This document shows, piece by piece, positions 1 to 64,000 of a stretch of DNA of 64,000 bases. Both the position numbers and the translations under genes were made by a program. Each line of letters begins with the position of its first letter. Position 1 is the first letter of the stretch. Origin of the DNA: an uncultured Gammaproteobacteria bacterium. GTDB lineage: Bacteria > Patescibacteriota > Microgenomatia > CAYQLK01. The notes beneath the pieces were generated by a model. It had not been told where the DNA came from. It saw only the letters and a list, made by a program, of their open reading frames with translations, and searched no databases. The stretch is from positions 52 through 64,051 of the forward strand of contig CAYGIG010000001.1 in assembly GCA_964349875.1 (NCBI GenBank), read 5' to 3'.

Positions 1-710
1 TATATTCCAAAAACCGCATAAGGTAACCCTAAAATTAATATTGCCAACGATATTCTTCTAAAATCCAGCTTCTTTTTTAAGCCGTAAATATACAGCCCCA
101 AAATTAAAGGATAAATAATCGCAAAGATATATATATATGTTAAAGAAACAGAAAAAGACAAAAATGAGAGCACTGAAACCAATACCAATTCTTTCAGCCT
201 CCATCCTTTTTTATGAAAGATTTTCAATAACACTAAACCATAAATAGGAATCAGAAGGTAGGAGATTAAAGTCTCAGACAAAAACATCTGCCCCCACCAA
301 TATGTCGAGCCCACAAGCATGATCGCGGCGTACAACAAATAAAATCGGCTCTTTACTTCACCAAAACTACTCCTAAAAAGCAGGTAAGTCATTAAAATTG
401 CCATCCAAATTTCCAAAGCAAAAAACAGTCTGAATAATACGAACGATTGCTGGGTAAAAAATGTGCTAATTGAAGCTATAAAATAAGCTCCAATATTATG
501 ATGAGTAAAAAATCCAACGTTAGGCAATATTCCTTTATTTATATAGTATCCCCCCAAAATATTATCGTACTCGTCAGGAAAAGTTTCGTGAACCGCACTT
601 ATTAGAGTCAGAAACAAAAATATTACGAACAAACAAACCAGCCATTTGTTTCTAGTTACAAAACGAACAGTTTTTTTTAACAATCCAATGCCGCCAAAAT
701 AATTAGGCAT
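1..710 (-). CDS. polytopic membrane protein, 5'-partial in window (start codon ATG at 710..708, continues past position 1); possibly GT-C type glycosyltransferase-like
   Basis: Hand translation of the minus strand from 710 gives MPNYFGGIGLLKKTVRFVTRNKWLVCLFVIFLFLTLISAVHETFPDEYDNILGGYYI... with no stops over several hundred nt. It is strongly hydrophobic. It is absent from the ORF track, probably because it runs off the window edge. Confidence 0.4.
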   Translation of the reverse strand, partial: MPNYFGGIGLLKKTVRFVTRNKWLVCLFVIFLFLTLISAVHETFPDEYDNILGGYYINKGILPNVGFFTHHNIGAYFIASISTFFTQQSFVLFRLFFALEIWMAILMTYLLFRSSFGEVKSRFYLLYAAIMLVGSTYWWGQMFLSETLISYLLIPIYGLVLLKIFHKKGWRLKELVLVSVLSFLSFSVSLTYIYIFAIIYPLILGLYIYGLKKKLDFRRISLAILILGLPYAVFGI

Positions 711-713
711 CTT

Positions 714-1388
714 TTATTTTTTTACTATTCTCTTCTTTGTTCCGTTAATTCCTTTTTTTATTATCTCTCTGCTGCCAGGATCCTTTAAAATATGCCAAGC
801 AGCTGGTGCAACTGAGACAAAGATAATTATTGCAATAATTAGCAGTAAATAATTATCTATACCGGGAATCTGACCTAGGAAAAAACCTAGTAGTGTCACA
901 CCGACTGCCCAAGCAAAACCTCCAACCAAGTTATATAGAAAAAACGTCTTATAATTCATGTCCCCTATTCCTGCTACAACCGGAGCAAAAGTCCGGACAA
1001 ATGGGATAAATCTGGCTAGGATTATGGTTTTCCCTCCATGCTTTTCATAAAACTCTTGTGCTTTAAGCAAGTGCCCCGGCTTAAAAAATTTAGACTCTTC
1101 CTTGGTAAATAATTTTTTTCCAAATCTCTTGCCGGTCGTATACCCAACATTATCTCCAATTACCGCTCCTAAAAACACAAAAATTAACAGAGAATATATA
1201 TCGATAAGTCCGGTTGAAGCTAAAATTCCCGCCGAAATCAACAGTGAATCACCTGGTAAAAAAAATCCGACCAATAGACCCGACTCAGCAAATACTATTA
1301 AAGAAACCAATCCCACCCCAACTATACTTCTCAGCGAGGGATCAACCGACTCAATAATGTGTTTTATATCAAATATTCCAATAGCCAT
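714..1388 (-). CDS. DedA/SNARE-associated family membrane protein
   Basis: Motifs VGFFLPGDSLLISAGILA, GKRFGKKLF, ILARFIPFVRTFAPVVAGIGDMNY are typical of DedA (TVP38/TMEM64) family proteins. Confidence 0.75.
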   Translation of the reverse strand: MAIGIFDIKHIIESVDPSLRSIVGVGLVSLIVFAESGLLVGFFLPGDSLLISAGILASTGLIDIYSLLIFVFLGAVIGDNVGYTTGKRFGKKLFTKEESKFFKPGHLLKAQEFYEKHGGKTIILARFIPFVRTFAPVVAGIGDMNYKTFFLYNLVGGFAWAVGVTLLGFFLGQIPGIDNYLLLIIAIIIFVSVAPAAWHILKDPGSREIIKKGINGTKKRIVKK

Positions 1389-1408
1389 AATACCCGAAGA
1401 ATTCTACA

Positions 1409-1717
1409 CTACCAAAACCAAAATTTACCACGACCAAAAAGCGGATAATACCGCAAAATCACCTTTCCTAAAACCATATTTTCTTCTATCCACCCAAATT
1501 CTCTCGAGTCAGTAGTAAAACTTTCATTCAAACCCATGACAAAAACCTTACCATTTTTTTTATTCACCACTCTTTTCAACAGCCTTCTATTTCCACCTCT
1601 TGGATCACAAAAAACCACATCGCTACCTACTTTAATTGACCCAAAACTAACTGAAATCAAAAAATCACCCTGAAAATAATCAGGCTCCATACTTCTCCCC
1701 TCAACCAAAAACCTCAT
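1409..1717 (-). CDS. sodX: S26/S24-type signal-peptidase-like protease, candidate NiSOD maturation peptidase (SodX-like)
   Basis: The GRSMEP motif carries a Ser nucleophile and LLKRVV a Lys general base, as in SPase I/LexA-type peptidases. It lies directly downstream of, and co-oriented with, the NiSOD gene, as in Streptomyces sodN-sodX. Confidence 0.6.
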   Translation of the reverse strand: MRFLVEGRSMEPDYFQGDFLISVSFGSIKVGSDVVFCDPRGGNRRLLKRVVNKKNGKVFVMGLNESFTTDSREFGWIEENMVLGKVILRYYPLFGRGKFWFW

Positions 1718-1740
1718 TTAATTTAAAATTTGATTCTCTC

Positions 1741-2154
1741 TTACACCGCAGCCTTAGCTTTTTCAAACATTTCAGCTATCTCATCCACTGCCTTAACTAA
1801 TCTTTGTGCTGCATCCAAATGGGCATGTTGCTTGTTTTCTGAAATTAACTTAGCCGTATTCCAAACTTTATTATGCAAATCCGGAAACTTCTCTAAATGT
1901 TCCGGTTTGAAAAAATCAGTCCACAAGGTCAATATTTCTTGTTTGCAGATTCTGGCATGTTCTTCCTTCGTAGTAACCATTCTCACAAAACTATTCATAT
2001 CAGACGGTGCCATTTCTTTTGGCAAGGCTAAGATTTTCTCAACCATCTTTAATACCGTTGCAGCTGCTATTTGAGCCGGTTTTGGATCATAAATACCGCA
2101 TGGCACATCGCAATGTGCGAACACTTTGTTGGAGGGTTTAAATATATTAATCAT
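1741..2154 (-). CDS. sodN: nickel-containing superoxide dismutase precursor (NiSOD)
   Basis: The mature N-terminus HCDVPCGIYDP follows a 13-aa leader MINIFKPSNKVFA. This is the canonical Ni-hook motif (His1, Cys2, Cys6). Length of 137 aa and the helical remainder fit NiSOD. Confidence 0.8.
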   Translation of the reverse strand: MINIFKPSNKVFAHCDVPCGIYDPKPAQIAAATVLKMVEKILALPKEMAPSDMNSFVRMVTTKEEHARICKQEILTLWTDFFKPEHLEKFPDLHNKVWNTAKLISENKQHAHLDAAQRLVKAVDEIAEMFEKAKAAV

Positions 2155-2216
2155 GTCAGTAATTATACCTCTGATAACAAAAGTACAATATAATCATTAA
2201 GAACTATTCCATAAGA

Positions 2217-3875
2217 GTGCACAAACACATAAAAAAAATATTTTCCTTATTAAAAGGCCACAAAACCCTAACAGCAATTCTCATCCTTGCTGCGCTGCTG
2301 AGATTCTATAATCTTGCAAATAATCCAGTTTCTCCATACTGGGACGAAGTTTCGATCGGTTATAACGCCTATTCAATTTCTCAGACCGGAAAGGACGAAT
2401 GGGGTGAACCTTTACCGCTTCTCTTTAAAGCATTTGGAGAATACAAACTACCAGGTCAAATTTATTTAACCGTTCCTTTTGTAAAAATCCTTGGACTCAA
2501 CGATTTTTCGATTAGATTGCCATCCGCCGTTATGGGAATACTGGCAGTATTTGCAATTTATTTACTGACATCACAGCTGGCCCAAAAAATTACTTCGTCA
2601 CGATACTCACACAAAATTGCTTTATTTTCTGCACTTCTTCTGGCCATTTCCCCTTGGCATTTGCAATTTTCAAGAGCCGCTTTTGAAGCCAATTCCGCTA
2701 TTAGTTTATATGCCTTTGGTTTGTATTTCTTATATTCCGGTCTCAAAAAACCCCGCAATTACATATATGCGGCTATTATTTTTGGCCTCTCATTCTACTT
2801 TTATTATCACGTTAGAATAATTATTCCCTTAATCGCTATTTATTTTTCGATCGCTTATTTCAAATTACTTTTCAAAAATCTACGCACCATTTCAGTTGCA
2901 GTTATCTTCTTTTTGATAATTACTCTACCTATTATTTACTCTGCTTTTACACCCCAAGCACTCAAACGTTCCGAAGAAGTTTCAATTATTGATATTACCA
3001 CTCCACAAACAAATCCGGATTTTGTCAAAGCCTACGCTAAATACCAAAATCTGTCAGTAATACCGAACAACTTTAAAGACAAACTTGCTTGGACAGACGT
3101 TCTTTTCGAGTATTACCTTCGCCACTTAGATTTTAACTTTTTGTTCACCACAGGCGACCCTCACCAGCCTCGCCACAGCACTACCAATCACGGCCTCCTG
3201 TATTATTTCCAAATTCCGCTCCTCCTTACCGGCCTTTTCCTGCTTATCCGCAAACATTCAAAGGAGTCAATCTTTGTTATTTTTCTTGGCGCAATATTTC
3301 CATTGTCGGCAATTTTTTCCGACCTCACTCCTCACGCACTCAGATCTTCCTTGGGTTCATTTAATTTATCTCTCTTGAGCGCATTTGGAATGTTACCGTT
3401 TTTAAAGCAAAGAATTATCAAGAGCATTTCAATAATAATTATTACTTTATCTGTTGGTTTTTATTTGTTTCAATACCACGCAGTCGCACCAAAAACGACT
3501 TCACAAGCTTGGGGATATGGCCACAAGGAGTTGTTTACATATCTCCAACCTCATACAGAACCAATAATTATCTCAGGCGCTTATTGGAATCCTTATATAT
3601 ATTTCCTCTACTACAACCACATTAATCCTTCAGATTATCAAAAACTCGATATTAAAAAAACTCACTTCACAAACTACTTTTTTGCAGGCGCCGACTGGGA
3701 CGGACGTGGTGCATTAAGTAATAACTTAATCAAAAGCCAACTTCAAGCCGGAAAAAACATTTTAGTTCTAACCCCCACGGACGATTTACGAATTACTATT
3801 TTCCGTACTTTATTGCATACAATTTACGACAAAAATAATTCGCCGATATTTTTAATTTACGAAACATACTACTAA
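2217..3875 (+). CDS. GT-C fold membrane glycosyltransferase (GT39/ArnT/PMT-like)
   Basis: 552 aa with about 10 TM helices. The N-terminal loop motif YWDEVSIGYNAYSISQTGKDEWGEP is characteristic of the ArnT/PMT-like glycosyltransferases abundant in small-genome bacteria. Confidence 0.65.
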   Translation: MHKHIKKIFSLLKGHKTLTAILILAALLRFYNLANNPVSPYWDEVSIGYNAYSISQTGKDEWGEPLPLLFKAFGEYKLPGQIYLTVPFVKILGLNDFSIRLPSAVMGILAVFAIYLLTSQLAQKITSSRYSHKIALFSALLLAISPWHLQFSRAAFEANSAISLYAFGLYFLYSGLKKPRNYIYAAIIFGLSFYFYYHVRIIIPLIAIYFSIAYFKLLFKNLRTISVAVIFFLIITLPIIYSAFTPQALKRSEEVSIIDITTPQTNPDFVKAYAKYQNLSVIPNNFKDKLAWTDVLFEYYLRHLDFNFLFTTGDPHQPRHSTTNHGLLYYFQIPLLLTGLFLLIRKHSKESIFVIFLGAIFPLSAIFSDLTPHALRSSLGSFNLSLLSAFGMLPFLKQRIIKSISIIIITLSVGFYLFQYHAVAPKTTSQAWGYGHKELFTYLQPHTEPIIISGAYWNPYIYFLYYNHINPSDYQKLDIKKTHFTNYFFAGADWDGRGALSNNLIKSQLQAGKNILVLTPTDDLRITIFRTLLHTIYDKNNSPIFLIYETYY

Positions 3876-3934
3876 AACCACTCACACCCACTCAATGGAA
3901 ATACGAAACATCACCAAACATAACCTCTTTTCTG

Positions 3935-4429
3935 TTAATTTACCCTAATTTTTTTCTTACCTCTTACTTCTAACGTTTTTTTGTTCTTAGTTTTTTTATT
4001 TTCCAACTTTGCAATCCAAACCATACAAACTCCAATCAACAGAAACGCCATCAAAGACAAAAAAGGAATATTTATAAATCCAAAAAACTCAAAATACTTA
4101 GTAGTACAAGATACCCCAAGCCGACACGGCGCCAAATTTTCCGCAATCACTCCAGCATTAAGCAGCACATGGTAAAAAGCCACCAATCCCCCGATTATCG
4201 TTAGCGGTAAGGCATATAAATACACTTTATAATCCCGTCTAAGCATCGCAATCAACAATATAACCGTTAATGGATATAAACAAATTCTCTGTATCCAACA
4301 TAGCTCACAAGGCGCAAACTTTAGCACCTCGCTAAAATACAAACTTGTAACCGTTCCCGCCAAAGCACAAAACCATGCAATATAAAGCAAATAACTTTTC
4401 ATCGACTGTAATAATAAACCATAAAACAA
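3935..4429 (-). CDS. bdbC: disulfide bond formation protein DsbB/BdbC family (likely true start at the internal Met near 4402)
   Basis: SLYFSEVLKFAPCELCWIQRICLYPL plus a second Cys pair (APCRLGVSCTT). Close resemblance to the Bacillus BdbC CxxC-WYQR motif. Confidence 0.75.
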   Translation of the reverse strand: MFYGLLLQSMKSYLLYIAWFCALAGTVTSLYFSEVLKFAPCELCWIQRICLYPLTVILLIAMLRRDYKVYLYALPLTIIGGLVAFYHVLLNAGVIAENLAPCRLGVSCTTKYFEFFGFINIPFLSLMAFLLIGVCMVWIAKLENKKTKNKKTLEVRGKKKIRVN

Positions 4430-4472
4430 ATTTTGTCTTTTTTAGTCTTCATAGAGCATAATAACCCGCATT

Positions 4473-5939
4473 ATGATTAAAGTCGAAAATCTTTCACTTG
4501 GACATCAGTTTGGAAACCTGTACGAAAATGCTAATTTTTTAGTTGGTACAAACATCAAAGCCGGCCTCGTCGGGCCCAATGGTAGCGGCAAATCCACTCT
4601 TCTCAAGGCCATTATTGGCCAAATCGAACCTTCAGAGGGCAAACTTACCGTAATCGGTACGGTTGGATACGTTCCTCAAGAGATCAAATCAGATGCCGAA
4701 TTAGAAAAAAGCAAAACAATCAGAAGCTACATCGATCCACACAACAACCACCCTGATCATGAACTATCAAAAATCCTTTTCGGCCTAGAACTGGAAAACT
4801 TAGAATTAGAAATGGCGCCGCAAAAGCTTTCTGGCGGCCAGAAAACCAAACTCTGTCTGGCAAAAGCTCTACTGGCTAAACCAGACGTACTCTTACTCGA
4901 CGAACCCACAAACTTTTTGGATGCCAAGGGCAAAACTTGGGTTATGAATTTTTTAGCACATTACCCAAAAACCCTCCTCATGATCTCTCACGACTTAGAA
5001 CTTTTAGACAAACACATCGACAAGATTATCTCGATTAATCCTCAATTCAGAACAGTTGATGAGTACAAAGGCAACTACTCGAAGTATTTAGTCGCCAAAC
5101 AACAAAACGATGATCTACTTAAAAGAAGCGTAGAACAGGAACAAAAACATATCAAAAAACTCAAAAAAAGCCTTACTCTCTACTCTCAGTTCTCACGCAA
5201 AAAAAGTGTCCTATCCAAACGTATCGACCGCCTAGAAGAAGAATTGCCTGAACTGCCAAAAGATGTTCAAAAACTCAAAATCAACCTTCCCACTCCTTCC
5301 AATGTTGGCGAAATTCCAATCAGCATCAAAGGAATCAATAAAACATATGGAGAAACCAAAATTCTCTCTGACTTTTCTCTTTCTATAATTCGCGGCGAAA
5401 GAATAGCCTTAATCGGCCCAAACGGTGCTGGTAAAAGCACAATTATTAAGATACTGACAGAAACATCTAAGCCAGATTCTGGTGAAATTACCAAAGACGA
5501 CAACCTAAAAATCGGCTACTACTCCCAAGAGTTTGAAACGTTCGATTTTGAAAAAACTCTTAGCGAAACCGCGACTGAAGTAAGCGGCATGTCTGAATTT
5601 TCAATTCGTCCTTTTTTGGCTAAATTTATGTTCACAGGCAATAAAATTTATCAAAGAATTTCTACTCTTTCTGGTGGAGAAAAAACCAGATTTTCAATTG
5701 CCCTAATAATGCTTAGCAACAACAATCTACTCATCCTCGACGAACCCACCACATATCTTGATGTCGTCTCACAAAAAGTAATCCTTGAAGCAATCAAGAG
5801 TTATATTGGGGCAATGTTAATTGTCAGCCACACCGAAGAATTTATTACCCAACTCGAACCAAACAGAGCAGTTATTATGCCTGAAGGAATAGTTCGCCAT
5901 TGGTCACCCGAACTGGTGGAAAAAATTTCCGACATCTAG
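4473..5939 (+). CDS. ABC-F family ATPase (two tandem ABC domains, no TM domain)
   Basis: Two Walker A sites (GPNGSGKST, GPNGAGKST), two ABC signatures (LSGGQKTKL, LSGGEKTRF) and a linker with a charged coiled-coil. Confidence 0.85.
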   Translation: MIKVENLSLGHQFGNLYENANFLVGTNIKAGLVGPNGSGKSTLLKAIIGQIEPSEGKLTVIGTVGYVPQEIKSDAELEKSKTIRSYIDPHNNHPDHELSKILFGLELENLELEMAPQKLSGGQKTKLCLAKALLAKPDVLLLDEPTNFLDAKGKTWVMNFLAHYPKTLLMISHDLELLDKHIDKIISINPQFRTVDEYKGNYSKYLVAKQQNDDLLKRSVEQEQKHIKKLKKSLTLYSQFSRKKSVLSKRIDRLEEELPELPKDVQKLKINLPTPSNVGEIPISIKGINKTYGETKILSDFSLSIIRGERIALIGPNGAGKSTIIKILTETSKPDSGEITKDDNLKIGYYSQEFETFDFEKTLSETATEVSGMSEFSIRPFLAKFMFTGNKIYQRISTLSGGEKTRFSIALIMLSNNNLLILDEPTTYLDVVSQKVILEAIKSYIGAMLIVSHTEEFITQLEPNRAVIMPEGIVRHWSPELVEKISDI

Positions 5940-5972
5940 GATAAAAATTGTATAATCGACCCACATTTCACT

Positions 5973-6974
5973 ATGAAGATCTCTTATCTCGCCACAGGAA
6001 TTTTTTTTCTAGTTATTGGACTATTTGCCGGAGCTAAATTCTTTTCATCGCAAACACCTATACCTTTAAACACAGACAAAGGTATTAATAATTTAGAACT
6101 AATCAATCCAATCTATGGATTTGACCTCGAAATCGACAAATCCGACCCAAAAGTAAGTCTCATCAAACAAGACATAGAAAACCTGTTAAACGAAAAAACT
6201 TCGCACAGTAATTACAACCCAATCGGGGTGTACTTCAGAGATCTTAGCTACGGCGGAGCTACTTTTGGTATACATTCTGACACATTTTTTACTCCGGCAA
6301 GCCTCTTCAAGCTTCCTCTTATGATGGCATATTTCAAAAAAGCTGAAACAAATCCTGATTTTCTTCAAAAAAAAATCGTTTATACAGCCGACAAAAACAC
6401 CAACAGCTCAGAGCATTTTAAGGACATCGAATATATTAAACCGGGACAGAACTACACCATCCAAGAACTAATTGAACATATGATTATTAATTCCGACAAT
6501 GAAGCAACACTATTGCTAATGGAAAATATTGACCAAAAAACCACCAACCAAACCTACTTTGACCTTGGTATTGTGATTCCGGAAAACGATCCCAACGCTG
6601 AGTTCGTTACAGTTAAAAACTATGCTTCATTTTTTAGAATTTTATACAATTCAACTTATTTAAATGAAGAGTTCAGTGCCAAAGCTTTAAGTATTCTTTT
6701 ACAAGCTAATTTTAGCCAGGGACTTACAAAACAACTTCCGCCGAACACCAAGGTTGCTCACAAATTCGGCGAAAGATCCGACATGGACAAACAGGTCAAA
6801 CAGCTTCACGACTGCGGAATTATCTATTACCCTCACCATCCTTATGTCCTCTGCGTAATGACTAAGGGCGACGATTTTGAACAAATGGCTCAGATGATTC
6901 AAAACATATCCAAAACCGTCTACGATGGAATGAAAAAATTCTACTCATTCAACAAATCCGGAGTAAGGCTTTAA
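5973..6974 (+). CDS. class A beta-lactamase-like serine hydrolase (secreted/membrane anchored)
   Basis: N-terminal TM/signal segment. SxxK (SLFK), SDN (INSDNEA), an E-x-x-x-N-like segment (ENDPN) and a KTG-like motif (HKFGE). Confidence 0.6.
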   Translation: MKISYLATGIFFLVIGLFAGAKFFSSQTPIPLNTDKGINNLELINPIYGFDLEIDKSDPKVSLIKQDIENLLNEKTSHSNYNPIGVYFRDLSYGGATFGIHSDTFFTPASLFKLPLMMAYFKKAETNPDFLQKKIVYTADKNTNSSEHFKDIEYIKPGQNYTIQELIEHMIINSDNEATLLLMENIDQKTTNQTYFDLGIVIPENDPNAEFVTVKNYASFFRILYNSTYLNEEFSAKALSILLQANFSQGLTKQLPPNTKVAHKFGERSDMDKQVKQLHDCGIIYYPHHPYVLCVMTKGDDFEQMAQMIQNISKTVYDGMKKFYSFNKSGVRL

Positions 6975-6981
6975 ACGTCAA

Positions 6982-7509
6982 ATGAATGTTGAAATAATTA
7001 CCTTTCTAATAATCTCACTCAAAATTTTAGTTCCTGCCTCAATGATTATTTTTCCACTTATTGGATTATGGGGTAATTATTTCCTCGATATTATCGATGG
7101 AGACTTGCTTCAAGGCCTCGGAATGTCCGATTATTTTTATCAAACCGTCGACAAATCAGCTGACTTTGTTTCATACATTTTTATGCTCCTGTTGGGTCTG
7201 AGATGGCATATTCGTAAAACGATTTTAATTCTTTTTATATATAGAATAATCGGTCAAATTCTCTTCTTTATCACCCGCAACGAATCAATCTTTTTCTACT
7301 TTCAAAACTTTTTAGAGCCTCTAATGCTTATCTATGTACTGTTAATTTGGAAGCAAAAATCCGAAAAAGCAGCTTATCTTACCTATAAAAAACATTGGAA
7401 AATTATTTGGACAATAGTTATCGCCTACAAGCTTTGGAATGAATGGTACCTGCATCTAGCCAACATCGATCTCTCCACCATATTCTTCGGTTTTAATGGC
7501 GGACACTAA
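6982..7509 (+). CDS. hypothetical integral membrane protein
   Basis: Hydrophobic ORF of 175 aa. No recognisable motif. Confidence 0.4.
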   Translation: MNVEIITFLIISLKILVPASMIIFPLIGLWGNYFLDIIDGDLLQGLGMSDYFYQTVDKSADFVSYIFMLLLGLRWHIRKTILILFIYRIIGQILFFITRNESIFFYFQNFLEPLMLIYVLLIWKQKSEKAAYLTYKKHWKIIWTIVIAYKLWNEWYLHLANIDLSTIFFGFNGGH

Positions 7510-7565
7510 ATAACAGTCATAATCTTCACTACAACAACGGCTGCCCTAAATCAAATTAGTTTCTG

Positions 7566-7787
7566 TTAAGCACAAGCTTTACAATCTTTCTTGTGTGTCA
7601 TTAGCAAATAAACTGCTGAGACACCAACAAGGATATAAACTACCTTCTCAGCCATTGGAACTGAACCTACTACTGCACTTACTAGATTAAAATCCAATAA
7701 ACCCACCAGTCCCCAATTAACTCCACCTACAACTGTAAGCAAAAACGCTACCATGTGTAACATTTTCATATACTCATTCACCCCCAA
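7566..7787 (-). CDS. DUF378 family small membrane protein
   Basis: GGVNWGLVGLL motif with two TM helices, 73 aa. Confidence 0.6.
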   Translation of the reverse strand: MGVNEYMKMLHMVAFLLTVVGGVNWGLVGLLDFNLVSAVVGSVPMAEKVVYILVGVSAVYLLMTHKKDCKACA

Positions 7788-7897
7788 TCTTCAATATCTA
7801 TCTACTAATTATTATATTACTCCCATTAATCACTAAAAACTTTATATTCTAGTTAATAAAAGACTCTACAATCCCTCGTCTCTGTTAGAGTTAAAAT

Positions 7898-8251
7898 ATG
7901 GATAATTTGATTAATATCTGCCCACACTGCAATTCCCCTGTTACAACCACCGACTACTTTTGCCCAAATTGTGGCAAACCCATTCGTCGCAAACCACAAA
8001 ACCTCTCCATCAATCGGCAAATTATTGTCTACCTAATCAGCTTCCTTTTACCTCCTCTTGGGCTCTGGCCGGCTTTCCGATATCTCAAGGACGATAATCC
8101 CAAAGCCCACACGATCGGATATATCGCAATTGTGTTAACAATCCTTTCCGTTATCATCAGCATCTGGAGTACTTATGCAATTATTGGAGGAATTAATCAG
8201 GCAATTAACTCACAGCTAAATTCCGGCTCTTACTCTGAACTTGGATTTTAA
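7898..8251 (+). CDS. zinc-ribbon domain membrane protein
   Basis: N-terminal CPHC-x15-CPNC zinc ribbon followed by two TM helices. Confidence 0.5.
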   Translation: MDNLINICPHCNSPVTTTDYFCPNCGKPIRRKPQNLSINRQIIVYLISFLLPPLGLWPAFRYLKDDNPKAHTIGYIAIVLTILSVIISIWSTYAIIGGINQAINSQLNSGSYSELGF

Positions 8252-8310
8252 TTTGTAAAAGATACACATAGATAAAAACCAGACCAATCAAAAACACAAA
8301 AAGGACAAGC

Positions 8311-9138
8311 TTAAAGACTAACAGTCACCCGCATGAAGGTAGCAGGTATTGAAGTGCCGCCGTCAGTGCTTTTGTTTTGGTTCTTCGCCAGCTCCAAGAG
8401 TTGGCTGTGTAGCTCCTCTATTCTTCCACTCTCCTTAGCCGCTGCAACAGCATTCATTGTTGGCCCATAAAATCGTTCCAATAATTCTACAAATTCTTCC
8501 GGATTTTTATCATTCGACACAAAAGAATATGTGTCTTTGACCATGGATATTTTCTCTTTGGGCACACCGGCCTGACTAAAACGCTCGATGATGTGATTTT
8601 CCACACCCCATGTCATTGGACTAATGAATCCTTCAGGTGGTGGAGGTGTAAATGCTGCGCTTATCGCTAACAGTTGTGATACGAACGAAGTCGGATCATT
8701 CGGGATCCAATTACCCATCACGATGCGACCACTTGATTTTGTAACCCGAACCATTTCACGGGCTACATCGAAAGGCTTGGGAGCAAACATGGCGCCGAAT
8801 ATAGAGATGGTTAAATCAAACGAATGATCACTGACTCCCTGCAAATTGCATGCATCTCCCTCTTGAAATGTTAGTCGGCTGAGACCTAAGTCTAGAGCTC
8901 GCTTGTTTCCGGCATCAACAAGATTCTTAGCAATATCAATCCCTACAACCTCAGCTCCCAAAAGAGCTAGGGGAATCGCGGTAGTGCCATCTCCGCAACC
9001 AAGGTCCAAGACCTTTATTGGCGGTGCTATCCCAAGTGACTTAACAAGTGCTTCCCCAGATTGGCGCATGAAAGCAGCAATTTCAGTAAAATCGCCTTTC
9101 TCCCACAACGCTTTGTTTGGATTTATTGTGTTGTCCAT
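8311..9138 (-). CDS. class I SAM-dependent methyltransferase
   Basis: Motif I VLDLGCGDGTTAIPLA. Post-I acidic residue (GIDIA). Confidence 0.75.
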   Translation of the reverse strand: MDNTINPNKALWEKGDFTEIAAFMRQSGEALVKSLGIAPPIKVLDLGCGDGTTAIPLALLGAEVVGIDIAKNLVDAGNKRALDLGLSRLTFQEGDACNLQGVSDHSFDLTISIFGAMFAPKPFDVAREMVRVTKSSGRIVMGNWIPNDPTSFVSQLLAISAAFTPPPPEGFISPMTWGVENHIIERFSQAGVPKEKISMVKDTYSFVSNDKNPEEFVELLERFYGPTMNAVAAAKESGRIEELHSQLLELAKNQNKSTDGGTSIPATFMRVTVSL

Positions 9139-9220
9139 AAAATAATTATTTCACAAAACGAAAAGATATAACACTTATAGCTATAGCGAGGAGTTTTATG
9201 AGTCACAATCTTGAACCTAG

Positions 9221-9236
9221 CTCCTCGACTAGGATG
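9221..9236 (-). repeat. ~16-nt copy of the 3' end of tRNA-Asn (T-stem 3' half plus acceptor 3' half), att-like direct repeat
   Basis: ctcctcgactaggat at 9221-9235 is identical to the 3' end of the tRNA-Asn gene at 11077-11091. Confidence 0.6.
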
Positions 9237-9288
9237 TTCGCTTCGCGAAGAATAGTTAACCGCATTATTGAAATAGGTACTCGAATTT

Positions 9289-9636
9289 TTAAGATTTTTG
9301 ATATTTTTTATCGTAAATCACCCATAAAACCCAGGCATTCGTAAACCAAGCCACAATAGCCAACAAATCAGCCAAAGTAATCGGTATTCTTCCCATACTC
9401 GTTAACCCGTTATCTAAGTCAAATAAACCAAAAATAATTATCGCAAGTATTACGCCAATGAAAAACTCAAGAAAAAGAAATAAACCAATTTTTCTATTCA
9501 ATAATTTCTTATTGCCCCACCGAAACGGAACCACAAAATCCCAATAAGACCAATAATTATTAGTTTTATCCATCACAATCAAATTATAGAGAAAATTTAC
9601 AAGGAAAATATAAAAAATACAAAGGCTTTGAAACAA
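9289..9636 (-). CDS. hypothetical membrane protein
   Basis: Hydrophobic ORF. Inside the segment bounded by tRNA-Asn and its 3'-end repeat. Confidence 0.4.
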   Translation of the reverse strand: MFQSLCIFYIFLVNFLYNLIVMDKTNNYWSYWDFVVPFRWGNKKLLNRKIGLFLFLEFFIGVILAIIIFGLFDLDNGLTSMGRIPITLADLLAIVAWFTNAWVLWVIYDKKYQKS

Positions 9637-9844
9637 ATCCTCTAGAAAATAGTCGGCAAAGCCATTCTGTAGCTTTAGCGAAAGATGGCTCGCTAAGTGG
9701 AATGATTTTAGAACTGCCGATTGGTTGGAAATAGTTGAATTCCCCGATTATGTACTGAAGGAAACTCAACAATTTCTCACAAAATAGGAACTTGATATAA
9801 TACTTTTTACGAGCAAAAACCAATGAGGTAAAGATGGAATCGAC

Positions 9845-10273
9845 TTATGCTCCTTGTTTAGGCCATTTCCAGGCATACCAAATAATCAAGAATAGCAGTA
9901 AACTTTCAATAATCGTTCCAAAGATATAATACCCCCATTCTCCGATACAAGCACCAAGCGTGGTCACAATATAAAATATGCTAATAATGATGTTAGTACT
10001 GCGATTTACTTTTGGCTTAAGCACCAAAGACAGGAAAATCATCACGCTGGGGATGGCTATATAGAGCGTGGTAAAGAATAAAAATGTTTGACTAATCTGA
10101 AAAACAAACATTTTCCCATCCATTATTCCTTCAATAATCCCAGGTTTCATCAATGAAAAAATATCCACATATGCATATAAAAACATTACAGCTATCCATA
10201 ATGCTGAAATCTTGAGCTTTACATTTACTTTCACATCTTCCAGATTTCTTGTGGTATCTCTGTTTGAATTCAT
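9845..10273 (-). CDS. hypothetical membrane protein
   Basis: 4 predicted TM helices. Overlaps the start of the next ORF by 4 nt (operon-like). Confidence 0.45.
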   Translation of the reverse strand: MNSNRDTTRNLEDVKVNVKLKISALWIAVMFLYAYVDIFSLMKPGIIEGIMDGKMFVFQISQTFLFFTTLYIAIPSVMIFLSLVLKPKVNRSTNIIISIFYIVTTLGACIGEWGYYIFGTIIESLLLFLIIWYAWKWPKQGA

Positions 10274-11010
10274 TTTTTACTTCCTTTCCCCGCGTCTGAT
10301 TTGTCAGACAGAGAAGCGATCGCAGATGGATTGAATCCTTTGACTATCAGCCACACTGCCAGAACCATTTCCTGAAGAGCAATAGAAGCGGCCAAAATCA
10401 TTGTCACTCCAGCTATAGCAAAGGCAGGTCCGTGATATAAGGCGCTAAATACAGCAGTTAAAAGTAGGAGACAGCTGACAATACCCCAAACTGACAACCA
10501 ACGTGGAACCAGTTTTGTTTGGTAAAAAATTAGGTAGTAAGCAACGGCACCTAGAGAAAAAGCGATGACGGCAAAAATAAAGCCAGATACATCACGAGCT
10601 GTAAGTATGAAATTTCCCAAGGTTTGAAAATATGAATTATTGGGGCTCCCCGCCTTTAGATATTCTTGTCCGAGAACAATAAGCGACAATGACCCAACAG
10701 CGGAGACAATATAAAAAACAGACTCAACGGTGCGAAAAACGACTGAAGTTAGAGCAAGGTATGGATTATATTTTTTTAGAATCGGATAAAGACAGATAGC
10801 AATACTCACCGAGGCGAGTGCAGAGAGAAAGACTAACAATGAGCCTGTCTTTATATCTACAGCATTTGAGGAGACTAGACTAAGCCAGTTTGGAGAATTA
10901 AGGACTGAACCAATAAAACTAGTGCCGATAATATTGACGACGGTAGCTATTATAAATAACACACCAACTGTCCTTGCGATTTTTATATTTGTATTCATTT
11001 TCCCTTCCAC
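10270..11010 (-). CDS. hypothetical polytopic membrane protein (DUF4386-like)
   Basis: GTG start. 6-7 TM helices. Confidence 0.45.
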   Translation of the reverse strand: MEGKMNTNIKIARTVGVLFIIATVVNIIGTSFIGSVLNSPNWLSLVSSNAVDIKTGSLLVFLSALASVSIAICLYPILKKYNPYLALTSVVFRTVESVFYIVSAVGSLSLIVLGQEYLKAGSPNNSYFQTLGNFILTARDVSGFIFAVIAFSLGAVAYYLIFYQTKLVPRWLSVWGIVSCLLLLTAVFSALYHGPAFAIAGVTMILAASIALQEMVLAVWLIVKGFNPSAIASLSDKSDAGKGSKK

Positions 11011-11076
11011 AAGTCAATTATATTATATGCAAAAAAAGTCAATCCTGAGGCCAAAAACTATATCAAAATATATCAG

Positions 11077-11148
11077 CTCCTCGACTAGGATTCGAACCTA
11101 GAACCTACCGCTTAACAGGCGGGCGCTCTACCGTTGAGCTATCGAGGA
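11077..11148 (-). tRNA. tRNA-Asn (anticodon GTT), CCA not encoded
   Basis: Minus-strand sequence TCCTCGATAGCTCAACGGTAGAGCGCCCGCCTGTTAAGCGGTAGGTTCTAGGTTCGAATCCTAGTCGAGGAG. 7-bp acceptor stem, anticodon loop CTGTTAA, T-loop TTCGAAT. Confidence 0.85.
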
Positions 11149-11244
11149 CTATGCGCTAACTTCGATAATTAGCTTCAAGATTCTACCACTCTGACACCCG
11201 TTTGCAAAACCTCATTTTTTCCCGATTTTCCAGTTTACTGTATA

Positions 11245-11844
11245 ATGCAAGACATGTTCAAAAATATAGCTATCACAGCAATCACTATTTCTACTTTATT
11301 AAGCCCTTCGATGGCAATAGCTAGCGATGAAAGTGAAAATCGCTCAACTGAAGTTCAGGAAAAACGAGCAGAAATAAGATCGAATATTGAAGAAAAACGC
11401 GAAGAAATTAAAAACAAAGTTGAGGCTAAAAAAGAAGAAATTAAATTAAAATTCGTCGAAAAAAGAACCGAAACAGCAAATAAAGTTATTGAACGCCAAG
11501 CCAAACACGCAGACAATCTTGACAACATTATCCAAAGAGTCCAAGCCAGAATAGAAATCCTAAAAACCGAAGGTAAAGACACCGCTGCAGCCCAAACTGA
11601 ATTAGACAAGGCCAAAAGTACTCTAGCTGAAGTCTTAATTAGCATCACCACTTCTACCGATATTCTCAACTCAATTACCACAGACAACATTGACACAGAA
11701 TTTCCAAAACTCAAAGACTCCATAAGACTGACTCACCAAAAACTCGTCGCAACCCAGAAAGCAATTCGTAATTCAATTAATGAAATGAAGAAAGTATCTG
11801 ACCCGACTACTAAAGACGATTCAGAAAGATCTAAAAAAGAATAA
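11245..11844 (+). CDS. secreted coiled-coil protein (Lys/Glu-rich), hypothetical
   Basis: Signal peptide ending SPSMAIASDE. Highly charged heptad-like sequence. Confidence 0.5.
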   Translation: MQDMFKNIAITAITISTLLSPSMAIASDESENRSTEVQEKRAEIRSNIEEKREEIKNKVEAKKEEIKLKFVEKRTETANKVIERQAKHADNLDNIIQRVQARIEILKTEGKDTAAAQTELDKAKSTLAEVLISITTSTDILNSITTDNIDTEFPKLKDSIRLTHQKLVATQKAIRNSINEMKKVSDPTTKDDSERSKKE

Positions 11845-12077
11845 TGACTACCAAAAAACTTCTTATCGGAATAGCTCTAGTGTCCACACTCGCCGCTTGC
11901 TCTAGTTCCAAAGTTTCTAATGATGACATAAAACAGCTTGATACCAACAATTCTTCTTCTGAAACTCAAACAGACACACAAATGTCTGAATCCACAGAAA
12001 CGACAGACATTGATAAAGATCTAAATTCTCTTCAAATCACCGACCCAACTCAAGAGCTCACGACCTCCGAAAAGTAG
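11844..12077 (+). CDS. small lipoprotein, hypothetical
   Basis: Lipobox LAAC. Ser/Thr/Asp-rich mature part. Confidence 0.4.
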   Translation: MTTKKLLIGIALVSTLAACSSSKVSNDDIKQLDTNNSSSETQTDTQMSESTETTDIDKDLNSLQITDPTQELTTSEK

Positions 12078-12290
12078 GTTCTCACTCAAATTCCTTCGTA
12101 ATTTCGGCTAGGCTCATTACTTCAGTCAGTTTGAGCTACAAGCCTGCGTTTCAGGAAACCTGATGCTAAGTTCCTCATTCAACAGGATTTTCGATTTCTT
12201 TTAAGGAAGGGAAGAATGATCGTTTTTGTTTTATCAAAACTAAGCTTTGCTTAGAGTGAATTGAAGGGAAACCTTGGTGTCCCTTCAGGT

Positions 12291-13508
12291 TTAGAACTCC
12301 GCATAATCCCGCAACTTCTTTGCCCGAGACGGATGTCTTAATTTCCTAATAGCCTTAGCTTCGATTTGTCTAATTCGCTCACGTGTAACCCCAAATTCTT
12401 TTCCAACTTCTTCCAAAGTCCTCTGTTTTCCGTCTTCCAAGCCGAAACGGTATTCCAATACCTTTGCCTCTCTTGGTGTCAGCGTAGAAAAAACTTCCGC
12501 AATATGTTCTTTAAGTAGAGCTGCTGATGCTTGCTGGTCCGGCGAAGCAGTTTCATCGGGAATAAAATCACCCAATCTTGAATCCTCTTCTTCTCCGACT
12601 GGTTTTTCAAGACTCGTTGGTACTTGGCTCACTTTAATGATTTCACGCACTTTTGTAACTTCGATTTCCATTTCCCTAGCAATTTCTTCCGCGGTTGCTT
12701 CTCTCCCCAAATCCTGCATCATTCTTCTGCTCACACGACCGTATTTATTAATTGTCTCTACCATATGAACAGGAATACGAATTGTTCTTGCCTGGTCAGC
12801 GATTGCACGCGTTATAGCCTGTCTTATCCACCAGGTAGCATAGGTAGAAAACTTAAAACCGCGATGATAATCAAACTTGTCTGTCGCTCTCATCAGTCCA
12901 ATGTTCCCTTCTTCAATCAAATCCAGTAGAGTCAGTCCGCGATTAACGTATTTCTTGGCAATCGACACAACCAGTCTTAAATTAGAAGAAATTAGTTTCT
13001 GTTTAGCTGCAGCTGAACCAGCCTCAATAGCTTTAGCCAGTGCAACTTCTTCTTCATATTTCAGCAAAGGTACTTTTCCTATTTCTCTTAAGTACATTCT
13101 TACGGGATCAGAAACACCCAAATCTTCAGAAACAACAACTTCGTCAGTCTTTTCCTCCGCACCTTCTACTTTTTCAATCGTGTCAAAAACATCAACCCCA
13201 AGGTCGATCAATTTTGCATACAGCTGATCCAAATCTTTAATATGATCTTCAGGCTTTTCAAAAACTTTAAATATCTCATCCTGAGTCACATAACCATTAT
13301 CTTTACCTTTTTTAACTAGTTTTCGGATTTGAAGTTTCAGTTTTTCCTCCAAAGCTGATCTAATCGGCTTGATAACTGCAACCTTAGGAACTTTTGGCGC
13401 CTTAGGCTCTTTTATTGAAGCGCTTATTTTGGCCACTTTTGCTTCTTTTGGCTCTTTTTTAATTTTTGCAATTTTGGGTTGTTTTTTTGGTGTGGAAATT
13501 TTAGCCAT
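12291..13508 (-). CDS. rpoD: RNA polymerase sigma-70 factor RpoD with Lys-rich N-terminal extension
   Basis: Region 2 [20 protein letters not shown]. Region 4 [33 protein letters not shown]. Classical rpoD-dnaG adjacency. Confidence 0.95.
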
Positions 13509-13512
13509 ATTT

Positions 13513-15348
13513 TTAGATCTTTTGTATTGACCTTAGTTTTTTAGATAATCTGGTGAACTTCCGGCTGTAGGTCGCAAGGTCGTGAACCTTACCCGAAGCA
13601 TCCAATTCTTTCAACTGATGTGTAATTGTATCCAAATTTGCTTTTAATGCAAGCGTGCAAAGCTGAACCGCTGACTTTTCCAAGGAGACATTATAACCAT
13701 GAGCCTCATCAATCACTTCAGAAAGATCCAATAAACACAGCTTATCAGCTCTTATGATGAGGTTTTCCGGCAAACTGTTTATAAACCTTGATTGGTCGAA
13801 ATACTCTTTTTTATCCTCGGACTTATGGAACTTGCCAGCACTTCTAAAAGGTTCATATTCAACCAAAAGTGTATAAATCTCTTTAATCTCCGAGTCCTCT
13901 ATATCTCCGATCTCCGGCCAAACGGTCAGTCCGCAAGAATAATCCCCAATCTGCAATAAGTGTGCCAAAAAGTATTCTTCCAGTCCGGATTTCTGCAAGT
14001 TCGAATTATCTAAGACTTTTTTAGCTTCGACTTCTTCGCCTCTGGAAAAGTCGCTCAGAGAATCAAGTGATCTGGATTTTGTTTTACTCATACTGCGCAT
14101 TATTACGTCCTCGCTGGTGTCCAATCGCTCAGCTAAGATCTTTACATAATGGTTTTTAACAATTTCATCACTAATTCCCGACAGCACTGGCAATAGCTCT
14201 TGTCCTATTTTTCTTTTTCCCTCGCTTGTTGTCCTATCAAAACTTCTAAATGCCCAGTCTATATAGTAGTCATATATTCCCTGCGCGTTTTTTATCGCCT
14301 CTTTCCACCCAGCCAAGTTAGTTTTTACCATCTCATCAGGATCTTTTACTCCTGACAAGGTAACCACTTTAACTACCAAACCGACGCTTTCTGCCAACTC
14401 TATCCCTCGTCTAGAAGCTGTATCTCCCGCTGTGTCCGAATCAAAACATATCAAAACATTCTCGGTAAGTCTTTTAATTACTCTTAATTGCCCATCGGTC
14501 AAAGCCGTTCCGCCGGTTGCAACCACATTCTTGGTTCCTGCTAAATACGCAGAGACCATATCAAACTGCCCCTCGACCAGTACCACACTATTTTCTTTGG
14601 CAATGTGCTTCCGTGAAAGGTGTATTCCATACAATAAGTTCCGCTTCGAAAACATCGGCGTCTCAGGAGTGTTCACATACTTTGCCTCTTTTGGATCACT
14701 CATTAAAGTCCTTCCCGAAAATCCAGCCAACCGTTCCGCAATATCACGAATGGGAAACATCACCCTTCCGCGAAACCGATCATAAAATCCTCCCCTGTCT
14801 TTACTGACAACCAGTCCCGACATTGCAATATCGGCCTGCGAAAATCCTTTTTTTATCAGCATGTTTATTAAAGAATCCCAAGAATTCGGTGCATATCCAA
14901 GCTCAAAAGTTTTTATATCCTCGACTTTTAACCCTCTTTCCTTTAGATATTTTCGAGCTTTCTCAGCCACTGGATGTGTTAGTAATATTTTGTGATAAAA
15001 ATCTTTGGCAGCCTCATTAATCGACAACAATGTTTCTTTTTGTGTGTCTTTTTGACCTCTGAATTTCTTTTCCAGTACAATCCCAGCTCTTTTGGCTAAT
15101 TTTTCCAAAGCTTCTGGAAAATCCAATCCTTCAATTTTTTCTAAAAAAGTAAATACATCTCCGCCCTCGCCGCAGCCGAAACACTTCCACGTTCCCCTTT
15201 CAGGATTAACCATAAATGACGGAGTTTTTTCCCCGTGAAACGGACACAATCCTTTCATATTTCTGCCCGAGCTTTTTAGCTGAACATATCCCTTGATAAC
15301 TTCAGCTATATCCGTCCTATCCTTTACCTGGCTTACCTGGTCTTGCAT
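13513..15348 (-). CDS. dnaG: DNA primase DnaG
   Basis: Zinc-binding [11 protein letters not shown]...[13 protein letters not shown]. Toprim region EGQFDMVS...DSDTAGDTA. Confidence 0.95.
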
Positions 15349-15584
15349 ACCTAAAGGAATATATCACAGCAGCCCATATAACCCAAAAATTTAACGGCTT
15401 TGCAAAAGCCTTTATCAGTTGTACACTAACCTCAAGCAGTGTTTCCTTAAATAAGAATCTCTGCTGCACATTTCAATCACTAAGGAGGAATTAGAAAAAA
15501 ATCTTAACCGAGCACGAATCAGGAAGGGATGGGAATTCTAGGCAAGGAAAAAAGGTCTAGGATAAACCATAACCGACGAAGGGG

Positions 15585-15815
15585 GCACCACTTGAGCAAA
15601 GAGATCGCCCAAACGGTCGGAGGCAAACGCTTTGCAGTGCTTCTCGCACTGATTGCTGTCTTCGCTGTTTTGGCAAAGTTCCTAGGGTAGGCCAAAAACC
15701 AACAAAGGGGCACCGTTTGAGTAATAAAGAGATCGCCCAAACGGTCGGAGGCAAACGCTTTGCATGGCTCGTCGCCATCATCGCCGCTTTCGCTGTTTTC
15801 GCAACCATCGGCAGC
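15585..15815 (+). repeat. tandem duplication (2 x ~115 bp, ~80% identical) covering the start of the GC-rich ORF
   Basis: The first copy encodes a truncated N-terminus (SKEIAQTVGGKRFAVLLALIAVFAVLAKFLG then a stop). The second copy is the start of ORF 15717..16709 (MSNKEIAQTVGGKRFAWLVAIIAAFAVFATIG). Confidence 0.7.
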
Positions 15816-16709
15816 CAGTGGCGTCACGCCTCGGCTTCCGAACTCAGCCCCGCCGACAACTCGCAGACAGTGCTTATGCCGTCTACGGCTAGCACCTCTG
15901 CCGATAGCGTGAACCTTCCCGACATCCGCGGCAGCACCGATGGTGCAATCGCCACAGTCGCTAACTTCACGGAAGTCGTCGGCTCCACTGTCTCGACCGT
16001 CAACGTCCCGCTCATAGCCGAACCTGGCTTCTGGGCATTCGTTGCCGCAACCGTCGCTTTCGTCGTACTCCTACGAGTCGTCACACTTGGCACTCTCGTG
16101 GAATGCGCCGACCCTCGTTACGTCCGTCGTCAAGACCTCGGCATGTACGGTCACCGCGCGCGGAAGGGCAACAGCCCGCCCAACTCGCTCGCAGCCCGCT
16201 CGACTTGGCTTCGTACTACTGACACTTCGGGGACAAGCAAACGATCCGGGCTTAAACGTGCATCGCACGTGACTATTACCCGCGACACGCTGCTGTCCGC
16301 GAACACCACGACGACCTCGCGCAAGACGCATGCTGTCACCAGCGCGATCTTCGGTCGACTACACGCCGCCTTCATCACATTCGTCGGCGCCGTCAGAACC
16401 TCGATTTCGTATTTCCGAAGGGCCATCGCCTCAGCCGGAACGGCCATGATTTCGTCGCTCAAGCGCTTTGGAGCAGGATCCGCGTATCCGCTCATCGCAC
16501 ACAAGTCATTCGTCCGCGTCGCCAGCGCCAGTCGCACATCCGCCTTCGCGACTCACAGGCAACTCAGTAAGTCCGAATTCCTCCACCATATCAGCTTCGA
16601 CAGCAACGCCGGCAAACGCGCCGACAGCCAAAACAGTGGCTGGCTCTCGAACCTGATGAACTCGCTGTACGGAAACGGCCCTTCGCCGGCTCTCGTGCTC
16701 CGACTCTAA
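15717..16709 (+). CDS. hypothetical membrane-anchored Ser/Thr/Ala/Arg-rich protein inside a high-GC segment (TTG start)
   Basis: Longest ORF in a ~1.3 kb segment of about 60% GC. All six frames are open there. One N-terminal TM helix, then low-complexity sequence. Coding status uncertain. Confidence 0.3.
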   Translation: MSNKEIAQTVGGKRFAWLVAIIAAFAVFATIGSQWRHASASELSPADNSQTVLMPSTASTSADSVNLPDIRGSTDGAIATVANFTEVVGSTVSTVNVPLIAEPGFWAFVAATVAFVVLLRVVTLGTLVECADPRYVRRQDLGMYGHRARKGNSPPNSLAARSTWLRTTDTSGTSKRSGLKRASHVTITRDTLLSANTTTTSRKTHAVTSAIFGRLHAAFITFVGAVRTSISYFRRAIASAGTAMISSLKRFGAGSAYPLIAHKSFVRVASASRTSAFATHRQLSKSEFLHHISFDSNAGKRADSQNSGWLSNLMNSLYGNGPSPALVLRL

Positions 16710-17155
16710 GACGTCCCACTCCGTCCCCAAGAGGGAGGGTTTGCGCCTAATAAACGCGCCCGCTTGCACCTCAACCTCCTAAAAAGAGGCGTCTTACTTA
16801 CCCCAATAGTGGGAACAAAGGCTTACCAAGCACCTTGCTCAATGCTAATGGACTTCTCCATTATGCTTGGATTTGCCAGCGTTACCCGTCCCTCGGGCCC
16901 GTTTCGGATTAACCTCCGACCGGGCCCCCTTTCTTGCCCAAATCTCTCAATATTTCCCTTAATCAGCTTTATTTTTTACTTTTTACTCAACCCATACTTT
17001 CCTTTAACGATTTTACTGTGAACGCCTTTTGACGAGCGACGGCGAGGCAAGGAGCTCGACGCTAGCAAGCCAAAGAGCTGAAGTGAACAGTGAAATCAAA
17101 AAACATTGTTTCTACGAAGTAGAAAACTCCTATTAATGGAAAACGAAAACTAATT

Positions 17156-17674
17156 TTATATTTGGATTTTTGAAAAATCCGTCCTGGAAACGGCAATCTT
17201 AAACCACGATGTATATTTGTTGGGACTTCTCTCAATCTCTTTCTTCAAATCACCCATACTAATCCAAAGATAATCATGAGCCTCGTTTTTATTAAGAATC
17301 GGATTTCCTTCATAAATGCCTATAAAAATATGATCAAATTCGTGTTCAAACAGTCCCTCAAATTCCGTTTTGTAAACAAAACTATCAACCTCTCTCAATT
17401 CACATTCAATCCCCATCTCCTCCTTCAGTCTTCTTTTTGCCCCAGCTATTGTTTCTTCCCCTACTCTCGGATGTGAGCAGCAGGTATTTGTCCAGAGTCC
17501 GGCAGAATGATATTTATCTAACGCTCTTCTCTGTAATAATGTTTCACCTTTGGAATTAAATACAAAAACCGAAAACGCACGATGCAGCCTCCCAGCGCGA
17601 TGGATATCCATCTTTTCGCCAGTACCTATTTGCTTATCGTCTTTATCAACGAGAATTATTATTTCTTCCCTCAT
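17156..17674 (-). CDS. idi: isopentenyl-diphosphate delta-isomerase type 1 (Nudix fold)
   Basis: HRAFSVFVFNSKGETLLQRRALDKYHSAGLWTNTCCSHP and EHEFDHIF match IDI-1 signature regions including the catalytic Cys and Glu. Confidence 0.8.
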   Translation of the reverse strand: MREEIIILVDKDDKQIGTGEKMDIHRAGRLHRAFSVFVFNSKGETLLQRRALDKYHSAGLWTNTCCSHPRVGEETIAGAKRRLKEEMGIECELREVDSFVYKTEFEGLFEHEFDHIFIGIYEGNPILNKNEAHDYLWISMGDLKKEIERSPNKYTSWFKIAVSRTDFSKIQI

Positions 17675-17686
17675 CCTGTGGCAAAA

Positions 17687-18079
17687 TTATTCCGTGGTCT
17701 TACCGTCAAAATGTTCTTCCTGCTCCTCGGCGTCTTTTTTGGTGTGTCTGACAATTCCATCTTGGTGCTCAGGAGGAGAATAAACTGTATAAAGCTTTAG
17801 TTCATTATCTCCAGAATTAATCACGTTGTGCACACATCCCGCAGGAATAACTACCGCATAATCTGCACCTGCCTCTTGTTCTACTCCGTCCAAAACTACT
17901 TTGGCTGTACCCTGCTCAAAACGAATGAACTGATCTAGTGTGTGAACTTCTTCCCCTATTTCTTCGCCAACAGCTATCGACATCAGTACCAACTGGCTAT
18001 TTTTGCCCGTATAAAGCACTCTGCGAAAATCAGTATTTTCCAGTGTCGCTTTCTCAATATTAGTCAAATATCCTTTCAT
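17687..18079 (-). CDS. cupin domain protein
   Basis: Cupin motifs G-x5-H-x-H-like (EEVHTLDQF) and PAGCVHNVINSGDNELKLY. Confidence 0.6.
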   Translation of the reverse strand: MKGYLTNIEKATLENTDFRRVLYTGKNSQLVLMSIAVGEEIGEEVHTLDQFIRFEQGTAKVVLDGVEQEAGADYAVVIPAGCVHNVINSGDNELKLYTVYSPPEHQDGIVRHTKKDAEEQEEHFDGKTTE

Positions 18080-18164
18080 AAATATTCCTTTCTTTGATTA
18101 TTCTGTCTTATATTTTATATTGTACCCACTACAAGAGAAACTGTTAGTGTCTCTTTAGAGTGTC

Positions 18165-18257
<93 letters not shown>

Positions 18258-18280
18258 TAATAATTCACCCTACTTAACAG

Positions 18281-18398
18281 GTCGAACAAGGTTCTCAAAC
18301 TTTAGTTTGAGGTTCTTATGCGACCTCTCCAAAATTTTTAGTCGAAAAGGCTGAACAAGAATCCAAAATAAAATTTTTGATTCTTCTGCGACCTCTCC
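18281..18398 (-). repeat. two tandem copies of a ~50-nt tRNA-Ser-5'-derived hairpin repeat (18281..18330 and 18341..18398)
   Basis: Each unit, read on the minus strand, starts GGAGAGGTCGCA(T/G)AAGAA(C/T)C, identical to the first 14 nt of tRNA-Ser. A short variable perfect palindrome follows (CTCAAACT/AGTTTGAG, or CAAAAT/ATTTTTG), then (G/A)GAA(C/T)CTTGTTCGAC. A third copy is at 26197..26248. Confidence 0.7.
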
Positions 18399-18503
18399 TT
18401 GTTGCCTATTCAGGCCGATATATTCTACCTGAGATTAACTTAAGTGTAAAAAACGAAAAAATAGTCTCGCAGAAAAAAACCTCAAGTACTACAATATTCC
18501 TAC

Positions 18504-18620
18504 GCTAAAAGCCATAATTGTTTCCCGCAAAGGCTTACCCGCAACATCAAACCTATACAAAAAAAATCAAATCAAAACTAGAAATAGTTGAGAGCAACCA
18601 AAAAGCCGATTTTATTCTTA
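18504..18620 (+). pseudogene. degenerate duplicate of the 5' end of nadK (~117 bp, ~85% identity to 25187..25305)
   Basis: gctaaaagccataattgtttcccgcaaaggcttacccgcaacatcaaacctatacaaaaaa... parallels the nadK start MLKAIIVSRKGLPTTSNLYKKIKSKLEIVESGQKADFIL. No complete ORF. Confidence 0.7.
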
Positions 18621-18630
18621 ATTTTGTCGC

Positions 18631-19203
18631 TCATATCTCAAATTCTTTTACTTCTAAGTGATTCCATGGAAACTTGCGTAACAGATCAATCACTATTCGC
18701 GGATTACTTCTCCATTCCAACATTCCCGTTAATGAGCATGCTAAATGTCTAAAAAAAGTTCCATGCGCTACCACAGCCACAGTCTTGCACCCCTTCTCTT
18801 TATCTTCGAGTAGCAGCTTGTGAAACAAAGCAGCCCTGTCTGCAATCTCTGCGTACGACTCTCCATCCTCAGGCTTCCAGTCCGGATCATATTTATCATT
18901 TTTATGATCTTCCCAAAACTGCACCAGCTCTGCCTTACTAGCGCCGATAAACCGCGATGGTCTGACGTACTCGTTTATTAGCGGTGTATAAACAACGTCT
19001 GCTCTATCTGGAAAAATTAATCCTGCCGTCTGTTTGGCCCTTATTAGCTCTGAACAATATATATTGTCAGGGTTGACTACCTCCAACTGCGCCCGCTTGA
19101 TACCCGCAATTGTTTCGTCGTCATTGACAATTGGATCCACAGTCCCTTGGACGACCTCCTCAGTCGTTTCTATCTTGGCGTGCCTTATTAAGTATATTTT
19201 CAT
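18631..19203 (-). CDS. histidine phosphatase (phosphoglycerate mutase-like) family protein
   Basis: N-terminal IYLIRHAK catalytic His motif. C-terminal AVVAHGTFFRHL second His. Confidence 0.65.
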   Translation of the reverse strand: MKIYLIRHAKIETTEEVVQGTVDPIVNDDETIAGIKRAQLEVVNPDNIYCSELIRAKQTAGLIFPDRADVVYTPLINEYVRPSRFIGASKAELVQFWEDHKNDKYDPDWKPEDGESYAEIADRAALFHKLLLEDKEKGCKTVAVVAHGTFFRHLACSLTGMLEWRSNPRIVIDLLRKFPWNHLEVKEFEI

Positions 19204-20183
19204 CCGAGTATTTGTTTGGCTTCATACATAGCTGTCAAAAGATGTTGCACACCATACTCTTCACACACAGTCGTAAAGGACTTGTCTCGCAAAAAAGCAA
19301 TACTCCGACCGATATTGTTCGCCACATATGCCGCAGTTCTGAGTTTTAAGGTCGGGTCATCTTCCTCATGTTCTTTGAGATAGTCCAAAACGCGCTGCTT
19401 GATTGCCTCAGTCGTTTCGGTCTGCCTAGGTAAAGCAGATGCAAATTCGGCCTTCTCATCCTCCACATTAGGTGAACCAATCACACCTGGAAAATCTGCG
19501 TTAAACAAATACGTCCTCGCAAAGATATTTCCCAGCACCCAAGCTAAATCATAATAACCGGCAAAACGAGCATCAATTACTTTGTAAGCGCCACTTTCCG
19601 GATCTTTGGGGACCAAAATATTGCCGAGATTTTCATCACCATGAGACAGCACCAATTGAGGAGGCTCGATTGCAAAACCTCTTTCCTGAATGTCAAAAAA
19701 CTCGTCAAGCGATCCGATATCGACCCCTCCCGTGACAATCGGTATAGCGCCAGAGACACCCAGTCTCTCTTCCGCCGCTTGCCTGAACTTTGGCATAACT
19801 CGCAAAGCGATTTCGGCATAATTTCTAATTAGTTTTTCACTCTCGAACGGTATGGCAGTCTTTTCCCACATCGAAACCAGGTCGCCAAAAAAAGCATCAA
19901 AACTCTCGACTGCTTTTTTGTCATTTTGGTTCGTCAGATCATTGACAGTCTCACTCGGACAGTACCGTACGATCAAACTCGGTCTACCGTCGATATCTAT
20001 CCGCTTGGTCGGCAACACCGACAGATAGTCTTTAATCTTTTGCCATCCGGCATACTCCTCATCGACAAACTGCGTTTTTATGACACTATTGACATGCTCT
20101 CTACCTGTATAGACGATCTCCCCCGTTGTCCCTGCTTGTTTAGATTCAAATGATCTCATCACCCTACCTATTTGCTCCGTCAT
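19200..20183 (-). CDS. phosphotransferase (APH/choline-kinase-like) family protein
   Basis: Brenner motif LSHGDENLGNILV. DARFAGYYD metal-binding segment. Confidence 0.65.
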   Translation of the reverse strand: MTEQIGRVMRSFESKQAGTTGEIVYTGREHVNSVIKTQFVDEEYAGWQKIKDYLSVLPTKRIDIDGRPSLIVRYCPSETVNDLTNQNDKKAVESFDAFFGDLVSMWEKTAIPFESEKLIRNYAEIALRVMPKFRQAAEERLGVSGAIPIVTGGVDIGSLDEFFDIQERGFAIEPPQLVLSHGDENLGNILVPKDPESGAYKVIDARFAGYYDLAWVLGNIFARTYLFNADFPGVIGSPNVEDEKAEFASALPRQTETTEAIKQRVLDYLKEHEEDDPTLKLRTAAYVANNIGRSIAFLRDKSFTTVCEEYGVQHLLTAMYEAKQILG

Positions 20184-20249
20184 ATTTACCTAATATTCTA
20201 CCACTTGTGCGAGTCTAATCTGGATCACAAGTTCTAGAACGTATTACCC

Positions 20250-20280
20250 CACCCCCCAACTAATAAAATATGGGGGGGTG
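20250..20280. promoter_or_regulatory. G/C-tract inverted repeat CACCCCCCA-N12-TGGGGGGGTG in the divergent promoter region
   Basis: 9-bp perfect arms. No flanking T-run on either strand, so unlikely to be a terminator. Resembles the G/C-tract CsoR-type operator of M. tuberculosis. Confidence 0.35.
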
Positions 20281-20335
20281 AAAACTCGATTAGAAATACC
20301 TCGACAGTATTGTCTCCTTCCAGCTCATCGCCTCG

Positions 20336-20364
20336 TTGACAATACCCCCTAGGGGGTATATATT
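20336..20364 (+). promoter_or_regulatory. sigma-70-like promoter (TTGACA-17-TATATT) with an embedded perfect 18-bp palindrome ATACCCCCTAGGGGGTAT, a CsoR-type operator
   Basis: -35 at 20336-20341, palindrome at 20342-20359 filling the spacer, -10 at 20359-20364, csoR ATG at 20373 (near-leaderless). The palindrome matches the B. subtilis copZA operator consensus TACCC-N-GGGGGTA. Confidence 0.7.
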
Positions 20365-20372
20365 ATTTTCTT

Positions 20373-20648
20373 ATGAAACACATGGAGGACAAAAACAAGC
20401 TCAAAATTATCCAGCGTCTTAAGATTCTCGAAGGCCAAGTCCGAGGACTTCAGGAAATGATCGACAAAGATACTTATTGTATTGATGTCATTACCCAAAC
20501 ATCGGCAGTCAAACAAGGTCTGTCAAATGTCGAAGACTTACTACTCAGCAATCACTTAGACAGCTGCATCATCGACCAACTCAAATCCGGACAAACAGAC
20601 AAAGCAAAAGAAGAAATCCTTAAAGTCTACAAGCTTAAGAGAAAATAA
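20373..20648 (+). CDS. csoR: CsoR/RcnR family copper-sensing transcriptional repressor
   Basis: 91 aa. Cys in [10 protein letters not shown] plus His/Cys in LSNHLDSCI give the C-H-C Cu(I) ligand set. Confidence 0.8.
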
Positions 20649-20649
20649 T

Positions 20650-22965
20650 ATGCACAGCGAAACTTATCAAGTAAAAGGAATGCACTGCGCTTCGTGCTCG
20701 TCGATGATTGAAAAGACTTTTAAAAAAGTTGAAGGGGTCGAGTCCGCCGAAGTTAATTACGGCACTGAAAAAGCCAAAGTCACTTTTGATCCAAAAAAAA
20801 CAAACCCTGAAGCTCTTTCCAAACACATCGAACCGCTTGGCTATTCACTAATTATGCCTACCGTCGACACACCAAATTCCCCTAGTGCCAGCGAAATGGG
20901 CATGTCCGCTAGCGATCACGCTGAACATTTAGGTCTCAATCAATCAAAAAAAGAAAAACTCATTGAAATTGCCGACATGCGATCAAAAGTAATTTCGGCC
21001 ATCCCTCTTGTGATTATCGGCATTTTTATCATGGGCTGGGATATTCTATCTGAGTTCAAAGTCGTTGCTCCCCCATCACAAAACCTTGAGGAATTTTTCC
21101 ATCATCTCCTGCCGATTATGGCTACATACATGTTATTTGTGGTCGGCAAACCATATCTTTTAGGTTTCTACCGTTTTCTCCGCTACGGCAAAGCCAATAT
21201 GGACACACTTATCGGCATCGGCACTTCGGTCGCATTTCTCTATAGTTTTATAATCACTGCTTTTGAAGAACCCCTTCGGCAGTATGTCAATGTTACTAAC
21301 ACCTATTACGACGTCACTATCGTAGTCATCACATTCATCGCACTCGGTAAATATCTTGAAGCCAGAGCAAAAGTTAAAACCGGAGATGCCATCGAAAAAC
21401 TACTTAACCTCCAGGCAAAAACCGCAATCGTTATTCGTAATAAAAAAGAGTTGGAAATTTCCATCAATCTAGTCATTCACGGCGACCGCATTGTGGTAAA
21501 ACCCGGAGCTCGGATTCCTGTCGATGGAACTGTAGCCGACGGGTCTTCTTTTGTCGACGAATCAATGGTTACCGGAGAGCCAATGCCAATCGAAAAAAAT
21601 GCCGGCGATACCGTCGTAGCGGGAACAATCAATACCACTGGCTCTTTTACCTTTACAGCAACCAAGGTCGGCTCAGAAACATTACTTGCTCAAATTATCA
21701 AGATGGTCGAAAACGCGCAAGGAAGCCGCGCGCCCATTCAAGCTTTGGCTGATAAAATTTCTGCCGTGTTCGTGCCAATCGTCTTAATACTAGCCTTTGT
21801 CACTCTCGGAGCTTGGCTTCTCATAGGCACGCCGCTACTCGGATTCTCCACCGCATTATCATTCGGACTTACATCATTTGTAGGCATCTTGGTTATTGCC
21901 TGCCCATGTGCTCTCGGCTTAGCAACACCTACAGCGATTATCGTCGGAGTGGGCAAGGGAGCCAAAGAGGGCATCTTAATAAAAGACGCCGCAACTCTGG
22001 AAAAACTTCACAAGGTTGATACCGTTGTCGTAGATAAAACCGGAACCATAACCCGCGGTAAACCGGAGCTGACAAGTATTCAAAACCTCTCAAAATTAAC
22101 CGACGAAAAAATTATCTCCATACTAGCTTCACTTGAAAACAAGTCAGAACATCCAATTGCTTACGCTATTACTCAGTACGCAAAAGCGAAAAATATTCGC
22201 TCCGTTACGATTTCGGGTTTTGAAATCATCAAAGGCAAAGGGCTTAAGGCTGTTATTGGAAAAATCGAATATTTTGCCGGCAACACCAAACTTGTTTCCG
22301 ATCTCAAACTTTCCTTTGACGTAAAGAATATTGAGGCAGAAACTTTACGAGGCAAAACCCCTGTCATTCTTGCCACAAAAAATGAAGTTCTAGGTATTGT
22401 TATGGTAGCTGATGCTATAAAACCCGAAGCCATTGAAGCAGTAAAAAATCTCCATAAGCTTGGAATCAAAACAGTTATGCTAACAGGTGATAACAAGAAC
22501 ACAGCTCTTGCCATTGCCAAAGAAGTCGGTATTGACGATGTAGTAGCCGAAGTACTTCCGGAAGACAAACTAAAGAAGATAAAAGAGCTGCAAAGTCAGG
22601 GTCATATCGTGGCAATGGCTGGCGACGGCATTAACGATGCCCCAGCTCTAGCTCAAGCCGATGTTGGTATCGCCATGGGAACCGGCACGGACGTGGCCAT
22701 CGAAACAGCCGGCATCACGCTCCTAAACGGAGATATTTCAAAACTTGTAAAAGCTATCCGACTATCTAAGTTCACTATGAACGGCATCAAACAAAACCTC
22801 TTTTGGGCGTTTATTTACAACATCGTAGGCATACCTCTTGCTGCAGGAATGTTTTATCCCATTTTTGGTTGGCTTTTAAATCCGGTTTTTGCTGGATTCG
22901 CAATGGCATCTTCCAGCGTCTCAGTCGTCGGTAATTCATTACGCCTCAAAACAAAGAAAATTTAA
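20650..22965 (+). CDS. copA: copper-translocating P1B-type ATPase
   Basis: N-terminal HMA domain [14 protein letters not shown] motif [18 protein letters not shown] phosphorylation site, GDGINDAP, eight TM helices. Confidence 0.95.
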
Positions 22966-22969
22966 ACCT

Positions 22970-23989
22970 ATGAAAACCCACACATTCCACGTTAATGGTA
23001 TGCACTGCAATGCTTGCGTAGTACTAACAGAAAGTGAGCTAAACGAAGTATCGGAAGTCTCCCATGTAAAAGCATCACTCAAACATCTTAATGTCGAAGT
23101 GACTGGAGACTTTGGCGACAAAAAACCAGAACACATCGCCCGCGACCTAAGCGTTGTTCTAGAATCACACGGCTATACTCTCTCCCTCGAAAAACAAAAA
23201 CATTCAGCCAAATGGTCTGACTTCCGCATTTCCCTTCCTGTTGCAGGAGCATTTATTGCACTATTTATCATCTTGCAAAAACTCGGCATCGTGAATTTAA
23301 TCACAGCATCGGATGTCAGCTATAGTACAGCGTTTATCATCGGCCTTATCGCCTCCGTTTCTACATGCATGGCAGTCGTCGGTGGCTTAGTGTTGTCCAT
23401 GTCTGCCAATTTTGCCTTAACAGGTGACAAGGTACGTCCGCAAATTTTATTTCATATCGGCCGGCTCATATCGTTTTTTATTCTTGGCGGTGCAATCGGC
23501 GCCCTTGGTTCGGCATTCCAACTTGGCACGACAGGCACAATTGTTCTTAGTTTTATTGTTGCGATAGTTCTTCTTATTCTTGGTATCAACCTTCTCGATG
23601 TATTTCCTTGGGCAAAAAAACTTCAGCCAACCATCCCAAGCTTAGTTGGCAAACATGTTTATGGGCTCAAAAATGTCAATCACATCCTTACCCCTCTCTT
23701 AATCGGCATTGCAACATTCTTTTTGCCCTGTGGATTTACTCAATCCATGCAGATTTATACCCTAACTACCGGGAGTTTTTTAACCGGAGCATTAATTATG
23801 TTTACTTTTGCACTCGGCACGCTTCCGGTACTTGCCCTCTTAAGTTTCAGCTCACTAAGTATTCACAAAAAAGCACAATCCGGGGTATTTTTTAAGACCG
23901 CCGGCCTTGTTGTAATATTTTTCGGAGTCTTTAATCTAATTAATGCACTAGTCGCTATCGGTATTATTCCGCCGCTTTTCAGTTTTTAG
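22970..23989 (+). CDS. HMA (CxxC) domain fused to a DsbD_2/CcdA-like 6-TM permease; putative metal/thiol transporter
   Basis: Start moved to the ATG at 22970, because the track ORF overlaps the copA end. VNGMHCNACVV HMA motif. Membrane domain with Cys in two half-repeats (VSTCMAVVGG, FFLPCGFTQSM). Confidence 0.5.
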   Translation: MKTHTFHVNGMHCNACVVLTESELNEVSEVSHVKASLKHLNVEVTGDFGDKKPEHIARDLSVVLESHGYTLSLEKQKHSAKWSDFRISLPVAGAFIALFIILQKLGIVNLITASDVSYSTAFIIGLIASVSTCMAVVGGLVLSMSANFALTGDKVRPQILFHIGRLISFFILGGAIGALGSAFQLGTTGTIVLSFIVAIVLLILGINLLDVFPWAKKLQPTIPSLVGKHVYGLKNVNHILTPLLIGIATFFLPCGFTQSMQIYTLTTGSFLTGALIMFTFALGTLPVLALLSFSSLSIHKKAQSGVFFKTAGLVVIFFGVFNLINALVAIGIIPPLFSF

Positions 23990-24017
23990 ACGAAGTTAAT
24001 AAAACATAAATGAATTT

Positions 24018-24398
24018 ATGAAAATACCAGGCAAAACAATTCTTATAGCCACAACAATTATTATTGGACTAGCGGCACTCTCTGGGTGTAGCAGCACTTC
24101 AGAAGCTGTAAACAATGTAAGCATGGCTGACGGTAAACAAATCATCAAAATCCAAGCTAAGGGTGGTTATTCCCCCAAAGTGACAACCGCCAAAGCTGAT
24201 ACGCCTACAACTATTGAGGTATCTACACAAAGTACTTTTGATTGTTCGTCAGCATTAGTAATTCCGAGCTTGAATTATCGTAAAAATCTTCCACCATCCG
24301 GAACTACAGATATCGAAGTTCCTGCACAAAAAGCCGGCACAAAATTGCAAGGGTTGTGCGCCATGGGAATGTACAGTTTTGTTGTGAATTTTAATTGA
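24018..24398 (+). CDS. lipoprotein with cupredoxin-like beta-sandwich; candidate Cu(I)-binding Cys/Met site
   Basis: Lipobox LSGCSS. C-terminal QGLCAMGMYSFVVNFN resembles the cupredoxin C-terminal ligand loop, with Met where His is usual. Sits in the cop operon. Confidence 0.4.
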   Translation: MKIPGKTILIATTIIIGLAALSGCSSTSEAVNNVSMADGKQIIKIQAKGGYSPKVTTAKADTPTTIEVSTQSTFDCSSALVIPSLNYRKNLPPSGTTDIEVPAQKAGTKLQGLCAMGMYSFVVNFN

Positions 24399-24431
24399 TT
24401 TTAACGTAACGAGTACGAGTAAAATATTAAT

Positions 24432-25175
24432 ATGATATTTCATTTTGATAAAAACTTTGACGAAAAAGATCGCGATCTGTTTAAAAAAGCGCAAGAAGAT
24501 GACTTAAAAAAGATTTGTTCATATTTACAAACAGACGAAAAGTTATTAGAAAAAGTTAGATTCGAGGTTTTTAGTACCCGAGAGGGCAAACAAAATGCCG
24601 ACCCCAACCACAGCATCAGCCGAGCAAGTGCTAGATTCGAAGAAATGGCTATTTATCGATTCTGGCTCCCCCCAGAAGACCCCCACTTCCCCCATGAAAC
24701 TACCCATCTTGTAGCCCACACTTGGACGGACCCTTATTTACTTAAAGACGAATTGGATACTTGGGACGGTAAAAAAATCACCAAAACAATTGAAATGGTT
24801 TCAACCTCTTTTTTTCAAGAAGGCTTGGCGATTGCAGTTGATGATATTGTGTTTGGTAGAAAACTCCCAGAAGAGGGCGAAACAAAATTTATTGATGACT
24901 GGTGCAGAGACCAAATTGATAAAATACCTCAACTCAGTCAATGCATCAACATGGAAGGCTTTGACTCTTTCGAAAACAAGCTTGTCGTTCCTTTTACAGC
25001 CTCGTTTTCAAAATATCTCCTAGAGTCTTTTGGGGTTGAAATTTATAAAAAAATGTATATATCAATCAGTGAAACAACCTCAATTAAAGAAAATATTAAC
25101 GAAATAGAAAAGATTTATAATATGTCTGAAAACTCCCTACTACAAAATTGGAAATCTAGCCTATTATCAAAATAA
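24432..25175 (+). CDS. hypothetical protein with HExxH motif (possible zinc metallopeptidase)
   Basis: PHETTHLVAH contains HETTH. Confidence 0.3.
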   Translation: MIFHFDKNFDEKDRDLFKKAQEDDLKKICSYLQTDEKLLEKVRFEVFSTREGKQNADPNHSISRASARFEEMAIYRFWLPPEDPHFPHETTHLVAHTWTDPYLLKDELDTWDGKKITKTIEMVSTSFFQEGLAIAVDDIVFGRKLPEEGETKFIDDWCRDQIDKIPQLSQCINMEGFDSFENKLVVPFTASFSKYLLESFGVEIYKKMYISISETTSIKENINEIEKIYNMSENSLLQNWKSSLLSK

Positions 25176-25185
25176 TTATTAAGCA

Positions 25186-25956
25186 ATGCTAAAAGCCATA
25201 ATTGTTTCCCGCAAAGGCTTGCCCACCACATCAAACCTATATAAAAAAATAAAATCCAAACTTGAAATAGTTGAGAGCGGTCAAAAAGCCGACTTTATTC
25301 TTGTCTTGGGTGGCGATGGCGCAATGCTTAACGCTATTAACAAATATTACAAATTAAAAATTCCTTTTGCAGGTTTCAACTTCGGACATTTAGGCTTTTT
25401 ATTAAACGAAGCCAAGACTGGTGTTTTAGAAGAAATTCTTGCGGGAAAATTCGACACTGTCGAATCCAATCTGCTGGAAGCCAAACTTTATTCATTCCAT
25501 CAAAAATTAAAAACGGTCCTGGCTTTTAACGACTTTTATTTCGAGCGCAAAACACCCCAAACCGCCAGAATAGAAATATCAGTAAACGGCACCGTAAGAT
25601 TCGAAACCTTAGTCTGCGACGGCGTGATTGTTTCCTCGCCTGCCGGCTCCACCGCCTACAACGCATCGGCAGGAGGAAAAATACTCCCTATCGACAGCAG
25701 GCACATGGTTTTAACAGGCATTTGTCCGGCACTATTCCACAACTGGCGCAGCGCCCAACTCTCTCACAATTCAACAATTTGTCTAAATATTATCGACACC
25801 GAACTCCGTCCAGTGGTTTTTATGGCCGATGGTAGGGAAATAGCAGGAGTAACCAAAGCAGAAATAAAATACTCCAAACAGAAGGTCAAAATCCTCTTTG
25901 CTCGCTCCCAAGACTTTCGCGAAAAATTCCTCCGCCTCCAATTCTCTACTCTGTAA
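25186..25956 (+). CDS. nadK: NAD+ kinase
   Basis: GGDGAML motif (LVLGGDGAMLNAI). DGVIVSSPAGSTAYNASAGG NAD-binding segment. Confidence 0.9.
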   Translation: MLKAIIVSRKGLPTTSNLYKKIKSKLEIVESGQKADFILVLGGDGAMLNAINKYYKLKIPFAGFNFGHLGFLLNEAKTGVLEEILAGKFDTVESNLLEAKLYSFHQKLKTVLAFNDFYFERKTPQTARIEISVNGTVRFETLVCDGVIVSSPAGSTAYNASAGGKILPIDSRHMVLTGICPALFHNWRSAQLSHNSTICLNIIDTELRPVVFMADGREIAGVTKAEIKYSKQKVKILFARSQDFREKFLRLQFSTL

Positions 25957-26084
25957 CTAACCTAACAAGTAGAAAACGGGGACCCCACAAAATCTTTGAT
26001 TTTGAAGGGGAGAAGGAGGAATGGCGGAAACCAATTTAACTTTACGTCAGAAAAGTCTCTTGGTTGTAGTCCATTCCAACGCGG

Positions 26085-26172
26085 CGGAGGGGGAGAGATT
26101 CGAACTCTCGGAAGGAAAAAATCCTTCAGCAGTTTTCGAAACTGCCGCACTAGTCCACTATGCGACCCCTCC
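26085..26172 (-). tRNA. tRNA-Ser (anticodon CGA), long variable arm, 3' CCG instead of CCA
   Basis: GGAGGGGTCGCATAGTGGACTAGTGCGGCAGTTTCGAAAACTGCTGAAGGATTTTTTCCTTCCGAGAGTTCGAATCTCTCCCCCTCCG. Anticodon loop TTCGAAA. Confidence 0.8.
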
Positions 26173-26196
26173 AAACTAAACTAGTTTACAGTATGG

Positions 26197-26248
26197 GTCG
26201 AACAAGGTTCTTCTAATGTATAACATTAGGTTCTTATGCGACCTCTCC
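26197..26248 (-). repeat. third copy of the tRNA-Ser-5'-derived hairpin repeat
   Basis: Minus strand GGAGAGGTCGCATAAGAACCT-AATGTTATACATT-AGAAGAACCTTGTTCGAC. Same flanks as the 18281 and 18341 copies, with a different internal palindrome (CTAATGT/ACATTAG). Confidence 0.7.
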
Positions 26249-26279
26249 TAAGCAGGCTTATTCTAACAAAAAAATTTTG

Positions 26280-26352
26280 TGCGCTCGGAGGGATTTGAAC
26301 CCCCGACTTTCAGATCCGGAATCTGACGCTCTATCCACTGAGCTACGAGCGC
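26280..26352 (-). tRNA. tRNA-Arg (anticodon CCG)
   Basis: GCGCTCGTAGCTCAGTGGATAGAGCGTCAGATTCCGGATCTGAAAGTCGGGGGTTCAAATCCCTCCGAGCGCA. Anticodon loop TTCCGGA. Confidence 0.85.
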
Positions 26353-26403
26353 AAAAAAGACAGGTCGATTGTATATCAAACCTGTCCTTTTAATAATCCA
26401 AAG

Positions 26404-26823
26404 TTAACTCCAGAGTGTCAAAATCGCTGCACTCACCAAAACAGACACTAAAGCATAACCGGCATTTATTGCAAAATACTTAATTGGCTTACTCTCGTAT
26501 AACCAACTGTTGATCATCCAAACAGCCACAAATCCCAACCAAACCCATCCGCCGATTTTTAACGCACCTACCAAATCATCACCAGCTCTAGTCCAAACCA
26601 AAAGTCTAGCCAGAACAAACGCGCCGATTAAATTACAGATAAGCCCAATCGCATACATTCGACCCATTTGGGATTGCGATGGTTTACCTTTTTTAGTATC
26701 CAGCCCTGCAGCTTTCATCCACTCTTTTACAAACATTACAGGCGAATACCAAGCTGCTCCAATTGCAAATGAAACCAAACCGGCAACTACCATTGCTAAA
26801 TAGTTTATTTCTGTTGCAAACAT
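26404..26823 (-). CDS. DUF1761 family membrane protein
   Basis: GAAWYSPVMFVKEWMKAAG motif typical of DUF1761. 4 TM helices. Confidence 0.55.
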   Translation of the reverse strand: MFATEINYLAMVVAGLVSFAIGAAWYSPVMFVKEWMKAAGLDTKKGKPSQSQMGRMYAIGLICNLIGAFVLARLLVWTRAGDDLVGALKIGGWVWLGFVAVWMINSWLYESKPIKYFAINAGYALVSVLVSAAILTLWS

Positions 26824-26842
26824 TTATTTATTCACCGCCTTC

Positions 26843-27214
26843 CTAATTGAAAAGCTTAATTAATTGAAAATAATTCCCGTCCGTGTCTTCAAAAGTCGCC
26901 ATTCTTGCATAGCCCTCAACATCATATGGCTCTTTTAGTACTTTCGCTTTTTTATCCTTTAACTCATTAAACTTTGTGTCTAAATCTTCCGTTTCAAAAT
27001 TCAAAAATAATCTTGAGGGATTTTCATTTCTGCCTTTTACTTCACTATGAGAAGATACAAACAAACTAACTCCATTTCCCAATTCAAGTTTCATTCCATA
27101 TTCCGCCTCCCCCCACTCTTCTTCTGAATTCATTTTCAACCCGACCACGTCACGATAAAATTTTCCAAGTTCTTTTGGGTGTTCACTGCTTAACATTACT
27201 GCACTTAATATCAT
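26843..27214 (-). CDS. VOC (glyoxalase/bleomycin-resistance) family protein
   Basis: 123 aa. Paired beta-alpha-beta-beta-beta module pattern. FYRDVVGLKM N-terminal motif. Confidence 0.55.
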   Translation of the reverse strand: MILSAVMLSSEHPKELGKFYRDVVGLKMNSEEEWGEAEYGMKLELGNGVSLFVSSHSEVKGRNENPSRLFLNFETEDLDTKFNELKDKKAKVLKEPYDVEGYARMATFEDTDGNYFQLIKLFN

Positions 27215-27262
27215 TATTTTAATTGTACCTCATGCTCCCTGTTTCACAATTCATCTGAATTT

Positions 27263-27280
27263 TGGCGGAGAGGAGGATTG
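27263..27280 (-). repeat. partial duplicate of the 3' end of tRNA-Ser(GGA) immediately downstream of the gene
   Basis: tggcggagaggagg at 27263 against tggcggagagagggg at the tRNA 3' end. Both tRNA-Ser(GCT) and tRNA-Ser(GGA) also share the downstream context ttagagtgtc. Confidence 0.45.
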
Positions 27281-27297
27281 GGTCTCCTTAGAGTGTC

Positions 27298-27387
27298 TGG
27301 CGGAGAGAGGGGGATTCGAACCCCCGATACGCTTGCGCGTAAACTTGCTTTCCAAGCAAGCGCCATAGGCCACTAGGCGACCTCTCC
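27298..27387 (-). tRNA. tRNA-Ser (anticodon GGA), CCA encoded
   Basis: GGAGAGGTCGCCTAGTGGCCTATGGCGCTTGCTTGGAAAGCAAG...GGGGGTTCGAATCCCCCTCTCTCCGCCA. Anticodon loop TTGGAAA. Confidence 0.85.
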
Positions 27388-27421
27388 AAGTGTGGTATTT
27401 TAGCAGAAGCCGTAAACCAAA

Positions 27422-28066
27422 TTGAAGCCGAATAAAAATTTCGCTGATATAATTGATTTTATGCCCACAAAATCAAAGTCAAAAAAAGGCCAAAGAGTCA
27501 TAGAAAAAGCCTTTAGCATCCCTGAATTCCCCAACCCAAACAGAAATCTGACAAAAGAAGAAATATTGGCACTCAAATCTGACGTTATCAGAAGCAAGAA
27601 CCTTTTATCATGGAAAGCTTACTCCCGTGTTTATAAAAAACGCACCAAGATGTACTACATCAATATCGCAATAATCGTTTTTTTGTTGGGACTGATCGCA
27701 ATTACCGTTAATGAGCCCATCGTTGCCCTGGTTATTTTGTCACTGGGGTTTGTTGCGTATGTGCTCGCTTATATTGAACCGGAAATTGTTGAAAACAAAA
27801 TAACTAGACTTGGAGTCGTTACAAATGGAAATGCCTTTTTATGGACAGAATTAGGAGATTTCTGGTTTTCTAGAAGAAACAACCAAACAATTCTTAACAT
27901 CACTCAAAATAGGCTTAGACCCGCGATAGTAATGATAATTGAAGACAGTAAGAAAGATAAAATAATTGACATACTTTCAGAACAGCTGAATTTTCGCCGC
28001 GACTACAAAGGCTTTGTCGTGGATAAGATGGCAGACAAGCTTGTTGAAAAAGTACCTTTAGAGTAA
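27422..28066 (+). CDS. hypothetical membrane protein
   Basis: Basic N-terminus and two TM helices. Followed by two hairpins (28090-28160). Confidence 0.4.
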   Translation: MKPNKNFADIIDFMPTKSKSKKGQRVIEKAFSIPEFPNPNRNLTKEEILALKSDVIRSKNLLSWKAYSRVYKKRTKMYYINIAIIVFLLGLIAITVNEPIVALVILSLGFVAYVLAYIEPEIVENKITRLGVVTNGNAFLWTELGDFWFSRRNNQTILNITQNRLRPAIVMIIEDSKKDKIIDILSEQLNFRRDYKGFVVDKMADKLVEKVPLE

Positions 28067-28274
28067 AATTCCCCTCGTTCTTTATCTTATTTATTAAAAA
28101 AGAAATTGCAAAGCAATTTCTCACAAAACACTAAAGTGTTTTGAAAGGACGAATGACAAAATTCATTTGCTCCCGTTACAAAGGGAATGAGAGTAGGACG
28201 GTCCGGCTTTAGTCGGATTTAGCTTTGCTAAAAGTTCGTCGAGAGAAAACCGTAGGTGTTCTCAGGAAAATCAA

Positions 28275-28347
28275 GCGCTCGTAGCTCAGTGGATAGAGTA
28301 TCAGATTGCGGATCTGAGGGTCGCAGGTTCGAATCCTGCCGGGCGCA
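28275..28347 (+). tRNA. tRNA-Arg (anticodon read as GCG; unusual for bacteria, verify)
   Basis: GCGCTCGTAGCTCAGTGGATAGAGTATCAGATTGCGGATCTGAGGGTCGCAGGTTCGAATCCTGCCGGGCGCA. Anticodon loop TTGCGGA. Confidence 0.7.
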
Positions 28348-28361
28348 CAATTATTACTTAA

Positions 28362-28451
28362 TGGCGGAGGGGGAGAGATTCGAACTCTCGAAGGGCGTAA
28401 ACCCTTAGTCGTTTTCAAGACGACCGCACTAGTCCACTATGCGACCCCTCC
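28362..28451 (-). tRNA. tRNA-Ser (anticodon TGA), CCA encoded
   Basis: GGAGGGGTCGCATAGTGGACTAGTGCGGTCGTCTTGAAAACGACTAAGGGTTTACGCCCTTCGAGAGTTCGAATCTCTCCCCCTCCGCCA. Anticodon loop CTTGAAA. Confidence 0.85.
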
Positions 28452-28518
28452 TTGACTAATCGTTTCTGAAAATCAAGCCTGCATATTCTATCAAAGTTGT
28501 TTTATTATTACCTAAAAC

Positions 28519-29484
28519 ATGGCCACAAAACAAAAAAATATTAAACATATTATCGAGGTCGAAAATCTCGTTAAAAAATACAAAAAAGCAAAAACAAACG
28601 CCGTTGACGATATCTCTTTTTATGTTGAAGAGGGCTCGTTTTTCTCTCTTCTTGGCCCAAACGGCGCCGGCAAAACCACAGCTATTACGATACTAACATC
28701 AATACTCAGCAAGACATCCGGCAATGTCACAATCGCGGGATTTGATGTTGAAAAAGATCCTGGAAAAGTTAGACAAAATATCGGTGTAATTTTTCAGAAT
28801 CCCTCGCTTGACCTCAACCTTACCGCCGAAGAAAACATCCGTTTCCACGCCAGTCTTTACAACCTCTACTCATTCATGCCCACCTACTCTCTAATGCCGA
28901 ATGCCTATAAAAAAAGAGTTACGGCGCTTGCCAAAGTTGTCGGATTGGAAAAAGATATGAACAAGCCGGTCAAAACACTTTCAGGTGGAATGAAGCGCAA
29001 ATTGGAAATAATTCGTTCTCTAATGCACCAGCCAAAAGTTCTCTTTTTGGACGAGCCTACTACAGGACTAGACCCAGTCAGCCGCCAAAACCTCTGGAAA
29101 TATCTACAAGACATTCGCAAAAAGGAAGACATTACTATTTTTCTAACCACCCACTATCTTGAAGAAGCCGAAGGATCCGATTACATCTGTATTATTGACC
29201 AAGGCAAAATTACTGCTAAAGGCACACCTTCTGAAATAAAAGAATCTTTAATAAAAAAATACATTATTCTCGACTCGAAAAACCGTAAAAAACTAACCGA
29301 AGAGCTTGCCAATCTCAAGATCAAACACGAAGGGAAAGGTCCTTTTACTGTTCATATCAAAAACCAATCAACCGGCCAGGAGTTTTTACAGAAAATAAAA
29401 ACACCTCTAACTTATCTAGATATTCACAATCCATCTCTGGAAGACGCTTATGTAGAAATAATCAACAAAAATGCACAATCTTAA
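28519..29484 (+). CDS. ABC transporter ATP-binding protein (ABC-2 type exporter partner)
   Basis: Walker A GPNGAGKTT, signature LSGGMKRKL, Walker B LFLDEPTTGLD. Confidence 0.85.
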   Translation: MATKQKNIKHIIEVENLVKKYKKAKTNAVDDISFYVEEGSFFSLLGPNGAGKTTAITILTSILSKTSGNVTIAGFDVEKDPGKVRQNIGVIFQNPSLDLNLTAEENIRFHASLYNLYSFMPTYSLMPNAYKKRVTALAKVVGLEKDMNKPVKTLSGGMKRKLEIIRSLMHQPKVLFLDEPTTGLDPVSRQNLWKYLQDIRKKEDITIFLTTHYLEEAEGSDYICIIDQGKITAKGTPSEIKESLIKKYIILDSKNRKKLTEELANLKIKHEGKGPFTVHIKNQSTGQEFLQKIKTPLTYLDIHNPSLEDAYVEIINKNAQS

Positions 29485-30250
29485 CGCGATTCTCACCATT
29501 GCATTCAGGGATGTTACTAAACTATTCCGCGACCGTCCGAGGATTCTCGCTAGCCTTATTTTCCCAGTTATCTTCATTGGTGTCCTTGGAACCAGTCTCC
29601 AGTCAAATCTTGGCAGTCATATTGGCTACAATTACCTGGTTTTTGTCTTTATTGGTGTACTAGCTCAAACCCTTTTTCAGTCAACTGCTTCTGGAATTAT
29701 TTCTCTCGTCGAAGACCGCCAAAATGACTTCTCGCAAGAAATGTTTATTGCTCCGATTTCCCGCTACTCAATTCTGCTAGGTAAAATTTTAGGCGAAACA
29801 TTAATTTCGCTTGTACAAATAGTCGGTGTTTTAGCATTCGGCTTCATCATTGGAATTCCATTAGACATCTTCGCACTCGTCAAACTTATTCCTTTTATAT
29901 TCCTAATCTCTTTCTTTGGCGGCGCCTTCGGTGTCATGGTCATGTCAAGCCTAAGTAACCAAAGATCGGCTAATCAGATCTTTCCTTTTATCCTTTTTCC
30001 GCAATTTTTCCTAGCTGGAGTTTTTAATCCGATCAATAACCTTCCTCTGCCTATTCTGATTGCTTCACGCCTGTCGCCAATGACTTATGCTGTTGATCTT
30101 ATGCGTAGTATTTATTACTTTGGCACTCCCGAGTATGCCAAAACAGTATTGTTTAATCCTCTGCTAAATGTAGCGGTCGTATTAGGAGCCGGGCTAGTTT
30201 TTTTGGTAGTGGGAACATTTTTATTTGTGCGCAACGAACGCAATCGCTAA
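29471..30250 (+). CDS. ABC-2 family transporter permease
   Basis: 6 TM helices. Overlaps the ATPase gene by 14 nt. Confidence 0.75.
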   Translation: MHNLNAILTIAFRDVTKLFRDRPRILASLIFPVIFIGVLGTSLQSNLGSHIGYNYLVFVFIGVLAQTLFQSTASGIISLVEDRQNDFSQEMFIAPISRYSILLGKILGETLISLVQIVGVLAFGFIIGIPLDIFALVKLIPFIFLISFFGGAFGVMVMSSLSNQRSANQIFPFILFPQFFLAGVFNPINNLPLPILIASRLSPMTYAVDLMRSIYYFGTPEYAKTVLFNPLLNVAVVLGAGLVFLVVGTFLFVRNERNR

Positions 30251-30386
30251 AACCATCTTACTAATCCACAAATTTACTTTGACATCAAAAGGGGTCAGTG
30301 TTAACATTTTGCCCCAAGCACACATCGCGCAAGAGGTGTTTTGGTAAAGCACTTTCAAACAACTCCAACTGGAAGGTGGTTCATCA

Positions 30387-31013
30387 ATGGTCTCGATAAT
30401 CCCCAAGGAAAAATTCAACGCCGAACTAATAAGCGGAGCCAAACGAGGAATCAATTGGTTCAAATCAACATCTCCTTATGGCTACAACATCGCCCAGTGT
30501 GTCTCTGCAGCTATCAAAGAGGTTCGCAGAGGCAACGAACATGACGCGATCTTCTGGGCACACCAGGTCGCCATCTCAGGCATTCAAGCCGAAACATTCC
30601 TCTGGGAACTAATCCGCGTCCACTCAATCGAGGAATGCGGCGTCACCAACCCGGCAGCAATCAGCATCGTCAGCGATGCAATGAGGCTGTACTTCGATCT
30701 CCCTGATCGGGATGATAGACGTTACGCCACACTCGCCTTCGCAGTCACCTATCTGGCCAGATCAGAAAAAACCAGATACAGTAACGAACTTTTTCAGCAG
30801 GTTGTCTACCAACTCAGAGAGGGCACTCTCAAGCTGAAAATGCCCGACTACGCCATCGACCTACATCTTCCGGAAGGCAGACAAATGGGCAGAGGAGTGC
30901 TTCATTACCTGACCGAAGCCTCAACGTTGGACAACGAAGATCTTAGCCTTCCGACCGAACCAAGAGAATGGCTAAATAATTGGGCCAGACTTAAGGAGCA
31001 GAAGCAGAGTTAA
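30387..31013 (+). CDS. hypothetical protein resembling the C-terminal helical domain of RarA/MgsA (no AAA+ domain)
   Basis: AIFWAHQVAISG ... ECGVTNPAAISIVSDAMRLYFDL ... RYATLAFAVTYLARSEKT parallels the MgsA_C arrangement. Gene GC (~50%) is clearly above the flanking ~38%. Confidence 0.35.
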   Translation: MVSIIPKEKFNAELISGAKRGINWFKSTSPYGYNIAQCVSAAIKEVRRGNEHDAIFWAHQVAISGIQAETFLWELIRVHSIEECGVTNPAAISIVSDAMRLYFDLPDRDDRRYATLAFAVTYLARSEKTRYSNELFQQVVYQLREGTLKLKMPDYAIDLHLPEGRQMGRGVLHYLTEASTLDNEDLSLPTEPREWLNNWARLKEQKQS

Positions 31014-31033
31014 AATCCTCCCGCACACCCCTA

Positions 31034-31075
31034 GCCGAACCGTTTGACAGTAAAATCAAACCGTTCGGCTTTTTC
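31034..31075 (+). terminator. Rho-independent terminator
   Basis: GCCGAACCGTTTGA-cagtaaaa-TCAAACCGTTCGGC followed by TTTTTC. Confidence 0.65.
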
Positions 31076-31344
31076 ATTAGCATCAGGTCTCCTGATGCGC
31101 AGGACGTAGCTAAAACTGACGACAAAAATGACTGGTTCAGTTTTTGGAGGAATTTTGGCGAGTAACTATAGACTCCAGCAAAAAGAGCTCGCAAAAAATG
31201 AAAGAGAAAAATCTCGCTGGGATTTTTATCGTGCCTGGAAAGGGAGTTGAAAAAAAATGTTTCTGCATCGCAGAAAACCCTTCTCCGTGGAAATGAGTAT
31301 TAAAAAATAATGTCCACTAGAAAAAATAAAGTAAAATAAACCTA

Positions 31345-31782
31345 ATGCGTATTGCTAATCGTCGCGCCTATCATGATTATTTCATTCTAGAAACCTTCGA
31401 AGCGGGTATTGCTCTTGCGGGCTCCGAGGTAAAATCTCTCCGCCTCGGAAGAGGTAATTTGCAGGAAAGTTTCGTTAAAGTATTATCTGACGGTCTTTAC
31501 CTCGTCAATTGCCATATACCCTCGTTCCAAGGTTCACAGCTCAACATTAGTCCCGATCGAGACCGCAAATTACTCATGCACAAAAAAGAAATCCTCCATC
31601 TGACCATGCATAACACTCAAAAAAGTATTTCCATTATTCCACTCGCAATTTATTTCAAAAATAATCTTGTTAAAATCCAAATTGCTCTTGCCAAACCCAA
31701 AAAACTCGCCGACAAAAGAGCAACTTTAAAAAAAGCCGCGATTGATCGCGACATTGCCAAGTCTTTAAGGTCTAAAATATAA
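31345..31782 (+). CDS. smpB: SsrA-binding protein SmpB
   Basis: IANRRAYHDYFILETFEAGIALAGSEVKSLR, KLLMHKKEI and the basic C-terminal tail match SmpB. Confidence 0.9.
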   Translation: MRIANRRAYHDYFILETFEAGIALAGSEVKSLRLGRGNLQESFVKVLSDGLYLVNCHIPSFQGSQLNISPDRDRKLLMHKKEILHLTMHNTQKSISIIPLAIYFKNNLVKIQIALAKPKKLADKRATLKKAAIDRDIAKSLRSKI

Positions 31783-31811
31783 ACACTCTATAAAACTTGC
31801 CCTGACATAAA

Positions 31812-33725
31812 GTGAAAAATATTTCTGTCATTTCTGAAACAGTAAAAATAACATCCGAGGACGAGCCAAACTTGGGCGAGGTAATTTTTCGTGAGGTAGA
31901 ACTTCACAATGGGCAACCGGTTTTCCTAATTTTTGCTTCATCCAATTCTAACTCTGAAAATATCAGCGAAAAATCAGCACAATCATTCGAAACGATCGTC
32001 AACACGCTCAAATCCAACATCTCTTTAGGTAATTTAGAATCACTTAAAACAGCGTTTTCCGAAGGACTTTCAATACTACAGCCAGAATCTGCAGCACTTG
32101 TTACTGTATTTGATCAAACAATCTACGCCCTAACCCAAAATCTCGGACAGGTATATCTCAAACGACACTCTACTTTTGCTCCAATAGTCCACAACCCACC
32201 GCTTCCAGAGCAAGAATCCGAAGCTCAAAAAAGAGTTATTCGTTCCGCCTCAGGCACTTGGGAGGAAAACGACATTATCGTACTCTCCAGTAATTATCAT
32301 CCGGTTCTTAAAAATGCTCTCAAATCCATAAATTACAAAGAACCCGGCAGCATTGAAAATACGTTAAGACAGGAAGTAGATTTAGAAATTTTATCCAAAA
32401 CAACAATTGGTATTTGCAGAATAATTACGCTCCCTGGCAGTAAAAAAACAGAAAGATTAACTTATGACAATCTTGAGTCTGTTGACCAAAATGTTTTAAA
32501 CCCCAAACCCCAAGAAGAATTAGAATCTGACTCAGAAGATCCGCTTCTTACTTCGGCTCAAAAATCCCAGCTTAGATCAAGGATCAAAGATCACAATCTG
32601 ATTGACAGATTCAAAGATCCTCGCAACACTAAAAAAATATATGGCCTACTCACTCTCACACTAATCATTGCCGTAATGATCAGGCTATTTTTAGCCTTCG
32701 CCGGAATTACTCAGGAATCAAAAAACCTCGAAAGCGAACGCCTACTTCTTCAGGCACAGGAAGAATTTACTCTTGCCCAACCACTCAAAACCTCAAACCC
32801 ACCGCTTGCCCGCAAAAACCTAGTTGCCGCTCAAAGCAAAATAAACAATATTCTTGCTTTAAGCCCCAACAATGAATCAGCCAAAATTTTGCTTACCAAA
32901 ATTCAACAAAGCATTGAAGAAACATTAAATGTAAAAGACACCCTCATTTCTGACTTTCTCAAACTGGACTTAATAAAAACTGGTGCCACTGGTCACAGTT
33001 TAGATCTCGACGGCAGGCTGCTTAACATCTTAGACAGCCAAAATGGAACCCTTTATCAGGTAAATATTGACAGAAAAAGCACTGAAATAGTTGGTGGCGG
33101 AGAAAATGTGAAAAATGCTCAATTCGTAGCCGGGTCTCTTGGGCGCACATTTGCCTATAAAGATGCTCTTGGAATTGTTAAGTCAACCGCTGGCGATACA
33201 AAAACAGAAACCGTCATTAAAGCCAGCGACCAGAGCTGGAACGGCATCGGCAGTATCGCATCCTTCGGGGGAAATGTTTACACTCTCGACAATGGCAATA
33301 ATCAGGTCTGGAAATATACCCCCACCGAAAATGCTTTTTCTCCAAAAACCAATTACATTAAAGATGCAGTTTCACGCGATATCAGTGATGGTATTGATAT
33401 GAGTATCGATGGCTCTGTCTGGATTCTCACAAAATCCGAAAACATCTACAACTTCCTTCCTGATTCCGGTACCAGCTTCCCCACTTCTGGATTAGACAAA
33501 AAAATCGGCGATAATGCCAAAATATATTCTGATGCAGAATCAACTGATCTAGTCTATGTTCTTGATGCGCAAAATTCTCGCGTCATTGCTTTTAGCAAAA
33601 CAGGCGGGTACAGACTCCAATACCAAGATCCTCAGATTGCATCCGCTATTGATATTGCCGTGTCCGAAAAAGACCAAACCATTTTCCTTCTCACGCCAAA
33701 CTCCATCCTGTCACTAAAACTTTAA
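31812..33725 (+). CDS. hypothetical membrane-anchored protein with C-terminal beta-propeller-like repeats
   Basis: GTG start. One central TM helix (IYGLLTLTLIIAVMIRLFLAFAGI). The C-terminal ~300 aa carry repeated beta-strand motifs (VYTLDNGNNQVWKY, VYVLDAQNSRVIAF). Confidence 0.4.
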   Translation: MKNISVISETVKITSEDEPNLGEVIFREVELHNGQPVFLIFASSNSNSENISEKSAQSFETIVNTLKSNISLGNLESLKTAFSEGLSILQPESAALVTVFDQTIYALTQNLGQVYLKRHSTFAPIVHNPPLPEQESEAQKRVIRSASGTWEENDIIVLSSNYHPVLKNALKSINYKEPGSIENTLRQEVDLEILSKTTIGICRIITLPGSKKTERLTYDNLESVDQNVLNPKPQEELESDSEDPLLTSAQKSQLRSRIKDHNLIDRFKDPRNTKKIYGLLTLTLIIAVMIRLFLAFAGITQESKNLESERLLLQAQEEFTLAQPLKTSNPPLARKNLVAAQSKINNILALSPNNESAKILLTKIQQSIEETLNVKDTLISDFLKLDLIKTGATGHSLDLDGRLLNILDSQNGTLYQVNIDRKSTEIVGGGENVKNAQFVAGSLGRTFAYKDALGIVKSTAGDTKTETVIKASDQSWNGIGSIASFGGNVYTLDNGNNQVWKYTPTENAFSPKTNYIKDAVSRDISDGIDMSIDGSVWILTKSENIYNFLPDSGTSFPTSGLDKKIGDNAKIYSDAESTDLVYVLDAQNSRVIAFSKTGGYRLQYQDPQIASAIDIAVSEKDQTIFLLTPNSILSLKL

Positions 33726-33727
33726 AG

Positions 33728-34405
33728 CTATCCTGCCAACACCAGTACCCACACTTTCCCAGCCCCTCTTCGTTTCAAAACTTTCACACACTCTCTTGCA
33801 GTCACTCCGGTAGTTATTACATCGTCTATTAACAGAAAATTTGACCCTTTTTTAAAATTATTCTTCACTTCAAAAGAATTAATGATATTTTTTAGTCTCT
33901 CTTTTTTGTTCAACTCAAATTGAGGCTTGGTATCCTTGTTTCTTTTTAAGCAATCCTCAGTTTCTAAGCCAAATTTAGCAGCCGCAGCCCGCCCCAAAAG
34001 CTCCGCCTGATTAAACCCTCTTTTGTTTAATTTCGTGTTTGATATCGGCACCCAGGTAACTACAAAATTATTCCTCTTCCAATAATCCACCAGCCGAGAA
34101 TCTGTTTTTGCATAAAGTTCAGAAAGCTCAACAACCAAACTTCTTACCCGACGAAATTTTATTTCTTTAATCAGTTTTTTGATTCCGCCTTTGTATCTAA
34201 AAATTACAAATATTCCTTCTACAGAAAGAACTGTTTTACATTTTGGATGAGTCAATCCGTCTAATCCAAGCCTACGGCACTTAATACAGCGCTGACTCAG
34301 GTAAAGCTCCTGTTTTTTAATACATTTTGCACAAAAATAAGTCGCACTTTTCCCGCACCCGATGCATTTTTTAGGAAACAGCCAACTACTAACAAAATTA
34401 AGCAT
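33728..34405 (-). CDS. comFC: ComF family protein (ComFC, phosphoribosyltransferase-type competence protein); start placed at the internal Met after the tmRNA terminator
   Basis: N-terminal zinc finger CIGCG...CAKC. C-terminal PRTase motif LLIDDVITTGVTAREC. The upstream part of the track ORF overlaps the tmRNA gene and is rejected. Confidence 0.75.
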   Translation of the reverse strand: MLNFVSSWLFPKKCIGCGKSATYFCAKCIKKQELYLSQRCIKCRRLGLDGLTHPKCKTVLSVEGIFVIFRYKGGIKKLIKEIKFRRVRSLVVELSELYAKTDSRLVDYWKRNNFVVTWVPISNTKLNKRGFNQAELLGRAAAAKFGLETEDCLKRNKDTKPQFELNKKERLKNIINSFEVKNNFKKGSNFLLIDDVITTGVTARECVKVLKRRGAGKVWVLVLAG

Positions 34406-34416
34406 AATTTTAAGCA

Positions 34417-34449
34417 ACAAAAAAGGCCGCCCATGTTGAGCAGCCTTTT
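34417..34449 (-). terminator. Rho-independent terminator downstream of tmRNA
   Basis: Minus strand AAGGCTGC-tcaacatg-GGCGGCCTT followed by a T-run. Confidence 0.45.
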
Positions 34450-34480
34450 TGTCTTTTCCTTTTTCAAGAAATTCCATTAG

Positions 34481-34934
34481 TGGAGATGGCGGGCTATGAA
34501 CCCGCGTCCGATAATAATCCGAAAAGAAACTTCTACAAGCGTAGTTAGTGTTTATAAAAATCATTCTGATCTCCAAACCCACTAACAGGCGCTGGAGGCA
34601 AAACTATCTAATTTAATTAAGAATACCCAAAATTAATTGAGTACTAATAATATCTTTTCCGCATTTCTCAAAATTAGCAAATGAGCGCTTAGACTCCAAC
34701 AAAGGTTATACCCTAAGCGGCTCCGTTGGAGAAAAACCACTTAAAGTCCTTATCGGCCTAACTTAGGCAAAAGCGTAAGCAGACGGACGAGGAGCAAACA
34801 ATCCCGCGAGGGAGTCGTTTACTTTGTCAGAAATTTTGCTGACATTTATTTTTTCTAAAAATATTTTGCGAGTTATTTAGAATCACTCGGCTTGCAGTTT
34901 TTAACGAGCTAAACCGTCGAGGCAATACATCCCC
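34481..34934 (-). ncRNA. ssrA: tmRNA (SsrA), ~454 nt, CCA not encoded
   Basis: 5' end GGGGATGTATTGCCTCGACGGTTTAG (conserved GGGG..TCGACGG). 3' tRNA-Ala-like end GGACGCGGGTTCATAGCCCGCCATCTCCA with a G3-U pair in the acceptor stem. In-frame tag candidate ...GCT CCT CGT CCG TCT GCT TAC GCT TTT GCC TAA (APRPSAYAFA, stop near 34763). smpB is 3 kb away. Confidence 0.8.
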
Positions 34935-34993
34935 ATAGCGCGCATTATAACATTTTTAGGCTCGAGGGTCAAATATTATGGGGCGAAAACAAA

Positions 34994-35233
34994 CTAAATA
35001 CCGCTTAAGATCACGCCTCCAACCAAAAGTAGCACCGACAAAGACGCACCAAGATTAAGAATCGAGATAAACTTGAATACCTTTCCTTCAGCAGTGATTA
35101 CCGTACGATTAGTCACATTCACCTGCTTAAGCACCAAAAAGGCAAAAACCAGATAAAACACCGATCCCAAAACCAGAAATGCTTTAAATACCGTTTCAAA
35201 ATTAAATAGTCCGCCTGAAAAAAATAGATCCAT
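34994..35233 (-). CDS. small membrane protein, hypothetical
   Basis: Two TM helices, 79 aa. Stop 3 nt before the next gene start. Confidence 0.4.
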   Translation of the reverse strand: MDLFFSGGLFNFETVFKAFLVLGSVFYLVFAFLVLKQVNVTNRTVITAEGKVFKFISILNLGASLSVLLLVGGVILSGI

Positions 35234-35235
35234 AA

Positions 35236-35802
35236 TTACTTTATTTCTCCCGCCGGCTCAGCTTTTTCAAGCCTGGCTTCTTTTTGAATAGCAAGTGACA
35301 CCTTAGCTGGATGGGGCACGGAATTAAAATCAAATTCCCGTTGTTCAGCGGCGGTCTGAATATGCACATGTCCGTAATCAAAAAACAGCCTCGCAATTCC
35401 CCCAACAGCCTGCGAAACATCTTCAATATTATCAAGCCCCGCGTAAGATACTTTTTTTGACAATAAGTTGTGAAAATCCACATCGATTATCCGCTCGTTA
35501 GTCAAAATATACGTATTATTAAACCAGCTAACCAATCTTTCCAATAACACTCCAAACGTTATCAAATACCACAAAATAGTTGCAATAATCCAATATTCAG
35601 CAGAAATTACACTGGTAATATCAATTTCATACATAGAAACTGCCCCAAAGAAAACAAATGGCACCAGAACCATTAAGCCCACAGTCACAAACCAGTTGAG
35701 CAAAACCACGAAATGCTGCCTTAGAAAAAGTATTACTTTTTCCCCCTCCTCTTGGCCTTCAAACGTTATATTTTCTGGGTTTTCAAAAAACGATTTCAAC
35801 AT
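35236..35802 (-). CDS. bacterial PH-domain (bPH_2/YdbS-like) membrane protein
   Basis: Two N-terminal TM helices, then ILTNERIIDVDFHNLLSKKVSYAGLDNIEDV, typical of DUF304/bPH_2. Confidence 0.55.
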   Translation of the reverse strand: MLKSFFENPENITFEGQEEGEKVILFLRQHFVVLLNWFVTVGLMVLVPFVFFGAVSMYEIDITSVISAEYWIIATILWYLITFGVLLERLVSWFNNTYILTNERIIDVDFHNLLSKKVSYAGLDNIEDVSQAVGGIARLFFDYGHVHIQTAAEQREFDFNSVPHPAKVSLAIQKEARLEKAEPAGEIK

Positions 35803-35842
35803 TGCAACAATTCTACCCTAATTACTAAATTATTTAACAAGC

Positions 35843-37639
35843 CTACTTCTTCTCTACATTAAACAAACCGCCAACAATCTGGATATTTGCTGGAGCTCTG
35901 AGATTAAATCTATCTTTAAATTCTCTACCCGAAAAGTTCTGACTACCTGCGTCTCCGTTTATAGTGATTGTATTGACTACCCCAATACTTTTGTCCCAAT
36001 CAATTGATACACTCGATACAGAACCATAAGGACTCCCGCCCTTACTTTTTAATTCATCTTTGACTTTATTTGCGTCCCAATTGTCAGTACCAGCCGGATT
36101 TGATTTATCGGTCTGGTAGAGGTGTTCAGCACTAGAAGAGTCACTCTTGACTAACAATAAAGTGTTTACAATATCGGCCACCTCTTCGGATTTAAGCCAG
36201 GCGGAGTTGCCATATTGTGATCGATAACCTTGTGCAGCATATAAACACTTTGAGTCCTTATCATAAGATTTACTTAATAACTCATCAAAGCTTCCTATGT
36301 CACCATTTGTATCTCTCAGCCTCTTTGTCCAAGCAGTGTTTCCTCCCCATACGTCAGCTGAAGTAAAGGTGTAACCGCCTGATGTAGATGCGAACCATGC
36401 TTTAATTGGACTGCCACCGTTTGTCATAATCTTTCCTTTAGTTGCCTCTACTGCGTTTATCCAATTCGAACTATTTACTTCTTTCTTGATTACCTGATCT
36501 GACTGACTTGGAAGAATATAACCTTTATCTTGCATAATTTTTAACGCATAAGACCTAGCAGCTATTGCTTGTGCCTTTAAAGCAGCCGAGTCGTTATCCG
36601 TCCAGCTTGTTGGCATTTCATGAACGTGTTTCATATACTCCTCGATACTCATAGTCTCGTTGTCAAAAGTTTGGCCAAACTCATTTTTTCCATTCACTTT
36701 TATCGTCTCGTTTTCTTTTCCAGTTTGAAATTCAAAATTCTGAAAATAGGCTTGAAGTATCTGTTCAGCAGATTGACCAGCCTTTGCCCTTCCCCACGCT
36801 CCGTACTGATTCATTCCAACCCTATGAGGTATGCCAAATGTAAAAAATGCAAAAGCATTACCAAACCCAGGGTCTAATTTTCTATCGTCAGTACAAGATA
36901 AAGGACCAGCTCCTAAACTAGAGGGTAAATTCAAACTTCCAAGTTTTTGTGCAAGAATTTCATTCTGTCTCGCTGTGAGGGAAACTATCTGGTTCGACAA
37001 GCTACTTTGATATTTCTTTGCCCCCGAAACCTCTTTCTTATAAAAATCCGCTTCCTTGTTTAGCGAAGCCTGCAGTCCCGCGGATTTTATTTTCTCTTTC
37101 GCTAAATCCTCTTTCTCTTTTTTTAATCCCGTAATGTCTCCTGTAATAGAAATAATTAGATTCTTGTCTCTGTCTGCAGTTTTTGCCCGAAAAGTCAGCT
37201 CCCGAGTGACATCAGTAGCGTTATCCGAAGACAACAAAGTCAAAAGAGGTGTATCTACAAAAGTTTTAATGTAATAACTTCTGACAGTTGCAGCCAAAAT
37301 TTTCTTCTGCTTGTCCAAATCAGCCTCTTTTTGTTTTATCTGTTTTTCAGCTAGCCCTATATTGCTTGTTAATTTGTTTATTTTGGTTTGTATCGAAGTT
37401 ATTTGTCCATTTAAACTCTTCAGTTTCTGTTCCAGAGGCACAGTTGCGTCTTGACTGGATTTTAAGTCTCTGCTTAATTTTTCGATTTCTTTGGCAATTT
37501 CATCACTGCTATTTAGATCCAGCGCCAAAGTATTTGGCATAAAACTGATATTTAGTATTTCGACCACAATAAGTACACTTATCAGCAATAGCTTCAGATA
37601 GCGGAAAAAAACTTGACGATAGGCAGGCAACTTTGTCAT
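35843..37639 (-). CDS. SpoIID/LytB domain protein with N-terminal TM anchor and long coiled-coil (start uncertain; track ORF extends to 37729)
   Basis: HRVGMNQYGAWGRAKAGQSAEQILQAYF resembles the SpoIID/LytB catalytic region. The preceding ~250 aa are heptad-rich. Confidence 0.55.
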   Translation of the reverse strand: MTKLPAYRQVFFRYLKLLLISVLIVVEILNISFMPNTLALDLNSSDEIAKEIEKLSRDLKSSQDATVPLEQKLKSLNGQITSIQTKINKLTSNIGLAEKQIKQKEADLDKQKKILAATVRSYYIKTFVDTPLLTLLSSDNATDVTRELTFRAKTADRDKNLIISITGDITGLKKEKEDLAKEKIKSAGLQASLNKEADFYKKEVSGAKKYQSSLSNQIVSLTARQNEILAQKLGSLNLPSSLGAGPLSCTDDRKLDPGFGNAFAFFTFGIPHRVGMNQYGAWGRAKAGQSAEQILQAYFQNFEFQTGKENETIKVNGKNEFGQTFDNETMSIEEYMKHVHEMPTSWTDNDSAALKAQAIAARSYALKIMQDKGYILPSQSDQVIKKEVNSSNWINAVEATKGKIMTNGGSPIKAWFASTSGGYTFTSADVWGGNTAWTKRLRDTNGDIGSFDELLSKSYDKDSKCLYAAQGYRSQYGNSAWLKSEEVADIVNTLLLVKSDSSSAEHLYQTDKSNPAGTDNWDANKVKDELKSKGGSPYGSVSSVSIDWDKSIGVVNTITINGDAGSQNFSGREFKDRFNLRAPANIQIVGGLFNVEKK

Positions 37640-37658
37640 TGTTAGATTATACCTAACC

Positions 37659-38237
37659 ATGCATATCTTTAACCTCGCCCAAAAAACCATACTGGTTATG
37701 GCATTTTTTGTTTTCGGCACTATTTTCACCTATTTAGCTAATCCTCAACCCGTCCACGCAGAAGCAGGATGGAAAATAGTCGGCGGTGACAGTGTCGACA
37801 ACCCGCAACGGTGTATGTATTCTGACAACAACGCAGATTTTGAAAACGTTTATTCTTCTCAAGCAGCCTGCCAAGCAGGTCTTACAAATTCAGAAAACAC
37901 CGACTTTACCCCATTTAGCGGTGAATCCAGCGTACCTTGTCATCCAACTTGCTCCATCGGAGGCCTCTTCACTTTTGACACTAGCGACAAGGGTGGAAAA
38001 ACCGTTTCCCGTATTCTATTTATTAGTATTTCTATCGCCGCCATTATCTCATTTATTATGGCGGGCTTTGGAGCCGTCAGAATCATCACCTCTGCCGGCA
38101 ACCCAAGCGGTATTAACGCTGGAAGAGAAATGATAATTGCCGCCATTTCCGGCCTCCTCTTCATAATTTTTTCCGTCACAATTCTGCAAATTATTGGCGT
38201 TTCCTCCTTACAAATTCCGGGTTTTGGAATTTACTAA
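37659..38237 (+). CDS. VirB2/TrbC-type T4SS pilin-like protein with an N-terminal Cys-containing extracellular domain
   Basis: Signal/TM segment, then a domain with Cys at QRCMY, AACQAG and VPCHPTCSIGG. C-terminal hydrophobic-loop-hydrophobic module IITSAGNPSGINAGREMIIAAISGLLFIIFSV, shared with the five downstream paralogs. Confidence 0.6.
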   Translation: MHIFNLAQKTILVMAFFVFGTIFTYLANPQPVHAEAGWKIVGGDSVDNPQRCMYSDNNADFENVYSSQAACQAGLTNSENTDFTPFSGESSVPCHPTCSIGGLFTFDTSDKGGKTVSRILFISISIAAIISFIMAGFGAVRIITSAGNPSGINAGREMIIAAISGLLFIIFSVTILQIIGVSSLQIPGFGIY

Positions 38238-38240
38238 AAC

Positions 38241-38576
38241 ATGACAGACCAACTTAAACAAATTGCTCTCACTCTCGGCGATGTCAACGTCGACAACCCA
38301 ATCGGCTATAACCAATCCGGTCAGGCGTATAACGTCGGCACCTTAATCACTGCGGCCATGCTTGTTGTGATTTTTCCGTTTGCATTTTTGGTTTCAATAA
38401 TCCTCATCGCAATCGGTGGATTAAGAATCATTATGAGCCAGGGCAACCCAGGCGCAGTCTCAGGCGGACGATCAATGATAATCAACTCAGTCATTGGGCT
38501 TGTAATCATCTCAATTGCCTGGGCTGTTACTTCATTCGTCTCCACCAACCTACTTAACGTCAACGTAATCGGATAA
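38241..38576 (+). CDS. VirB2/TrbC-type T4SS pilin-like protein (paralog 2)
   Basis: TM1 LITAAMLVVIFPFAFLVSIILIAIGG, loop IIMSQGNPGAVSGGRSM, TM2 IINSVIGLVIISIAWAV. Confidence 0.65.
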   Translation: MTDQLKQIALTLGDVNVDNPIGYNQSGQAYNVGTLITAAMLVVIFPFAFLVSIILIAIGGLRIIMSQGNPGAVSGGRSMIINSVIGLVIISIAWAVTSFVSTNLLNVNVIG

Positions 38577-38577
38577 C

Positions 38578-38898
38578 ATGCAGGATTCCGCTAAATATTT
38601 AGCTCAAAACATAAGTATAAAAGAGTTGTTTCAACCCGCCAAAAGCGGAAAATTCGATAACGTGGGAGATCTTGGTTCTTTTATTTTTCAAATATTGCTT
38701 TATTTTGGCGTAATTCTCGCTGTGATTTTTATTATTATCGGCGGATACAAATTTATAACCTCCGGAGGCGACCCCGCAAAAGCTGCTGGCGCCAAAAGTA
38801 CACTTATTTATGCAATTGTTGGCCTTATTCTAATGTTCTTCTCTATTGTGATAATGTATGTAGTACAAGCCACTTTTATTAACAACGCCAAATTGTAA
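38578..38898 (+). CDS. VirB2/TrbC-type T4SS pilin-like protein (paralog 3)
   Basis: ITSGGDPAKAAGAKSTLIYAIVGLILMFFS loop and TM2. Start 2 nt after the previous stop. Confidence 0.65.
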   Translation: MQDSAKYLAQNISIKELFQPAKSGKFDNVGDLGSFIFQILLYFGVILAVIFIIIGGYKFITSGGDPAKAAGAKSTLIYAIVGLILMFFSIVIMYVVQATFINNAKL

Positions 38899-38899
38899 T

Positions 38900-39355
38900 A
38901 TGTCCAAAGTCAAATCGGCCATTATCACGGCAATATTTACGATCATCAATCTTTCAGGTTTTTTCCCTTTACTTGGCGTATCAAAAGCTCTGGCAGGCCC
39001 AACCGATGGAACTGATGGGGGTGGTAGTGGTGGAATTTCAGGAGAAAATAATCCATTAGGAGCAATAAGAGGTCCAAGCGGAGTTCCTACCGAACCAGGC
39101 TCCCTTGTTTCTATCATTAATTTATTAATAAAAGGTTTGATGGGAATTGGTTTTTTATTAGCTTTTATTTACTTACTTCTTGCAGGAATTAGCTATATTA
39201 CTAGTAACGGAGAACCTGCCAAAACCGCCGCAGCTCAGAAAAAAATCATCTACGCCATTATTGGAATGGTTGTTATTGGACTATCTTTTGCGGTCCTTTC
39301 ACTAATCGAAACAATATTCGGAATACCGGTTACAAGTCCGGAGCTTCCATTCTAA
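38900..39355 (+). CDS. VirB2/TrbC-type T4SS pilin-like protein (paralog 4) with Gly-rich insert
   Basis: ITSNGEPAKTAAAQKKIIYAIIGMVVIGLS, plus a flexible GPTDGTDGGGSGGISGENNPLG segment. Confidence 0.6.
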   Translation: MSKVKSAIITAIFTIINLSGFFPLLGVSKALAGPTDGTDGGGSGGISGENNPLGAIRGPSGVPTEPGSLVSIINLLIKGLMGIGFLLAFIYLLLAGISYITSNGEPAKTAAAQKKIIYAIIGMVVIGLSFAVLSLIETIFGIPVTSPELPF

Positions 39356-39424
39356 AACCTTGAAAGGGGGTGAGTTGTTATAAAAAAATTAATCGCCTTA
39401 TCATCTTCGATTGCCGGAACTTTA

Positions 39425-39763
39425 TTGACCTCAACATTTGCACTTGCTGACGAAATTAACGTAAACCCTTACGGAGTTAACGTCGCTGAACCTGGCCAAA
39501 TCTTAAGTTTCGTAATCAAAGCAATTATTTTTGCTGCGTTCCTTATCGCTTTCATCTGGCTGTTAATCGGTGGTATCAAATGGATCCTTAGTAGCGGAGA
39601 TCCAGGAAAAGTTGCTGCTGCCAGAAGCCAAGTAATTCACTCACTCGTTGGTTTAGTAGTTGTAGTTCTAGCTTTAGCTTTAATTATGCTTGTCCAACAG
39701 ATACTTGGAGTCAGTATTATTACTGGAGATTCATTTACCATTCCAACAATTGGAGGTAACTAG
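39425..39763 (+). CDS. VirB2/TrbC-type T4SS pilin-like protein (paralog 5); the signal peptide appears to be encoded upstream from ~39374 without a canonical start codon
   Basis: ILSSGDPGKVAAARSQVIHSLVGLVVVVLA. The in-frame upstream sequence after the TGA at 39371 reads VVIKKLIALSSSIAGTLLTSTFALA/DE, a textbook signal peptide. Only GTT/ATA/TTG codons are available as starts. Confidence 0.55.
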   Translation: MTSTFALADEINVNPYGVNVAEPGQILSFVIKAIIFAAFLIAFIWLLIGGIKWILSSGDPGKVAAARSQVIHSLVGLVVVVLALALIMLVQQILGVSIITGDSFTIPTIGGN

Positions 39764-39961
39764 GTTTTGGGTATCGTTAAACGCATACCTTGTAGCTTTT
39801 GTTTGAAAAAAAGTGGAAGATCTGTCCTTTTTCGAAGAACAATTAAGCGAGAACTTAAATTTCTAGTTCTTGAATAATATCGATTGCCGGAGAATGTATC
39901 CAGCAATCGATATTTCAAGTTTTAAACAAATTACTGTTATTATTTAGTTAATAGTCAAGAT

Positions 39962-40345
39962 ATGCCCAAATACCTCAAAATAATCTCAGCCTTCATTGCC
40001 ATAAACATCGGTTCTTCCACTGCGGTTTTTGCTGACGGAGAACCGCCGCAGATTGTGCAGCTTACAGAATTGATCAGCAAAATTATTGGATTTATCGCAC
40101 CAATTGCCGGTATTGGTTTCTTTCTAATACTTGTCTACGCAGGCTATTTGTACATCTTTTCTTTTGGTGATCCAGGCAAAGCCGGCAAGGCTCGAAGTGC
40201 CATGCTAACAGCCGTTATCGGTCTTGTCGTCTTGGTACTAATCTATTTAGTTTATGTCGCAATTGGGCTAATGACCGGCTGTAATGTACTTGAACTAAAC
40301 TTCAACAACCCTGACTCGGTTTGTCCAAGTAATACCGGGTCATAA
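39962..40345 (+). CDS. VirB2/TrbC-type T4SS pilin-like protein (paralog 6)
   Basis: Signal peptide, then IFSFGDPGKAGKARSAMLTAVIGLVVLVL. C-terminal Cys pair (GCN...VCPSN). Confidence 0.6.
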   Translation: MPKYLKIISAFIAINIGSSTAVFADGEPPQIVQLTELISKIIGFIAPIAGIGFFLILVYAGYLYIFSFGDPGKAGKARSAMLTAVIGLVVLVLIYLVYVAIGLMTGCNVLELNFNNPDSVCPSNTGS

Positions 40346-40355
40346 TTCAAAAGCC

Positions 40356-41540
40356 GTGATACCACAAAAAAAGATTCTCAGTTTTTTTGTATCCGTCACA
40401 CTAATCTTGGCCTCAGCTCCTCCTGTTTTGGCCGCTGCACCCAAAGTCTGTACCTACCCCGCTCCGCCAGATAGCTCCAACCCAACTTATGTCCAACCAA
40501 CCTGGTTCGAATTAGAAAACAAAACCGAAAACGAATTTAAACCTCCAAGGGCAGTAGTCAATGCCTCAGGAAACTCCGCCGTTGTAAACAAACCTGTATT
40601 ACCCTACGCACGCTCGATGGCCAACTACCTTGAGGGGAAATTTCAAACAGATTCACACCGTAAAGCAGATATTTCAAAATTTACCAATAATGAACTCAGC
40701 AACTTTAATGGACCATTAATAAAAGTATTACCTAAAAACAACCTCGACAAGCTCCGTCAAACCTATGTCGAAACAGTCTATCAGCTCTCCAAATCAGGCA
40801 CCACCAAGCTCGAGGAAGCAACCGCAGAATATGCCGACTTCTGTGGTCAGCATTTCAGAACAATTAAGGACCTATATTCAGCTTGGGGCAAACCCAAACC
40901 TCCGGGGCTAGACCAAGGTGTTTCCAACTCCAAATGGGAGAGTACTTGGGGAAGATATTGGGCAAAAATTCCTCTAGTCACCAATTGGACCTCAAGAGGC
41001 TGTCTCTCCTCGACATCTGACTCAAAAGACGTTTCCGAATCCTGCACTCCCGGAAGAGATTTGCTTCTAGGTGTCCCTTCTGTTGCCAGACTGGCTGCGC
41101 TTTCTCAAATCTTGCAGCAAATCACTATTCCGCAGGACCTAATCAAAGAAGCCAAAGATTTTAATCCCGAACCCGCCAAGGCCGAAGGACGCGAAGGCCC
41201 AGGAGAAGAATATATTCTTCTCTACAATAGCTCAGGCGTAGTTGCTAATTCTGTTGCTTACACCAAGACCGGTAGTCTAATTTCTGCCCGCATACCTTAT
41301 GTTGACGTCGCCTGGAAATCCTTAGTTCGCAAAAAAACCGGCGGTTTTAGACTGTTTGGCCCAGGAGATTTTTGGAGTACCCACAACACAGGCGAATTTT
41401 CCGATACAGCCTCAACCAGACTTAAAGGCTTTGGTAGTTCCAATCAAGTCTGGGCGGGTTACCTAGGCAGCATTCAAACCGCTAAAGAAATCATCCTAAA
41501 AACCATTACCCCTAAAGATGTTGAAATCAAAAAAGAGTAA
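40356..41540 (+). CDS. secreted protein of the T4SS-like locus (signal peptide; possible pilus-associated or adhesin component)
   Basis: GTG start. MIPQKKILSFFVSVTLILASAPPVLAAAP signal peptide. Mature part has several Cys. No known motif. Confidence 0.45.
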   Translation: MIPQKKILSFFVSVTLILASAPPVLAAAPKVCTYPAPPDSSNPTYVQPTWFELENKTENEFKPPRAVVNASGNSAVVNKPVLPYARSMANYLEGKFQTDSHRKADISKFTNNELSNFNGPLIKVLPKNNLDKLRQTYVETVYQLSKSGTTKLEEATAEYADFCGQHFRTIKDLYSAWGKPKPPGLDQGVSNSKWESTWGRYWAKIPLVTNWTSRGCLSSTSDSKDVSESCTPGRDLLLGVPSVARLAALSQILQQITIPQDLIKEAKDFNPEPAKAEGREGPGEEYILLYNSSGVVANSVAYTKTGSLISARIPYVDVAWKSLVRKKTGGFRLFGPGDFWSTHNTGEFSDTASTRLKGFGSSNQVWAGYLGSIQTAKEIILKTITPKDVEIKKE

Positions 41541-41593
41541 TTTTGCAAAAACTCATCGGTTAAGCATAAAATAAGCTAATTACTGCCAAACAA

Positions 41594-43279
41594 ATGCGTC
41601 TCAAACTAGTCCTGCCAATTATCGTAATAGCTAGCCTTCTCCTAACATTTTTCAGCTTCAAACCAGTATTTGCCGAGGACCCTTTTAAATGTGACGAGCA
41701 AGCAGCAGCCGCTGGCGGTGCAGCTTCAGGCACTTCAGCAATTTCCAACCCCCAATTGGGAGTCGGCGAAACAGTTCAACCCTACCAGCAATCAATTTGT
41801 CAGTACAAAAATGCCCTCGACGAGGACGATGTTAATCTGCAAAAATTCAACCTCGGCCTTATGGACAATCTTGCATTTGGCATTAATCGCCAAATTACCG
41901 GCCTCCCCGCAACAGACGCAGAATTAGCCTGTCTGGAAGCAGGTACATGCAAAACCAGTGCCGCAATTCCTTTTCTGATGAAAAGCATTTCTATGCTTTA
42001 CACTGAAAAACCGGCTTCAGGAGTGCAATATTTGGCCGACCTTAAATCAAAAATCACAGGCGACACACTCGCCGCCCAAACTGGCTACGACGCACTTAAA
42101 CCTACCCAAGCTCTTTGGACAACCTTCCGCAACCTCACCCTTCTTTTGTATGTCATTTTCTTTATCGTTATTGGTTTTATGATTATCTTCCGCCAAAGAT
42201 TAAGCTCTAGCTCTGTCGCTTCTGTTCAAGCGGTATTGCCAAAAATAATTGTCAGTCTAATTCTAGTAACTTTCTCCTATGCCATTGTTGGCTTAATGAT
42301 CGACCTGATGAACTTTTTCATCGCCATTATGATTAATATTCTTTCCACTCAAGACGTGGCCAGAGCAAACTCGAACGATATTTACTACAACAAAAGTGTC
42401 TTTAGTTTTATGTTTAATGACCTTTTTCTGAAAAATATCACAGGTATATTTTCTGTGCCGAACGATATTATCTCAGGGGCTCTTGATGAGGTCGACGTAA
42501 TGCCTGACTTAATTAATAATTTTGCCTCAGGATTACTCGCCGGCCTCGCAGTTGCTGTCATTGCAATAATGCTACTAGTCGCAACATTTAGAGTATTCAT
42601 GATGTTGCTAATGGCTTATGTTAAGGTCTTTTTCTACACCATCTTTGGGCCACTGATGATTGGTATTGGTGTTATTCCAGGTATGCCGGGATTTGGGCCA
42701 TGGATAAGAAACATCGCCGCACAACTCTCAACATTTGTCATTACTATTCTAATGATTATTTTTGCTGCGTACTTTATGGGAGTCAGTAAAGGCGATAACG
42801 GAATAACCTCAGGCGAAGCGACAATAACCTCAGGCGAGGGTTGGAATGCGCCATTATTGGGCGGCTTCACAAACCCTGAAGGTGGCGGTAACGCACTAAA
42901 GGGAATGATTGGTATAGGAATACTTTTAGGTATTCCGTCGGCAGCCAAAATCGCTCAAGACGCCTTTAAGGTTAAAGGTGGTGGAATTGGCGGCATGATC
43001 GGCGGAGCAGCCGGCGCTAGTGCTGGTGCAGGCATGGCAATGGCTGGAAGTCCGTTTAGAGGCGCTGCCGGCAGAGCAAAAACAAATGTCAATAATTTTG
43101 CCGGAGAAAGATTGAACAACACTTTTAATCCATTGAGTGCTGACCGAAGATATGACAGGCTCTCAAGACAAGCAGGTGCCTCCACACCAATAAACCCAGG
43201 TACTTCAGGTCCTGCAGGTCCAACATCGGTACCGGGAGCTAGGAATAGAGTCGCAAACCCCTTCCGCCGGAGAACATAA
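41594..43279 (+). CDS. VirB6/TrbL-like polytopic membrane protein with N-terminal Cys-rich exported domain and Gly-rich C-terminal tail
   Basis: Signal peptide. ~150-aa domain with 5 Cys. Then 5-6 TM helices (LLLYVIFFIVIGFMIIF, IIVSLILVTFSYAIVGLMIDLMNFFIAIMI, LLAGLAVAVIAIMLLVATF ...). GGIGGMIGGAAGASAGAGMAMAGS tail. Placed between the pilin array and VirB4, as VirB6 is in Gram-positive systems. Confidence 0.55.
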   Translation: MRLKLVLPIIVIASLLLTFFSFKPVFAEDPFKCDEQAAAAGGAASGTSAISNPQLGVGETVQPYQQSICQYKNALDEDDVNLQKFNLGLMDNLAFGINRQITGLPATDAELACLEAGTCKTSAAIPFLMKSISMLYTEKPASGVQYLADLKSKITGDTLAAQTGYDALKPTQALWTTFRNLTLLLYVIFFIVIGFMIIFRQRLSSSSVASVQAVLPKIIVSLILVTFSYAIVGLMIDLMNFFIAIMINILSTQDVARANSNDIYYNKSVFSFMFNDLFLKNITGIFSVPNDIISGALDEVDVMPDLINNFASGLLAGLAVAVIAIMLLVATFRVFMMLLMAYVKVFFYTIFGPLMIGIGVIPGMPGFGPWIRNIAAQLSTFVITILMIIFAAYFMGVSKGDNGITSGEATITSGEGWNAPLLGGFTNPEGGGNALKGMIGIGILLGIPSAAKIAQDAFKVKGGGIGGMIGGAAGASAGAGMAMAGSPFRGAAGRAKTNVNNFAGERLNNTFNPLSADRRYDRLSRQAGASTPINPGTSGPAGPTSVPGARNRVANPFRRRT

Positions 43280-43305
43280 GTTAATCCAGGTTTTTAGAAA
43301 AAAAA

Positions 43306-46131
43306 CTACAAATCCTTCTTTATCTGATCTTTACTCTGATTAAACAAGGTTTTTATCCAAAATACTGGCACATTCAATAATAAATTCTTCGGAGAAAGCA
43401 CCTCCCTTGCAAAAGCCTTAGTAATCTCCGCCGGCCTACTAACAAAAGTACGCTTCACTTTACCGCCATAAAGTTCTTTAAGTAATTGGTCCATTTCACT
43501 CTTACCAAGATAAACCGGCACTTGCTTGAGCAAATAGTCCTCAACTCTTCTCGGCCCCCATCTGCCATACTGCGGCTTATTATCTCCTTTAACATTTATT
43601 ACTCCGTTTACACTCATCTTATGTACCATCAATGCCTGCAATACACGCCTATTAAATTCGCGCCGGTCATCAGGTGATTTTGCAAAATAGCTATCCATTA
43701 GTGCTTTGGCTCCCTCTTCTGTCGGGCTCATTTCAAACGCTTCTAACTTACCGTACATGTCGTTAGTTTCAGTTGCTGCCGCGTCTTTATAAACATCATC
43801 TTTAAGATTGGTCACAATATTTGTATTCCTTTTTATTTTCTCTCCGAAATCGTCAATATTTTTAAACTCTTCAAGACTGCTCGAACCAAACAAGGCCATT
43901 AACTTTTCGGATGGATCTGTATATTTGTAAAATCCGTCTCTTAAAAATATGTGTTCAAAAATCGCCTGGTTCTCAAAATTAACCTTATTTCCCCCAGCCT
44001 CGATCATCCACTGCGGAAAGCGATCCTTAATTAGCGCATTGTCCTTGTAATTACCCGCAAAAATGTAATTTCTGTCATTAAAATATTTACCAGCCTTTCC
44101 CTTTGTTCCTTCGTCTCCAGGTTTTGGCGCCACCTTGATTGGCTCGATGACAATTGGCGCAATTGTCGTTTCGTAAAAATCTCTAGCAACAGCCATTCTC
44201 TGCTCAAAGGCAATTTTATTTGCTGAATACTCATTCGAGCCTTTAATTTTATCCGTCAACGCCTCCTTTTTTGCAGAATCACTATCATCGATCTCAAAAC
44301 CGTTTATCTCCGCAAACTTTGCTCTATATACACCGTTTTCCAAAAATTTTGCGTTCAACTTACTCTTTACAAAAACCTCTTTCATTTGCTGTTTAAATTT
44401 AAAACCCACTGTCCAATTATCCTGATGAGCGTCCTCAAAACCACTTTGCTCATCTGAACTCAATGCTACATATTGTGCCTGCAAATCATCGTCAACAAAA
44501 ACCCTGCCCTCATTGCCTAAAACAGTTTCATTTTTTAACCTGCTTCTTACTTCTTCTTCCGATTTTAATTCTGGAGCATTATTAATAGCCTTAAATACCG
44601 CAGAGTCTGCTTGATATCTCGCCAAAACCATCTTTCTTACAGCTTCCCCTTCCGCACCACCCAATATATCAACCAAAGCTTCGTAATTAAGTGTGCTAGA
44701 TAACGCTTCAGAAACCTCCTTGGCACCCCTGCCTTTAGCGGCGACAGCGAAATTATGCATTCTCCTTAAAGCTTCATATTCTCGTTTAAATTGATCTATG
44801 TCTGGTGAGAACGTTTGTCTAGTATCTGGATCAAGCTCGTCAAATCGGCGGATTTTATCACTATTAGCCGGAATTTCGCTGGGCTTTTCCAAATCCTGCA
44901 ACGCTCGTAATTTAATAATCTCCAACGGATTAAATGCCTCAATTGCACTACTAACTTCCAATCTTGCTTTTTCCAAAACAATATCTAAAGCATCTGCTCT
45001 CAAATCAAGCTCCTGTCTTTCTTCAACCTTCTTAACTTCCTTCTCTCTTAATCCTTGAATTGCACCAGACAGATCGTTAAATCTATTTAAAAGTTCCTCT
45101 TTGTTTATTCTGATACTGTCCGTTGCACGAATAGTCTCAATAATTCTTTTCTCCTGGTCTTTAATCCTGGTATAAATCCTGTCTCTATCTGTTCTATAAG
45201 CATCTTTACTACTCTCAGTTTCAAGTGTTGTCGTAAGTGCTTCCGAAATTTCATCGAGTTCAGCCAATTCAGTAACTGAGGCGGCCCCACTACTCTTTCT
45301 CTCCTCAAGCTCTTTCTTTCTTCCCAACTTACTGACACTTTTTTCGGCCGTGGGTTTGGACTCCGATTCTGCTGTAGGAGGCTTTGCTCCAAAAGCAGCA
45401 AAGGCGCCTTCTCGGTCACGAGTATTTAGTAATTGTTCAAAAAAATTAGCCGTCACCTCCATATCTCCACCAAGCTCTTCAGCTTTGGCTCTAATAGCTT
45501 CACTTGTAATACCTTCCGCCTGAAATCTCGCAAACAACCTCGCCGCTCGCTCTTCCGGACTATCGGTACCGTCAGAACCACCAGCATCAGTACCACCTGA
45601 ATCGCCCGAGTCCGCCGAATCATCAAAATTGTCGAAGTCGCTTGCAAAATAAGCTTGACTTATATCGTTTATTGCCTCATCCCTACTTCTTAACAGATCA
45701 AACCTATAGCTACCCCCGTCGATAAAAGAGGCATATTTAACTCCGTCATTTCCGACTACTATTGACTGTATTCTTTTTGGTTTGGCCCATATAAAAACTC
45801 CGCTGGTTCCGTTCTTATCCACCGCAACAACCAAATCCCCCACTTTAAAAGGGGAAGGATCATCATCCTCATTTTCATTCTTGGAAGTTTTTTCATCATC
45901 GCCCGTATCTTTCAAAATACTCGGATCTTGTCGCTCTCCAGGATTACTTGCGTCACGTCCGTCAAGCTCCTTCTCAAAAAAGTTTGCCGCGGCCTCTATG
46001 TCTCCATGAAACTCATCAGCTTTTGCTCTAATTTCGTCCGAAGTTATACCTGCCGCGCGGATTCTCGCAAACAACTCATTTGCTCTCTTTTGTGGATCTT
46101 CTAAAATAGAATCTTCTCTCTGTTCTGCCAT
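43306..46131 (-). CDS. large acidic hypothetical protein (941 aa) with two ~40-aa UBA-like internal repeats, embedded antisense in the T4SS-like locus
   Basis: Repeat 1 ELFARIRAAGITSDEIRAKADEFHGDIEAAANFFEKEL. Repeat 2 ARLFARFQAEGITSEAIRAKAEELGGDMEVTANFFEQLL. Asp/Glu-rich linkers (DSADSGDSGGTDAGGSDGTD). No Walker, HUH or TM motifs seen. Confidence 0.5.
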   Translation of the reverse strand: MAEQREDSILEDPQKRANELFARIRAAGITSDEIRAKADEFHGDIEAAANFFEKELDGRDASNPGERQDPSILKDTGDDEKTSKNENEDDDPSPFKVGDLVVAVDKNGTSGVFIWAKPKRIQSIVVGNDGVKYASFIDGGSYRFDLLRSRDEAINDISQAYFASDFDNFDDSADSGDSGGTDAGGSDGTDSPEERAARLFARFQAEGITSEAIRAKAEELGGDMEVTANFFEQLLNTRDREGAFAAFGAKPPTAESESKPTAEKSVSKLGRKKELEERKSSGAASVTELAELDEISEALTTTLETESSKDAYRTDRDRIYTRIKDQEKRIIETIRATDSIRINKEELLNRFNDLSGAIQGLREKEVKKVEERQELDLRADALDIVLEKARLEVSSAIEAFNPLEIIKLRALQDLEKPSEIPANSDKIRRFDELDPDTRQTFSPDIDQFKREYEALRRMHNFAVAAKGRGAKEVSEALSSTLNYEALVDILGGAEGEAVRKMVLARYQADSAVFKAINNAPELKSEEEVRSRLKNETVLGNEGRVFVDDDLQAQYVALSSDEQSGFEDAHQDNWTVGFKFKQQMKEVFVKSKLNAKFLENGVYRAKFAEINGFEIDDSDSAKKEALTDKIKGSNEYSANKIAFEQRMAVARDFYETTIAPIVIEPIKVAPKPGDEGTKGKAGKYFNDRNYIFAGNYKDNALIKDRFPQWMIEAGGNKVNFENQAIFEHIFLRDGFYKYTDPSEKLMALFGSSSLEEFKNIDDFGEKIKRNTNIVTNLKDDVYKDAAATETNDMYGKLEAFEMSPTEEGAKALMDSYFAKSPDDRREFNRRVLQALMVHKMSVNGVINVKGDNKPQYGRWGPRRVEDYLLKQVPVYLGKSEMDQLLKELYGGKVKRTFVSRPAEITKAFAREVLSPKNLLLNVPVFWIKTLFNQSKDQIKKDL

Positions 46132-46384
46132 AATTTAAATATACCTCATTATACCACTTTTAGCCTTATTGGATAGTCCCATAGTTTTTATATTAAGCTC
46201 ATATATTAAATAATAAAAATAGACAAATATCTCTCATTTGCCACTCCTAAATCAGCTTCAAAAATTTCACGCTTTCTTTTCACTGCAACCTATATTTTTT
46301 TCTGCTAAAATCGCTATGCAAATAACATCCTGCCTTTACTCTAATTAATTATTGCACCATAAAAAAGCGGGATAAACCTTTGAT

Positions 46385-48409
46385 ATGGAAGAGCATGCTG
46401 TACCGCAGAACATAACTAATTTTGAGTTCAAACTTTTTGGCCCTTTTACCATCCATCAATTCATTTATGTTGCCATAGGCGGCATTATCGGAGCTGTTTT
46501 TTATTTTTCACCGCTTCCAAAAGGCATTGCTTATATTCTTGGTGGAATTGCTGTTTTTGGAGGTATCGGGTTTGCTGCCATCCCTTTGCAGGGCAGGTCT
46601 CTAGATAAATGGATTATCGCTTTCTTTCGCTCAATTACTCACCCAACCCAGCGAATTTGGATTAAAGATAATCACATTCCATATTTTCTCGAAACCAGCT
46701 TTCTGCAAACCACCCCTCAACCTACAACTACCCAGCCTCTTGCCTCGCCGCGCCTTAATCATGCTGATTTACAAACACTTTTAGCCAAGCAACGCCGCAC
46801 CACAAACGATAATCCCTTCGATCAAAAAGAAAGTCAGTTTTTGAGTCAAATTTTAAGTCTTAACTCGACCGTTAAAGCTACAGCCGCACCACCACCCCAA
46901 AATCAACAAGCCAATCAATCCCCATTCTCTCCATTCCAAAAACCTTATCGAACTTCGCGTCCAATTATTCAAGCCACTCCTAAGCCGGCCCAGCTTTTAG
47001 TGCGGGAACAGGAGATAAAAGCACAAGAACTAGCTTTGGCTGAAAAACAGAAGGAATTAGAAGCAACCAAGCTCAAACTCGAAGCTGAAAAGCAAAAAAA
47101 ACTTGAACTTCTAACTCAAAAACCTACCATTCAGGCGCACGCAATCGGCAACTTAGAGATTCAAAAACGTCCTGAACCATCTCCAGCTTCTACTCCGATC
47201 ATAAAATTCTCCGACTATCCGGAAAGCCTTAATCCTGATCGCGAGATCAAAGTTCTGCCTTACAACCCAATCACTGCCCCTGCTGGATCCACAGCTCCTC
47301 AAAATCCTCACACGGACCACACCGCAACCGACCAGGCCTCTAAACAAAGGCTGGCCGAGCTTGATAAAGTTCTTCTGGCCCAGCAAAAGATCGAGGCTGA
47401 GATAAAAGCCAAAGAAGAAGAAATTAAGCATCAGCAAACAAAAATTCAGCAGGAAGAAGAAAAGTTCACTCAAGCATGGAAAGATTTCGAAAAAACCAAA
47501 AGCCTGATCGAAGGAGGGGTTGATACCTCCACACCTGACGCGCTGTCTAGACACATGCTTACAAATATTGGCAAAAAAACCACTGTTGCACCAATGCCGT
47601 CATCAAACTTCTCATCTCTTTACAGCACCCAGCCAATCGCCGCTCAAATAGCTTCAGACATAAATTTCGGCGGTAATGTAATTGCCATCCCCGGCATTAA
47701 AGTACAATTTCTTCAAGGCATTGGAGACACTAGAATCAGAAAACTTCGTTCCAGACCGCCTGATTTTTCAAAAGCAACCCTGCCAATTCTCGGAGAAAGA
47801 CAGTTTGATATCAGCAAAGAACTGAAAAAACGCTACGAACAACCCTCAGAATCCACAGCCGTCAAAACCGCACCAGCAACGGGAATTTCTATTGAACAAA
47901 TAAAAAAAGTCGGCGACTTTCAACCAGTCAGGGCAGGAGAAATAAAAGAGCACGAGAGTAAAAACTTTACCCCGCCTCCAAGCCCTAATATTCACCCCAA
48001 ACCAGAAAAACAATCTAAAACACAGGAGAATGTTGAACACACCCCCGCCCAGCGACCTAAACACGGCCAAATAGTCCAACCCTTTAACTACCAAAAAGAG
48101 ACTTCAAATACCGCCCCAAAAGCCGAAGTCAAAATCAACCTTTCCGAACATTCCAACACTCCCAACGGTATTGTTTACAATAGCCAGGGCGGGCTGATCC
48201 AGGGAGCACTAATCTCTGTATTTGATCGTGACGGGGTTCCTGTTAGGGCTTTCAAAACTAACGGTCTTGGTCAGTTCGTCTCCGTCACACCACTGCCTGA
48301 TGGACACTATACGATTCAGACAGAATTTAACGGTTTAAACTTTGATACAATTGCCTTCGATGCAGAAGGAAAGCTTCTTGATCCATTTGCTATAACTGCT
48401 AAAAACTAA
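46385..48409 (+). CDS. PrgI/VirB3-like membrane hairpin fused to coiled-coil, Pro/Gln-rich linker and C-terminal carboxypeptidase-regulatory-like beta-sandwich domain
   Basis: N-terminus FEFKLFGPFTIHQFIYVAIGGIIGAVFYFSPLPKGIAYILGGIAVFGGIGFAAIPLQGRSLDKWIIAFF is a two-TM hairpin like PrgI/TcpE/VirB3 analogues upstream of VirB4. Then a heptad region (KELEATKLKLEAEKQKKLE). C-terminus GIVYNSQGGLIQGALISVFDRDGVPVRAFKTNGLGQFVSVTPLPDGHYTIQTEFNG is CarboxypepD_reg-like. Confidence 0.55.
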   Translation: MEEHAVPQNITNFEFKLFGPFTIHQFIYVAIGGIIGAVFYFSPLPKGIAYILGGIAVFGGIGFAAIPLQGRSLDKWIIAFFRSITHPTQRIWIKDNHIPYFLETSFLQTTPQPTTTQPLASPRLNHADLQTLLAKQRRTTNDNPFDQKESQFLSQILSLNSTVKATAAPPPQNQQANQSPFSPFQKPYRTSRPIIQATPKPAQLLVREQEIKAQELALAEKQKELEATKLKLEAEKQKKLELLTQKPTIQAHAIGNLEIQKRPEPSPASTPIIKFSDYPESLNPDREIKVLPYNPITAPAGSTAPQNPHTDHTATDQASKQRLAELDKVLLAQQKIEAEIKAKEEEIKHQQTKIQQEEEKFTQAWKDFEKTKSLIEGGVDTSTPDALSRHMLTNIGKKTTVAPMPSSNFSSLYSTQPIAAQIASDINFGGNVIAIPGIKVQFLQGIGDTRIRKLRSRPPDFSKATLPILGERQFDISKELKKRYEQPSESTAVKTAPATGISIEQIKKVGDFQPVRAGEIKEHESKNFTPPPSPNIHPKPEKQSKTQENVEHTPAQRPKHGQIVQPFNYQKETSNTAPKAEVKINLSEHSNTPNGIVYNSQGGLIQGALISVFDRDGVPVRAFKTNGLGQFVSVTPLPDGHYTIQTEFNGLNFDTIAFDAEGKLLDPFAITAKN

Positions 48410-48411
48410 AG

Positions 48412-49443
48412 ATGAAATCTGCCCCGATCAAATCATCAACTCAAGACCATCTAGATATCGCAGACATTCGCGATGATGTTGTTATACTTAAAGATAATTC
48501 CGCCGCAATCGTTATTCAAACAGCGGCCATAAATTTTGAACTGCTCTCCGAGTCTGAACAGGATTCAATTATTTATTCATACGCCGGACTATTAAACTCA
48601 CTTAACTTCACCACACAAATCGTTGTACGCAGTAAAAAAATCGATCTTAGTAATTATTTACAGCTGATCTCAGACGCAGAATCCCATCAGGCTAACCCTG
48701 ATATCAAGCGCCAGATCTATCAGTACCGGCAGTTTATTCAGACGATTGTTCAGCAAAATAACGTCTTAGAGAAAAAATTCTACGTGGTTGTTCCTTTTAA
48801 TCCACTCGAGTTAGGCGTCAAGGGCGCAGCTTTAGGCAAAGTTCAAAAAGACACAACACACCTTCAGGGTTTTATTGATTTGGTCAAAACCAGTCTTTAT
48901 CCAAAACGAGACCATTTGATCAAACAGTTTGCTCGTCTAGGAGTTAAATCCAAACAATTAACCACTCAGGAGTTAATAGAGCTGTATTTTGATATTTACA
49001 ATCCAAGCGAGGTCGGATTGCAAAAAATCACCGAAGCTGCAGGATCATACACCTCCCCAATGGTCTCACCGGCCGTAGCTGCTCCAAATCTCGCAGATCC
49101 AAGCACAAACGACTTAGCTCCGATCGTACCGACTACATCAAACCTTGCCCAATCGGGTCCAAACCTTGAATTACAACCTGCCCCTTTTGCACCTGCAGCA
49201 CCGCAAAACAACCCCACAATCTCAGCTCCGCCACCAAGTATTCAGCCGGCTACTCCCGTTGTCACCACTGAAACTCCGATCCAAAATACCAACATTCCGC
49301 CAATTCCAGATCAAACTCCGGTAAACTCATTTTCTCCCGCTGCACAAAACTCTCAAGCCCCAGAACAGCCCGAGGTAACTCCCAGCAGCAACACTCTCGA
49401 TCCTGACATTCTAAAGGCTCTCGATGCACTAAAATCGCCTTAA
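48412..49443 (+). CDS. VirB4 N-terminal-domain-like protein lacking the ATPase domain, with Pro-rich C-terminal tail
   Basis: DIADIRDDVVILKDNSAAIVIQTAAINFELLSESEQDSIIYSYAGLLNSLNFTTQIVVRS follows the N-terminal pattern of VirB4/TrbE family proteins. No Walker motifs. C-terminal ~120 aa are Pro/Ala/Thr-rich. Confidence 0.45.
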   Translation: MKSAPIKSSTQDHLDIADIRDDVVILKDNSAAIVIQTAAINFELLSESEQDSIIYSYAGLLNSLNFTTQIVVRSKKIDLSNYLQLISDAESHQANPDIKRQIYQYRQFIQTIVQQNNVLEKKFYVVVPFNPLELGVKGAALGKVQKDTTHLQGFIDLVKTSLYPKRDHLIKQFARLGVKSKQLTTQELIELYFDIYNPSEVGLQKITEAAGSYTSPMVSPAVAAPNLADPSTNDLAPIVPTTSNLAQSGPNLELQPAPFAPAAPQNNPTISAPPPSIQPATPVVTTETPIQNTNIPPIPDQTPVNSFSPAAQNSQAPEQPEVTPSSNTLDPDILKALDALKSP

Positions 49444-49465
49444 CGGCACAAAAAATAATAAACAT

Positions 49466-51334
49466 ATGAGTATATTCGGCAAGAAAAACAACCAAGACTC
49501 AGGCCAGACAGCACCACAGTTGGCATCTGCTCAGGCAAAAGCCGTTGCACAAGGTACGGTTTCAGTACGCGACATTATCGCCCCGCCTGCAATTGAGGTT
49601 GACTTTGACTCAATAAAAATCGGAGAAACGTACTTTAAAACACTCTTTGTTATTGGCTACCCTCGATATGTGGGTGCCAACTGGCTATCTCCGCTTATTA
49701 ACTTCAACCACACACTGGAAATATCTATGTTTCACTATCCTGTCGAAGCCCAGGCTGTTTTAGATGACATTAAGCGAAAGATCGGCGAAATGGAAGCCAC
49801 GATCTCTACCGACATCCAAAGAGGAAAAGTCGTTGACCCAAGTGTTGAGGTCGCACTCGACGACGCACGTGAATTTCAGCAGAATCTTGTCAAAGGAGCC
49901 GAAAAATTCTTCCAGTTTGGTCTTTATGTCACAGTTCCCGCCGACACCAAAGAGGAGCTTGTAAATATCACCAAACAAGTCGAGAGCCTGCTTGGCTCTA
50001 TTATGGTCATCTCCAAACACGCAACACTACAGCAAGAAGACGGATTCCGTACCACACTGCCTTACGGTCACGACAAAATGCTTGTGACCAGAAACATGGA
50101 CACAACCTCGCTGGCCACAACTTTTCCGTTTACTTCCAGCTCGCTTACCAGCAATGAAGGAATTATGTATGGTATCAACGAGCACAACGGCTCGCTTATT
50201 ATCTTTGACCGTTTTAGTCTGGAAAATGCCAATACGGTAATTTTTGCAAAATCCGGTGGAGGAAAGTCGTATTTAACCAAACTTGAGGCTCTCCGCTCTC
50301 TAATGTTCGGAACAGAAATCATCATTATTGATCCTGAGGAAGAATATAAAAATCTCTGTACAGCAATAGGCGGCGAATATATTAGTTTTGACTTCAACTC
50401 CGACACCAAAATTAACCCATTTGATCTCTCCGGAGTTTACGAAGAAGGCGAAAACGAGCTGGGCCTCAAAATCCTTTCACTCCACGGGTTGTTCAGAGTC
50501 ATCATGGGACAGCTTTCTGCCACTGAAGATGCTATTCTCGACCGAGCCTTGGTACTCGCTTACAAGAACAAAGGCATAACCGCTGATCCTCAAACACAAA
50601 CCCTTCAACCGCCATTGATGGAAGATTTGTACAAAGCCCTAATCGGCATGGAGGAACCACAAGCACAAACTCTGGCCGAAAGGATTGAAAAATTTGTCAA
50701 AGGCTCATTGGTTGGAATTTTTGATCAATATTCCAATCTGGATATCCGAAACACATTCACTGTTTTTAGTATTAAAAATCTCGAAGCAGAACTTCGTCCT
50801 ATCGCAATGTACATCATCCTCGATTTTATTTGGACCAGAGTTAAAAGGGATCTTAAAAAGAGAATACTAATAGTCGATGAGGCTTGGTACATGATGCAAT
50901 ATCCGGACTCGGCCACTTTTATGTATTCAATTGCCAAGCGCGCCCGAAAATATTATCTCGGCCTGACCACTATCACACAGGATGTTGAAGATTTTCTCGG
51001 TACTGAGTACGGCAAAGCCATCGTTACAAACTCCAGTTTGCAGATTTTACTCAAACAATCTCCCGCAGCAATCGACAAACTCGCCGAAGTCTTTTATCTC
51101 TCAGAAGGAGAAAAACATCTGCTTTTGGCCGCAGATGTTGGAGAAGGGTTGTTTTTTGCAGGCAGCTCCCATGTCGCTATGCGTGTAATTGGCTCTCCAG
51201 AGGAACACCAACTTGTTACCAGCAACCCCAAAGAAGTACTTGAAATGCAAAACCAGGCTGAAGCCGAACAGGCAAACATTGATAGAGACAGCTCTCAAGC
51301 ACAAGCCTCTGATCAAACTCAGGAAATCATCTAA
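49466..51334 (+). CDS. virB4: VirB4/TraC/CagE-family T4SS ATPase (Gram-positive-type, PrgJ/TcpF/ConE-like)
   Basis: N-terminal KTLFVIGYPRYVGANWLSPLINF. Walker A FAKSGGGKSY. Walker B ILIVDEAWYMM. LGLTTITQDVEDF C-terminal motif. 622 aa. Confidence 0.85.
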   Translation: MSIFGKKNNQDSGQTAPQLASAQAKAVAQGTVSVRDIIAPPAIEVDFDSIKIGETYFKTLFVIGYPRYVGANWLSPLINFNHTLEISMFHYPVEAQAVLDDIKRKIGEMEATISTDIQRGKVVDPSVEVALDDAREFQQNLVKGAEKFFQFGLYVTVPADTKEELVNITKQVESLLGSIMVISKHATLQQEDGFRTTLPYGHDKMLVTRNMDTTSLATTFPFTSSSLTSNEGIMYGINEHNGSLIIFDRFSLENANTVIFAKSGGGKSYLTKLEALRSLMFGTEIIIIDPEEEYKNLCTAIGGEYISFDFNSDTKINPFDLSGVYEEGENELGLKILSLHGLFRVIMGQLSATEDAILDRALVLAYKNKGITADPQTQTLQPPLMEDLYKALIGMEEPQAQTLAERIEKFVKGSLVGIFDQYSNLDIRNTFTVFSIKNLEAELRPIAMYIILDFIWTRVKRDLKKRILIVDEAWYMMQYPDSATFMYSIAKRARKYYLGLTTITQDVEDFLGTEYGKAIVTNSSLQILLKQSPAAIDKLAEVFYLSEGEKHLLLAADVGEGLFFAGSSHVAMRVIGSPEEHQLVTSNPKEVLEMQNQAEAEQANIDRDSSQAQASDQTQEII

Positions 51335-51389
51335 AATCAGCCTGAAATGGCCTGCTACACCATAAAAGATTTATGATTAAGTAAGTAGT

Positions 51390-54300
51390 ATGCCTCAACA
51401 GACAGCCGAACAAACCAAACCCAAAAACGCCCTTGATCAACTTCTTCAATTCCGGCTGGCCGATTGGGCTTTGGAATTTTTTGAAACATCAAGCTCAGAA
51501 CAAAACCCGCCGCGCTTCCCAACCCCTGAAGAATTTAATCAAAAATTTCACGATTTATTTCCGGATGCCGACTATCAGCAAACACTTATTGTTATCCAAA
51601 ATATCGCTGATAAATATCACGTTAACGATATTGGTCAGAACATTATTCTGTTAAGGCAAATTTTTGCAGGTCTAATAAAAAACGACCTTGAAGAATTAGA
51701 AATCTCAACCGAAACTTCAACTCCTATCATTCAAAAAACAAAGGGAGAACAAAAAACCCTTCCAAAAAGCGGGCTGGCAGTGCTTGAAGAGGTCGATTCA
51801 ATCATTGAAAAACTTCGACAGACTCGCACTGAAGAGACTTTGCCTCCGGCAGTGGAGCTGCCTGAAACATTAAAGATCCCCACTCCGCAAGCCCAGCCGG
51901 CTTCTTTCCAAACTGCTGATTTGCCCGCGTCACCACGGCCCATCCAGTCAGACTCAAACATCAACAAACCACAACTTACGCTCCCAAACGACTTTAAAAC
52001 ACAAACCACACCGGCTTCAATTGCCGAGTCCGATATCGCACCCACGACTAAAAGACTCGAAGGCACGGTCAACCTTACTCATACCGAACTTCAAACTGCA
52101 GTTAAAAACCTTATTCTCTCTCCGGTCGTCGCCGCAAATATCTTTTCCCGTCAAATTGATAAACCAAACCAAGAAAGAATAGCTGCCAACATTGCCAAGG
52201 CCGTGGCAACACGAATTGTCTACACCACCCACACCGCAGACTTTCAAGAACTTTCACCAGTTTTAGCTTCAGAAATCTACGAATCTGCCACACAAGACCC
52301 CTTAACAGCTCCGAGTTCCGGAAAACTACTAAAATCTGAAGATTTCCTGCAAGCTGTCGATACTATTTCCGAAAACAACTTTCCGGCAATTTCTCAAGCC
52401 AACGTTGCTTCCCAAATTCTCCTAATCAGCACACTTACAGACTCTAAAAATGCACCAGCTGTACACAGCGAAATCATTAATAAAGCAGTCACAACCAGCT
52501 TAAAAATTAATCCCGCCAAAAATACCGCCAAAAACAAGCTCACTATAACCACAGCAGTTCAGCAAGTGTATCTTCCGGCAATCGCAGTAAGGGTTTTATC
52601 AAAAACCAAAGAAGATCTTGATAAAAATATCCCTCTCGAACCAAAACGCTTCCTCCAAAATCTCGACACGGCTCAAGAACAAAGTTTTCAGTCTTTCTTA
52701 AAACATTTAGACAATAAGCTCGAAGACAAAACCATCATTGCCGAAGCAATACCCAGGTTTGTAATCGATACGGTCTCACAAGAAATCCTTAAACCTGTAA
52801 ATGTTTACGCCCAAGGACAGAGATCAATTAATACGCCAGAAGCCGAGGCTGCCGAAAACCACGCCTTTGCATCACTCATGTCCAACCCCAAAAGACAACA
52901 GGAAAGCTATCAGGATTTTTTGGTTGAGTCTCTGCACCCAAACCCGCAGAGATATTCTGTGCTTCACGAAAGCGTTCGAGAGTTCGGCAACAGGGAATCA
53001 AAAAGTCTTGGTCAGACAATATTGCTCGCGAATTACACAAGCGAAATGGATCTATATGAACAAATTCCTCAATTTAAAAACCCTGCTCGCAGGTCGATTT
53101 GGAGAATGGGCGGGTTTTCGCGCAGTTATTATTCTCAAAGCCCCGCGGGCCAAGCAGTTACAAGATCGGTCAATTTTGTGCCTAAAAAATCGTATTTCAA
53201 GTTTTCTCAAAAATTCTCATCCGGCAGAGCAAAGGGTGCTCTAAAAGCATTTGCTAAAAAAGGGGCTGGTAAGGTCGCCGCAAAAGTGGGTATTTCAGTC
53301 GCAGTCGGAGCAGCAACCGGCGGCACGTCATTGCTCTTACAGGCAGCAATTATGCTCGCTCTAAAATTCAAAAAACAAATTGCCAAAATTCTTGGAGTCC
53401 TAATTGCTTTACAAATATTGTTTTTGCTTTGGCTTTTAACGCAAGCCGCTGCTTTTGTTATGGGGGCACTCGTTGGAGCCACAATAGGCTTTGCTCTTGG
53501 CGGACCAATTGGAGCAATGGTAGGCGGATTTTTGGGCGGCACAGCTTCAGTTTGGTTGTACAGCCATTTCCCTCCTTATGCAGCGTTTGTTGACAATGTC
53601 TTACTTAATCTACCTAAACTTTGGAGTGCTGTTACAGCGCCAATAGGATGGGCAGCCTCAGCATTTGGAGCAATAAGCGCGACAGCCTCATTTGTTGGTG
53701 GCGCAGCGGGAGCAACTGCTTCTTTTATTGGTGGCGGGGCCTCGTTTGTTGGTGGATTATTAACAGGAGGAGGTGGCGGCAGCGCAATTGTCTCAACACT
53801 CGCAAGCCCAGGCGTACTCATTCCCACAGCCACCGTCGGAGGGCTCGCCGCTTTTTCTGTCCTTAGTTACAACCTGTTAGCTTCAGCTTTATACACTAAC
53901 CCCAGTCTTCCGGAGCAAATTGTCCTTCCGGGCGATGCCACTGAAGGAGAAACAACAAACACATATATTTCGATTCAAAAATTGGCCTCTGTAAATGCAA
54001 AATCTCTCGGACCAGCCAAAACTATCAACCTTGAAAACTTCGACCTGCCCCAAACCGTGACTTACTCAGTCAGCATCACTGCAGGCGCGCAACCCGTTTA
54101 CAACATAACTTGTACAGATGCTATTACTCACACCACTAAATCAGGCTCGGTCAGAAATCTTACAAGCCCGGCAATTAACTGCCCAACCTCTTTAGCTCCG
54201 AATCAATCAGAGCTGATAACATACAACTTAAATCTAGCCTCTGATCCCATCTTTTATGACTCCAGTATAAATAATAAGTTTTCGATTAATTTCAAATCTT

Positions 54301-54872
54301 TTGACCCTGATGTCACTCCTATTCCTGATGTCAGCGGTGGTTTTATCAACTCCGTTTCAAGCCAAGCTAATGACTTAGCGGCAGTATTTATTGGCACTCC
54401 AGCCAGTGAGTGTCCGTCCGGATGGCCGGTAGCAGGCACTGGGCGCGTAACCCAGGGTCCTGGTGGTAATATTTCCCACCAATCACTTGAGGCTGTTGAT
54501 ATTGCCACTTTTTACACCGACAGCCTTTTGGCCAGCTTTAACGGTGTAGTTCAATACAAATACACCGACCCCGACGGAAATCATCCGATCACCGGAAGGA
54601 CTGGATACACTGTGATCTTAAACGGAACCTGCAATGGTGTACCATTTCAGGTAATTTACGGCCACATGGATTCTTTTGGAGCCGGTATCGAAGTCGGGTC
54701 TGTTGTGACAAAAGGGCAGGTAATTGGCTACGAAGGATATACTGGATATATCCTTCCTCCAGACATTAGAGGAACACATCTGCATTACGAATTCCGCGGT
54801 TTGAGAATGGAACCGCCTTTTATACCTGAAGATGTGCGTGATTGCTCAGGAAATTGTGCAACCGTAAACTAA
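51390..54872 (+). CDS. giant (1160 aa) membrane protein with central Gly/Ala-rich TM cluster and C-terminal M23 (LytM) peptidoglycan endopeptidase domain; candidate T4SS cell-wall hydrolase (VirB1/PrgK/CwlT analogue)
   Basis: C-terminus GNISHQSLEAVDIAT ... GHMDSFGAGIEVGSVVTKGQVIGYEGYTGYILPPDIRGTHLHYEF carries the M23 HxxxD and HxH motifs. Residues ~620-800 hold 5-6 TM helices with GGAAGATASFIGGGASFVGGLLTGGGGG. Confidence 0.6.
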   Translation: MPQQTAEQTKPKNALDQLLQFRLADWALEFFETSSSEQNPPRFPTPEEFNQKFHDLFPDADYQQTLIVIQNIADKYHVNDIGQNIILLRQIFAGLIKNDLEELEISTETSTPIIQKTKGEQKTLPKSGLAVLEEVDSIIEKLRQTRTEETLPPAVELPETLKIPTPQAQPASFQTADLPASPRPIQSDSNINKPQLTLPNDFKTQTTPASIAESDIAPTTKRLEGTVNLTHTELQTAVKNLILSPVVAANIFSRQIDKPNQERIAANIAKAVATRIVYTTHTADFQELSPVLASEIYESATQDPLTAPSSGKLLKSEDFLQAVDTISENNFPAISQANVASQILLISTLTDSKNAPAVHSEIINKAVTTSLKINPAKNTAKNKLTITTAVQQVYLPAIAVRVLSKTKEDLDKNIPLEPKRFLQNLDTAQEQSFQSFLKHLDNKLEDKTIIAEAIPRFVIDTVSQEILKPVNVYAQGQRSINTPEAEAAENHAFASLMSNPKRQQESYQDFLVESLHPNPQRYSVLHESVREFGNRESKSLGQTILLANYTSEMDLYEQIPQFKNPARRSIWRMGGFSRSYYSQSPAGQAVTRSVNFVPKKSYFKFSQKFSSGRAKGALKAFAKKGAGKVAAKVGISVAVGAATGGTSLLLQAAIMLALKFKKQIAKILGVLIALQILFLLWLLTQAAAFVMGALVGATIGFALGGPIGAMVGGFLGGTASVWLYSHFPPYAAFVDNVLLNLPKLWSAVTAPIGWAASAFGAISATASFVGGAAGATASFIGGGASFVGGLLTGGGGGSAIVSTLASPGVLIPTATVGGLAAFSVLSYNLLASALYTNPSLPEQIVLPGDATEGETTNTYISIQKLASVNAKSLGPAKTINLENFDLPQTVTYSVSITAGAQPVYNITCTDAITHTTKSGSVRNLTSPAINCPTSLAPNQSELITYNLNLASDPIFYDSSINNKFSINFKSFDPDVTPIPDVSGGFINSVSSQANDLAAVFIGTPASECPSGWPVAGTGRVTQGPGGNISHQSLEAVDIATFYTDSLLASFNGVVQYKYTDPDGNHPITGRTGYTVILNGTCNGVPFQVIYGHMDSFGAGIEVGSVVTKGQVIGYEGYTGYILPPDIRGTHLHYEFRGLRMEPPFIPEDVRDCSGNCATVN

Positions 54873-54874
54873 AA

Positions 54875-55897
54875 ATGACACTAACGGACCTAAAATCAAA
54901 ATTATCAAAATATTGGATCTTTATTTTCTTCGGCGGCTTTTTTCTTGTGTTCATTCTTCTCTACCTAGCTCTCAACCCATCCAAAACACCTACTACTCCA
55001 ACAGGCTCCAAAACCGTCATTCCTGCTGAATCTAGGCCTGGCGCCGATCCGTTCGTTTCCAAACCTAAAAAATATCAAATTGCAACCAGCATTGGTTCGT
55101 TCTCTATACCCACACAAGCCTCCAATCTGTCCGTTAATAATACTCCTATTGATTCAACCAAAATTGCACAAGTGTTTAACTTTGACCCAACCAACTTTAA
55201 AGAACTGCCGACTGATCTGGGGGTTAGAAAGGTTTTTATTGACCAAAACAGGACGCTAACCATCGACAGTCTCACTATCACCTATCGCAACCCCCAAACC
55301 CAAACGGGTTCGGTTCAATTGGACGTAATCAAATCTCAAGCGGAAAATACTCTCCGATCCGTATCTATAAATAATGAATTATCTCTTTCTGGGCCGGAAT
55401 TTCATCTATCGACAAACCAAACCGACAAAGCCGTTGCACAATTTGAAGATGGTGACACTATCACTTACAAAATTCTTATTTCAGTAAATAGTTTACCTGT
55501 TGGCACTGACCGCACACCAGACACCTCAGTTGGCGTTATCACCCTCGATCATTCAGGAGAAGTTATCAGTTTTAGCCTTATCACTTCAAACTATTCTGTA
55601 AAGGACCCTATAAATATTATTTCTACTCAAACAGCTATCACTAAACTCACCAACAACCAATCGGTCGTTCTTCAGGTTAAAAAACTCTCAGGCACAAAGA
55701 CCGAAGAAGAATCCTATTATGTTACTAATTACAAAGACATTAATATTGATTCAGTCAAAGTCGCTTATTTCTTTCCGACGACCAAAAACTCGCAAACTAT
55801 TTTCCCTTTTTATATTTTTTCGGGCACTGCAACTTCAAATGAAAACCAGCAATACAGAATATCTCTAGCTGTTGAGGCGGTTGCGTCTTCCAATTAG
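54875..55897 (+). CDS. membrane-anchored exported protein, last gene of the T4SS-like locus (VirB8-like candidate; topology only)
   Basis: Start moved to the ATG at 54875. N-terminal TM IFIFFGGFFLVFILLYLAL, then a ~300-aa Thr/Ser-rich beta-rich domain. Confidence 0.4.
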   Translation: MTLTDLKSKLSKYWIFIFFGGFFLVFILLYLALNPSKTPTTPTGSKTVIPAESRPGADPFVSKPKKYQIATSIGSFSIPTQASNLSVNNTPIDSTKIAQVFNFDPTNFKELPTDLGVRKVFIDQNRTLTIDSLTITYRNPQTQTGSVQLDVIKSQAENTLRSVSINNELSLSGPEFHLSTNQTDKAVAQFEDGDTITYKILISVNSLPVGTDRTPDTSVGVITLDHSGEVISFSLITSNYSVKDPINIISTQTAITKLTNNQSVVLQVKKLSGTKTEEESYYVTNYKDINIDSVKVAYFFPTTKNSQTIFPFYIFSGTATSNENQQYRISLAVEAVASSN

Positions 55898-56208
55898 GCC
55901 GTTTTTACCTTTACGTTTATTTTTTTTACTAAACCCCGTCCCAAAGATTTGTTTAATTGCAACATTAATCCTTTTGAGTTTCTTCTTATTTCCACCACCT
56001 CAAGCCCATTTCTAGCCTCTAAACTTAGTAACCCTTGACTAAATGCCACCACACAAACAACCAAACTACTTCCAAACTTGTTTTTAACCCATTTATCAAT
56101 AATTGGCTGACTCACAGAAATGACCTGTAAGGCCCCTAGGGCCCCTTTTTCCCTACTGGTAAAGCTGAGCTGACGAATTAGCCCTCCGGCCTTTTCAAAT
56201 CCCGCCAT
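55894..56208 (-). CDS. DUF721/DciA-like small protein downstream of dnaN
   Basis: 104 aa. LVVCVVAFSQGLLSLEARNGLEVVEIRRNSKGLMLQLN resembles the DUF721 core (V..s.W.qEL......l..rLN). The position after dnaN is typical for DciA. Confidence 0.45.
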   Translation of the reverse strand: MAGFEKAGGLIRQLSFTSREKGALGALQVISVSQPIIDKWVKNKFGSSLVVCVVAFSQGLLSLEARNGLEVVEIRRNSKGLMLQLNKSLGRGLVKKINVKVKTA

Positions 56209-56232
56209 AAGCCATTTAAAGTCTTTTAACCC

Positions 56233-57363
56233 TTACTCTTGAAGCCGAACAGGCATAATAATATGCATAAATTCAACCCCTGTCTCGTTTTTCTCTAGAG
56301 TGAACTTTCCTGGTTTTAGGCTCTCTAATATCTCCAGAGTAAACTTTTCAGACTCACATATTCCCAAGAAATCATTTAAGTACCGCCAATTAAAAGCGAT
56401 TTCGCCGGACGGGCCGGATAATTCACCCTCAATTTCATTCTTTTCCTCTCCAATTTCCCTCGAAACCGAAGAGACCAGCAAACCAAGACCGTCACCCAGT
56501 CCAAGCCTGACCACATTTCCGGACTCTTTTGCAAAAACCGCTGCCTGGGTTAATGCCCGCGCGAACTCATCTTTAGCTACGGAAATACTTGTACTAAAAC
56601 TGTCAGGAACTATTTTTCTCCAGTTTGGATATTCTCCTTCAATTATTCTTGAAACTATTTTAACTTCTCCAGCTTTAAACACAGCTTGTTTGTCATTTTC
56701 TGATAACCACACCCCTATTTCATCATTCTGGCCGGCCAGTTTTGACACCTCTTGTAGGGTCCGTGCCGGAATTACAGTTCTTATTGGTTTTGTTGCAAAT
56801 TCGCCGCTAAACATTGCATGCGAAAGTCGATAACCATCGGTTGCAACTAATTCAAGTCCTTTTTCGCTCAAATCAAACAAGACTCCTGCCAAAATCGGCC
56901 TGGATTCATCCACCGCAGCCGCAAATTCAACTTTATCTATTGCGTATGAAAAGGTCTTCGCTGGTATTTTTACACGTGCTTCACCCACCTCTGTCGGTAT
57001 TACCGGGAAATCCTCTGTTGGGGCGGTATTTAATTTTGCTGCAAACTTACCCGAAACCAAACTTCCGATTCCATCAATGATCTCCAAGCTTAATGTTCCG
57101 GGATTTAATGTAGATACTAGGTCACTCAGTATTTTCCCTGGAACCGCTATTTTTCCTATATATGTTTCTGTAGCTGTAAGTGTGACTGAAATTGCAATAT
57201 CGAGATTTGTCGATGAAACAGTAATTTTTCCTTCATATACCTCTATAAGAAAATTACTAAGGATCGGCAAGGTGATTCTTGTACTTATTGCCCTAATTAC
57301 CAACTGAAGGGCCTTGCTGAATTCTTCTTGTTTTACTGAAAAACCGATTTTTTTGTCAGACAT
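56233..57363 (-). CDS. dnaN: DNA polymerase III beta subunit (sliding clamp)
   Basis: 376 aa. Three-domain beta-clamp pattern. Immediately downstream of dnaA. Confidence 0.9.
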   Translation of the reverse strand: MSDKKIGFSVKQEEFSKALQLVIRAISTRITLPILSNFLIEVYEGKITVSSTNLDIAISVTLTATETYIGKIAVPGKILSDLVSTLNPGTLSLEIIDGIGSLVSGKFAAKLNTAPTEDFPVIPTEVGEARVKIPAKTFSYAIDKVEFAAAVDESRPILAGVLFDLSEKGLELVATDGYRLSHAMFSGEFATKPIRTVIPARTLQEVSKLAGQNDEIGVWLSENDKQAVFKAGEVKIVSRIIEGEYPNWRKIVPDSFSTSISVAKDEFARALTQAAVFAKESGNVVRLGLGDGLGLLVSSVSREIGEEKNEIEGELSGPSGEIAFNWRYLNDFLGICESEKFTLEILESLKPGKFTLEKNETGVEFMHIIMPVRLQE

Positions 57364-57606
57364 ATCTTTATTATTTTTTTATTTATAACAAGTAGTCGTT
57401 AGTAATATACTCTGTAGATATGTGTATTGCTAAGCATCTCCCAGGCGTAAATTTTCTGTCTAGAACTAACAACATCCTATCAGAATAAGCTATTTTTGTA
57501 TTATACCCCATAATTTTAGGTTCTTTTTGGGTTTACTTTGTCTGTAAAAACCATTTGGTATTGTGGATAAGATTGTGGACAAAACCTTATCTTCTGTGTA
57601 CAACTT
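57364..57606. other. oriC candidate (dnaA-dnaN intergenic) with DnaA boxes and an AT-rich unwinding element
   Basis: TGTGGATAA (perfect, 57562-57570) and TGTGGACAA (57574-57582). AT-rich tract tattatttttttatttataa at 57364-57385. Confidence 0.65.
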
Positions 57607-58971
57607 TTAAACAGCATTATTAATTTCTAATATCAATTCTCTCAGAATAATGTTCGTCTTAAGGCTCGACTTTATCTTTCCAACCCCATGCATAATTGTA
57701 GTGTGATCGCGCCCACCCAGAGCATCACCGATTGAAACCAGAGAAAACTTAAACTCTTCCCTCAACAAGTACATTACTATTTGTCTGGCTAAGACTAGCT
57801 CTTTTTGCCGGTTCTTACTTAAAATATCGCCTGTAGAAATTTTTGTTTTCTGGCCGACAACAGAAATCACCCTCCTTGGTGTAATCGGTTTTGCTCGCTT
57901 GTTTTCGCTTTGGATCCCAAAGAATTTTTTAACGATATCCACGTCAATTTCCTGGCCTCTGAGTGAGGCTAAAGAAATGATACCTGTCAACACTCCTTCT
58001 AACTCTCTGGTGTTTTTATCCACTTTTGAAGCAATGATATCCACAATTTCAGGCAGCAAATTAATATTTTTGGCTTTAATTTTTTGGTTTATTATGGCCA
58101 CCCTCATTTCGAAGTCCGGATTGCCAATATCGACCGTTAATCCTCCTAAAAATCTAGAGACCAGCCTGTCTTCAATTTTCCCCAAAGAAGACGGGTGTCT
58201 ATCAGAGGTCATGATGATTTGTTTTCCGCTTCCCTGTAATTCGTTAAATGTATGAAAGAACTCTTCTTGTGTAGACTCTTTACCGCTCAAGAACTGTATG
58301 TCGTCTATTAGTAAAATGTCGGTCCTGCGAAATTTTTCCCGAAAACCCCTTGAATTTTTAGAAGAGATTGACTCAATGAATTCGTTAGTAAACTTTTCAC
58401 ATGTTGTATAAATAACCCTGATTGAAGAGTCTTTCTCTAACACCCCATTAGCTACAGCTTCCATTAAATGCGTCTTTCCTACCCCAACACCGCCATAGAT
58501 AAAAAACGGGTTATATACACTGCCGGGGCTTTGAGACACTGCCTGAGCCGCGGCAAACGCCAAATTATTTGAGTTGCCGACTACAAATTTTTCAAACGTG
58601 AAATTAGGATTTAAATTATTAGAGCTTCCCCATCCGATTTTTATTTCACTAATAGTTTTCTGTTCGTTAAAAACATTTTCTTTCGTCATTAATTCTTGTT
58701 TTGGCCTATCTACCTCTCCAACCTCGACAATAAGCCTAAATTCAGCCAGATCAGCTTTTTGCTCAAGATGCTGTCTGATACTGTCCAAATATCTTGCCTG
58801 TACCTGCTCTTTTACGAAATTATTTAAAACAACTACTTTAAACTGGGGATTCTTTTCTTCGCTGTTAATTTCAAGCTTGGTGGCACTAAACCATGTACGA
58901 AAATTTGCCGGCGACAAGTCAGACTTAATGTCTTTTAATATTTCACTCCAAAGTTTTTTTGAATCAACCAT
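57607..58971 (-). CDS. dnaA: chromosomal replication initiator DnaA
   Basis: Walker A GGVGVGKTHL. Box VII and sensor motifs. C-terminal DNA-binding HTH ...ALGGRDHTTIMHGVGKI. Confidence 0.95.
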   Translation of the reverse strand: MVDSKKLWSEILKDIKSDLSPANFRTWFSATKLEINSEEKNPQFKVVVLNNFVKEQVQARYLDSIRQHLEQKADLAEFRLIVEVGEVDRPKQELMTKENVFNEQKTISEIKIGWGSSNNLNPNFTFEKFVVGNSNNLAFAAAQAVSQSPGSVYNPFFIYGGVGVGKTHLMEAVANGVLEKDSSIRVIYTTCEKFTNEFIESISSKNSRGFREKFRRTDILLIDDIQFLSGKESTQEEFFHTFNELQGSGKQIIMTSDRHPSSLGKIEDRLVSRFLGGLTVDIGNPDFEMRVAIINQKIKAKNINLLPEIVDIIASKVDKNTRELEGVLTGIISLASLRGQEIDVDIVKKFFGIQSENKRAKPITPRRVISVVGQKTKISTGDILSKNRQKELVLARQIVMYLLREEFKFSLVSIGDALGGRDHTTIMHGVGKIKSSLKTNIILRELILEINNAV

Positions 58972-59211
58972 AATGTTTTGTATATCAGACTTTAATACCC
59001 TTTCTTGCTGGGTATTTACGCAAATATATTTTTGTTTGGAGGTGTTTTGCTTACGGAGGAAAGGCTGGGCAAACAGTCTGTAATATCCAACTTAAGTTGT
59101 AAAACTATATTCCTTTTATCCACAATCAGTCAAGCAGAACTAAAATGTGGAAAAGATTTTTTTCCGCTTGCAATTGTAGCTATTTAGAGAATATAATCGC
59201 CCACGCAATTT
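58972..59211. other. dnaA upstream region with a perfect DnaA box (TTATCCACA at ~59116-59124) and the rpmH promoter
   Basis: Perfect consensus box. rpmH putative -35 ttgcaa and -10 tataat near 59168-59199. Confidence 0.55.
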
Positions 59212-59376
59212 ATGGCAACCAAACGAACCTACCAACCAAAAAAGAAAAAAAGAGCCCGCAAACACGGATTCCTCAAACGAGCCCTGACTAGAGCAGGTCA
59301 AGCAGTGCTCTCGAGAAGGAGAAGGAAGGGTCGTAAATCTTTAACAGTCAACGTACGCAATCACAACCGCAAATAA
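59212..59376 (+). CDS. rpmH: 50S ribosomal protein L34
   Basis: [46 protein letters not shown] plus a short C-terminal extension. 54 aa, below the ORF-track cutoff. The TAA stop abuts the rnpA ATG. Confidence 0.85.
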
Positions 59377-59676
59377 ATGCTCGCTCGCGAAAATAGTCTT
59401 AAAAAATTTTCTCGCAACTTTACCCACTCCACCAGCTCAGCACTTTTTATTGTTAACACGCGTCCTTCATCCGGTTTTAAACTTATTGTTACCGTCCCTA
59501 AAAAAACTTGCCCGTTGGCCGTAGATCGTAATCGTTCTCGTAGATTAGTCACGGCGGCTTTTTTAAAATTAAACTCTCAAACAAGCACCAATCACGAAGT
59601 CGCCGTATTAGTAAGGCGCAACCTCAAAGAAACCCCGCTTGAAACAGTTAAAGCAGAACTGAAAAAACTTTTGTAA
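59377..59676 (+). CDS. rnpA: ribonuclease P protein component
   Basis: 99 aa, basic. AVDRNRSRRL (RNR motif). Classical rpmH-rnpA order. Confidence 0.85.
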   Translation: MLARENSLKKFSRNFTHSTSSALFIVNTRPSSGFKLIVTVPKKTCPLAVDRNRSRRLVTAAFLKLNSQTSTNHEVAVLVRRNLKETPLETVKAELKKLL

Positions 59677-59691
59677 TTAAAATCAAGAAAT

Positions 59692-59958
59692 ATGTTTAAA
59701 GCTATGACAAGTACGATCATTCTGTTAATTAAATTCTATCAGCGAACTCTTTCTCCGGATCATGGTTTAGTAAAGATTTTTTTTAATCACCCCGTCTGTC
59801 GCTACATGCCGACCTGTTCAGAATATGCAATTGAATCTCTAGAAAAAAATGGTCTTAAGTCCCTCTCTGCAATTAGTAAACGAATACTAACTTGTAACCC
59901 CTTTTTTGCTGGAGGATTTCATCCGGTCACGTCAAGCAAGCAAAAAAACCGATCATAA
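59692..59958 (+). CDS. yidD: membrane protein insertion efficiency factor YidD
   Basis: FYQRTLSP...CRYMPTCSEYAIESLEKNG signature. Confidence 0.85.
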   Translation: MFKAMTSTIILLIKFYQRTLSPDHGLVKIFFNHPVCRYMPTCSEYAIESLEKNGLKSLSAISKRILTCNPFFAGGFHPVTSSKQKNRS

Positions 59959-59997
59959 GTTATTATATTTGCCAGTATATCTATAGAAATTAAAAAA

Positions 59998-60834
59998 ATG
60001 GAAATCTTAAATCAAATTTTTATTGACCCGACCCTTAATGTTGCGATATTTTTTTACAAAATATTTGAAGCGGCAAATTTCCCTTTTCCTCTGGCCTTTG
60101 CAATTTTAGGCCTAACCATTCTAATTAGGCTAATTGTTTGGCCTCTTACCTCCAAGCAGCTTCATCAAACCAGAAAAATGGCCGAGTTAAAGCCTCATCT
60201 TGATGATCTTAAAAAAAAGCACGGCAAGGATAAAACTATTCACGCACAAAAGCAGTCTGAACTATATAAAGCACACGGAGTAAACCCGGCAACGGGCTGT
60301 ATTACTATACTTATTCAGCTTCCAATATTCTTTTCGCTTTACCAGGTACTAAGCACCATTGTTTCCGCAGGGGGCAATTCACTAGATGTTATTAATAAAG
60401 TTAATCAGAGCCTGTACTTTTCGTTTCTTCATTTAAACAAACCTCTTGACGCTTCATTTTTGGGTACCCAGCTTAGTACAAAACCAGCAGACTGGCAGTC
60501 GGCCGGTGTTTTACTTCTTCTCGTTCCGGTAATCACAGCAATATTTCAACTAGTTCAATCAAAGATGGCTATTCCAAAATCTCAAGGACTAGCAAAAATC
60601 AAAAAAGACCCCAAAGAGAAAGAAAGTCTTGCAGATTCCTTAATGCAGGCTCAAGGTCAGATGACTTTTATCCTTCCTTTGCTTATCGGCTACTTCTCTT
60701 ACACACTCCCAATAGGCTTGTCGCTGTATTGGAATATCTTTTCGGTGTTTGGCATAATTCAGCAGTATCTTGTCATGGGCTGGGGGTCTTTGGTAGACTG
60801 GCTACCCGCTCTGAATAAAAAGAAAAATGGATAA
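59998..60834 (+). CDS. yidC: membrane protein insertase YidC (short form)
   Basis: ILIRLIVWPLTSKQ and GCITILIQLPIFFSLYQ conserved TM segments. 278 aa, 5 TMs. Confidence 0.9.
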   Translation: MEILNQIFIDPTLNVAIFFYKIFEAANFPFPLAFAILGLTILIRLIVWPLTSKQLHQTRKMAELKPHLDDLKKKHGKDKTIHAQKQSELYKAHGVNPATGCITILIQLPIFFSLYQVLSTIVSAGGNSLDVINKVNQSLYFSFLHLNKPLDASFLGTQLSTKPADWQSAGVLLLLVPVITAIFQLVQSKMAIPKSQGLAKIKKDPKEKESLADSLMQAQGQMTFILPLLIGYFSYTLPIGLSLYWNIFSVFGIIQQYLVMGWGSLVDWLPALNKKKNG

Positions 60835-61297
60835 GAATACAAACCTAGAAGAAAAAGTCCTCGACCAGCTCGAGAAAATTATCACCCGTCTCAATTTGAG
60901 TGCGGAGATCTCTTCTACGACCGAGCCTGACGGCACTATCAAAATAATGGTCACAAGCTCAGATTCAAGTCTTTTAATTGGTCGACACGGAGAAAACCTA
61001 GACTCTCTTCAGACCATTCTGCACACCATGATTTTTAAGTCGATGCCAAATGAAGAGCTTCCAGATATTATTGTTGACGTCGATAACTGGAAAGCAAATC
61101 GAGAAGTAGAACTTAAAGACTTGGCAGCAAAGATCGTTCAGAAAGTAAAGTTTTCCAAACAACCACAAAGTTTATCCAACCTTAAACCGTTTGAGCGAAG
61201 AATCATACATTTAAATCTCGAAGACAATCCAGATGTCGAAACAAGATCAGAGGGCGAAGGCCGTTTCCGTAAGCTTATCGTTTCTCTCAAGTCTTAA
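60827..61297 (+). CDS. jag: Jag/KhpB RNA-binding protein (KH and R3H domains)
   Basis: C-terminal R3H LKPFERRIIHLNLEDNPDVETRSEGEGRFRKLIV. Follows yidC. Confidence 0.8.
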   Translation: MDKNTNLEEKVLDQLEKIITRLNLSAEISSTTEPDGTIKIMVTSSDSSLLIGRHGENLDSLQTILHTMIFKSMPNEELPDIIVDVDNWKANREVELKDLAAKIVQKVKFSKQPQSLSNLKPFERRIIHLNLEDNPDVETRSEGEGRFRKLIVSLKS

Positions 61298-62573
61298 AGA
61301 CTTTAAAAACATTTTTGCCCTCCTAACATTTTTATTTGCCGCAAGTCTAAGTTTTCAAACAGGTTTTAAAGTTGATACTTCCCAAGCATATGTTTTTGGT
61401 TTTTTAACTGATTATTTTATTTTTTCCATCCATTTTTCCGACATCATAATATTAATTTTCTCTGCTCTAATAATATATCGTTATCAGCCTTATCAAGGAG
61501 CGCAAATCAGTGTCATCCAGAAGATCTCGCTACTATTATTCTTAGTTCTGGTCCTGCAGTGGTTATTTTTCTCACAAAACCCCAAACTGATATATTTTGG
61601 ATTGTTTAATATCCTTATATTTTTTCTAACCATTTTATGTATTTATCTTCAGTGCCTATCAAAAAAATCCTTACTAAAAACAATTCATTTCTTTGCTCTT
61701 GGTCTTGTTTCTGGGCTTATTGTCGCCGTTTCTATTGGATTAATTCAGTTTAGTGCTGGCAACTCGCCGGATATTCCAATATTTGGATCATATAAATTTT
61801 CATCACAAACCCCAAACATCGCGCTCGGGTCAGTTTTTGGCCACGATTTTTTACGAGCATACGGGACCACTCCTCATCCTAATATTTTTGGCGCACTTTT
61901 AGTTTTTGGTATCGGATTTATTCTGTTTCTTATCAGAAAAACAAAAATACACTCGGTTAAAATCATCTACTCCATTTGCCTTTTAATTCTCTTATTGGGA
62001 CTAGGAATGTCATTTTCCAGAACTGCGAGTGCAATGTTAATCGTCCTGATTTTTTTTCAAACGAAACAATTTCTTCAGGGCCGTAATTGGGGATTTTTGC
62101 TTTTTATATTCGCGCTTGCACTTCTGGCTATCTTATTTATTTCAGGGCTAACAATATATTCTAAATCTGTCGTCGAGCGATTCGAGTTAAATTTAATAGG
62201 CCTAAAAATATTCTTTGATAATCCCATTTTTGGAGTTGGCATTAACAATTATTTAATTTCGGCGCAAAGCTATTTTTTCCAAAGTTTTAATCTTAGGCTT
62301 TTTCAGCCCCCGCACAACCTAGTCATTCTCTTCTTGTCTCAATTTGGAATTATAGGACTAGTATCAATCAGTATAATTATCCACCGGCCGCTAAATATAA
62401 TGTTTCGCGTCAAAAACGAAATCTTTCAATTATTACTAATTCCGCTATTTTTAGCCTTTGTCACAGGTTCGATGTTCGACCACTATTTTATGACGCAATT
62501 TCAGCCCTTTTTATTGGTTGCAGCTCTGACGGGGTTTATTCTCGGAAGCACCAAAATGCTAGACTTTAAATAA
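61233..62573 (+). CDS. O-antigen ligase/Wzy-like polytopic membrane protein (start uncertain; track ORF overlaps the jag 3' end by 65 nt)
   Basis: About 12 TM helices. Periplasmic loop with YGTTPHPNIFGALLVFGIGF, typical of Wzy_C/O-antigen ligase. Confidence 0.55.
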   Translation: MSKQDQRAKAVSVSLSFLSSLKDFKNIFALLTFLFAASLSFQTGFKVDTSQAYVFGFLTDYFIFSIHFSDIIILIFSALIIYRYQPYQGAQISVIQKISLLLFLVLVLQWLFFSQNPKLIYFGLFNILIFFLTILCIYLQCLSKKSLLKTIHFFALGLVSGLIVAVSIGLIQFSAGNSPDIPIFGSYKFSSQTPNIALGSVFGHDFLRAYGTTPHPNIFGALLVFGIGFILFLIRKTKIHSVKIIYSICLLILLLGLGMSFSRTASAMLIVLIFFQTKQFLQGRNWGFLLFIFALALLAILFISGLTIYSKSVVERFELNLIGLKIFFDNPIFGVGINNYLISAQSYFFQSFNLRLFQPPHNLVILFLSQFGIIGLVSISIIIHRPLNIMFRVKNEIFQLLLIPLFLAFVTGSMFDHYFMTQFQPFLLVAALTGFILGSTKMLDFK

Positions 62574-63820
62574 TGTCGAATCTTAAAGCAGTCTCTAAAA
62601 ACACGATCTTCCAAATAATTGCCAAAGCTTCTACGGTCTCAGTTTCCCTAGTCATTACCGCCTTGATCACGAGAAAGCTGTCTGCGTTTGATTATGGAGA
62701 ATTCGTAAAAATTATGTCCTTTGTCTCAATCTTTTATCTTTTGGCCGACTTTGGGTTCAACGCCACCTTTTTAAAAACGACTTTAAATAAAAAAATAGAA
62801 ACCGATTTTAATAAATTTTTTGCCCTTAGGATTCTAACCTCTGGATTTTTAACGATATTTTGTATTTTGTTGGTTTTGCCTCTGCCACACAATCAAATAG
62901 ACGGAACAGGATATAGTCAGGCTGTAAAATTTGGAATTTTTCTTGCCTCTTTCACAATTTTTTTCCAAGGACTTTTTAATACCGCCAATGCTATTTTTCA
63001 AAAAAAACTGCGATACGATCTATCTTCTGTTGCCAGCGTTATTTCAAGCTTAGCAACGTTAGGATTGGTAATAGCAGTTATTCCAACGAGGAATCTTTAC
63101 CTTCTTGTACTTAGCTACACTTTTTCAAACGCCGTATTGTTTCTTGTTGCATACCGATTATTAAGGAAATTTTCACTAAAACCAAAACCGGATTTCAACA
63201 AAATTTATTCAAAGAAAATGTTCTTTGGGTCAATTTCCTTGGGCATCACTTTGGTGATTAATTTAATTTATTTCAGACTCGATACAATAATTTTAGGTTT
63301 TTATAGGTCTCCTGTTGAAGTAGGGTTTTATGGTCTGGCTTACAGGATTTTTGAAACCGTATTGGTTATTCCCATATTCTTTTCCAACTCATTATTTCCC
63401 GTCTTTCTGACGAATCTGCACAACATTGAAAATATTAAACGGATTTTTAAAAAGTCGTTTTTGTTGTTATCCGTCCTTTCCTTAAGTCTCTCATTATTCT
63501 TTTATCTAACAGCAGATTTAATTGTTTATGTCATTTCCGGTCCCGAGTTTGCAACCTCAGCAGACCTACTTAGAATTCTTTCAGCCGGGTATCCATTCTT
63601 TTTCCTTTCTGCCATTGTCATGTGGCTCCTGATCAGCTTAAACACTCAAAAATATTTAAGTATTCTCTATTTAATTGTTGGTACCCTAAATTGTTTGGCA
63701 AATCTTTATTTCATTCCAACATATGGCGCTTTTGCCTCAGCATATATTACTGTAATTAGTGAGATAATTATTTTATTCGGGGGAGCATATATTTTGATAA
63801 ACAAATTAAAAAATGTCTGA
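62573..63820 (+). CDS. polysaccharide biosynthesis protein / oligosaccharide flippase (Wzx-like, MOP superfamily)
   Basis: 415 aa, ~12 TM helices. N-terminal TIFQIIAKASTVSVSLVITALITRKLS is typical of Wzx-family flippases. Confidence 0.6.
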   Translation: MSNLKAVSKNTIFQIIAKASTVSVSLVITALITRKLSAFDYGEFVKIMSFVSIFYLLADFGFNATFLKTTLNKKIETDFNKFFALRILTSGFLTIFCILLVLPLPHNQIDGTGYSQAVKFGIFLASFTIFFQGLFNTANAIFQKKLRYDLSSVASVISSLATLGLVIAVIPTRNLYLLVLSYTFSNAVLFLVAYRLLRKFSLKPKPDFNKIYSKKMFFGSISLGITLVINLIYFRLDTIILGFYRSPVEVGFYGLAYRIFETVLVIPIFFSNSLFPVFLTNLHNIENIKRIFKKSFLLLSVLSLSLSLFFYLTADLIVYVISGPEFATSADLLRILSAGYPFFFLSAIVMWLLISLNTQKYLSILYLIVGTLNCLANLYFIPTYGAFASAYITVISEIIILFGGAYILINKLKNV

Positions 63821-64000
63821 GCTAATTATTTTTACTGATGGAGCAAGCCGTGGTAATCCGGGCCTTGCCTCTACTGGTTTTGTCATAAAATCTAGTACTA
63901 AAACCCTACATGAAGGTGGAAGTTTTTTGGGTATTGCAACAAACAATGTTGCAGAATACTCTGCGATCGTCGAAGCATTGTCAAAAGCAAAAGATTTTAC
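63813..64000 (+). CDS. rnhA: ribonuclease HI, 3'-partial (continues beyond window)
   Basis: MSELIIFTDGASRGNPGLASTGFVI... with the DGASRGNPG catalytic Asp motif. The ATG overlaps the preceding stop. Confidence 0.8.
   Translation, partial: MSELIIFTDGASRGNPGLASTGFVIKSSTKTLHEGGSFLGIATNNVAEYSAIVEALSKAKDF

What the first reader, a model, noticed from the sequence alone, without database searches (positions are those of the whole stretch)
46385..48409. VirB3/PrgI-like membrane hairpin fused to coiled-coil, Pro/Gln-rich spacer and a carboxypeptidase-regulatory-like beta-sandwich
Typical PrgI/VirB3 analogues are ~100-130 aa. Here the two-TM hairpin (FIYVAIGGIIGAVFYF...ILGGIAVFGGIGFAAIPL) is followed by ~540 extra residues. 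These are a Lys/Glu heptad stretch, a long Pro/Gln/Thr-rich low-complexity spacer, and a C-terminal domain (GIVYNSQGGLIQGALISVFDRDG...HYTIQTEFNG) resembling CarboxypepD_reg/Cna-B-like sandwich domains.

This suggests the inner-membrane VirB3 analogue is physically extended through the wall to a surface-exposed binding domain.
Basis: partly seen in the sequence, partly recalled or inferred. Interest (0 to 1): 0.55.

Follow-up and report, generated by a model that had tools for sequence, protein, structure and literature searches.

The report
Extended VirB3/PrgI subunit with tethered beta-sandwich
This gene encodes the small membrane anchor (VirB3/PrgI) of a type IV secretion machine in an ultra-small Patescibacteria bacterium, enlarged about six-fold by a long flexible tail ending in a compact beta-sandwich domain; the design is real and common in this group, but the tail most likely hangs into the cytoplasm rather than reaching the cell surface.

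Summary

It opens an operon with a TrsD/TraC-like protein, VirB4 and an M23 hydrolase. That operon lies in a Patescibacteria-type chromosomal T4SS locus beside dnaN/dnaA, and the order PrgI-fusion, TraC-like, VirB4 is kept wherever the contig extends that far.

The architecture is widespread: 687 50%-identity clusters carry the C-domain at E <= 1e-30. Sampled clusters have a median length of 357 aa, and this protein is the longest of them.

The surface-exposure reading is not supported. No family member has a third TM segment. Lys/Arg counts fit the canonical VirB3 in/in topology. In three related loci the tail is a separate gene with no signal peptide or TM. A predicted cytoplasmic neighbour carries the same kind of Pro/Gln-rich tail.

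Best reading: a cytoplasmic tethered adaptor on VirB3. Its function is inferred, not shown. It is a new variant of a known kind.

The parts
46385..48409 (+). Whole ORF, 674 aa: extended PrgI/VirB3-family T4SS subunit
   Evidence: identical on 4 contigs
46400..46657 (+). PrgI (PF12666) domain, residues 6-91: conserved N-tail, two TM helices, amphipathic C-terminal helix
   Evidence: 18 of 18 relatives match PrgI; AF2 pLDDT 90-97
46451..46507 (+). TM helix 1 (residues 23-41)
   Evidence: AF2 helix; hydropathy
46520..46579 (+). TM helix 2 (residues 46-65), followed by a Lys/Arg-rich flank (R71, K75, R82, R90, K94)
46985..47119 (+). Glu/Lys-rich long helix A (residues 201-245); coiled coil or single alpha-helix
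   Evidence: AF2 pLDDT about 82-86; 75% identity among orthologues, heptad occupancy 54%
47321..47512 (+). Glu/Lys-rich long helix B (residues 313-376)
47513..47842 (+). Conserved linker module (residues about 377-486; core ...INFGGNVIAIPG..QFLQGIGDTRIRKL...LPILGERQFDIS.ELKKR), no confident AF2 fold
   Evidence: 77% pairwise identity; an HMM of the core finds it in distant family members P0358 cluster, P0322, P0330, P0355, P0279, P0318; no Pfam or PDB match
48137..48406 (+). C-terminal transthyretin-like beta-sandwich (residues 585-674), family signature PN...G.V...PVRA.KTN.LGQF..TPL..G.Y
48412..49443 (+). TrsD/TraC-like protein (VirB4 N-terminal-domain homologue) with Pro/Gln/Thr/Ser-rich tail; start is 2 nt after the PrgI-fusion stop
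   Evidence: NCBIfam NF041427 TrsD and VirB4 N-terminal matches; PF26593 TraC-like; tails in relatives
49466..51334 (+). VirB4-family ATPase, 622 aa
   Evidence: NF045971, 404 bits; P-loop_TraG
51390..54872 (+). 1160-aa membrane protein with C-terminal M23 peptidase (VirB1-like wall hydrolase candidate)
   Evidence: conserved downstream of VirB4 in close relatives
41594..43279 (+). Polytopic 561-aa membrane protein, VirB6-like candidate (weak)
   Evidence: NF045848, E 0.028; homologues upstream of the PrgI fusion in L014, L019, L020, L026
38241..40345 (+). Tandem array of small VirB2-like T4SS pilin genes
   Evidence: PF18895 T4SS_pilin hits on four genes and on 39962-40345

Best explanation
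The gene encodes the VirB3/PrgI subunit of the chromosomal, Patescibacteria-type type IV secretion system. Its N-terminal 100 residues form the canonical two-helix membrane hairpin plus amphipathic helix. By homology these anchor the VirB4 ATPase to the membrane at the channel entrance. Here VirB4 is split into a TrsD/TraC-like N-domain protein and a 622-aa ATPase.

A lineage-typical C-terminal module is fused to this anchor. It consists of flexible Pro/Gln/Thr/Ser-rich linkers, two rigid Glu/Lys-rich helices, a conserved roughly 65-110-residue motif block, and a terminal transthyretin-like beta-sandwich.

The hairpin puts both ends in the cytoplasm and there is no further membrane segment. 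The module is therefore most likely a cytoplasmic, tethered binding module at the base of the machine, six copies per machine if the R388 stoichiometry applies. The inferred function is to recruit or hold a partner at the channel entrance: a substrate, or the TrsD/VirB4 ATPase assembly. This would be a receptor or regulatory role in a system that has no coupling protein or relaxase nearby.

Shown here: identity, architecture, conservation, synteny, absence of a third TM, and the existence of split-gene versions. Inferred: cytoplasmic location and adaptor function.
For: Identity and fold:
- PrgI HMM above threshold.
- AF2 hairpin, helices and sandwich.
- Fold matches.

Context:
- The order PrgI-fusion, TraC-like, VirB4 is kept in every related locus whose contig extends that far, often next to dnaN/dnaA. 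This matches the published Patescibacteria T4SS layout (PMC12102498).
- The family is large and under constraint: 2708 hits, 687 at E <= 1e-30, with the domain at the extreme C-terminus. Of 122 sampled, 89 hit PrgI and 115 hit CarboxypepD_reg. Sandwich identity is 82% against 29-57% for linkers.

Cytoplasmic side:
- Canonical VirB3 topology and VirB4 binding.
- Positive-inside counts of 95 K+R after TM2 against 17 in the loop.
- No hydrophobic segment downstream in 121 of 122 representatives.
- Three loci where the module is a separate gene product without signal peptide or TM: L030 with a TAAATG junction, conserved in at least 3 assemblies; L028 with an ATGA overlap; L032 with a spacer and RBS-like AGGAAG.
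- The TM-less TraC-like partner has the same type of low-complexity tail.

Other points:
- The essential Saccharibacteria PrgI (SEML1_0010) is also extended, at 300 aa with a helical C-terminal region.
- No coupling protein or relaxase was found among the ten ORFs of at least 327 aa scanned in window 1-36000.
Against: - No topology predictor or experiment was available. The in/in topology rests on homology, charge counts and gene-split logic.
- Transthyretin-like/Cna-B/CarboxypepD_reg sandwiches are mostly extracytoplasmic. The profile also hits giant multi-repeat proteins that look like surface proteins.
- One positional analogue (P0244, L031) carries the sandwich behind a 140-residue N-terminal region and a single TM. 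If that protein is N-in, the sandwich is outside.
- No binding partner has been identified.
- AF2 gives no fold for the conserved block.
- The coiled-coil signal is weak.
Confidence: 0.55

Rival explanations
1. First reader's model. The tail is translocated and spans the cell wall, so the beta-sandwich acts as a surface-exposed adhesin or wall-binding domain physically coupled to the inner-membrane VirB3 anchor. This would be a VirB10-like envelope-spanning link in a monoderm.
For: - Structural neighbours are dominated by pilins, MSCRAMM B-domains, S-layer and carboxypeptidase-D domains.
- The linkers are Pro/Thr/Gln-rich.
- Some family members carry additional SdrD_B, Big_6 or bMG3-type domains.
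- P0244 (L031) has a single TM before the sandwich.
- The review notes that monoderm T4SSs lack a known VirB10-like relay.
Against: - It requires an N-out/C-out hairpin. That contradicts VirB3 topology and the natural VirB3-VirB4 fusions.
- There are five K/R in the 32 residues after TM2, against one in the loop.
- There is no third TM.
- The split-gene versions lack any signal peptide.
- The predicted cytoplasmic TraC-like protein has the same linker composition.
Confidence: 0.2
2. The tail, or the separate sandwich protein in split lineages, is made in the cytoplasm. It is then threaded or exported by the T4SS itself. It would act as a substrate, plug or pilus-associated factor rather than a static cytoplasmic adaptor.
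For: - The split proteins have no Sec signal yet carry a fold typical of extracellular proteins.
- The long disordered linker would suit threading.
- VirB3 sits at the pilin recruitment site next to VirB6.
- The substrates of the Patescibacteria T4SS are unknown.
Against: No precedent is known for a VirB3 tail entering the channel. No recognisable T4SS secretion signal was tested. A compact, well-folded sandwich (pLDDT 97) is a poor threading substrate. The idea is entirely speculative.
Confidence: 0.1
3. The extension is a largely neutral or structural spacer with no specific binding role, for example a lineage-specific disordered decoration, and only the PrgI hairpin matters.
For: - Linker length varies widely: proteins range from 236 to 674 aa.
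- Large parts have pLDDT below 50.
- The Saccharibacteria homologue has a different C-terminal region.
Against: - The sandwich is as conserved as the PrgI domain, 82% against 87% identity.
- It carries a family-wide signature and is kept in hundreds of clusters.
- It is retained as its own gene when the ORF splits.
- These are reduced genomes, where neutral DNA is unlikely to persist.
Confidence: 0.1

Closest known systems
PrgI (pCF10) / VirB3 (A. tumefaciens) / TrwM (R388)
   Same: PF12666 match; N-tail, two TM helices and a C-terminal amphipathic helix; encoded upstream of virB4 in a T4SS cluster.
   Different: Canonical proteins are about 100-130 aa with only short cytoplasmic ends. This one has about 575 extra residues with helices, a conserved motif block and a beta-sandwich. 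A TrsD-like gene separates it from virB4.
SEML1_0010, the 'PrgI family protein' of Ca. Southlakia epibionticum (Saccharibacteria), essential for epibiotic growth (Wang et al. 2023, PMC10633639)
   Same: Patescibacteria chromosomal T4SS with the same gene order (PrgI, a roughly 290-aa protein, VirB4). It is also extended beyond the PrgI domain, at 300 aa.
   Different: Its extension is annotated as a small helical (TFIIS-domain-2/KIX-like) region, not a transthyretin-like sandwich, and it is much shorter.
Natural VirB3-VirB4 fusion proteins (e.g. Campylobacter plasmids, CagE)
   Same: The C-terminus of the VirB3 hairpin is covalently continued by a cytoplasmic module.
   Different: In those fusions the fused module is the ATPase itself. 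Here VirB4 is separate, and the fused module is a non-enzymatic linker plus sandwich.
CarboxypepD_reg (PF13620) / transthyretin-like / Cna-B beta-sandwich domains
   Different: This protein scores below the Pfam gathering threshold. There is no conserved Lys/Asn-Asp isopeptide pair. The context, the C-terminus of a VirB3 homologue, is undescribed in the papers searched.
Extended VirB6 proteins of Rickettsiales
   Same: A normally compact T4SS inner-membrane subunit enlarged by large hydrophilic domains of unknown role.
   Different: It is a different subunit, and those extensions are not homologous to this one.

Membership tests
PrgI family (Pfam PF12666; VirB3 analogue of monoderm T4SS) | Profile HMM match above the gathering score | tested here: met
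   33.9 bits against 27 for the whole protein and 38.9 bits for residues 1-105; 18 of 18 relatives match.
PrgI family (Pfam PF12666; VirB3 analogue of monoderm T4SS) | Two transmembrane helices followed by a C-terminal alpha-helix | tested here: met
   AF2 helices 23-41, 46-65 and 73-85 with pLDDT 77-97; hydropathy.
PrgI family (Pfam PF12666; VirB3 analogue of monoderm T4SS) | Small size (10-15 kDa, about 100-130 aa) with only short cytoplasmic extensions | tested here: not met
   674 aa here; family median 357 aa. Size criterion from PMC12857230.
PrgI family (Pfam PF12666; VirB3 analogue of monoderm T4SS) | Gene next to virB4 in a T4SS cluster | tested here: met
   PrgI-fusion, TraC-like (VirB4 N-domain homologue), VirB4 in the window and in every related locus whose contig extends that far.
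PrgI family (Pfam PF12666; VirB3 analogue of monoderm T4SS) | Physical 1:1 binding to VirB4 and N-in/C-in topology | not testable with these tools
   Only indirect support: charge distribution and the absence of a third TM.
CarboxypepD_reg (PF13620) / transthyretin-like fold | Profile HMM above the gathering score | tested here: not met
   23.5 bits against 32.3 for this protein. However, 115 of 122 family representatives match at E <= 1e-3, best 9e-18.
CarboxypepD_reg (PF13620) / transthyretin-like fold | Seven-stranded prealbumin-like beta-sandwich | tested here: met
Cna-B domain (isopeptide-stabilised pilin/MSCRAMM B repeat) | Conserved Lys (first strand) and Asn/Asp (last strand) isopeptide pair with a catalytic acid | tested here: not met
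   The invariant columns of the family alignment are N, G, R, A, G, Q, L, Y, F, P. No invariant Lys or Asn/Asp pair sits in the terminal strands.
Coiled coil | Heptad a/d hydrophobic periodicity over long helices | tested here: inconclusive
   Long helices are predicted, but the best-register a/d occupancy is only 54-56%, against a 33-40% background. A single alpha-helix of the E/K type is equally possible.
Patescibacteria-type chromosomal T4SS (MPF-FATA-related; Quinonero-Coronel et al. 2025) | VirB4 + TrsD + PrgI/VirB3 + VirB2-like pilin array, near dnaA/dnaN, without an associated relaxase or coupling protein | tested here: met
   No T4CP or relaxase among the ten ORFs of at least 327 aa scanned in window 1-36000. 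Description of the system.

The most novel reading that the evidence does not exclude
Patescibacteria equip the normally minimal VirB3 subunit with a dedicated, conserved partner-binding module: a motif block plus a transthyretin-like sandwich, either fused or translationally coupled. This module would serve as the substrate or ATPase receptor of an essential T4SS that lacks an associated relaxase and coupling protein. Alternatively, it is delivered through the machine to the cell surface, giving a monoderm T4SS an envelope-spanning, VirB10-like link.
Probability: 0.2. Interest if true: 0.7.

Novelty: new variant of a known kind. Interest (0 to 1): 0.45.

Why it matters
The T4SS of Patescibacteria is the only T4SS known to be essential for its bearer. 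Its substrates and mode of action are unknown, and it has no associated relaxase or coupling protein (PMC10633639, PMC12102498, PMC12857230).

A conserved, widespread extra module on the subunit that sits at the channel entrance is an obvious candidate for the missing specificity or regulatory element. It gives a concrete handle for pull-downs, AF-multimer screens and truncations. The papers found that describe this system list PrgI only as present or absent and do not mention the extension.

The work also corrects a tempting misreading. A beta-sandwich plus a Pro-rich linker does not by itself mean surface exposure.

Tried and rejected
- **Word-indexed homologue searches with 105-aa profiles.** They returned only fragments under 190 aa. 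This is a length bias of candidate selection, not biology. The exhaustive representative search gave the true length distribution.
- **PDB sequence search with the PrgI profile.** No hit, so there is no direct alignment to TrwM/VirB3 structures.
- **The conserved block 377-486.** No Pfam, PHROG or PDB relative, and AF2 gives pLDDT below 50.
- **AFDB50 fold search.** The library was unavailable.
- **tblastn against plasmids.** No match, so this is not a known plasmid-borne PrgI variant.
- **Correlation of PrgI-fusion length with TraC-like length.** None found: Spearman 0.19, p 0.41.
- **Apparent stand-alone sandwich proteins P0318 and P0340.** They turned out to be a mis-called start and a contig-edge fragment, and were not counted as gene splits.
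- **Promoter and terminator scans.** Promoter-like sites are at chance level (17 against 15.8 +/- 3.9), so no use was made of them.
- **Assembly or fusion artefact.** Considered and rejected because of the conservation across hundreds of clusters.
Full report
**1. The observation**

The window has an ATG-initiated ORF at 46385-48409 (+) of 674 aa.

- Pfam places a PrgI domain (PF12666) at residues 6-91, at 33.9 bits against a gathering score of 27.
- It places a sub-threshold CarboxypepD_reg match (PF13620) at residues 595-651, at 23.5 bits against 32.3.

An AlphaFold2 model built on a 106-row alignment gives these elements:

- A confident helical hairpin at 23-41 and 46-65 (pLDDT 90-97).
- The VirB3-type helix at 73-85.
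- Two long helices at 201-245 and 313-376 (pLDDT 82-86).
- A seven-strand sandwich at 585-674 (pLDDT about 97).
- The remainder is below pLDDT 50.

The sandwich modelled alone has pLDDT 91. It matches transthyretin-like, CarboxypepD_reg and Cna-B type domains:

- Foldseek E about 3e-5 to a CnaB2 domain and to the transthyretin-like domains of carboxypeptidases D and N.
- Weak profile-to-PDB sequence matches to the SdrD B-domain and carboxypeptidase M.

- There are two Glu/Lys-rich helices, not one. Their heptad signal is only moderate, at 54-56% a/d occupancy.
- The 'spacer' contains a genuinely conserved block at residues about 377-486.
- VirB4 is one gene further downstream than implied.

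**2. Context**

The gene opens a tightly packed, co-directional set:

- PrgI-fusion, stop at 48409.
- A 343-aa protein starting at 48412. It matches TrsD/TraD (NF041427), the N-terminal roughly 140 residues of VirB4 family models and Pfam TraC-like PF26593.
- A 622-aa VirB4 ATPase (NF045971, 404 bits).
- A 1160-aa membrane protein with a C-terminal M23 peptidase.
- A 351-aa bitopic protein.
- dnaN and dnaA on the opposite strand.

Upstream lie a tandem array of T4SS_pilin genes (PF18895), a secreted 394-aa protein, a polytopic 561-aa VirB6-like candidate (weak) and a divergently transcribed 941-aa gene. The ten ORFs of at least 327 aa scanned in 1-36000 are housekeeping genes or have no Pfam match; they include sigma-70, primase, an ABC ATPase and a P-type ATPase. 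None is a coupling protein or relaxase.

This is the layout published for the Patescibacteria T4SS. That system comprises VirB4, TrsD, PrgI/VirB3, VirB6 and VirB2-like arrays, often lies beside dnaA/dnaN, and usually has no relaxase (PMC12102498). Related contigs come from Microgenomates and Woesebacteria-type MAGs.

**3. Relatives**

- Nine orthologues of 665-680 aa share 60-70% identity over the full length.
- A genome scan returned 23 loci. Complete ORFs there carry the same N-terminal PrgI domain and the same C-terminal domain, but are mostly 339-393 aa, with a few of 565-615 aa.
- The order PrgI-fusion, TraC-like, VirB4 is kept wherever the contig extends far enough, often followed by dnaN/dnaA.

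An exhaustive HMM search of 1.84 billion representatives with a C-domain profile found 2708 proteins at E <= 1e-3 and 687 at E <= 1e-30. The top hits are overwhelmingly 270-500 aa with the domain at the extreme C-terminus.

Of 122 such proteins, 115 match CarboxypepD_reg and 89 match PrgI at E <= 1e-3. Most of the rest are N-terminally truncated calls or fragments. The median length is 357 aa, and the window protein is the longest sampled.

The architecture is thus real, ancient and common. The window carries an expanded version.

**4. What is conserved**

Family-wide, only the PrgI domain and the sandwich align. The sandwich signature is PN...G.V...PVRA.KTN.LGQF...TPL..G.Y...F...P.

Mean pairwise identity among the nine long orthologues is:

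| Region | Identity |
|---|---|
| PrgI domain | 0.87 |
| Sandwich | 0.82 |
| Block 377-485 | 0.77 |
| Helix A | 0.75 |
| Helix B | 0.67 |
| Linkers | 0.29-0.57 |

An HMM of the block core (...F.G/N.V..I......G....R.L......LP..GER.F[DE]...) also detects it in distant long-linker members: the P0358 cluster, P0322, P0330, P0355, P0279 and P0318. It is therefore a second conserved module, not low-complexity filler. It has no Pfam, PHROG or PDB relative and no confident AF2 fold. It may fold only on binding a partner.

**5. Which side of the membrane?**

Five lines of evidence point to the cytoplasm.

- **(a) VirB3 topology.** VirB3 proteins have two TM helices, a C-terminal helix and short cytoplasmic ends. 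They bind the N-terminal domain of cytoplasmic VirB4 1:1, and in some systems VirB3 is fused to VirB4 (PMC12857230, PMC12624023, PMC12102498). The homologous helix is present here at 73-85.
- **(b) Charge distribution.** Summed over 18 relatives, Lys+Arg counts are 24 in the 25-residue N-tail, 17 in the 8-residue loop and 95 in the 32 residues after TM2. This is the positive-inside pattern for N-in/C-in.
- **(c) No third TM.** Hydrophobic 19-mers are confined to residues about 17-75 in all 18 relatives. Only 1 of 122 representatives has one beyond residue 95, and it lies inside the sandwich.
- **(d) Split genes.** In three related loci the module is a separate gene. In L030 a 227-aa PrgI is followed by TAAATG and a 588-aa protein; that cluster is seen in at least 3 assemblies. 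In L028 a 186-aa PrgI overlaps by ATGA with a 705-aa protein. In L032 a 328-aa PrgI is followed by a 40-nt spacer with AGGAAG and a 362-aa protein. All three second proteins end in the family sandwich, and none has a signal peptide or TM. A product made without an export signal is cytoplasmic unless it uses a non-Sec route.
- **(e) Linker composition.** The TraC-like neighbour has no TM and is a homologue of a cytoplasmic domain. In nearly all relatives it carries a tail of 31-52% Pro/Gln/Thr/Ser. That composition therefore says nothing about wall spanning in these organisms.

Three points argue the other way.

- Most structural neighbours of the sandwich are extracytoplasmic.
- The profile also hits giant proteins with 18-34 repeats that look like surface proteins.
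- One positional analogue, P0244 in L031, sits directly upstream of TraC-like. It has a 140-residue acidic N-terminal region, a single TM and then the sandwich. Its orientation is ambiguous from flanking charges: +3/-3 before the TM and +5/-3 after.

I put the cytoplasmic location at roughly 70-75%.

**6. Mechanism**

*Shown here:* this is the VirB3/PrgI subunit of a Patescibacteria T4SS, and it carries a conserved tethered module.

*From established knowledge of the family:* six VirB3 copies ring the channel entrance on top of the VirB4 hexamer, next to VirB6.

*My inference:* each copy hangs a flexible tether into the cytoplasm. The tether runs up to about 480 residues, has two stiff helices, and ends in a small binding domain. 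The conserved block may be a second docking site. The likeliest role is capture or retention of a partner at the machine's base. That partner could be a substrate, which would give a receptor function in a system without an associated coupling protein. It could instead be the TrsD/VirB4 assembly, which would give a regulatory or scaffolding function.

The essential Saccharibacteria PrgI (SEML1_0010) is also extended, at 300 aa with a helical C-terminal region. Extension of VirB3 therefore appears to be general in the phylum, with lineage-specific terminal domains.

**7. Comparison and novelty**

Membership of the PrgI family is met on HMM score, hairpin and synteny. It fails only the small-size criterion.

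The terminal domain has the transthyretin-like/CarboxypepD_reg fold. This copy is below the Pfam threshold and lacks a Cna-B isopeptide pair.

The three papers read that describe the Patescibacteria T4SS treat PrgI as present or absent and do not mention a C-terminal domain. A full-text search for PrgI or VirB3 together with carboxypeptidase-regulatory or transthyretin-like terms returned nothing relevant. Public databases already record the two Pfam domains on these proteins, so the proteins themselves are not unknown.

I class it as a new variant of a known kind. Interest is moderate. It is not a new system, but it is a concrete and widespread unexplained module on a key subunit of an essential, mechanistically opaque machine.

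Noticed in passing
window 43306-46131 (minus strand); L003 345-3149: The 941-aa protein encoded divergently just upstream of the PrgI fusion is hypervariable. In contig L003 it is only 56% identical while PrgI, TraC-like, VirB4, M23, orf351 and dnaN are 100% identical. In species-level relatives it is 34-38% identical, against 61-91% for its neighbours. It has no TM or Pfam match and has an internally repeated N-terminal motif (residues about 15-55 and about 195-235). It could be an effector or another fast-evolving partner.
   Followed up: partly
L030 1874-4324; L028 5001-7675; L032 2974-5089: In some relatives the PrgI-fusion gene is split into a PrgI gene (186-328 aa) and a separate 362-705-aa gene ending in the same beta-sandwich. 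The junctions are stop/start (TAAATG, ATGA) or a short spacer with an RBS-like site.
   Followed up: yes
L031 1469-3067 (P0244): A 532-aa protein sits directly upstream of TraC-like. It carries the family beta-sandwich but has no PrgI hairpin, only a 140-aa acidic N-terminal region and a single TM. Its topology is unresolved. It is a possible counter-example to the cytoplasmic model.
   Followed up: partly
window 48412-49443: VirB4 is effectively split. A 343-aa TrsD/TraC-like protein homologous to the VirB4 N-terminal domain precedes the 622-aa ATPase. It carries a roughly 130-residue Pro/Gln/Thr/Ser-rich tail ending in a conserved DPDILKALDALKSP motif in the close clade.
   Followed up: partly
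L030 1332-1814; L029 4725-4967 and 5842-6204: Genes with 23S_rRNA_IVP/bAvd domains lie immediately next to the PrgI gene in two unrelated loci. These resemble the accessory variability determinant of diversity-generating retroelements.
   Followed up: no
L005-L010, L014, L015, L020-L023, L025, L026 (record titles): Many MAG records carrying this typical Patescibacteria T4SS locus are titled 'uncultured Gammaproteobacteria' or 'uncultured Pseudomonadales'. These are probably placeholder or wrong taxonomic labels.
   Followed up: no
window 51390-54872: The 1160-aa protein has a roughly 600-residue hydrophilic N-terminal region, a Gly/Ala-rich polytopic membrane region and a C-terminal M23 (LytM) peptidase. 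It is probably the VirB1-like wall hydrolase of the system, in an unusually large form.
   Followed up: no
one search hits P0219, P0220, P0236, P0269, P0342: Giant proteins of 3100-4500 aa contain 18-34 tandem copies of a domain matching the PrgI-associated sandwich profile. They are presumably surface repeat proteins and may be the evolutionary source of the domain.
   Followed up: no

Follow-up and report, generated by a model that had tools for sequence, protein, structure and literature searches.

TrsD of the S. aureus plasmids pSK41 and pGO1 and TraD of pIP501 possess a soluble core of ~200 aa that carries no NTP-binding motifs. In pSK41, a conjugative plasmid, the gene for TrsD (227 aa) is located between trsC, which encodes a VirB3-like protein of the PrgI type, and trsE, the product of which (672 aa) is one of the short VirB4 proteins of ~620-670 aa. 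The same order of three genes, PrgI(VirB3)-TrsD-VirB4, is found in a B. cereus plasmid (TrsD of 345 aa, TrsE of 627 aa) and in C. botulinum pCBG. The proteins named TraD in pELF and pNP40 were also considered and turned out to be unrelated.

TrsD has been described as a remote homologue of the VirB4 N-terminus (Quinonero-Coronel et al. 2025, PMC12102498). According to the same paper it is the most abundant T4SS component in Patescibacteria, with 2,272 homologues, 1,664 of them associated with virB4; it is without an assigned function, appears among the essential genes of Ca. S. epibionticum ML1, and the T4SSs of Patescibacteria are often found near dnaA (PMC12102498). The T4SS cluster of S. 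epibionticum, including its pilins, was reported to be essential by Wang et al. (2023; PMC10633639). For the homology between TrsD and VirB4, PMC12102498 cites Guglielmini et al. (2014; PMC4027160), the main text of which does not use the word TrsD.

In full-length VirB4 proteins the corresponding region belongs to a larger unit. The N-terminal domain of TrwK, the VirB4 of R388, comprises residues 15-400 (PMC9259494); it is wrapped by VirB3 and mediates VirB4-VirB4 dimer contacts (PMC9259494). VirB3-VirB4 fusions occur in some diderm T4SSs, and none was found in Patescibacteria (PMC12102498).

A gene for a TrsD-like protein upstream of a short VirB4

The window, that is, the whole stretch of 64 kb that was analysed, contains a T4SS operon in which a gene comparable to trsD, referred to here as ORF1, is followed by a virB4 gene, ORF2. 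The first and second subdomains of the VirB4 N-terminal domain are called N1 and N2 below. The central part of the operon is organized as follows:

46385..48409, + strand: membrane protein of 674 aa resembling PrgI/VirB3; residues 6-91 match PF12666 (PrgI; E 4.6e-8)
48412..49443, + strand: ORF1, TrsD/TraD-family ('TraC-like') gene, 343 aa, called as an ORF from ATG to TAA and assigned by NCBIfam and hhalign comparisons
48412..49026, + strand: conserved globular core of the ORF1 product, residues 1-205, with the predicted element order beta-beta-beta-alpha-beta-alpha-alpha-beta-alpha-beta-alpha
49466..51334, + strand: ORF2, N-terminally short VirB4 ATPase, 622 aa, comprising N2 and the P-loop C-terminal domain (P-loop_TraG, AAA_10 and DUF87 matches)

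ORF1 starts 2 nt past the stop codon of the PrgI-like gene and its own stop codon lies 22 nt ahead of the ATG of ORF2; the two ORFs do not overlap, as had been stated in the original prediction. ORF1 thereby occupies the position characteristic of the TrsD family, between a VirB3-like gene and a gene for an N-terminally short, TrsE-like VirB4.

In an alignment of 26 sequences of the ORF1 family the conserved domain is ~200-220 aa long, with all 22 invariant columns falling within residues 14-198 of ORF1. The AlphaFold2 model computed from the same alignment is confident over this core (pLDDT ~80-90 at residues 20-200). A P-loop with Walker A and Walker B motifs, by which VirB4/TraC/TrbE ATPases are recognized, is not a feature of ORF1: a motif check detected no Walker A motif in it, and no P-loop domain was matched in a Pfam scan. 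Both motifs are present in ORF2 instead, Walker A (AKSGGGKS) at residue 261 and Walker B (ILIVDE) at residue 467.

Similarity of ORF1 to TrsD and to VirB4 N-termini

Residues 9-196 of ORF1 matched positions 14-199 of the 201-position NCBIfam model for TrsD/TraD (NF041427; E 5e-6). The score of 26.5 bits is far from the curated cutoff of 200 that defines membership for the whole protein; NF041427 is a model of a Firmicutes subfamily, of which the ORF1 product is a distant relative. Two NCBIfam models of VirB4 were matched as well, VirB4_plasma (the Mbov_0397-type VirB4) at positions 103-233 of 894 (E 1.2e-7) and the CD1110-type VirB4 at positions 13-139 of 752 (E 1.1e-4). All three matches are sub-threshold and mutually consistent. 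The similarity is to the N-terminal domain of full-length VirB4s such as TrwK and the CD1110- and Mbov_0397-type proteins, and in the models of monoderm VirB4s it concerns the first ~130-170 residues, namely the first N-terminal subdomain.

Profile comparisons by hhalign extended the relationship to TrsD itself. The ORF1 family alignment matched pSK41 TrsD with a probability of 90.6% (E 1.3e-6; columns 11-204 versus residues 32-217 of 227), so that homology to the prototype spans the whole core, and it matched the 257-aa 'TraC family protein' of C. botulinum pCBG with a probability of 97.9% (E 4e-13). A B. cereus gene annotated as TrsD was among the tblastn matches to ORF1. Besides scoring below the NF041427 cutoff, ORF1 differs from pSK41 TrsD in sharing only ~19% identity with it, in bearing a Pro/Ala/Thr-rich tail of 138 aa that the 227-aa protein lacks, and in being encoded on a chromosome, in a relaxase-poor T4SS of Patescibacteria, rather than on a conjugative plasmid.

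Homologues of ORF1 formed 1244 clusters in a large protein collection, most of them with a precomputed match to PF26593 ('TraC-like'); the named clusters were all from Candidatus Curtissbacteria, Roizmanbacteria or 'Patescibacteria group', and cluster lengths were between 207 and 418 aa, with the lower end perhaps due to partial sequences. PF26593 is listed for homologues sharing 40-88% identity with ORF1, in some cases marked 'weak'. An exhaustive representative search yielded 3230 clusters at 50% identity (E <= 0.001).

Could ORF1 nevertheless be an operon-specific protein of another fold, with a likeness to VirB4 that is due to chance or composition? Each individual match to a VirB4 model is below its curated cutoff. 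A search of PDB sequences with the ORF1 family profile returned low-complexity noise only, and when ORF1 and four homologues were scanned against Pfam-A, only sub-threshold TraC_F_IV matches appeared (E 0.17 for ORF1), although the library copy used produces no PF26593 matches even for known carriers of that domain. The family assignment is made up of several weak-to-moderate signals from sequence comparison that agree with each other, with no single strong one among them. Taken together, the profile matches indicate that the similarity of ORF1 to VirB4 N-termini exceeds chance, and we consider an unrelated protein very improbable.

The original prediction, which had regarded ORF1 as a stand-alone homologue of the VirB4 N-terminal part without Walker motifs, is borne out by the NCBIfam VirB4 and TrsD/TraD matches and by the motif check; profile searches did detect the anticipated similarity to VirB4 N-domains. 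It had placed the VirB4-like region in the first ~140 aa and had given the tail ~120 aa. Both regions exist, but the domain is ~200-220 aa long by alignment and the tail measures 138 aa (residues 206-343). The suggestion of a 'pseudo-ATPase' is not tenable, as ORF1 contains no ATPase fold.

ORF1 and ORF2 correspond to adjacent segments of full-length VirB4

In order to locate the two proteins with respect to full-length VirB4s, their matches were compared on the same references. On the 752-position CD1110 model ORF1 occupies positions 13-139 and ORF2 positions 176-733 (E 9e-121); on the 894-position Mbov_0397-type model the respective segments are 103-233 and 292-876. The 949-aa VirB4 of Ruminococcus albus was matched by ORF1 at residues 187-356 (hhalign; E 2.6e-4, probability only 42%) and by ORF2 at residues 378-943 (E 3.5e-58). 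On every one of these references the two proteins occupy adjacent, non-overlapping segments.

The N-terminus of ORF2 is ~170-190 residues shorter than the CD1110, VirB4_plasma, TraC-F and VirB4_CagE models and TrwK. In a profile alignment with R388 TrwK, position 257 of the ORF2 profile corresponds to TrwK residue 446; ORF2 therefore starts near TrwK residue 190 and lacks ~190 N-terminal residues. Since the N-terminal domain of TrwK extends from residue 15 to residue 400, ORF2 holds only the second half of it. The ORF1 core, ~190-200 residues, equals the missing first half in size. In a fold search ORF1 and TrwK were ~14% identical, a value that may refer to TrwK residues 15-190 or to the similar second half of the domain, as the search does not report the aligned TrwK residues.

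Such complementary and adjacent mapping argues that ORF1 and ORF2 are a split VirB4 rather than a VirB4 accompanied by an extra paralogue. Judging from these alignments, the ORF1 product is the first N-terminal subdomain, N1, detached from VirB4 and made as a separate polypeptide, unlike in full-length VirB4s, where the first half of the N-terminal domain is part of the ATPase chain.

A naturally fused homologue

Among the proteins retrieved by the exhaustive representative search was one of 787 aa (P0291) in which the two parts are joined. Its residues 1-203 match residues 1-201 of ORF1 at 48% identity and its residues 213-777 match residues 38-605 of ORF2 at 70% identity, the N1 and N2 parts being connected by nine residues only. 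At least two samples, independent of each other (L006 and L007), encode the fusion, and the gene order around it is the same in both: PrgI - fusion - M23 protein - 332-aa ORF - dnaN. In L006, dnaN is followed by dnaA, and L007 ends inside the dnaN-side ORF.

The VirB3-VirB4 fusions of diderm T4SSs resemble the ORF1/ORF2 arrangement in illustrating how the borders that separate VirB3, the N-terminal part of VirB4 and its main body can shift in evolution within one co-assembling module. They differ in that the event is the opposite one, a fusion instead of a split, and that it involves another partner.

Relationship between ORF1 and the N-terminus of ORF2

The original prediction had credited ORF2 with an N-domain of its own, ORF1 being a paralogue beside it. 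On that reading ORF1 would be a duplicated VirB4 N-domain serving as an accessory scaffold next to a complete VirB4. Direct comparison of ORF1 with ORF2 gave no similarity by BLASTP (best E 2.2) and no match in a shallow profile-profile comparison (probability 0.3%). When the alignments were deepened to 268 and 125 sequences, hhalign aligned residues 9-193 of ORF1 collinearly with residues 17-221 of ORF2, weakly, at a score of 30.3 (P 9e-4); a reversed alignment scored 10.8, and 120 column or block shuffles gave 22.1 at most. Residues 43-180 of ORF2 display the same order of secondary-structure elements as ORF1 in an AlphaFold2 model of low confidence (pLDDT 45.6, pTM 0.23), from which nothing but this order was taken, and that cautiously.

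The collinear match and the shared element order would be expected of a paralogue. Against it, ORF2 is short relative to every full-length VirB4 model compared, ORF1 maps exactly onto the segment missing from ORF2 and not onto the part that is retained, and full-length VirB4s as well as P0291 hold both segments in tandem. The complementary coordinates contradict the extra-paralogue reading, which is largely refuted and which we regard as improbable; ORF2 lacks the first subdomain and keeps the second half of the domain only.

The presence of both segments in tandem inside full-length VirB4s and P0291 implies that any duplication is older than the split and internal to VirB4. The hhalign score and the modelled element order hint, weakly, that N1 and N2 of all VirB4s may derive from one alpha/beta module by an ancient tandem duplication. 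If so, the paralogy is internal to every VirB4 and not peculiar to the ORF1 locus, and the likeness between ORF1 and the ORF2 N-terminus noticed at first reading may reflect this tandem duplication inside the VirB4 N-terminal domain.

Conservation of the split

The distribution of the two-gene form was followed in 80 species-representative genomes, retrieved with the ORF1 family alignment. A TrsD-like ORF (217-418 aa, median 290) is directly followed by a VirB4 ORF (median 620 aa) in 78 of them; in the remaining two the contig ends there, and in none are the two fused. A PrgI-like ORF is present upstream of the TrsD-like ORF in at least 62 of the 80 related loci. Seven loci (L015, L030, L039, L043, L046, L077 and L084) have a VirB4 ORF of 860-1035 aa after TrsD, compared to the median of 620; these long ORFs could be due to an over-extended start, extra domains or fusion with a downstream gene.

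An origin of the pair by a recent frameshift, with a single virB4 broken by an indel, turned into a pseudogene or misassembled, has in its favour that ORF1 and ORF2 are a mere 22 nt apart and in different reading frames and that a related lineage has the fused form of 787 aa. Three stop codons in the ORF2 frame are, however, found inside the 140 nt upstream of the ORF2 ATG, and inspection by eye revealed no slippery motif at the ORF1/ORF2 junction. The 138-aa tail of ORF1 has no counterpart in the nine-residue linker of P0291, and relatives at 63-88% identity retain the full 343-aa ORF, including the tail, together with a VirB4 of ~620 aa. Because the split is conserved across the genomes examined, and occurs also in Firmicutes plasmids, the frameshift reading is refuted, and we assign it a negligible probability. 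Of the earlier view that ORF1 might be a remnant of a split or duplicated virB4, the split is retained, whereas a decaying remnant is not compatible with this conservation. Promoter-like sites were not enriched in a promoter and terminator scan, nor did any convincing internal terminator separate the genes.

As far as can be told from sequence, then, the ORF1-ORF2 pair is a stably split VirB4. Our preferred reading, to which we assign a probability of about 80%, is that ORF1 is a Patescibacteria homologue of TrsD/TraD, in which N1 of VirB4 (~200 aa) is encoded separately, upstream of a VirB4 that starts at N2.

The C-terminal tail of ORF1

The part of ORF1 that follows the core comprises two features:

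49027..49440, + strand: disordered Pro/Ala/Thr/Ser-rich tail, residues 206-343 (composition; AlphaFold2 pLDDT mostly <50)
49402..49431, + strand: terminal predicted helix, residues 331-340 (DILKALDALK), alignment columns 401-430 (AlphaFold2; block pLDDT 76)

Pro accounts for 20% of the tail, Ala for 14%, and Thr and Ser for 10% each; with Gln and Asn included, these residues reach 69%, versus 35% in the core. Across homologues the tail cannot be aligned and varies from ~10 to 200 residues in length, being absent in many. Many of the long-tailed homologues end in a similar amphipathic helix of the ALxxLQxAxxKA (L..L..A..KA) type. The variable Pro-rich tail and the conserved terminal helix may act together as a flexible tether or as a recruitment arm for another T4SS component.

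At 78 loci, longer tails tended to go with shorter low-complexity extensions at the N-terminus of the VirB4 encoded next (Spearman rho -0.34, nominal p 0.002, with no phylogenetic correction and with VirB4 starts set at the first start codon). This fits a break within an expandable interdomain linker; the low-complexity stretch seems free to belong to either of the two proteins. Tail-less TrsD proteins of ~226 aa, Gottesmanbacteria-like, were observed at L004 (6684..6900), L023, L031, L044, L053, L059, L062 and L066; the N-terminus of VirB4 in these cases carries a Pro/Ala-rich extension of 30-65 aa that ends in a QKLAKG-VSVKD-like helix.

Operon and genomic neighbourhood

The PrgI/VirB3-like protein encoded upstream of ORF1 is likely to be the membrane partner of the VirB4 N-terminal domain. 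At 674 aa it is much larger than PrgI of Firmicutes (~90-130 aa): past the PrgI domain it contains Pro/Gln-rich and coiled-coil-like stretches and then a C-terminal beta-sandwich resembling CarboxypepD_reg (residues 595-651; 23.5 bits, below the Pfam cutoff). The homologue at L009 has the same combination of PrgI and CarboxypepD_reg-like regions. The other genes of the T4SS locus and those located downstream of it are the following:

37659..40345, + strand: six tandem VirB2-like pilin paralogues of 106-192 aa (37659-38237, 38241-38576, 38578-38898, 38900-39355, 39425-39763 and 39962-40345), recognized by one Pfam match and a pattern seen by eye
51390..54872, + strand: large membrane protein of 1160 aa whose C-terminal part holds an M23 peptidase domain (PF01551 at residues 1034-1136)
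54842..55897, + strand: last operon gene, 351 aa, with an N-terminal hydrophobic segment (ORF call)
56233..57363, - strand: dnaN, downstream of the T4SS operon
57607..58971, - strand: dnaA, downstream of the T4SS operon

The M23 protein, which has counterparts at this place in related loci, is a candidate for the VirB1 role of cell-wall hydrolase, possibly combined with that of a channel component. The product of 54842..55897 had no significant Pfam match; the 332-aa ORF of L006 and L007 is situated at the position of this gene. Among the pilin-like ORFs, 38900-39355 matched PF18895 (T4SS_pilin; E 2.1e-9), and the other five have in common with it, by eye, a hydrophobic pattern of the type ...GG.k.i.S.GdP.K...; an N-terminal leader is followed in this pattern by two hydrophobic helices around the ...S.GdP.K... 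motif. This arrangement corresponds to the cluster of six divergent VirB2-like pilins of Ca. S. epibionticum.

After dnaN and dnaA come yidC and polysaccharide genes, and the T4SS operon is chromosomal. The window thus contains VirB4, PrgI/VirB3, TrsD, pilins, a peptidase and a nearby dnaA, the set of components found in the MPF-FATA-like chromosomal T4SSs of Patescibacteria. GC skew is negative throughout the 64 kb at 2-kb resolution, and since it does not change sign near dnaA, a replication origin is not evident from skew in the window.

Divergently upstream of the T4SS operon lies an ORF of 941 aa (43306..46131, - strand), for which no Pfam family was found, only a weak match to DUF6074 (E 0.002). 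A motif of ~45 aa (…LFARxxAxGITSxEIRAKAxExxGDxExxANFFEx…) occurs in it twice, near residues 18-60 and 199-240. The window also harbours seven tRNA genes, including a cluster of ~2.4 kb (26083..28451) with three tRNA-Ser (cga, gga, tga) and two tRNA-Arg (ccg, gcg) genes; a fourth tRNA-Ser gene (gct) is located at 18165.

The closest homologues of the locus, as judged by sequence matches, are from Curtissbacteria, Gottesmanbacteria and other Microgenomates MAGs; the operon is of the Patescibacteria type, Microgenomatia-like. Many TPA_asm MAG records that contain the locus (L010-L089) bear the titles 'uncultured Gammaproteobacteria', 'Pseudomonadales' or 'Bathyarchaeia archaeon'. Their PrgI-TrsD-VirB4 content, 40-67% identical to that of the window, suggests that these titles are placeholders or misassignments.

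Implications for the TrsD family

The TrsD family and its relation to the VirB4 N-terminus have already been published (PMC12102498), the arrangement as such being known from Patescibacteria and from conjugative plasmids of Gram-positive bacteria, and ORF1 is an ordinary member, sharing with the Patescibacteria homologues described there the family, the virB4-adjacent position, the distribution in the phylum and the proximity to dnaA. To this the present analysis makes minor additions: an explicit account of how ORF1 and ORF2 complement each other on VirB4, a naturally occurring fusion, a hint that N1 and N2 may be duplicates, and data on how linker and tail vary; the mapping, the fusion and the variability of the tail are not spelled out in the passages of PMC12102498 that deal with TrsD.

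If ORF1 is a detached N1, its core would bind N2 of VirB4 non-covalently and so rebuild a complete N-terminal domain. In this state TrsD might help to anchor the hexameric VirB4 at the PrgI/VirB3-like membrane protein and assist VirB4 in oligomerisation, without hydrolysing ATP itself. The Pro/Ala/Thr-rich tail would be an expanded remnant of the linker between N1 and N2, and its terminal helix could serve as a tether. It is also conceivable, but in our opinion unlikely, that the split is functional and not neutral, with a separate N1 setting the ratio of N1 to VirB4, in such a way that only some VirB4 subunits are capped by TrsD, for example those of a ring like the VirB3-bound 'central' ring of R388.

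Viewed as a detached N1, TrsD would acquire a concrete role, that of completing the surface for VirB3/PrgI binding and VirB4 oligomerisation. For annotation, the same reading would mean that the 'short' VirB4s of TrsD-containing systems are not truncated and that the 'hypothetical protein' encoded upstream belongs with them.
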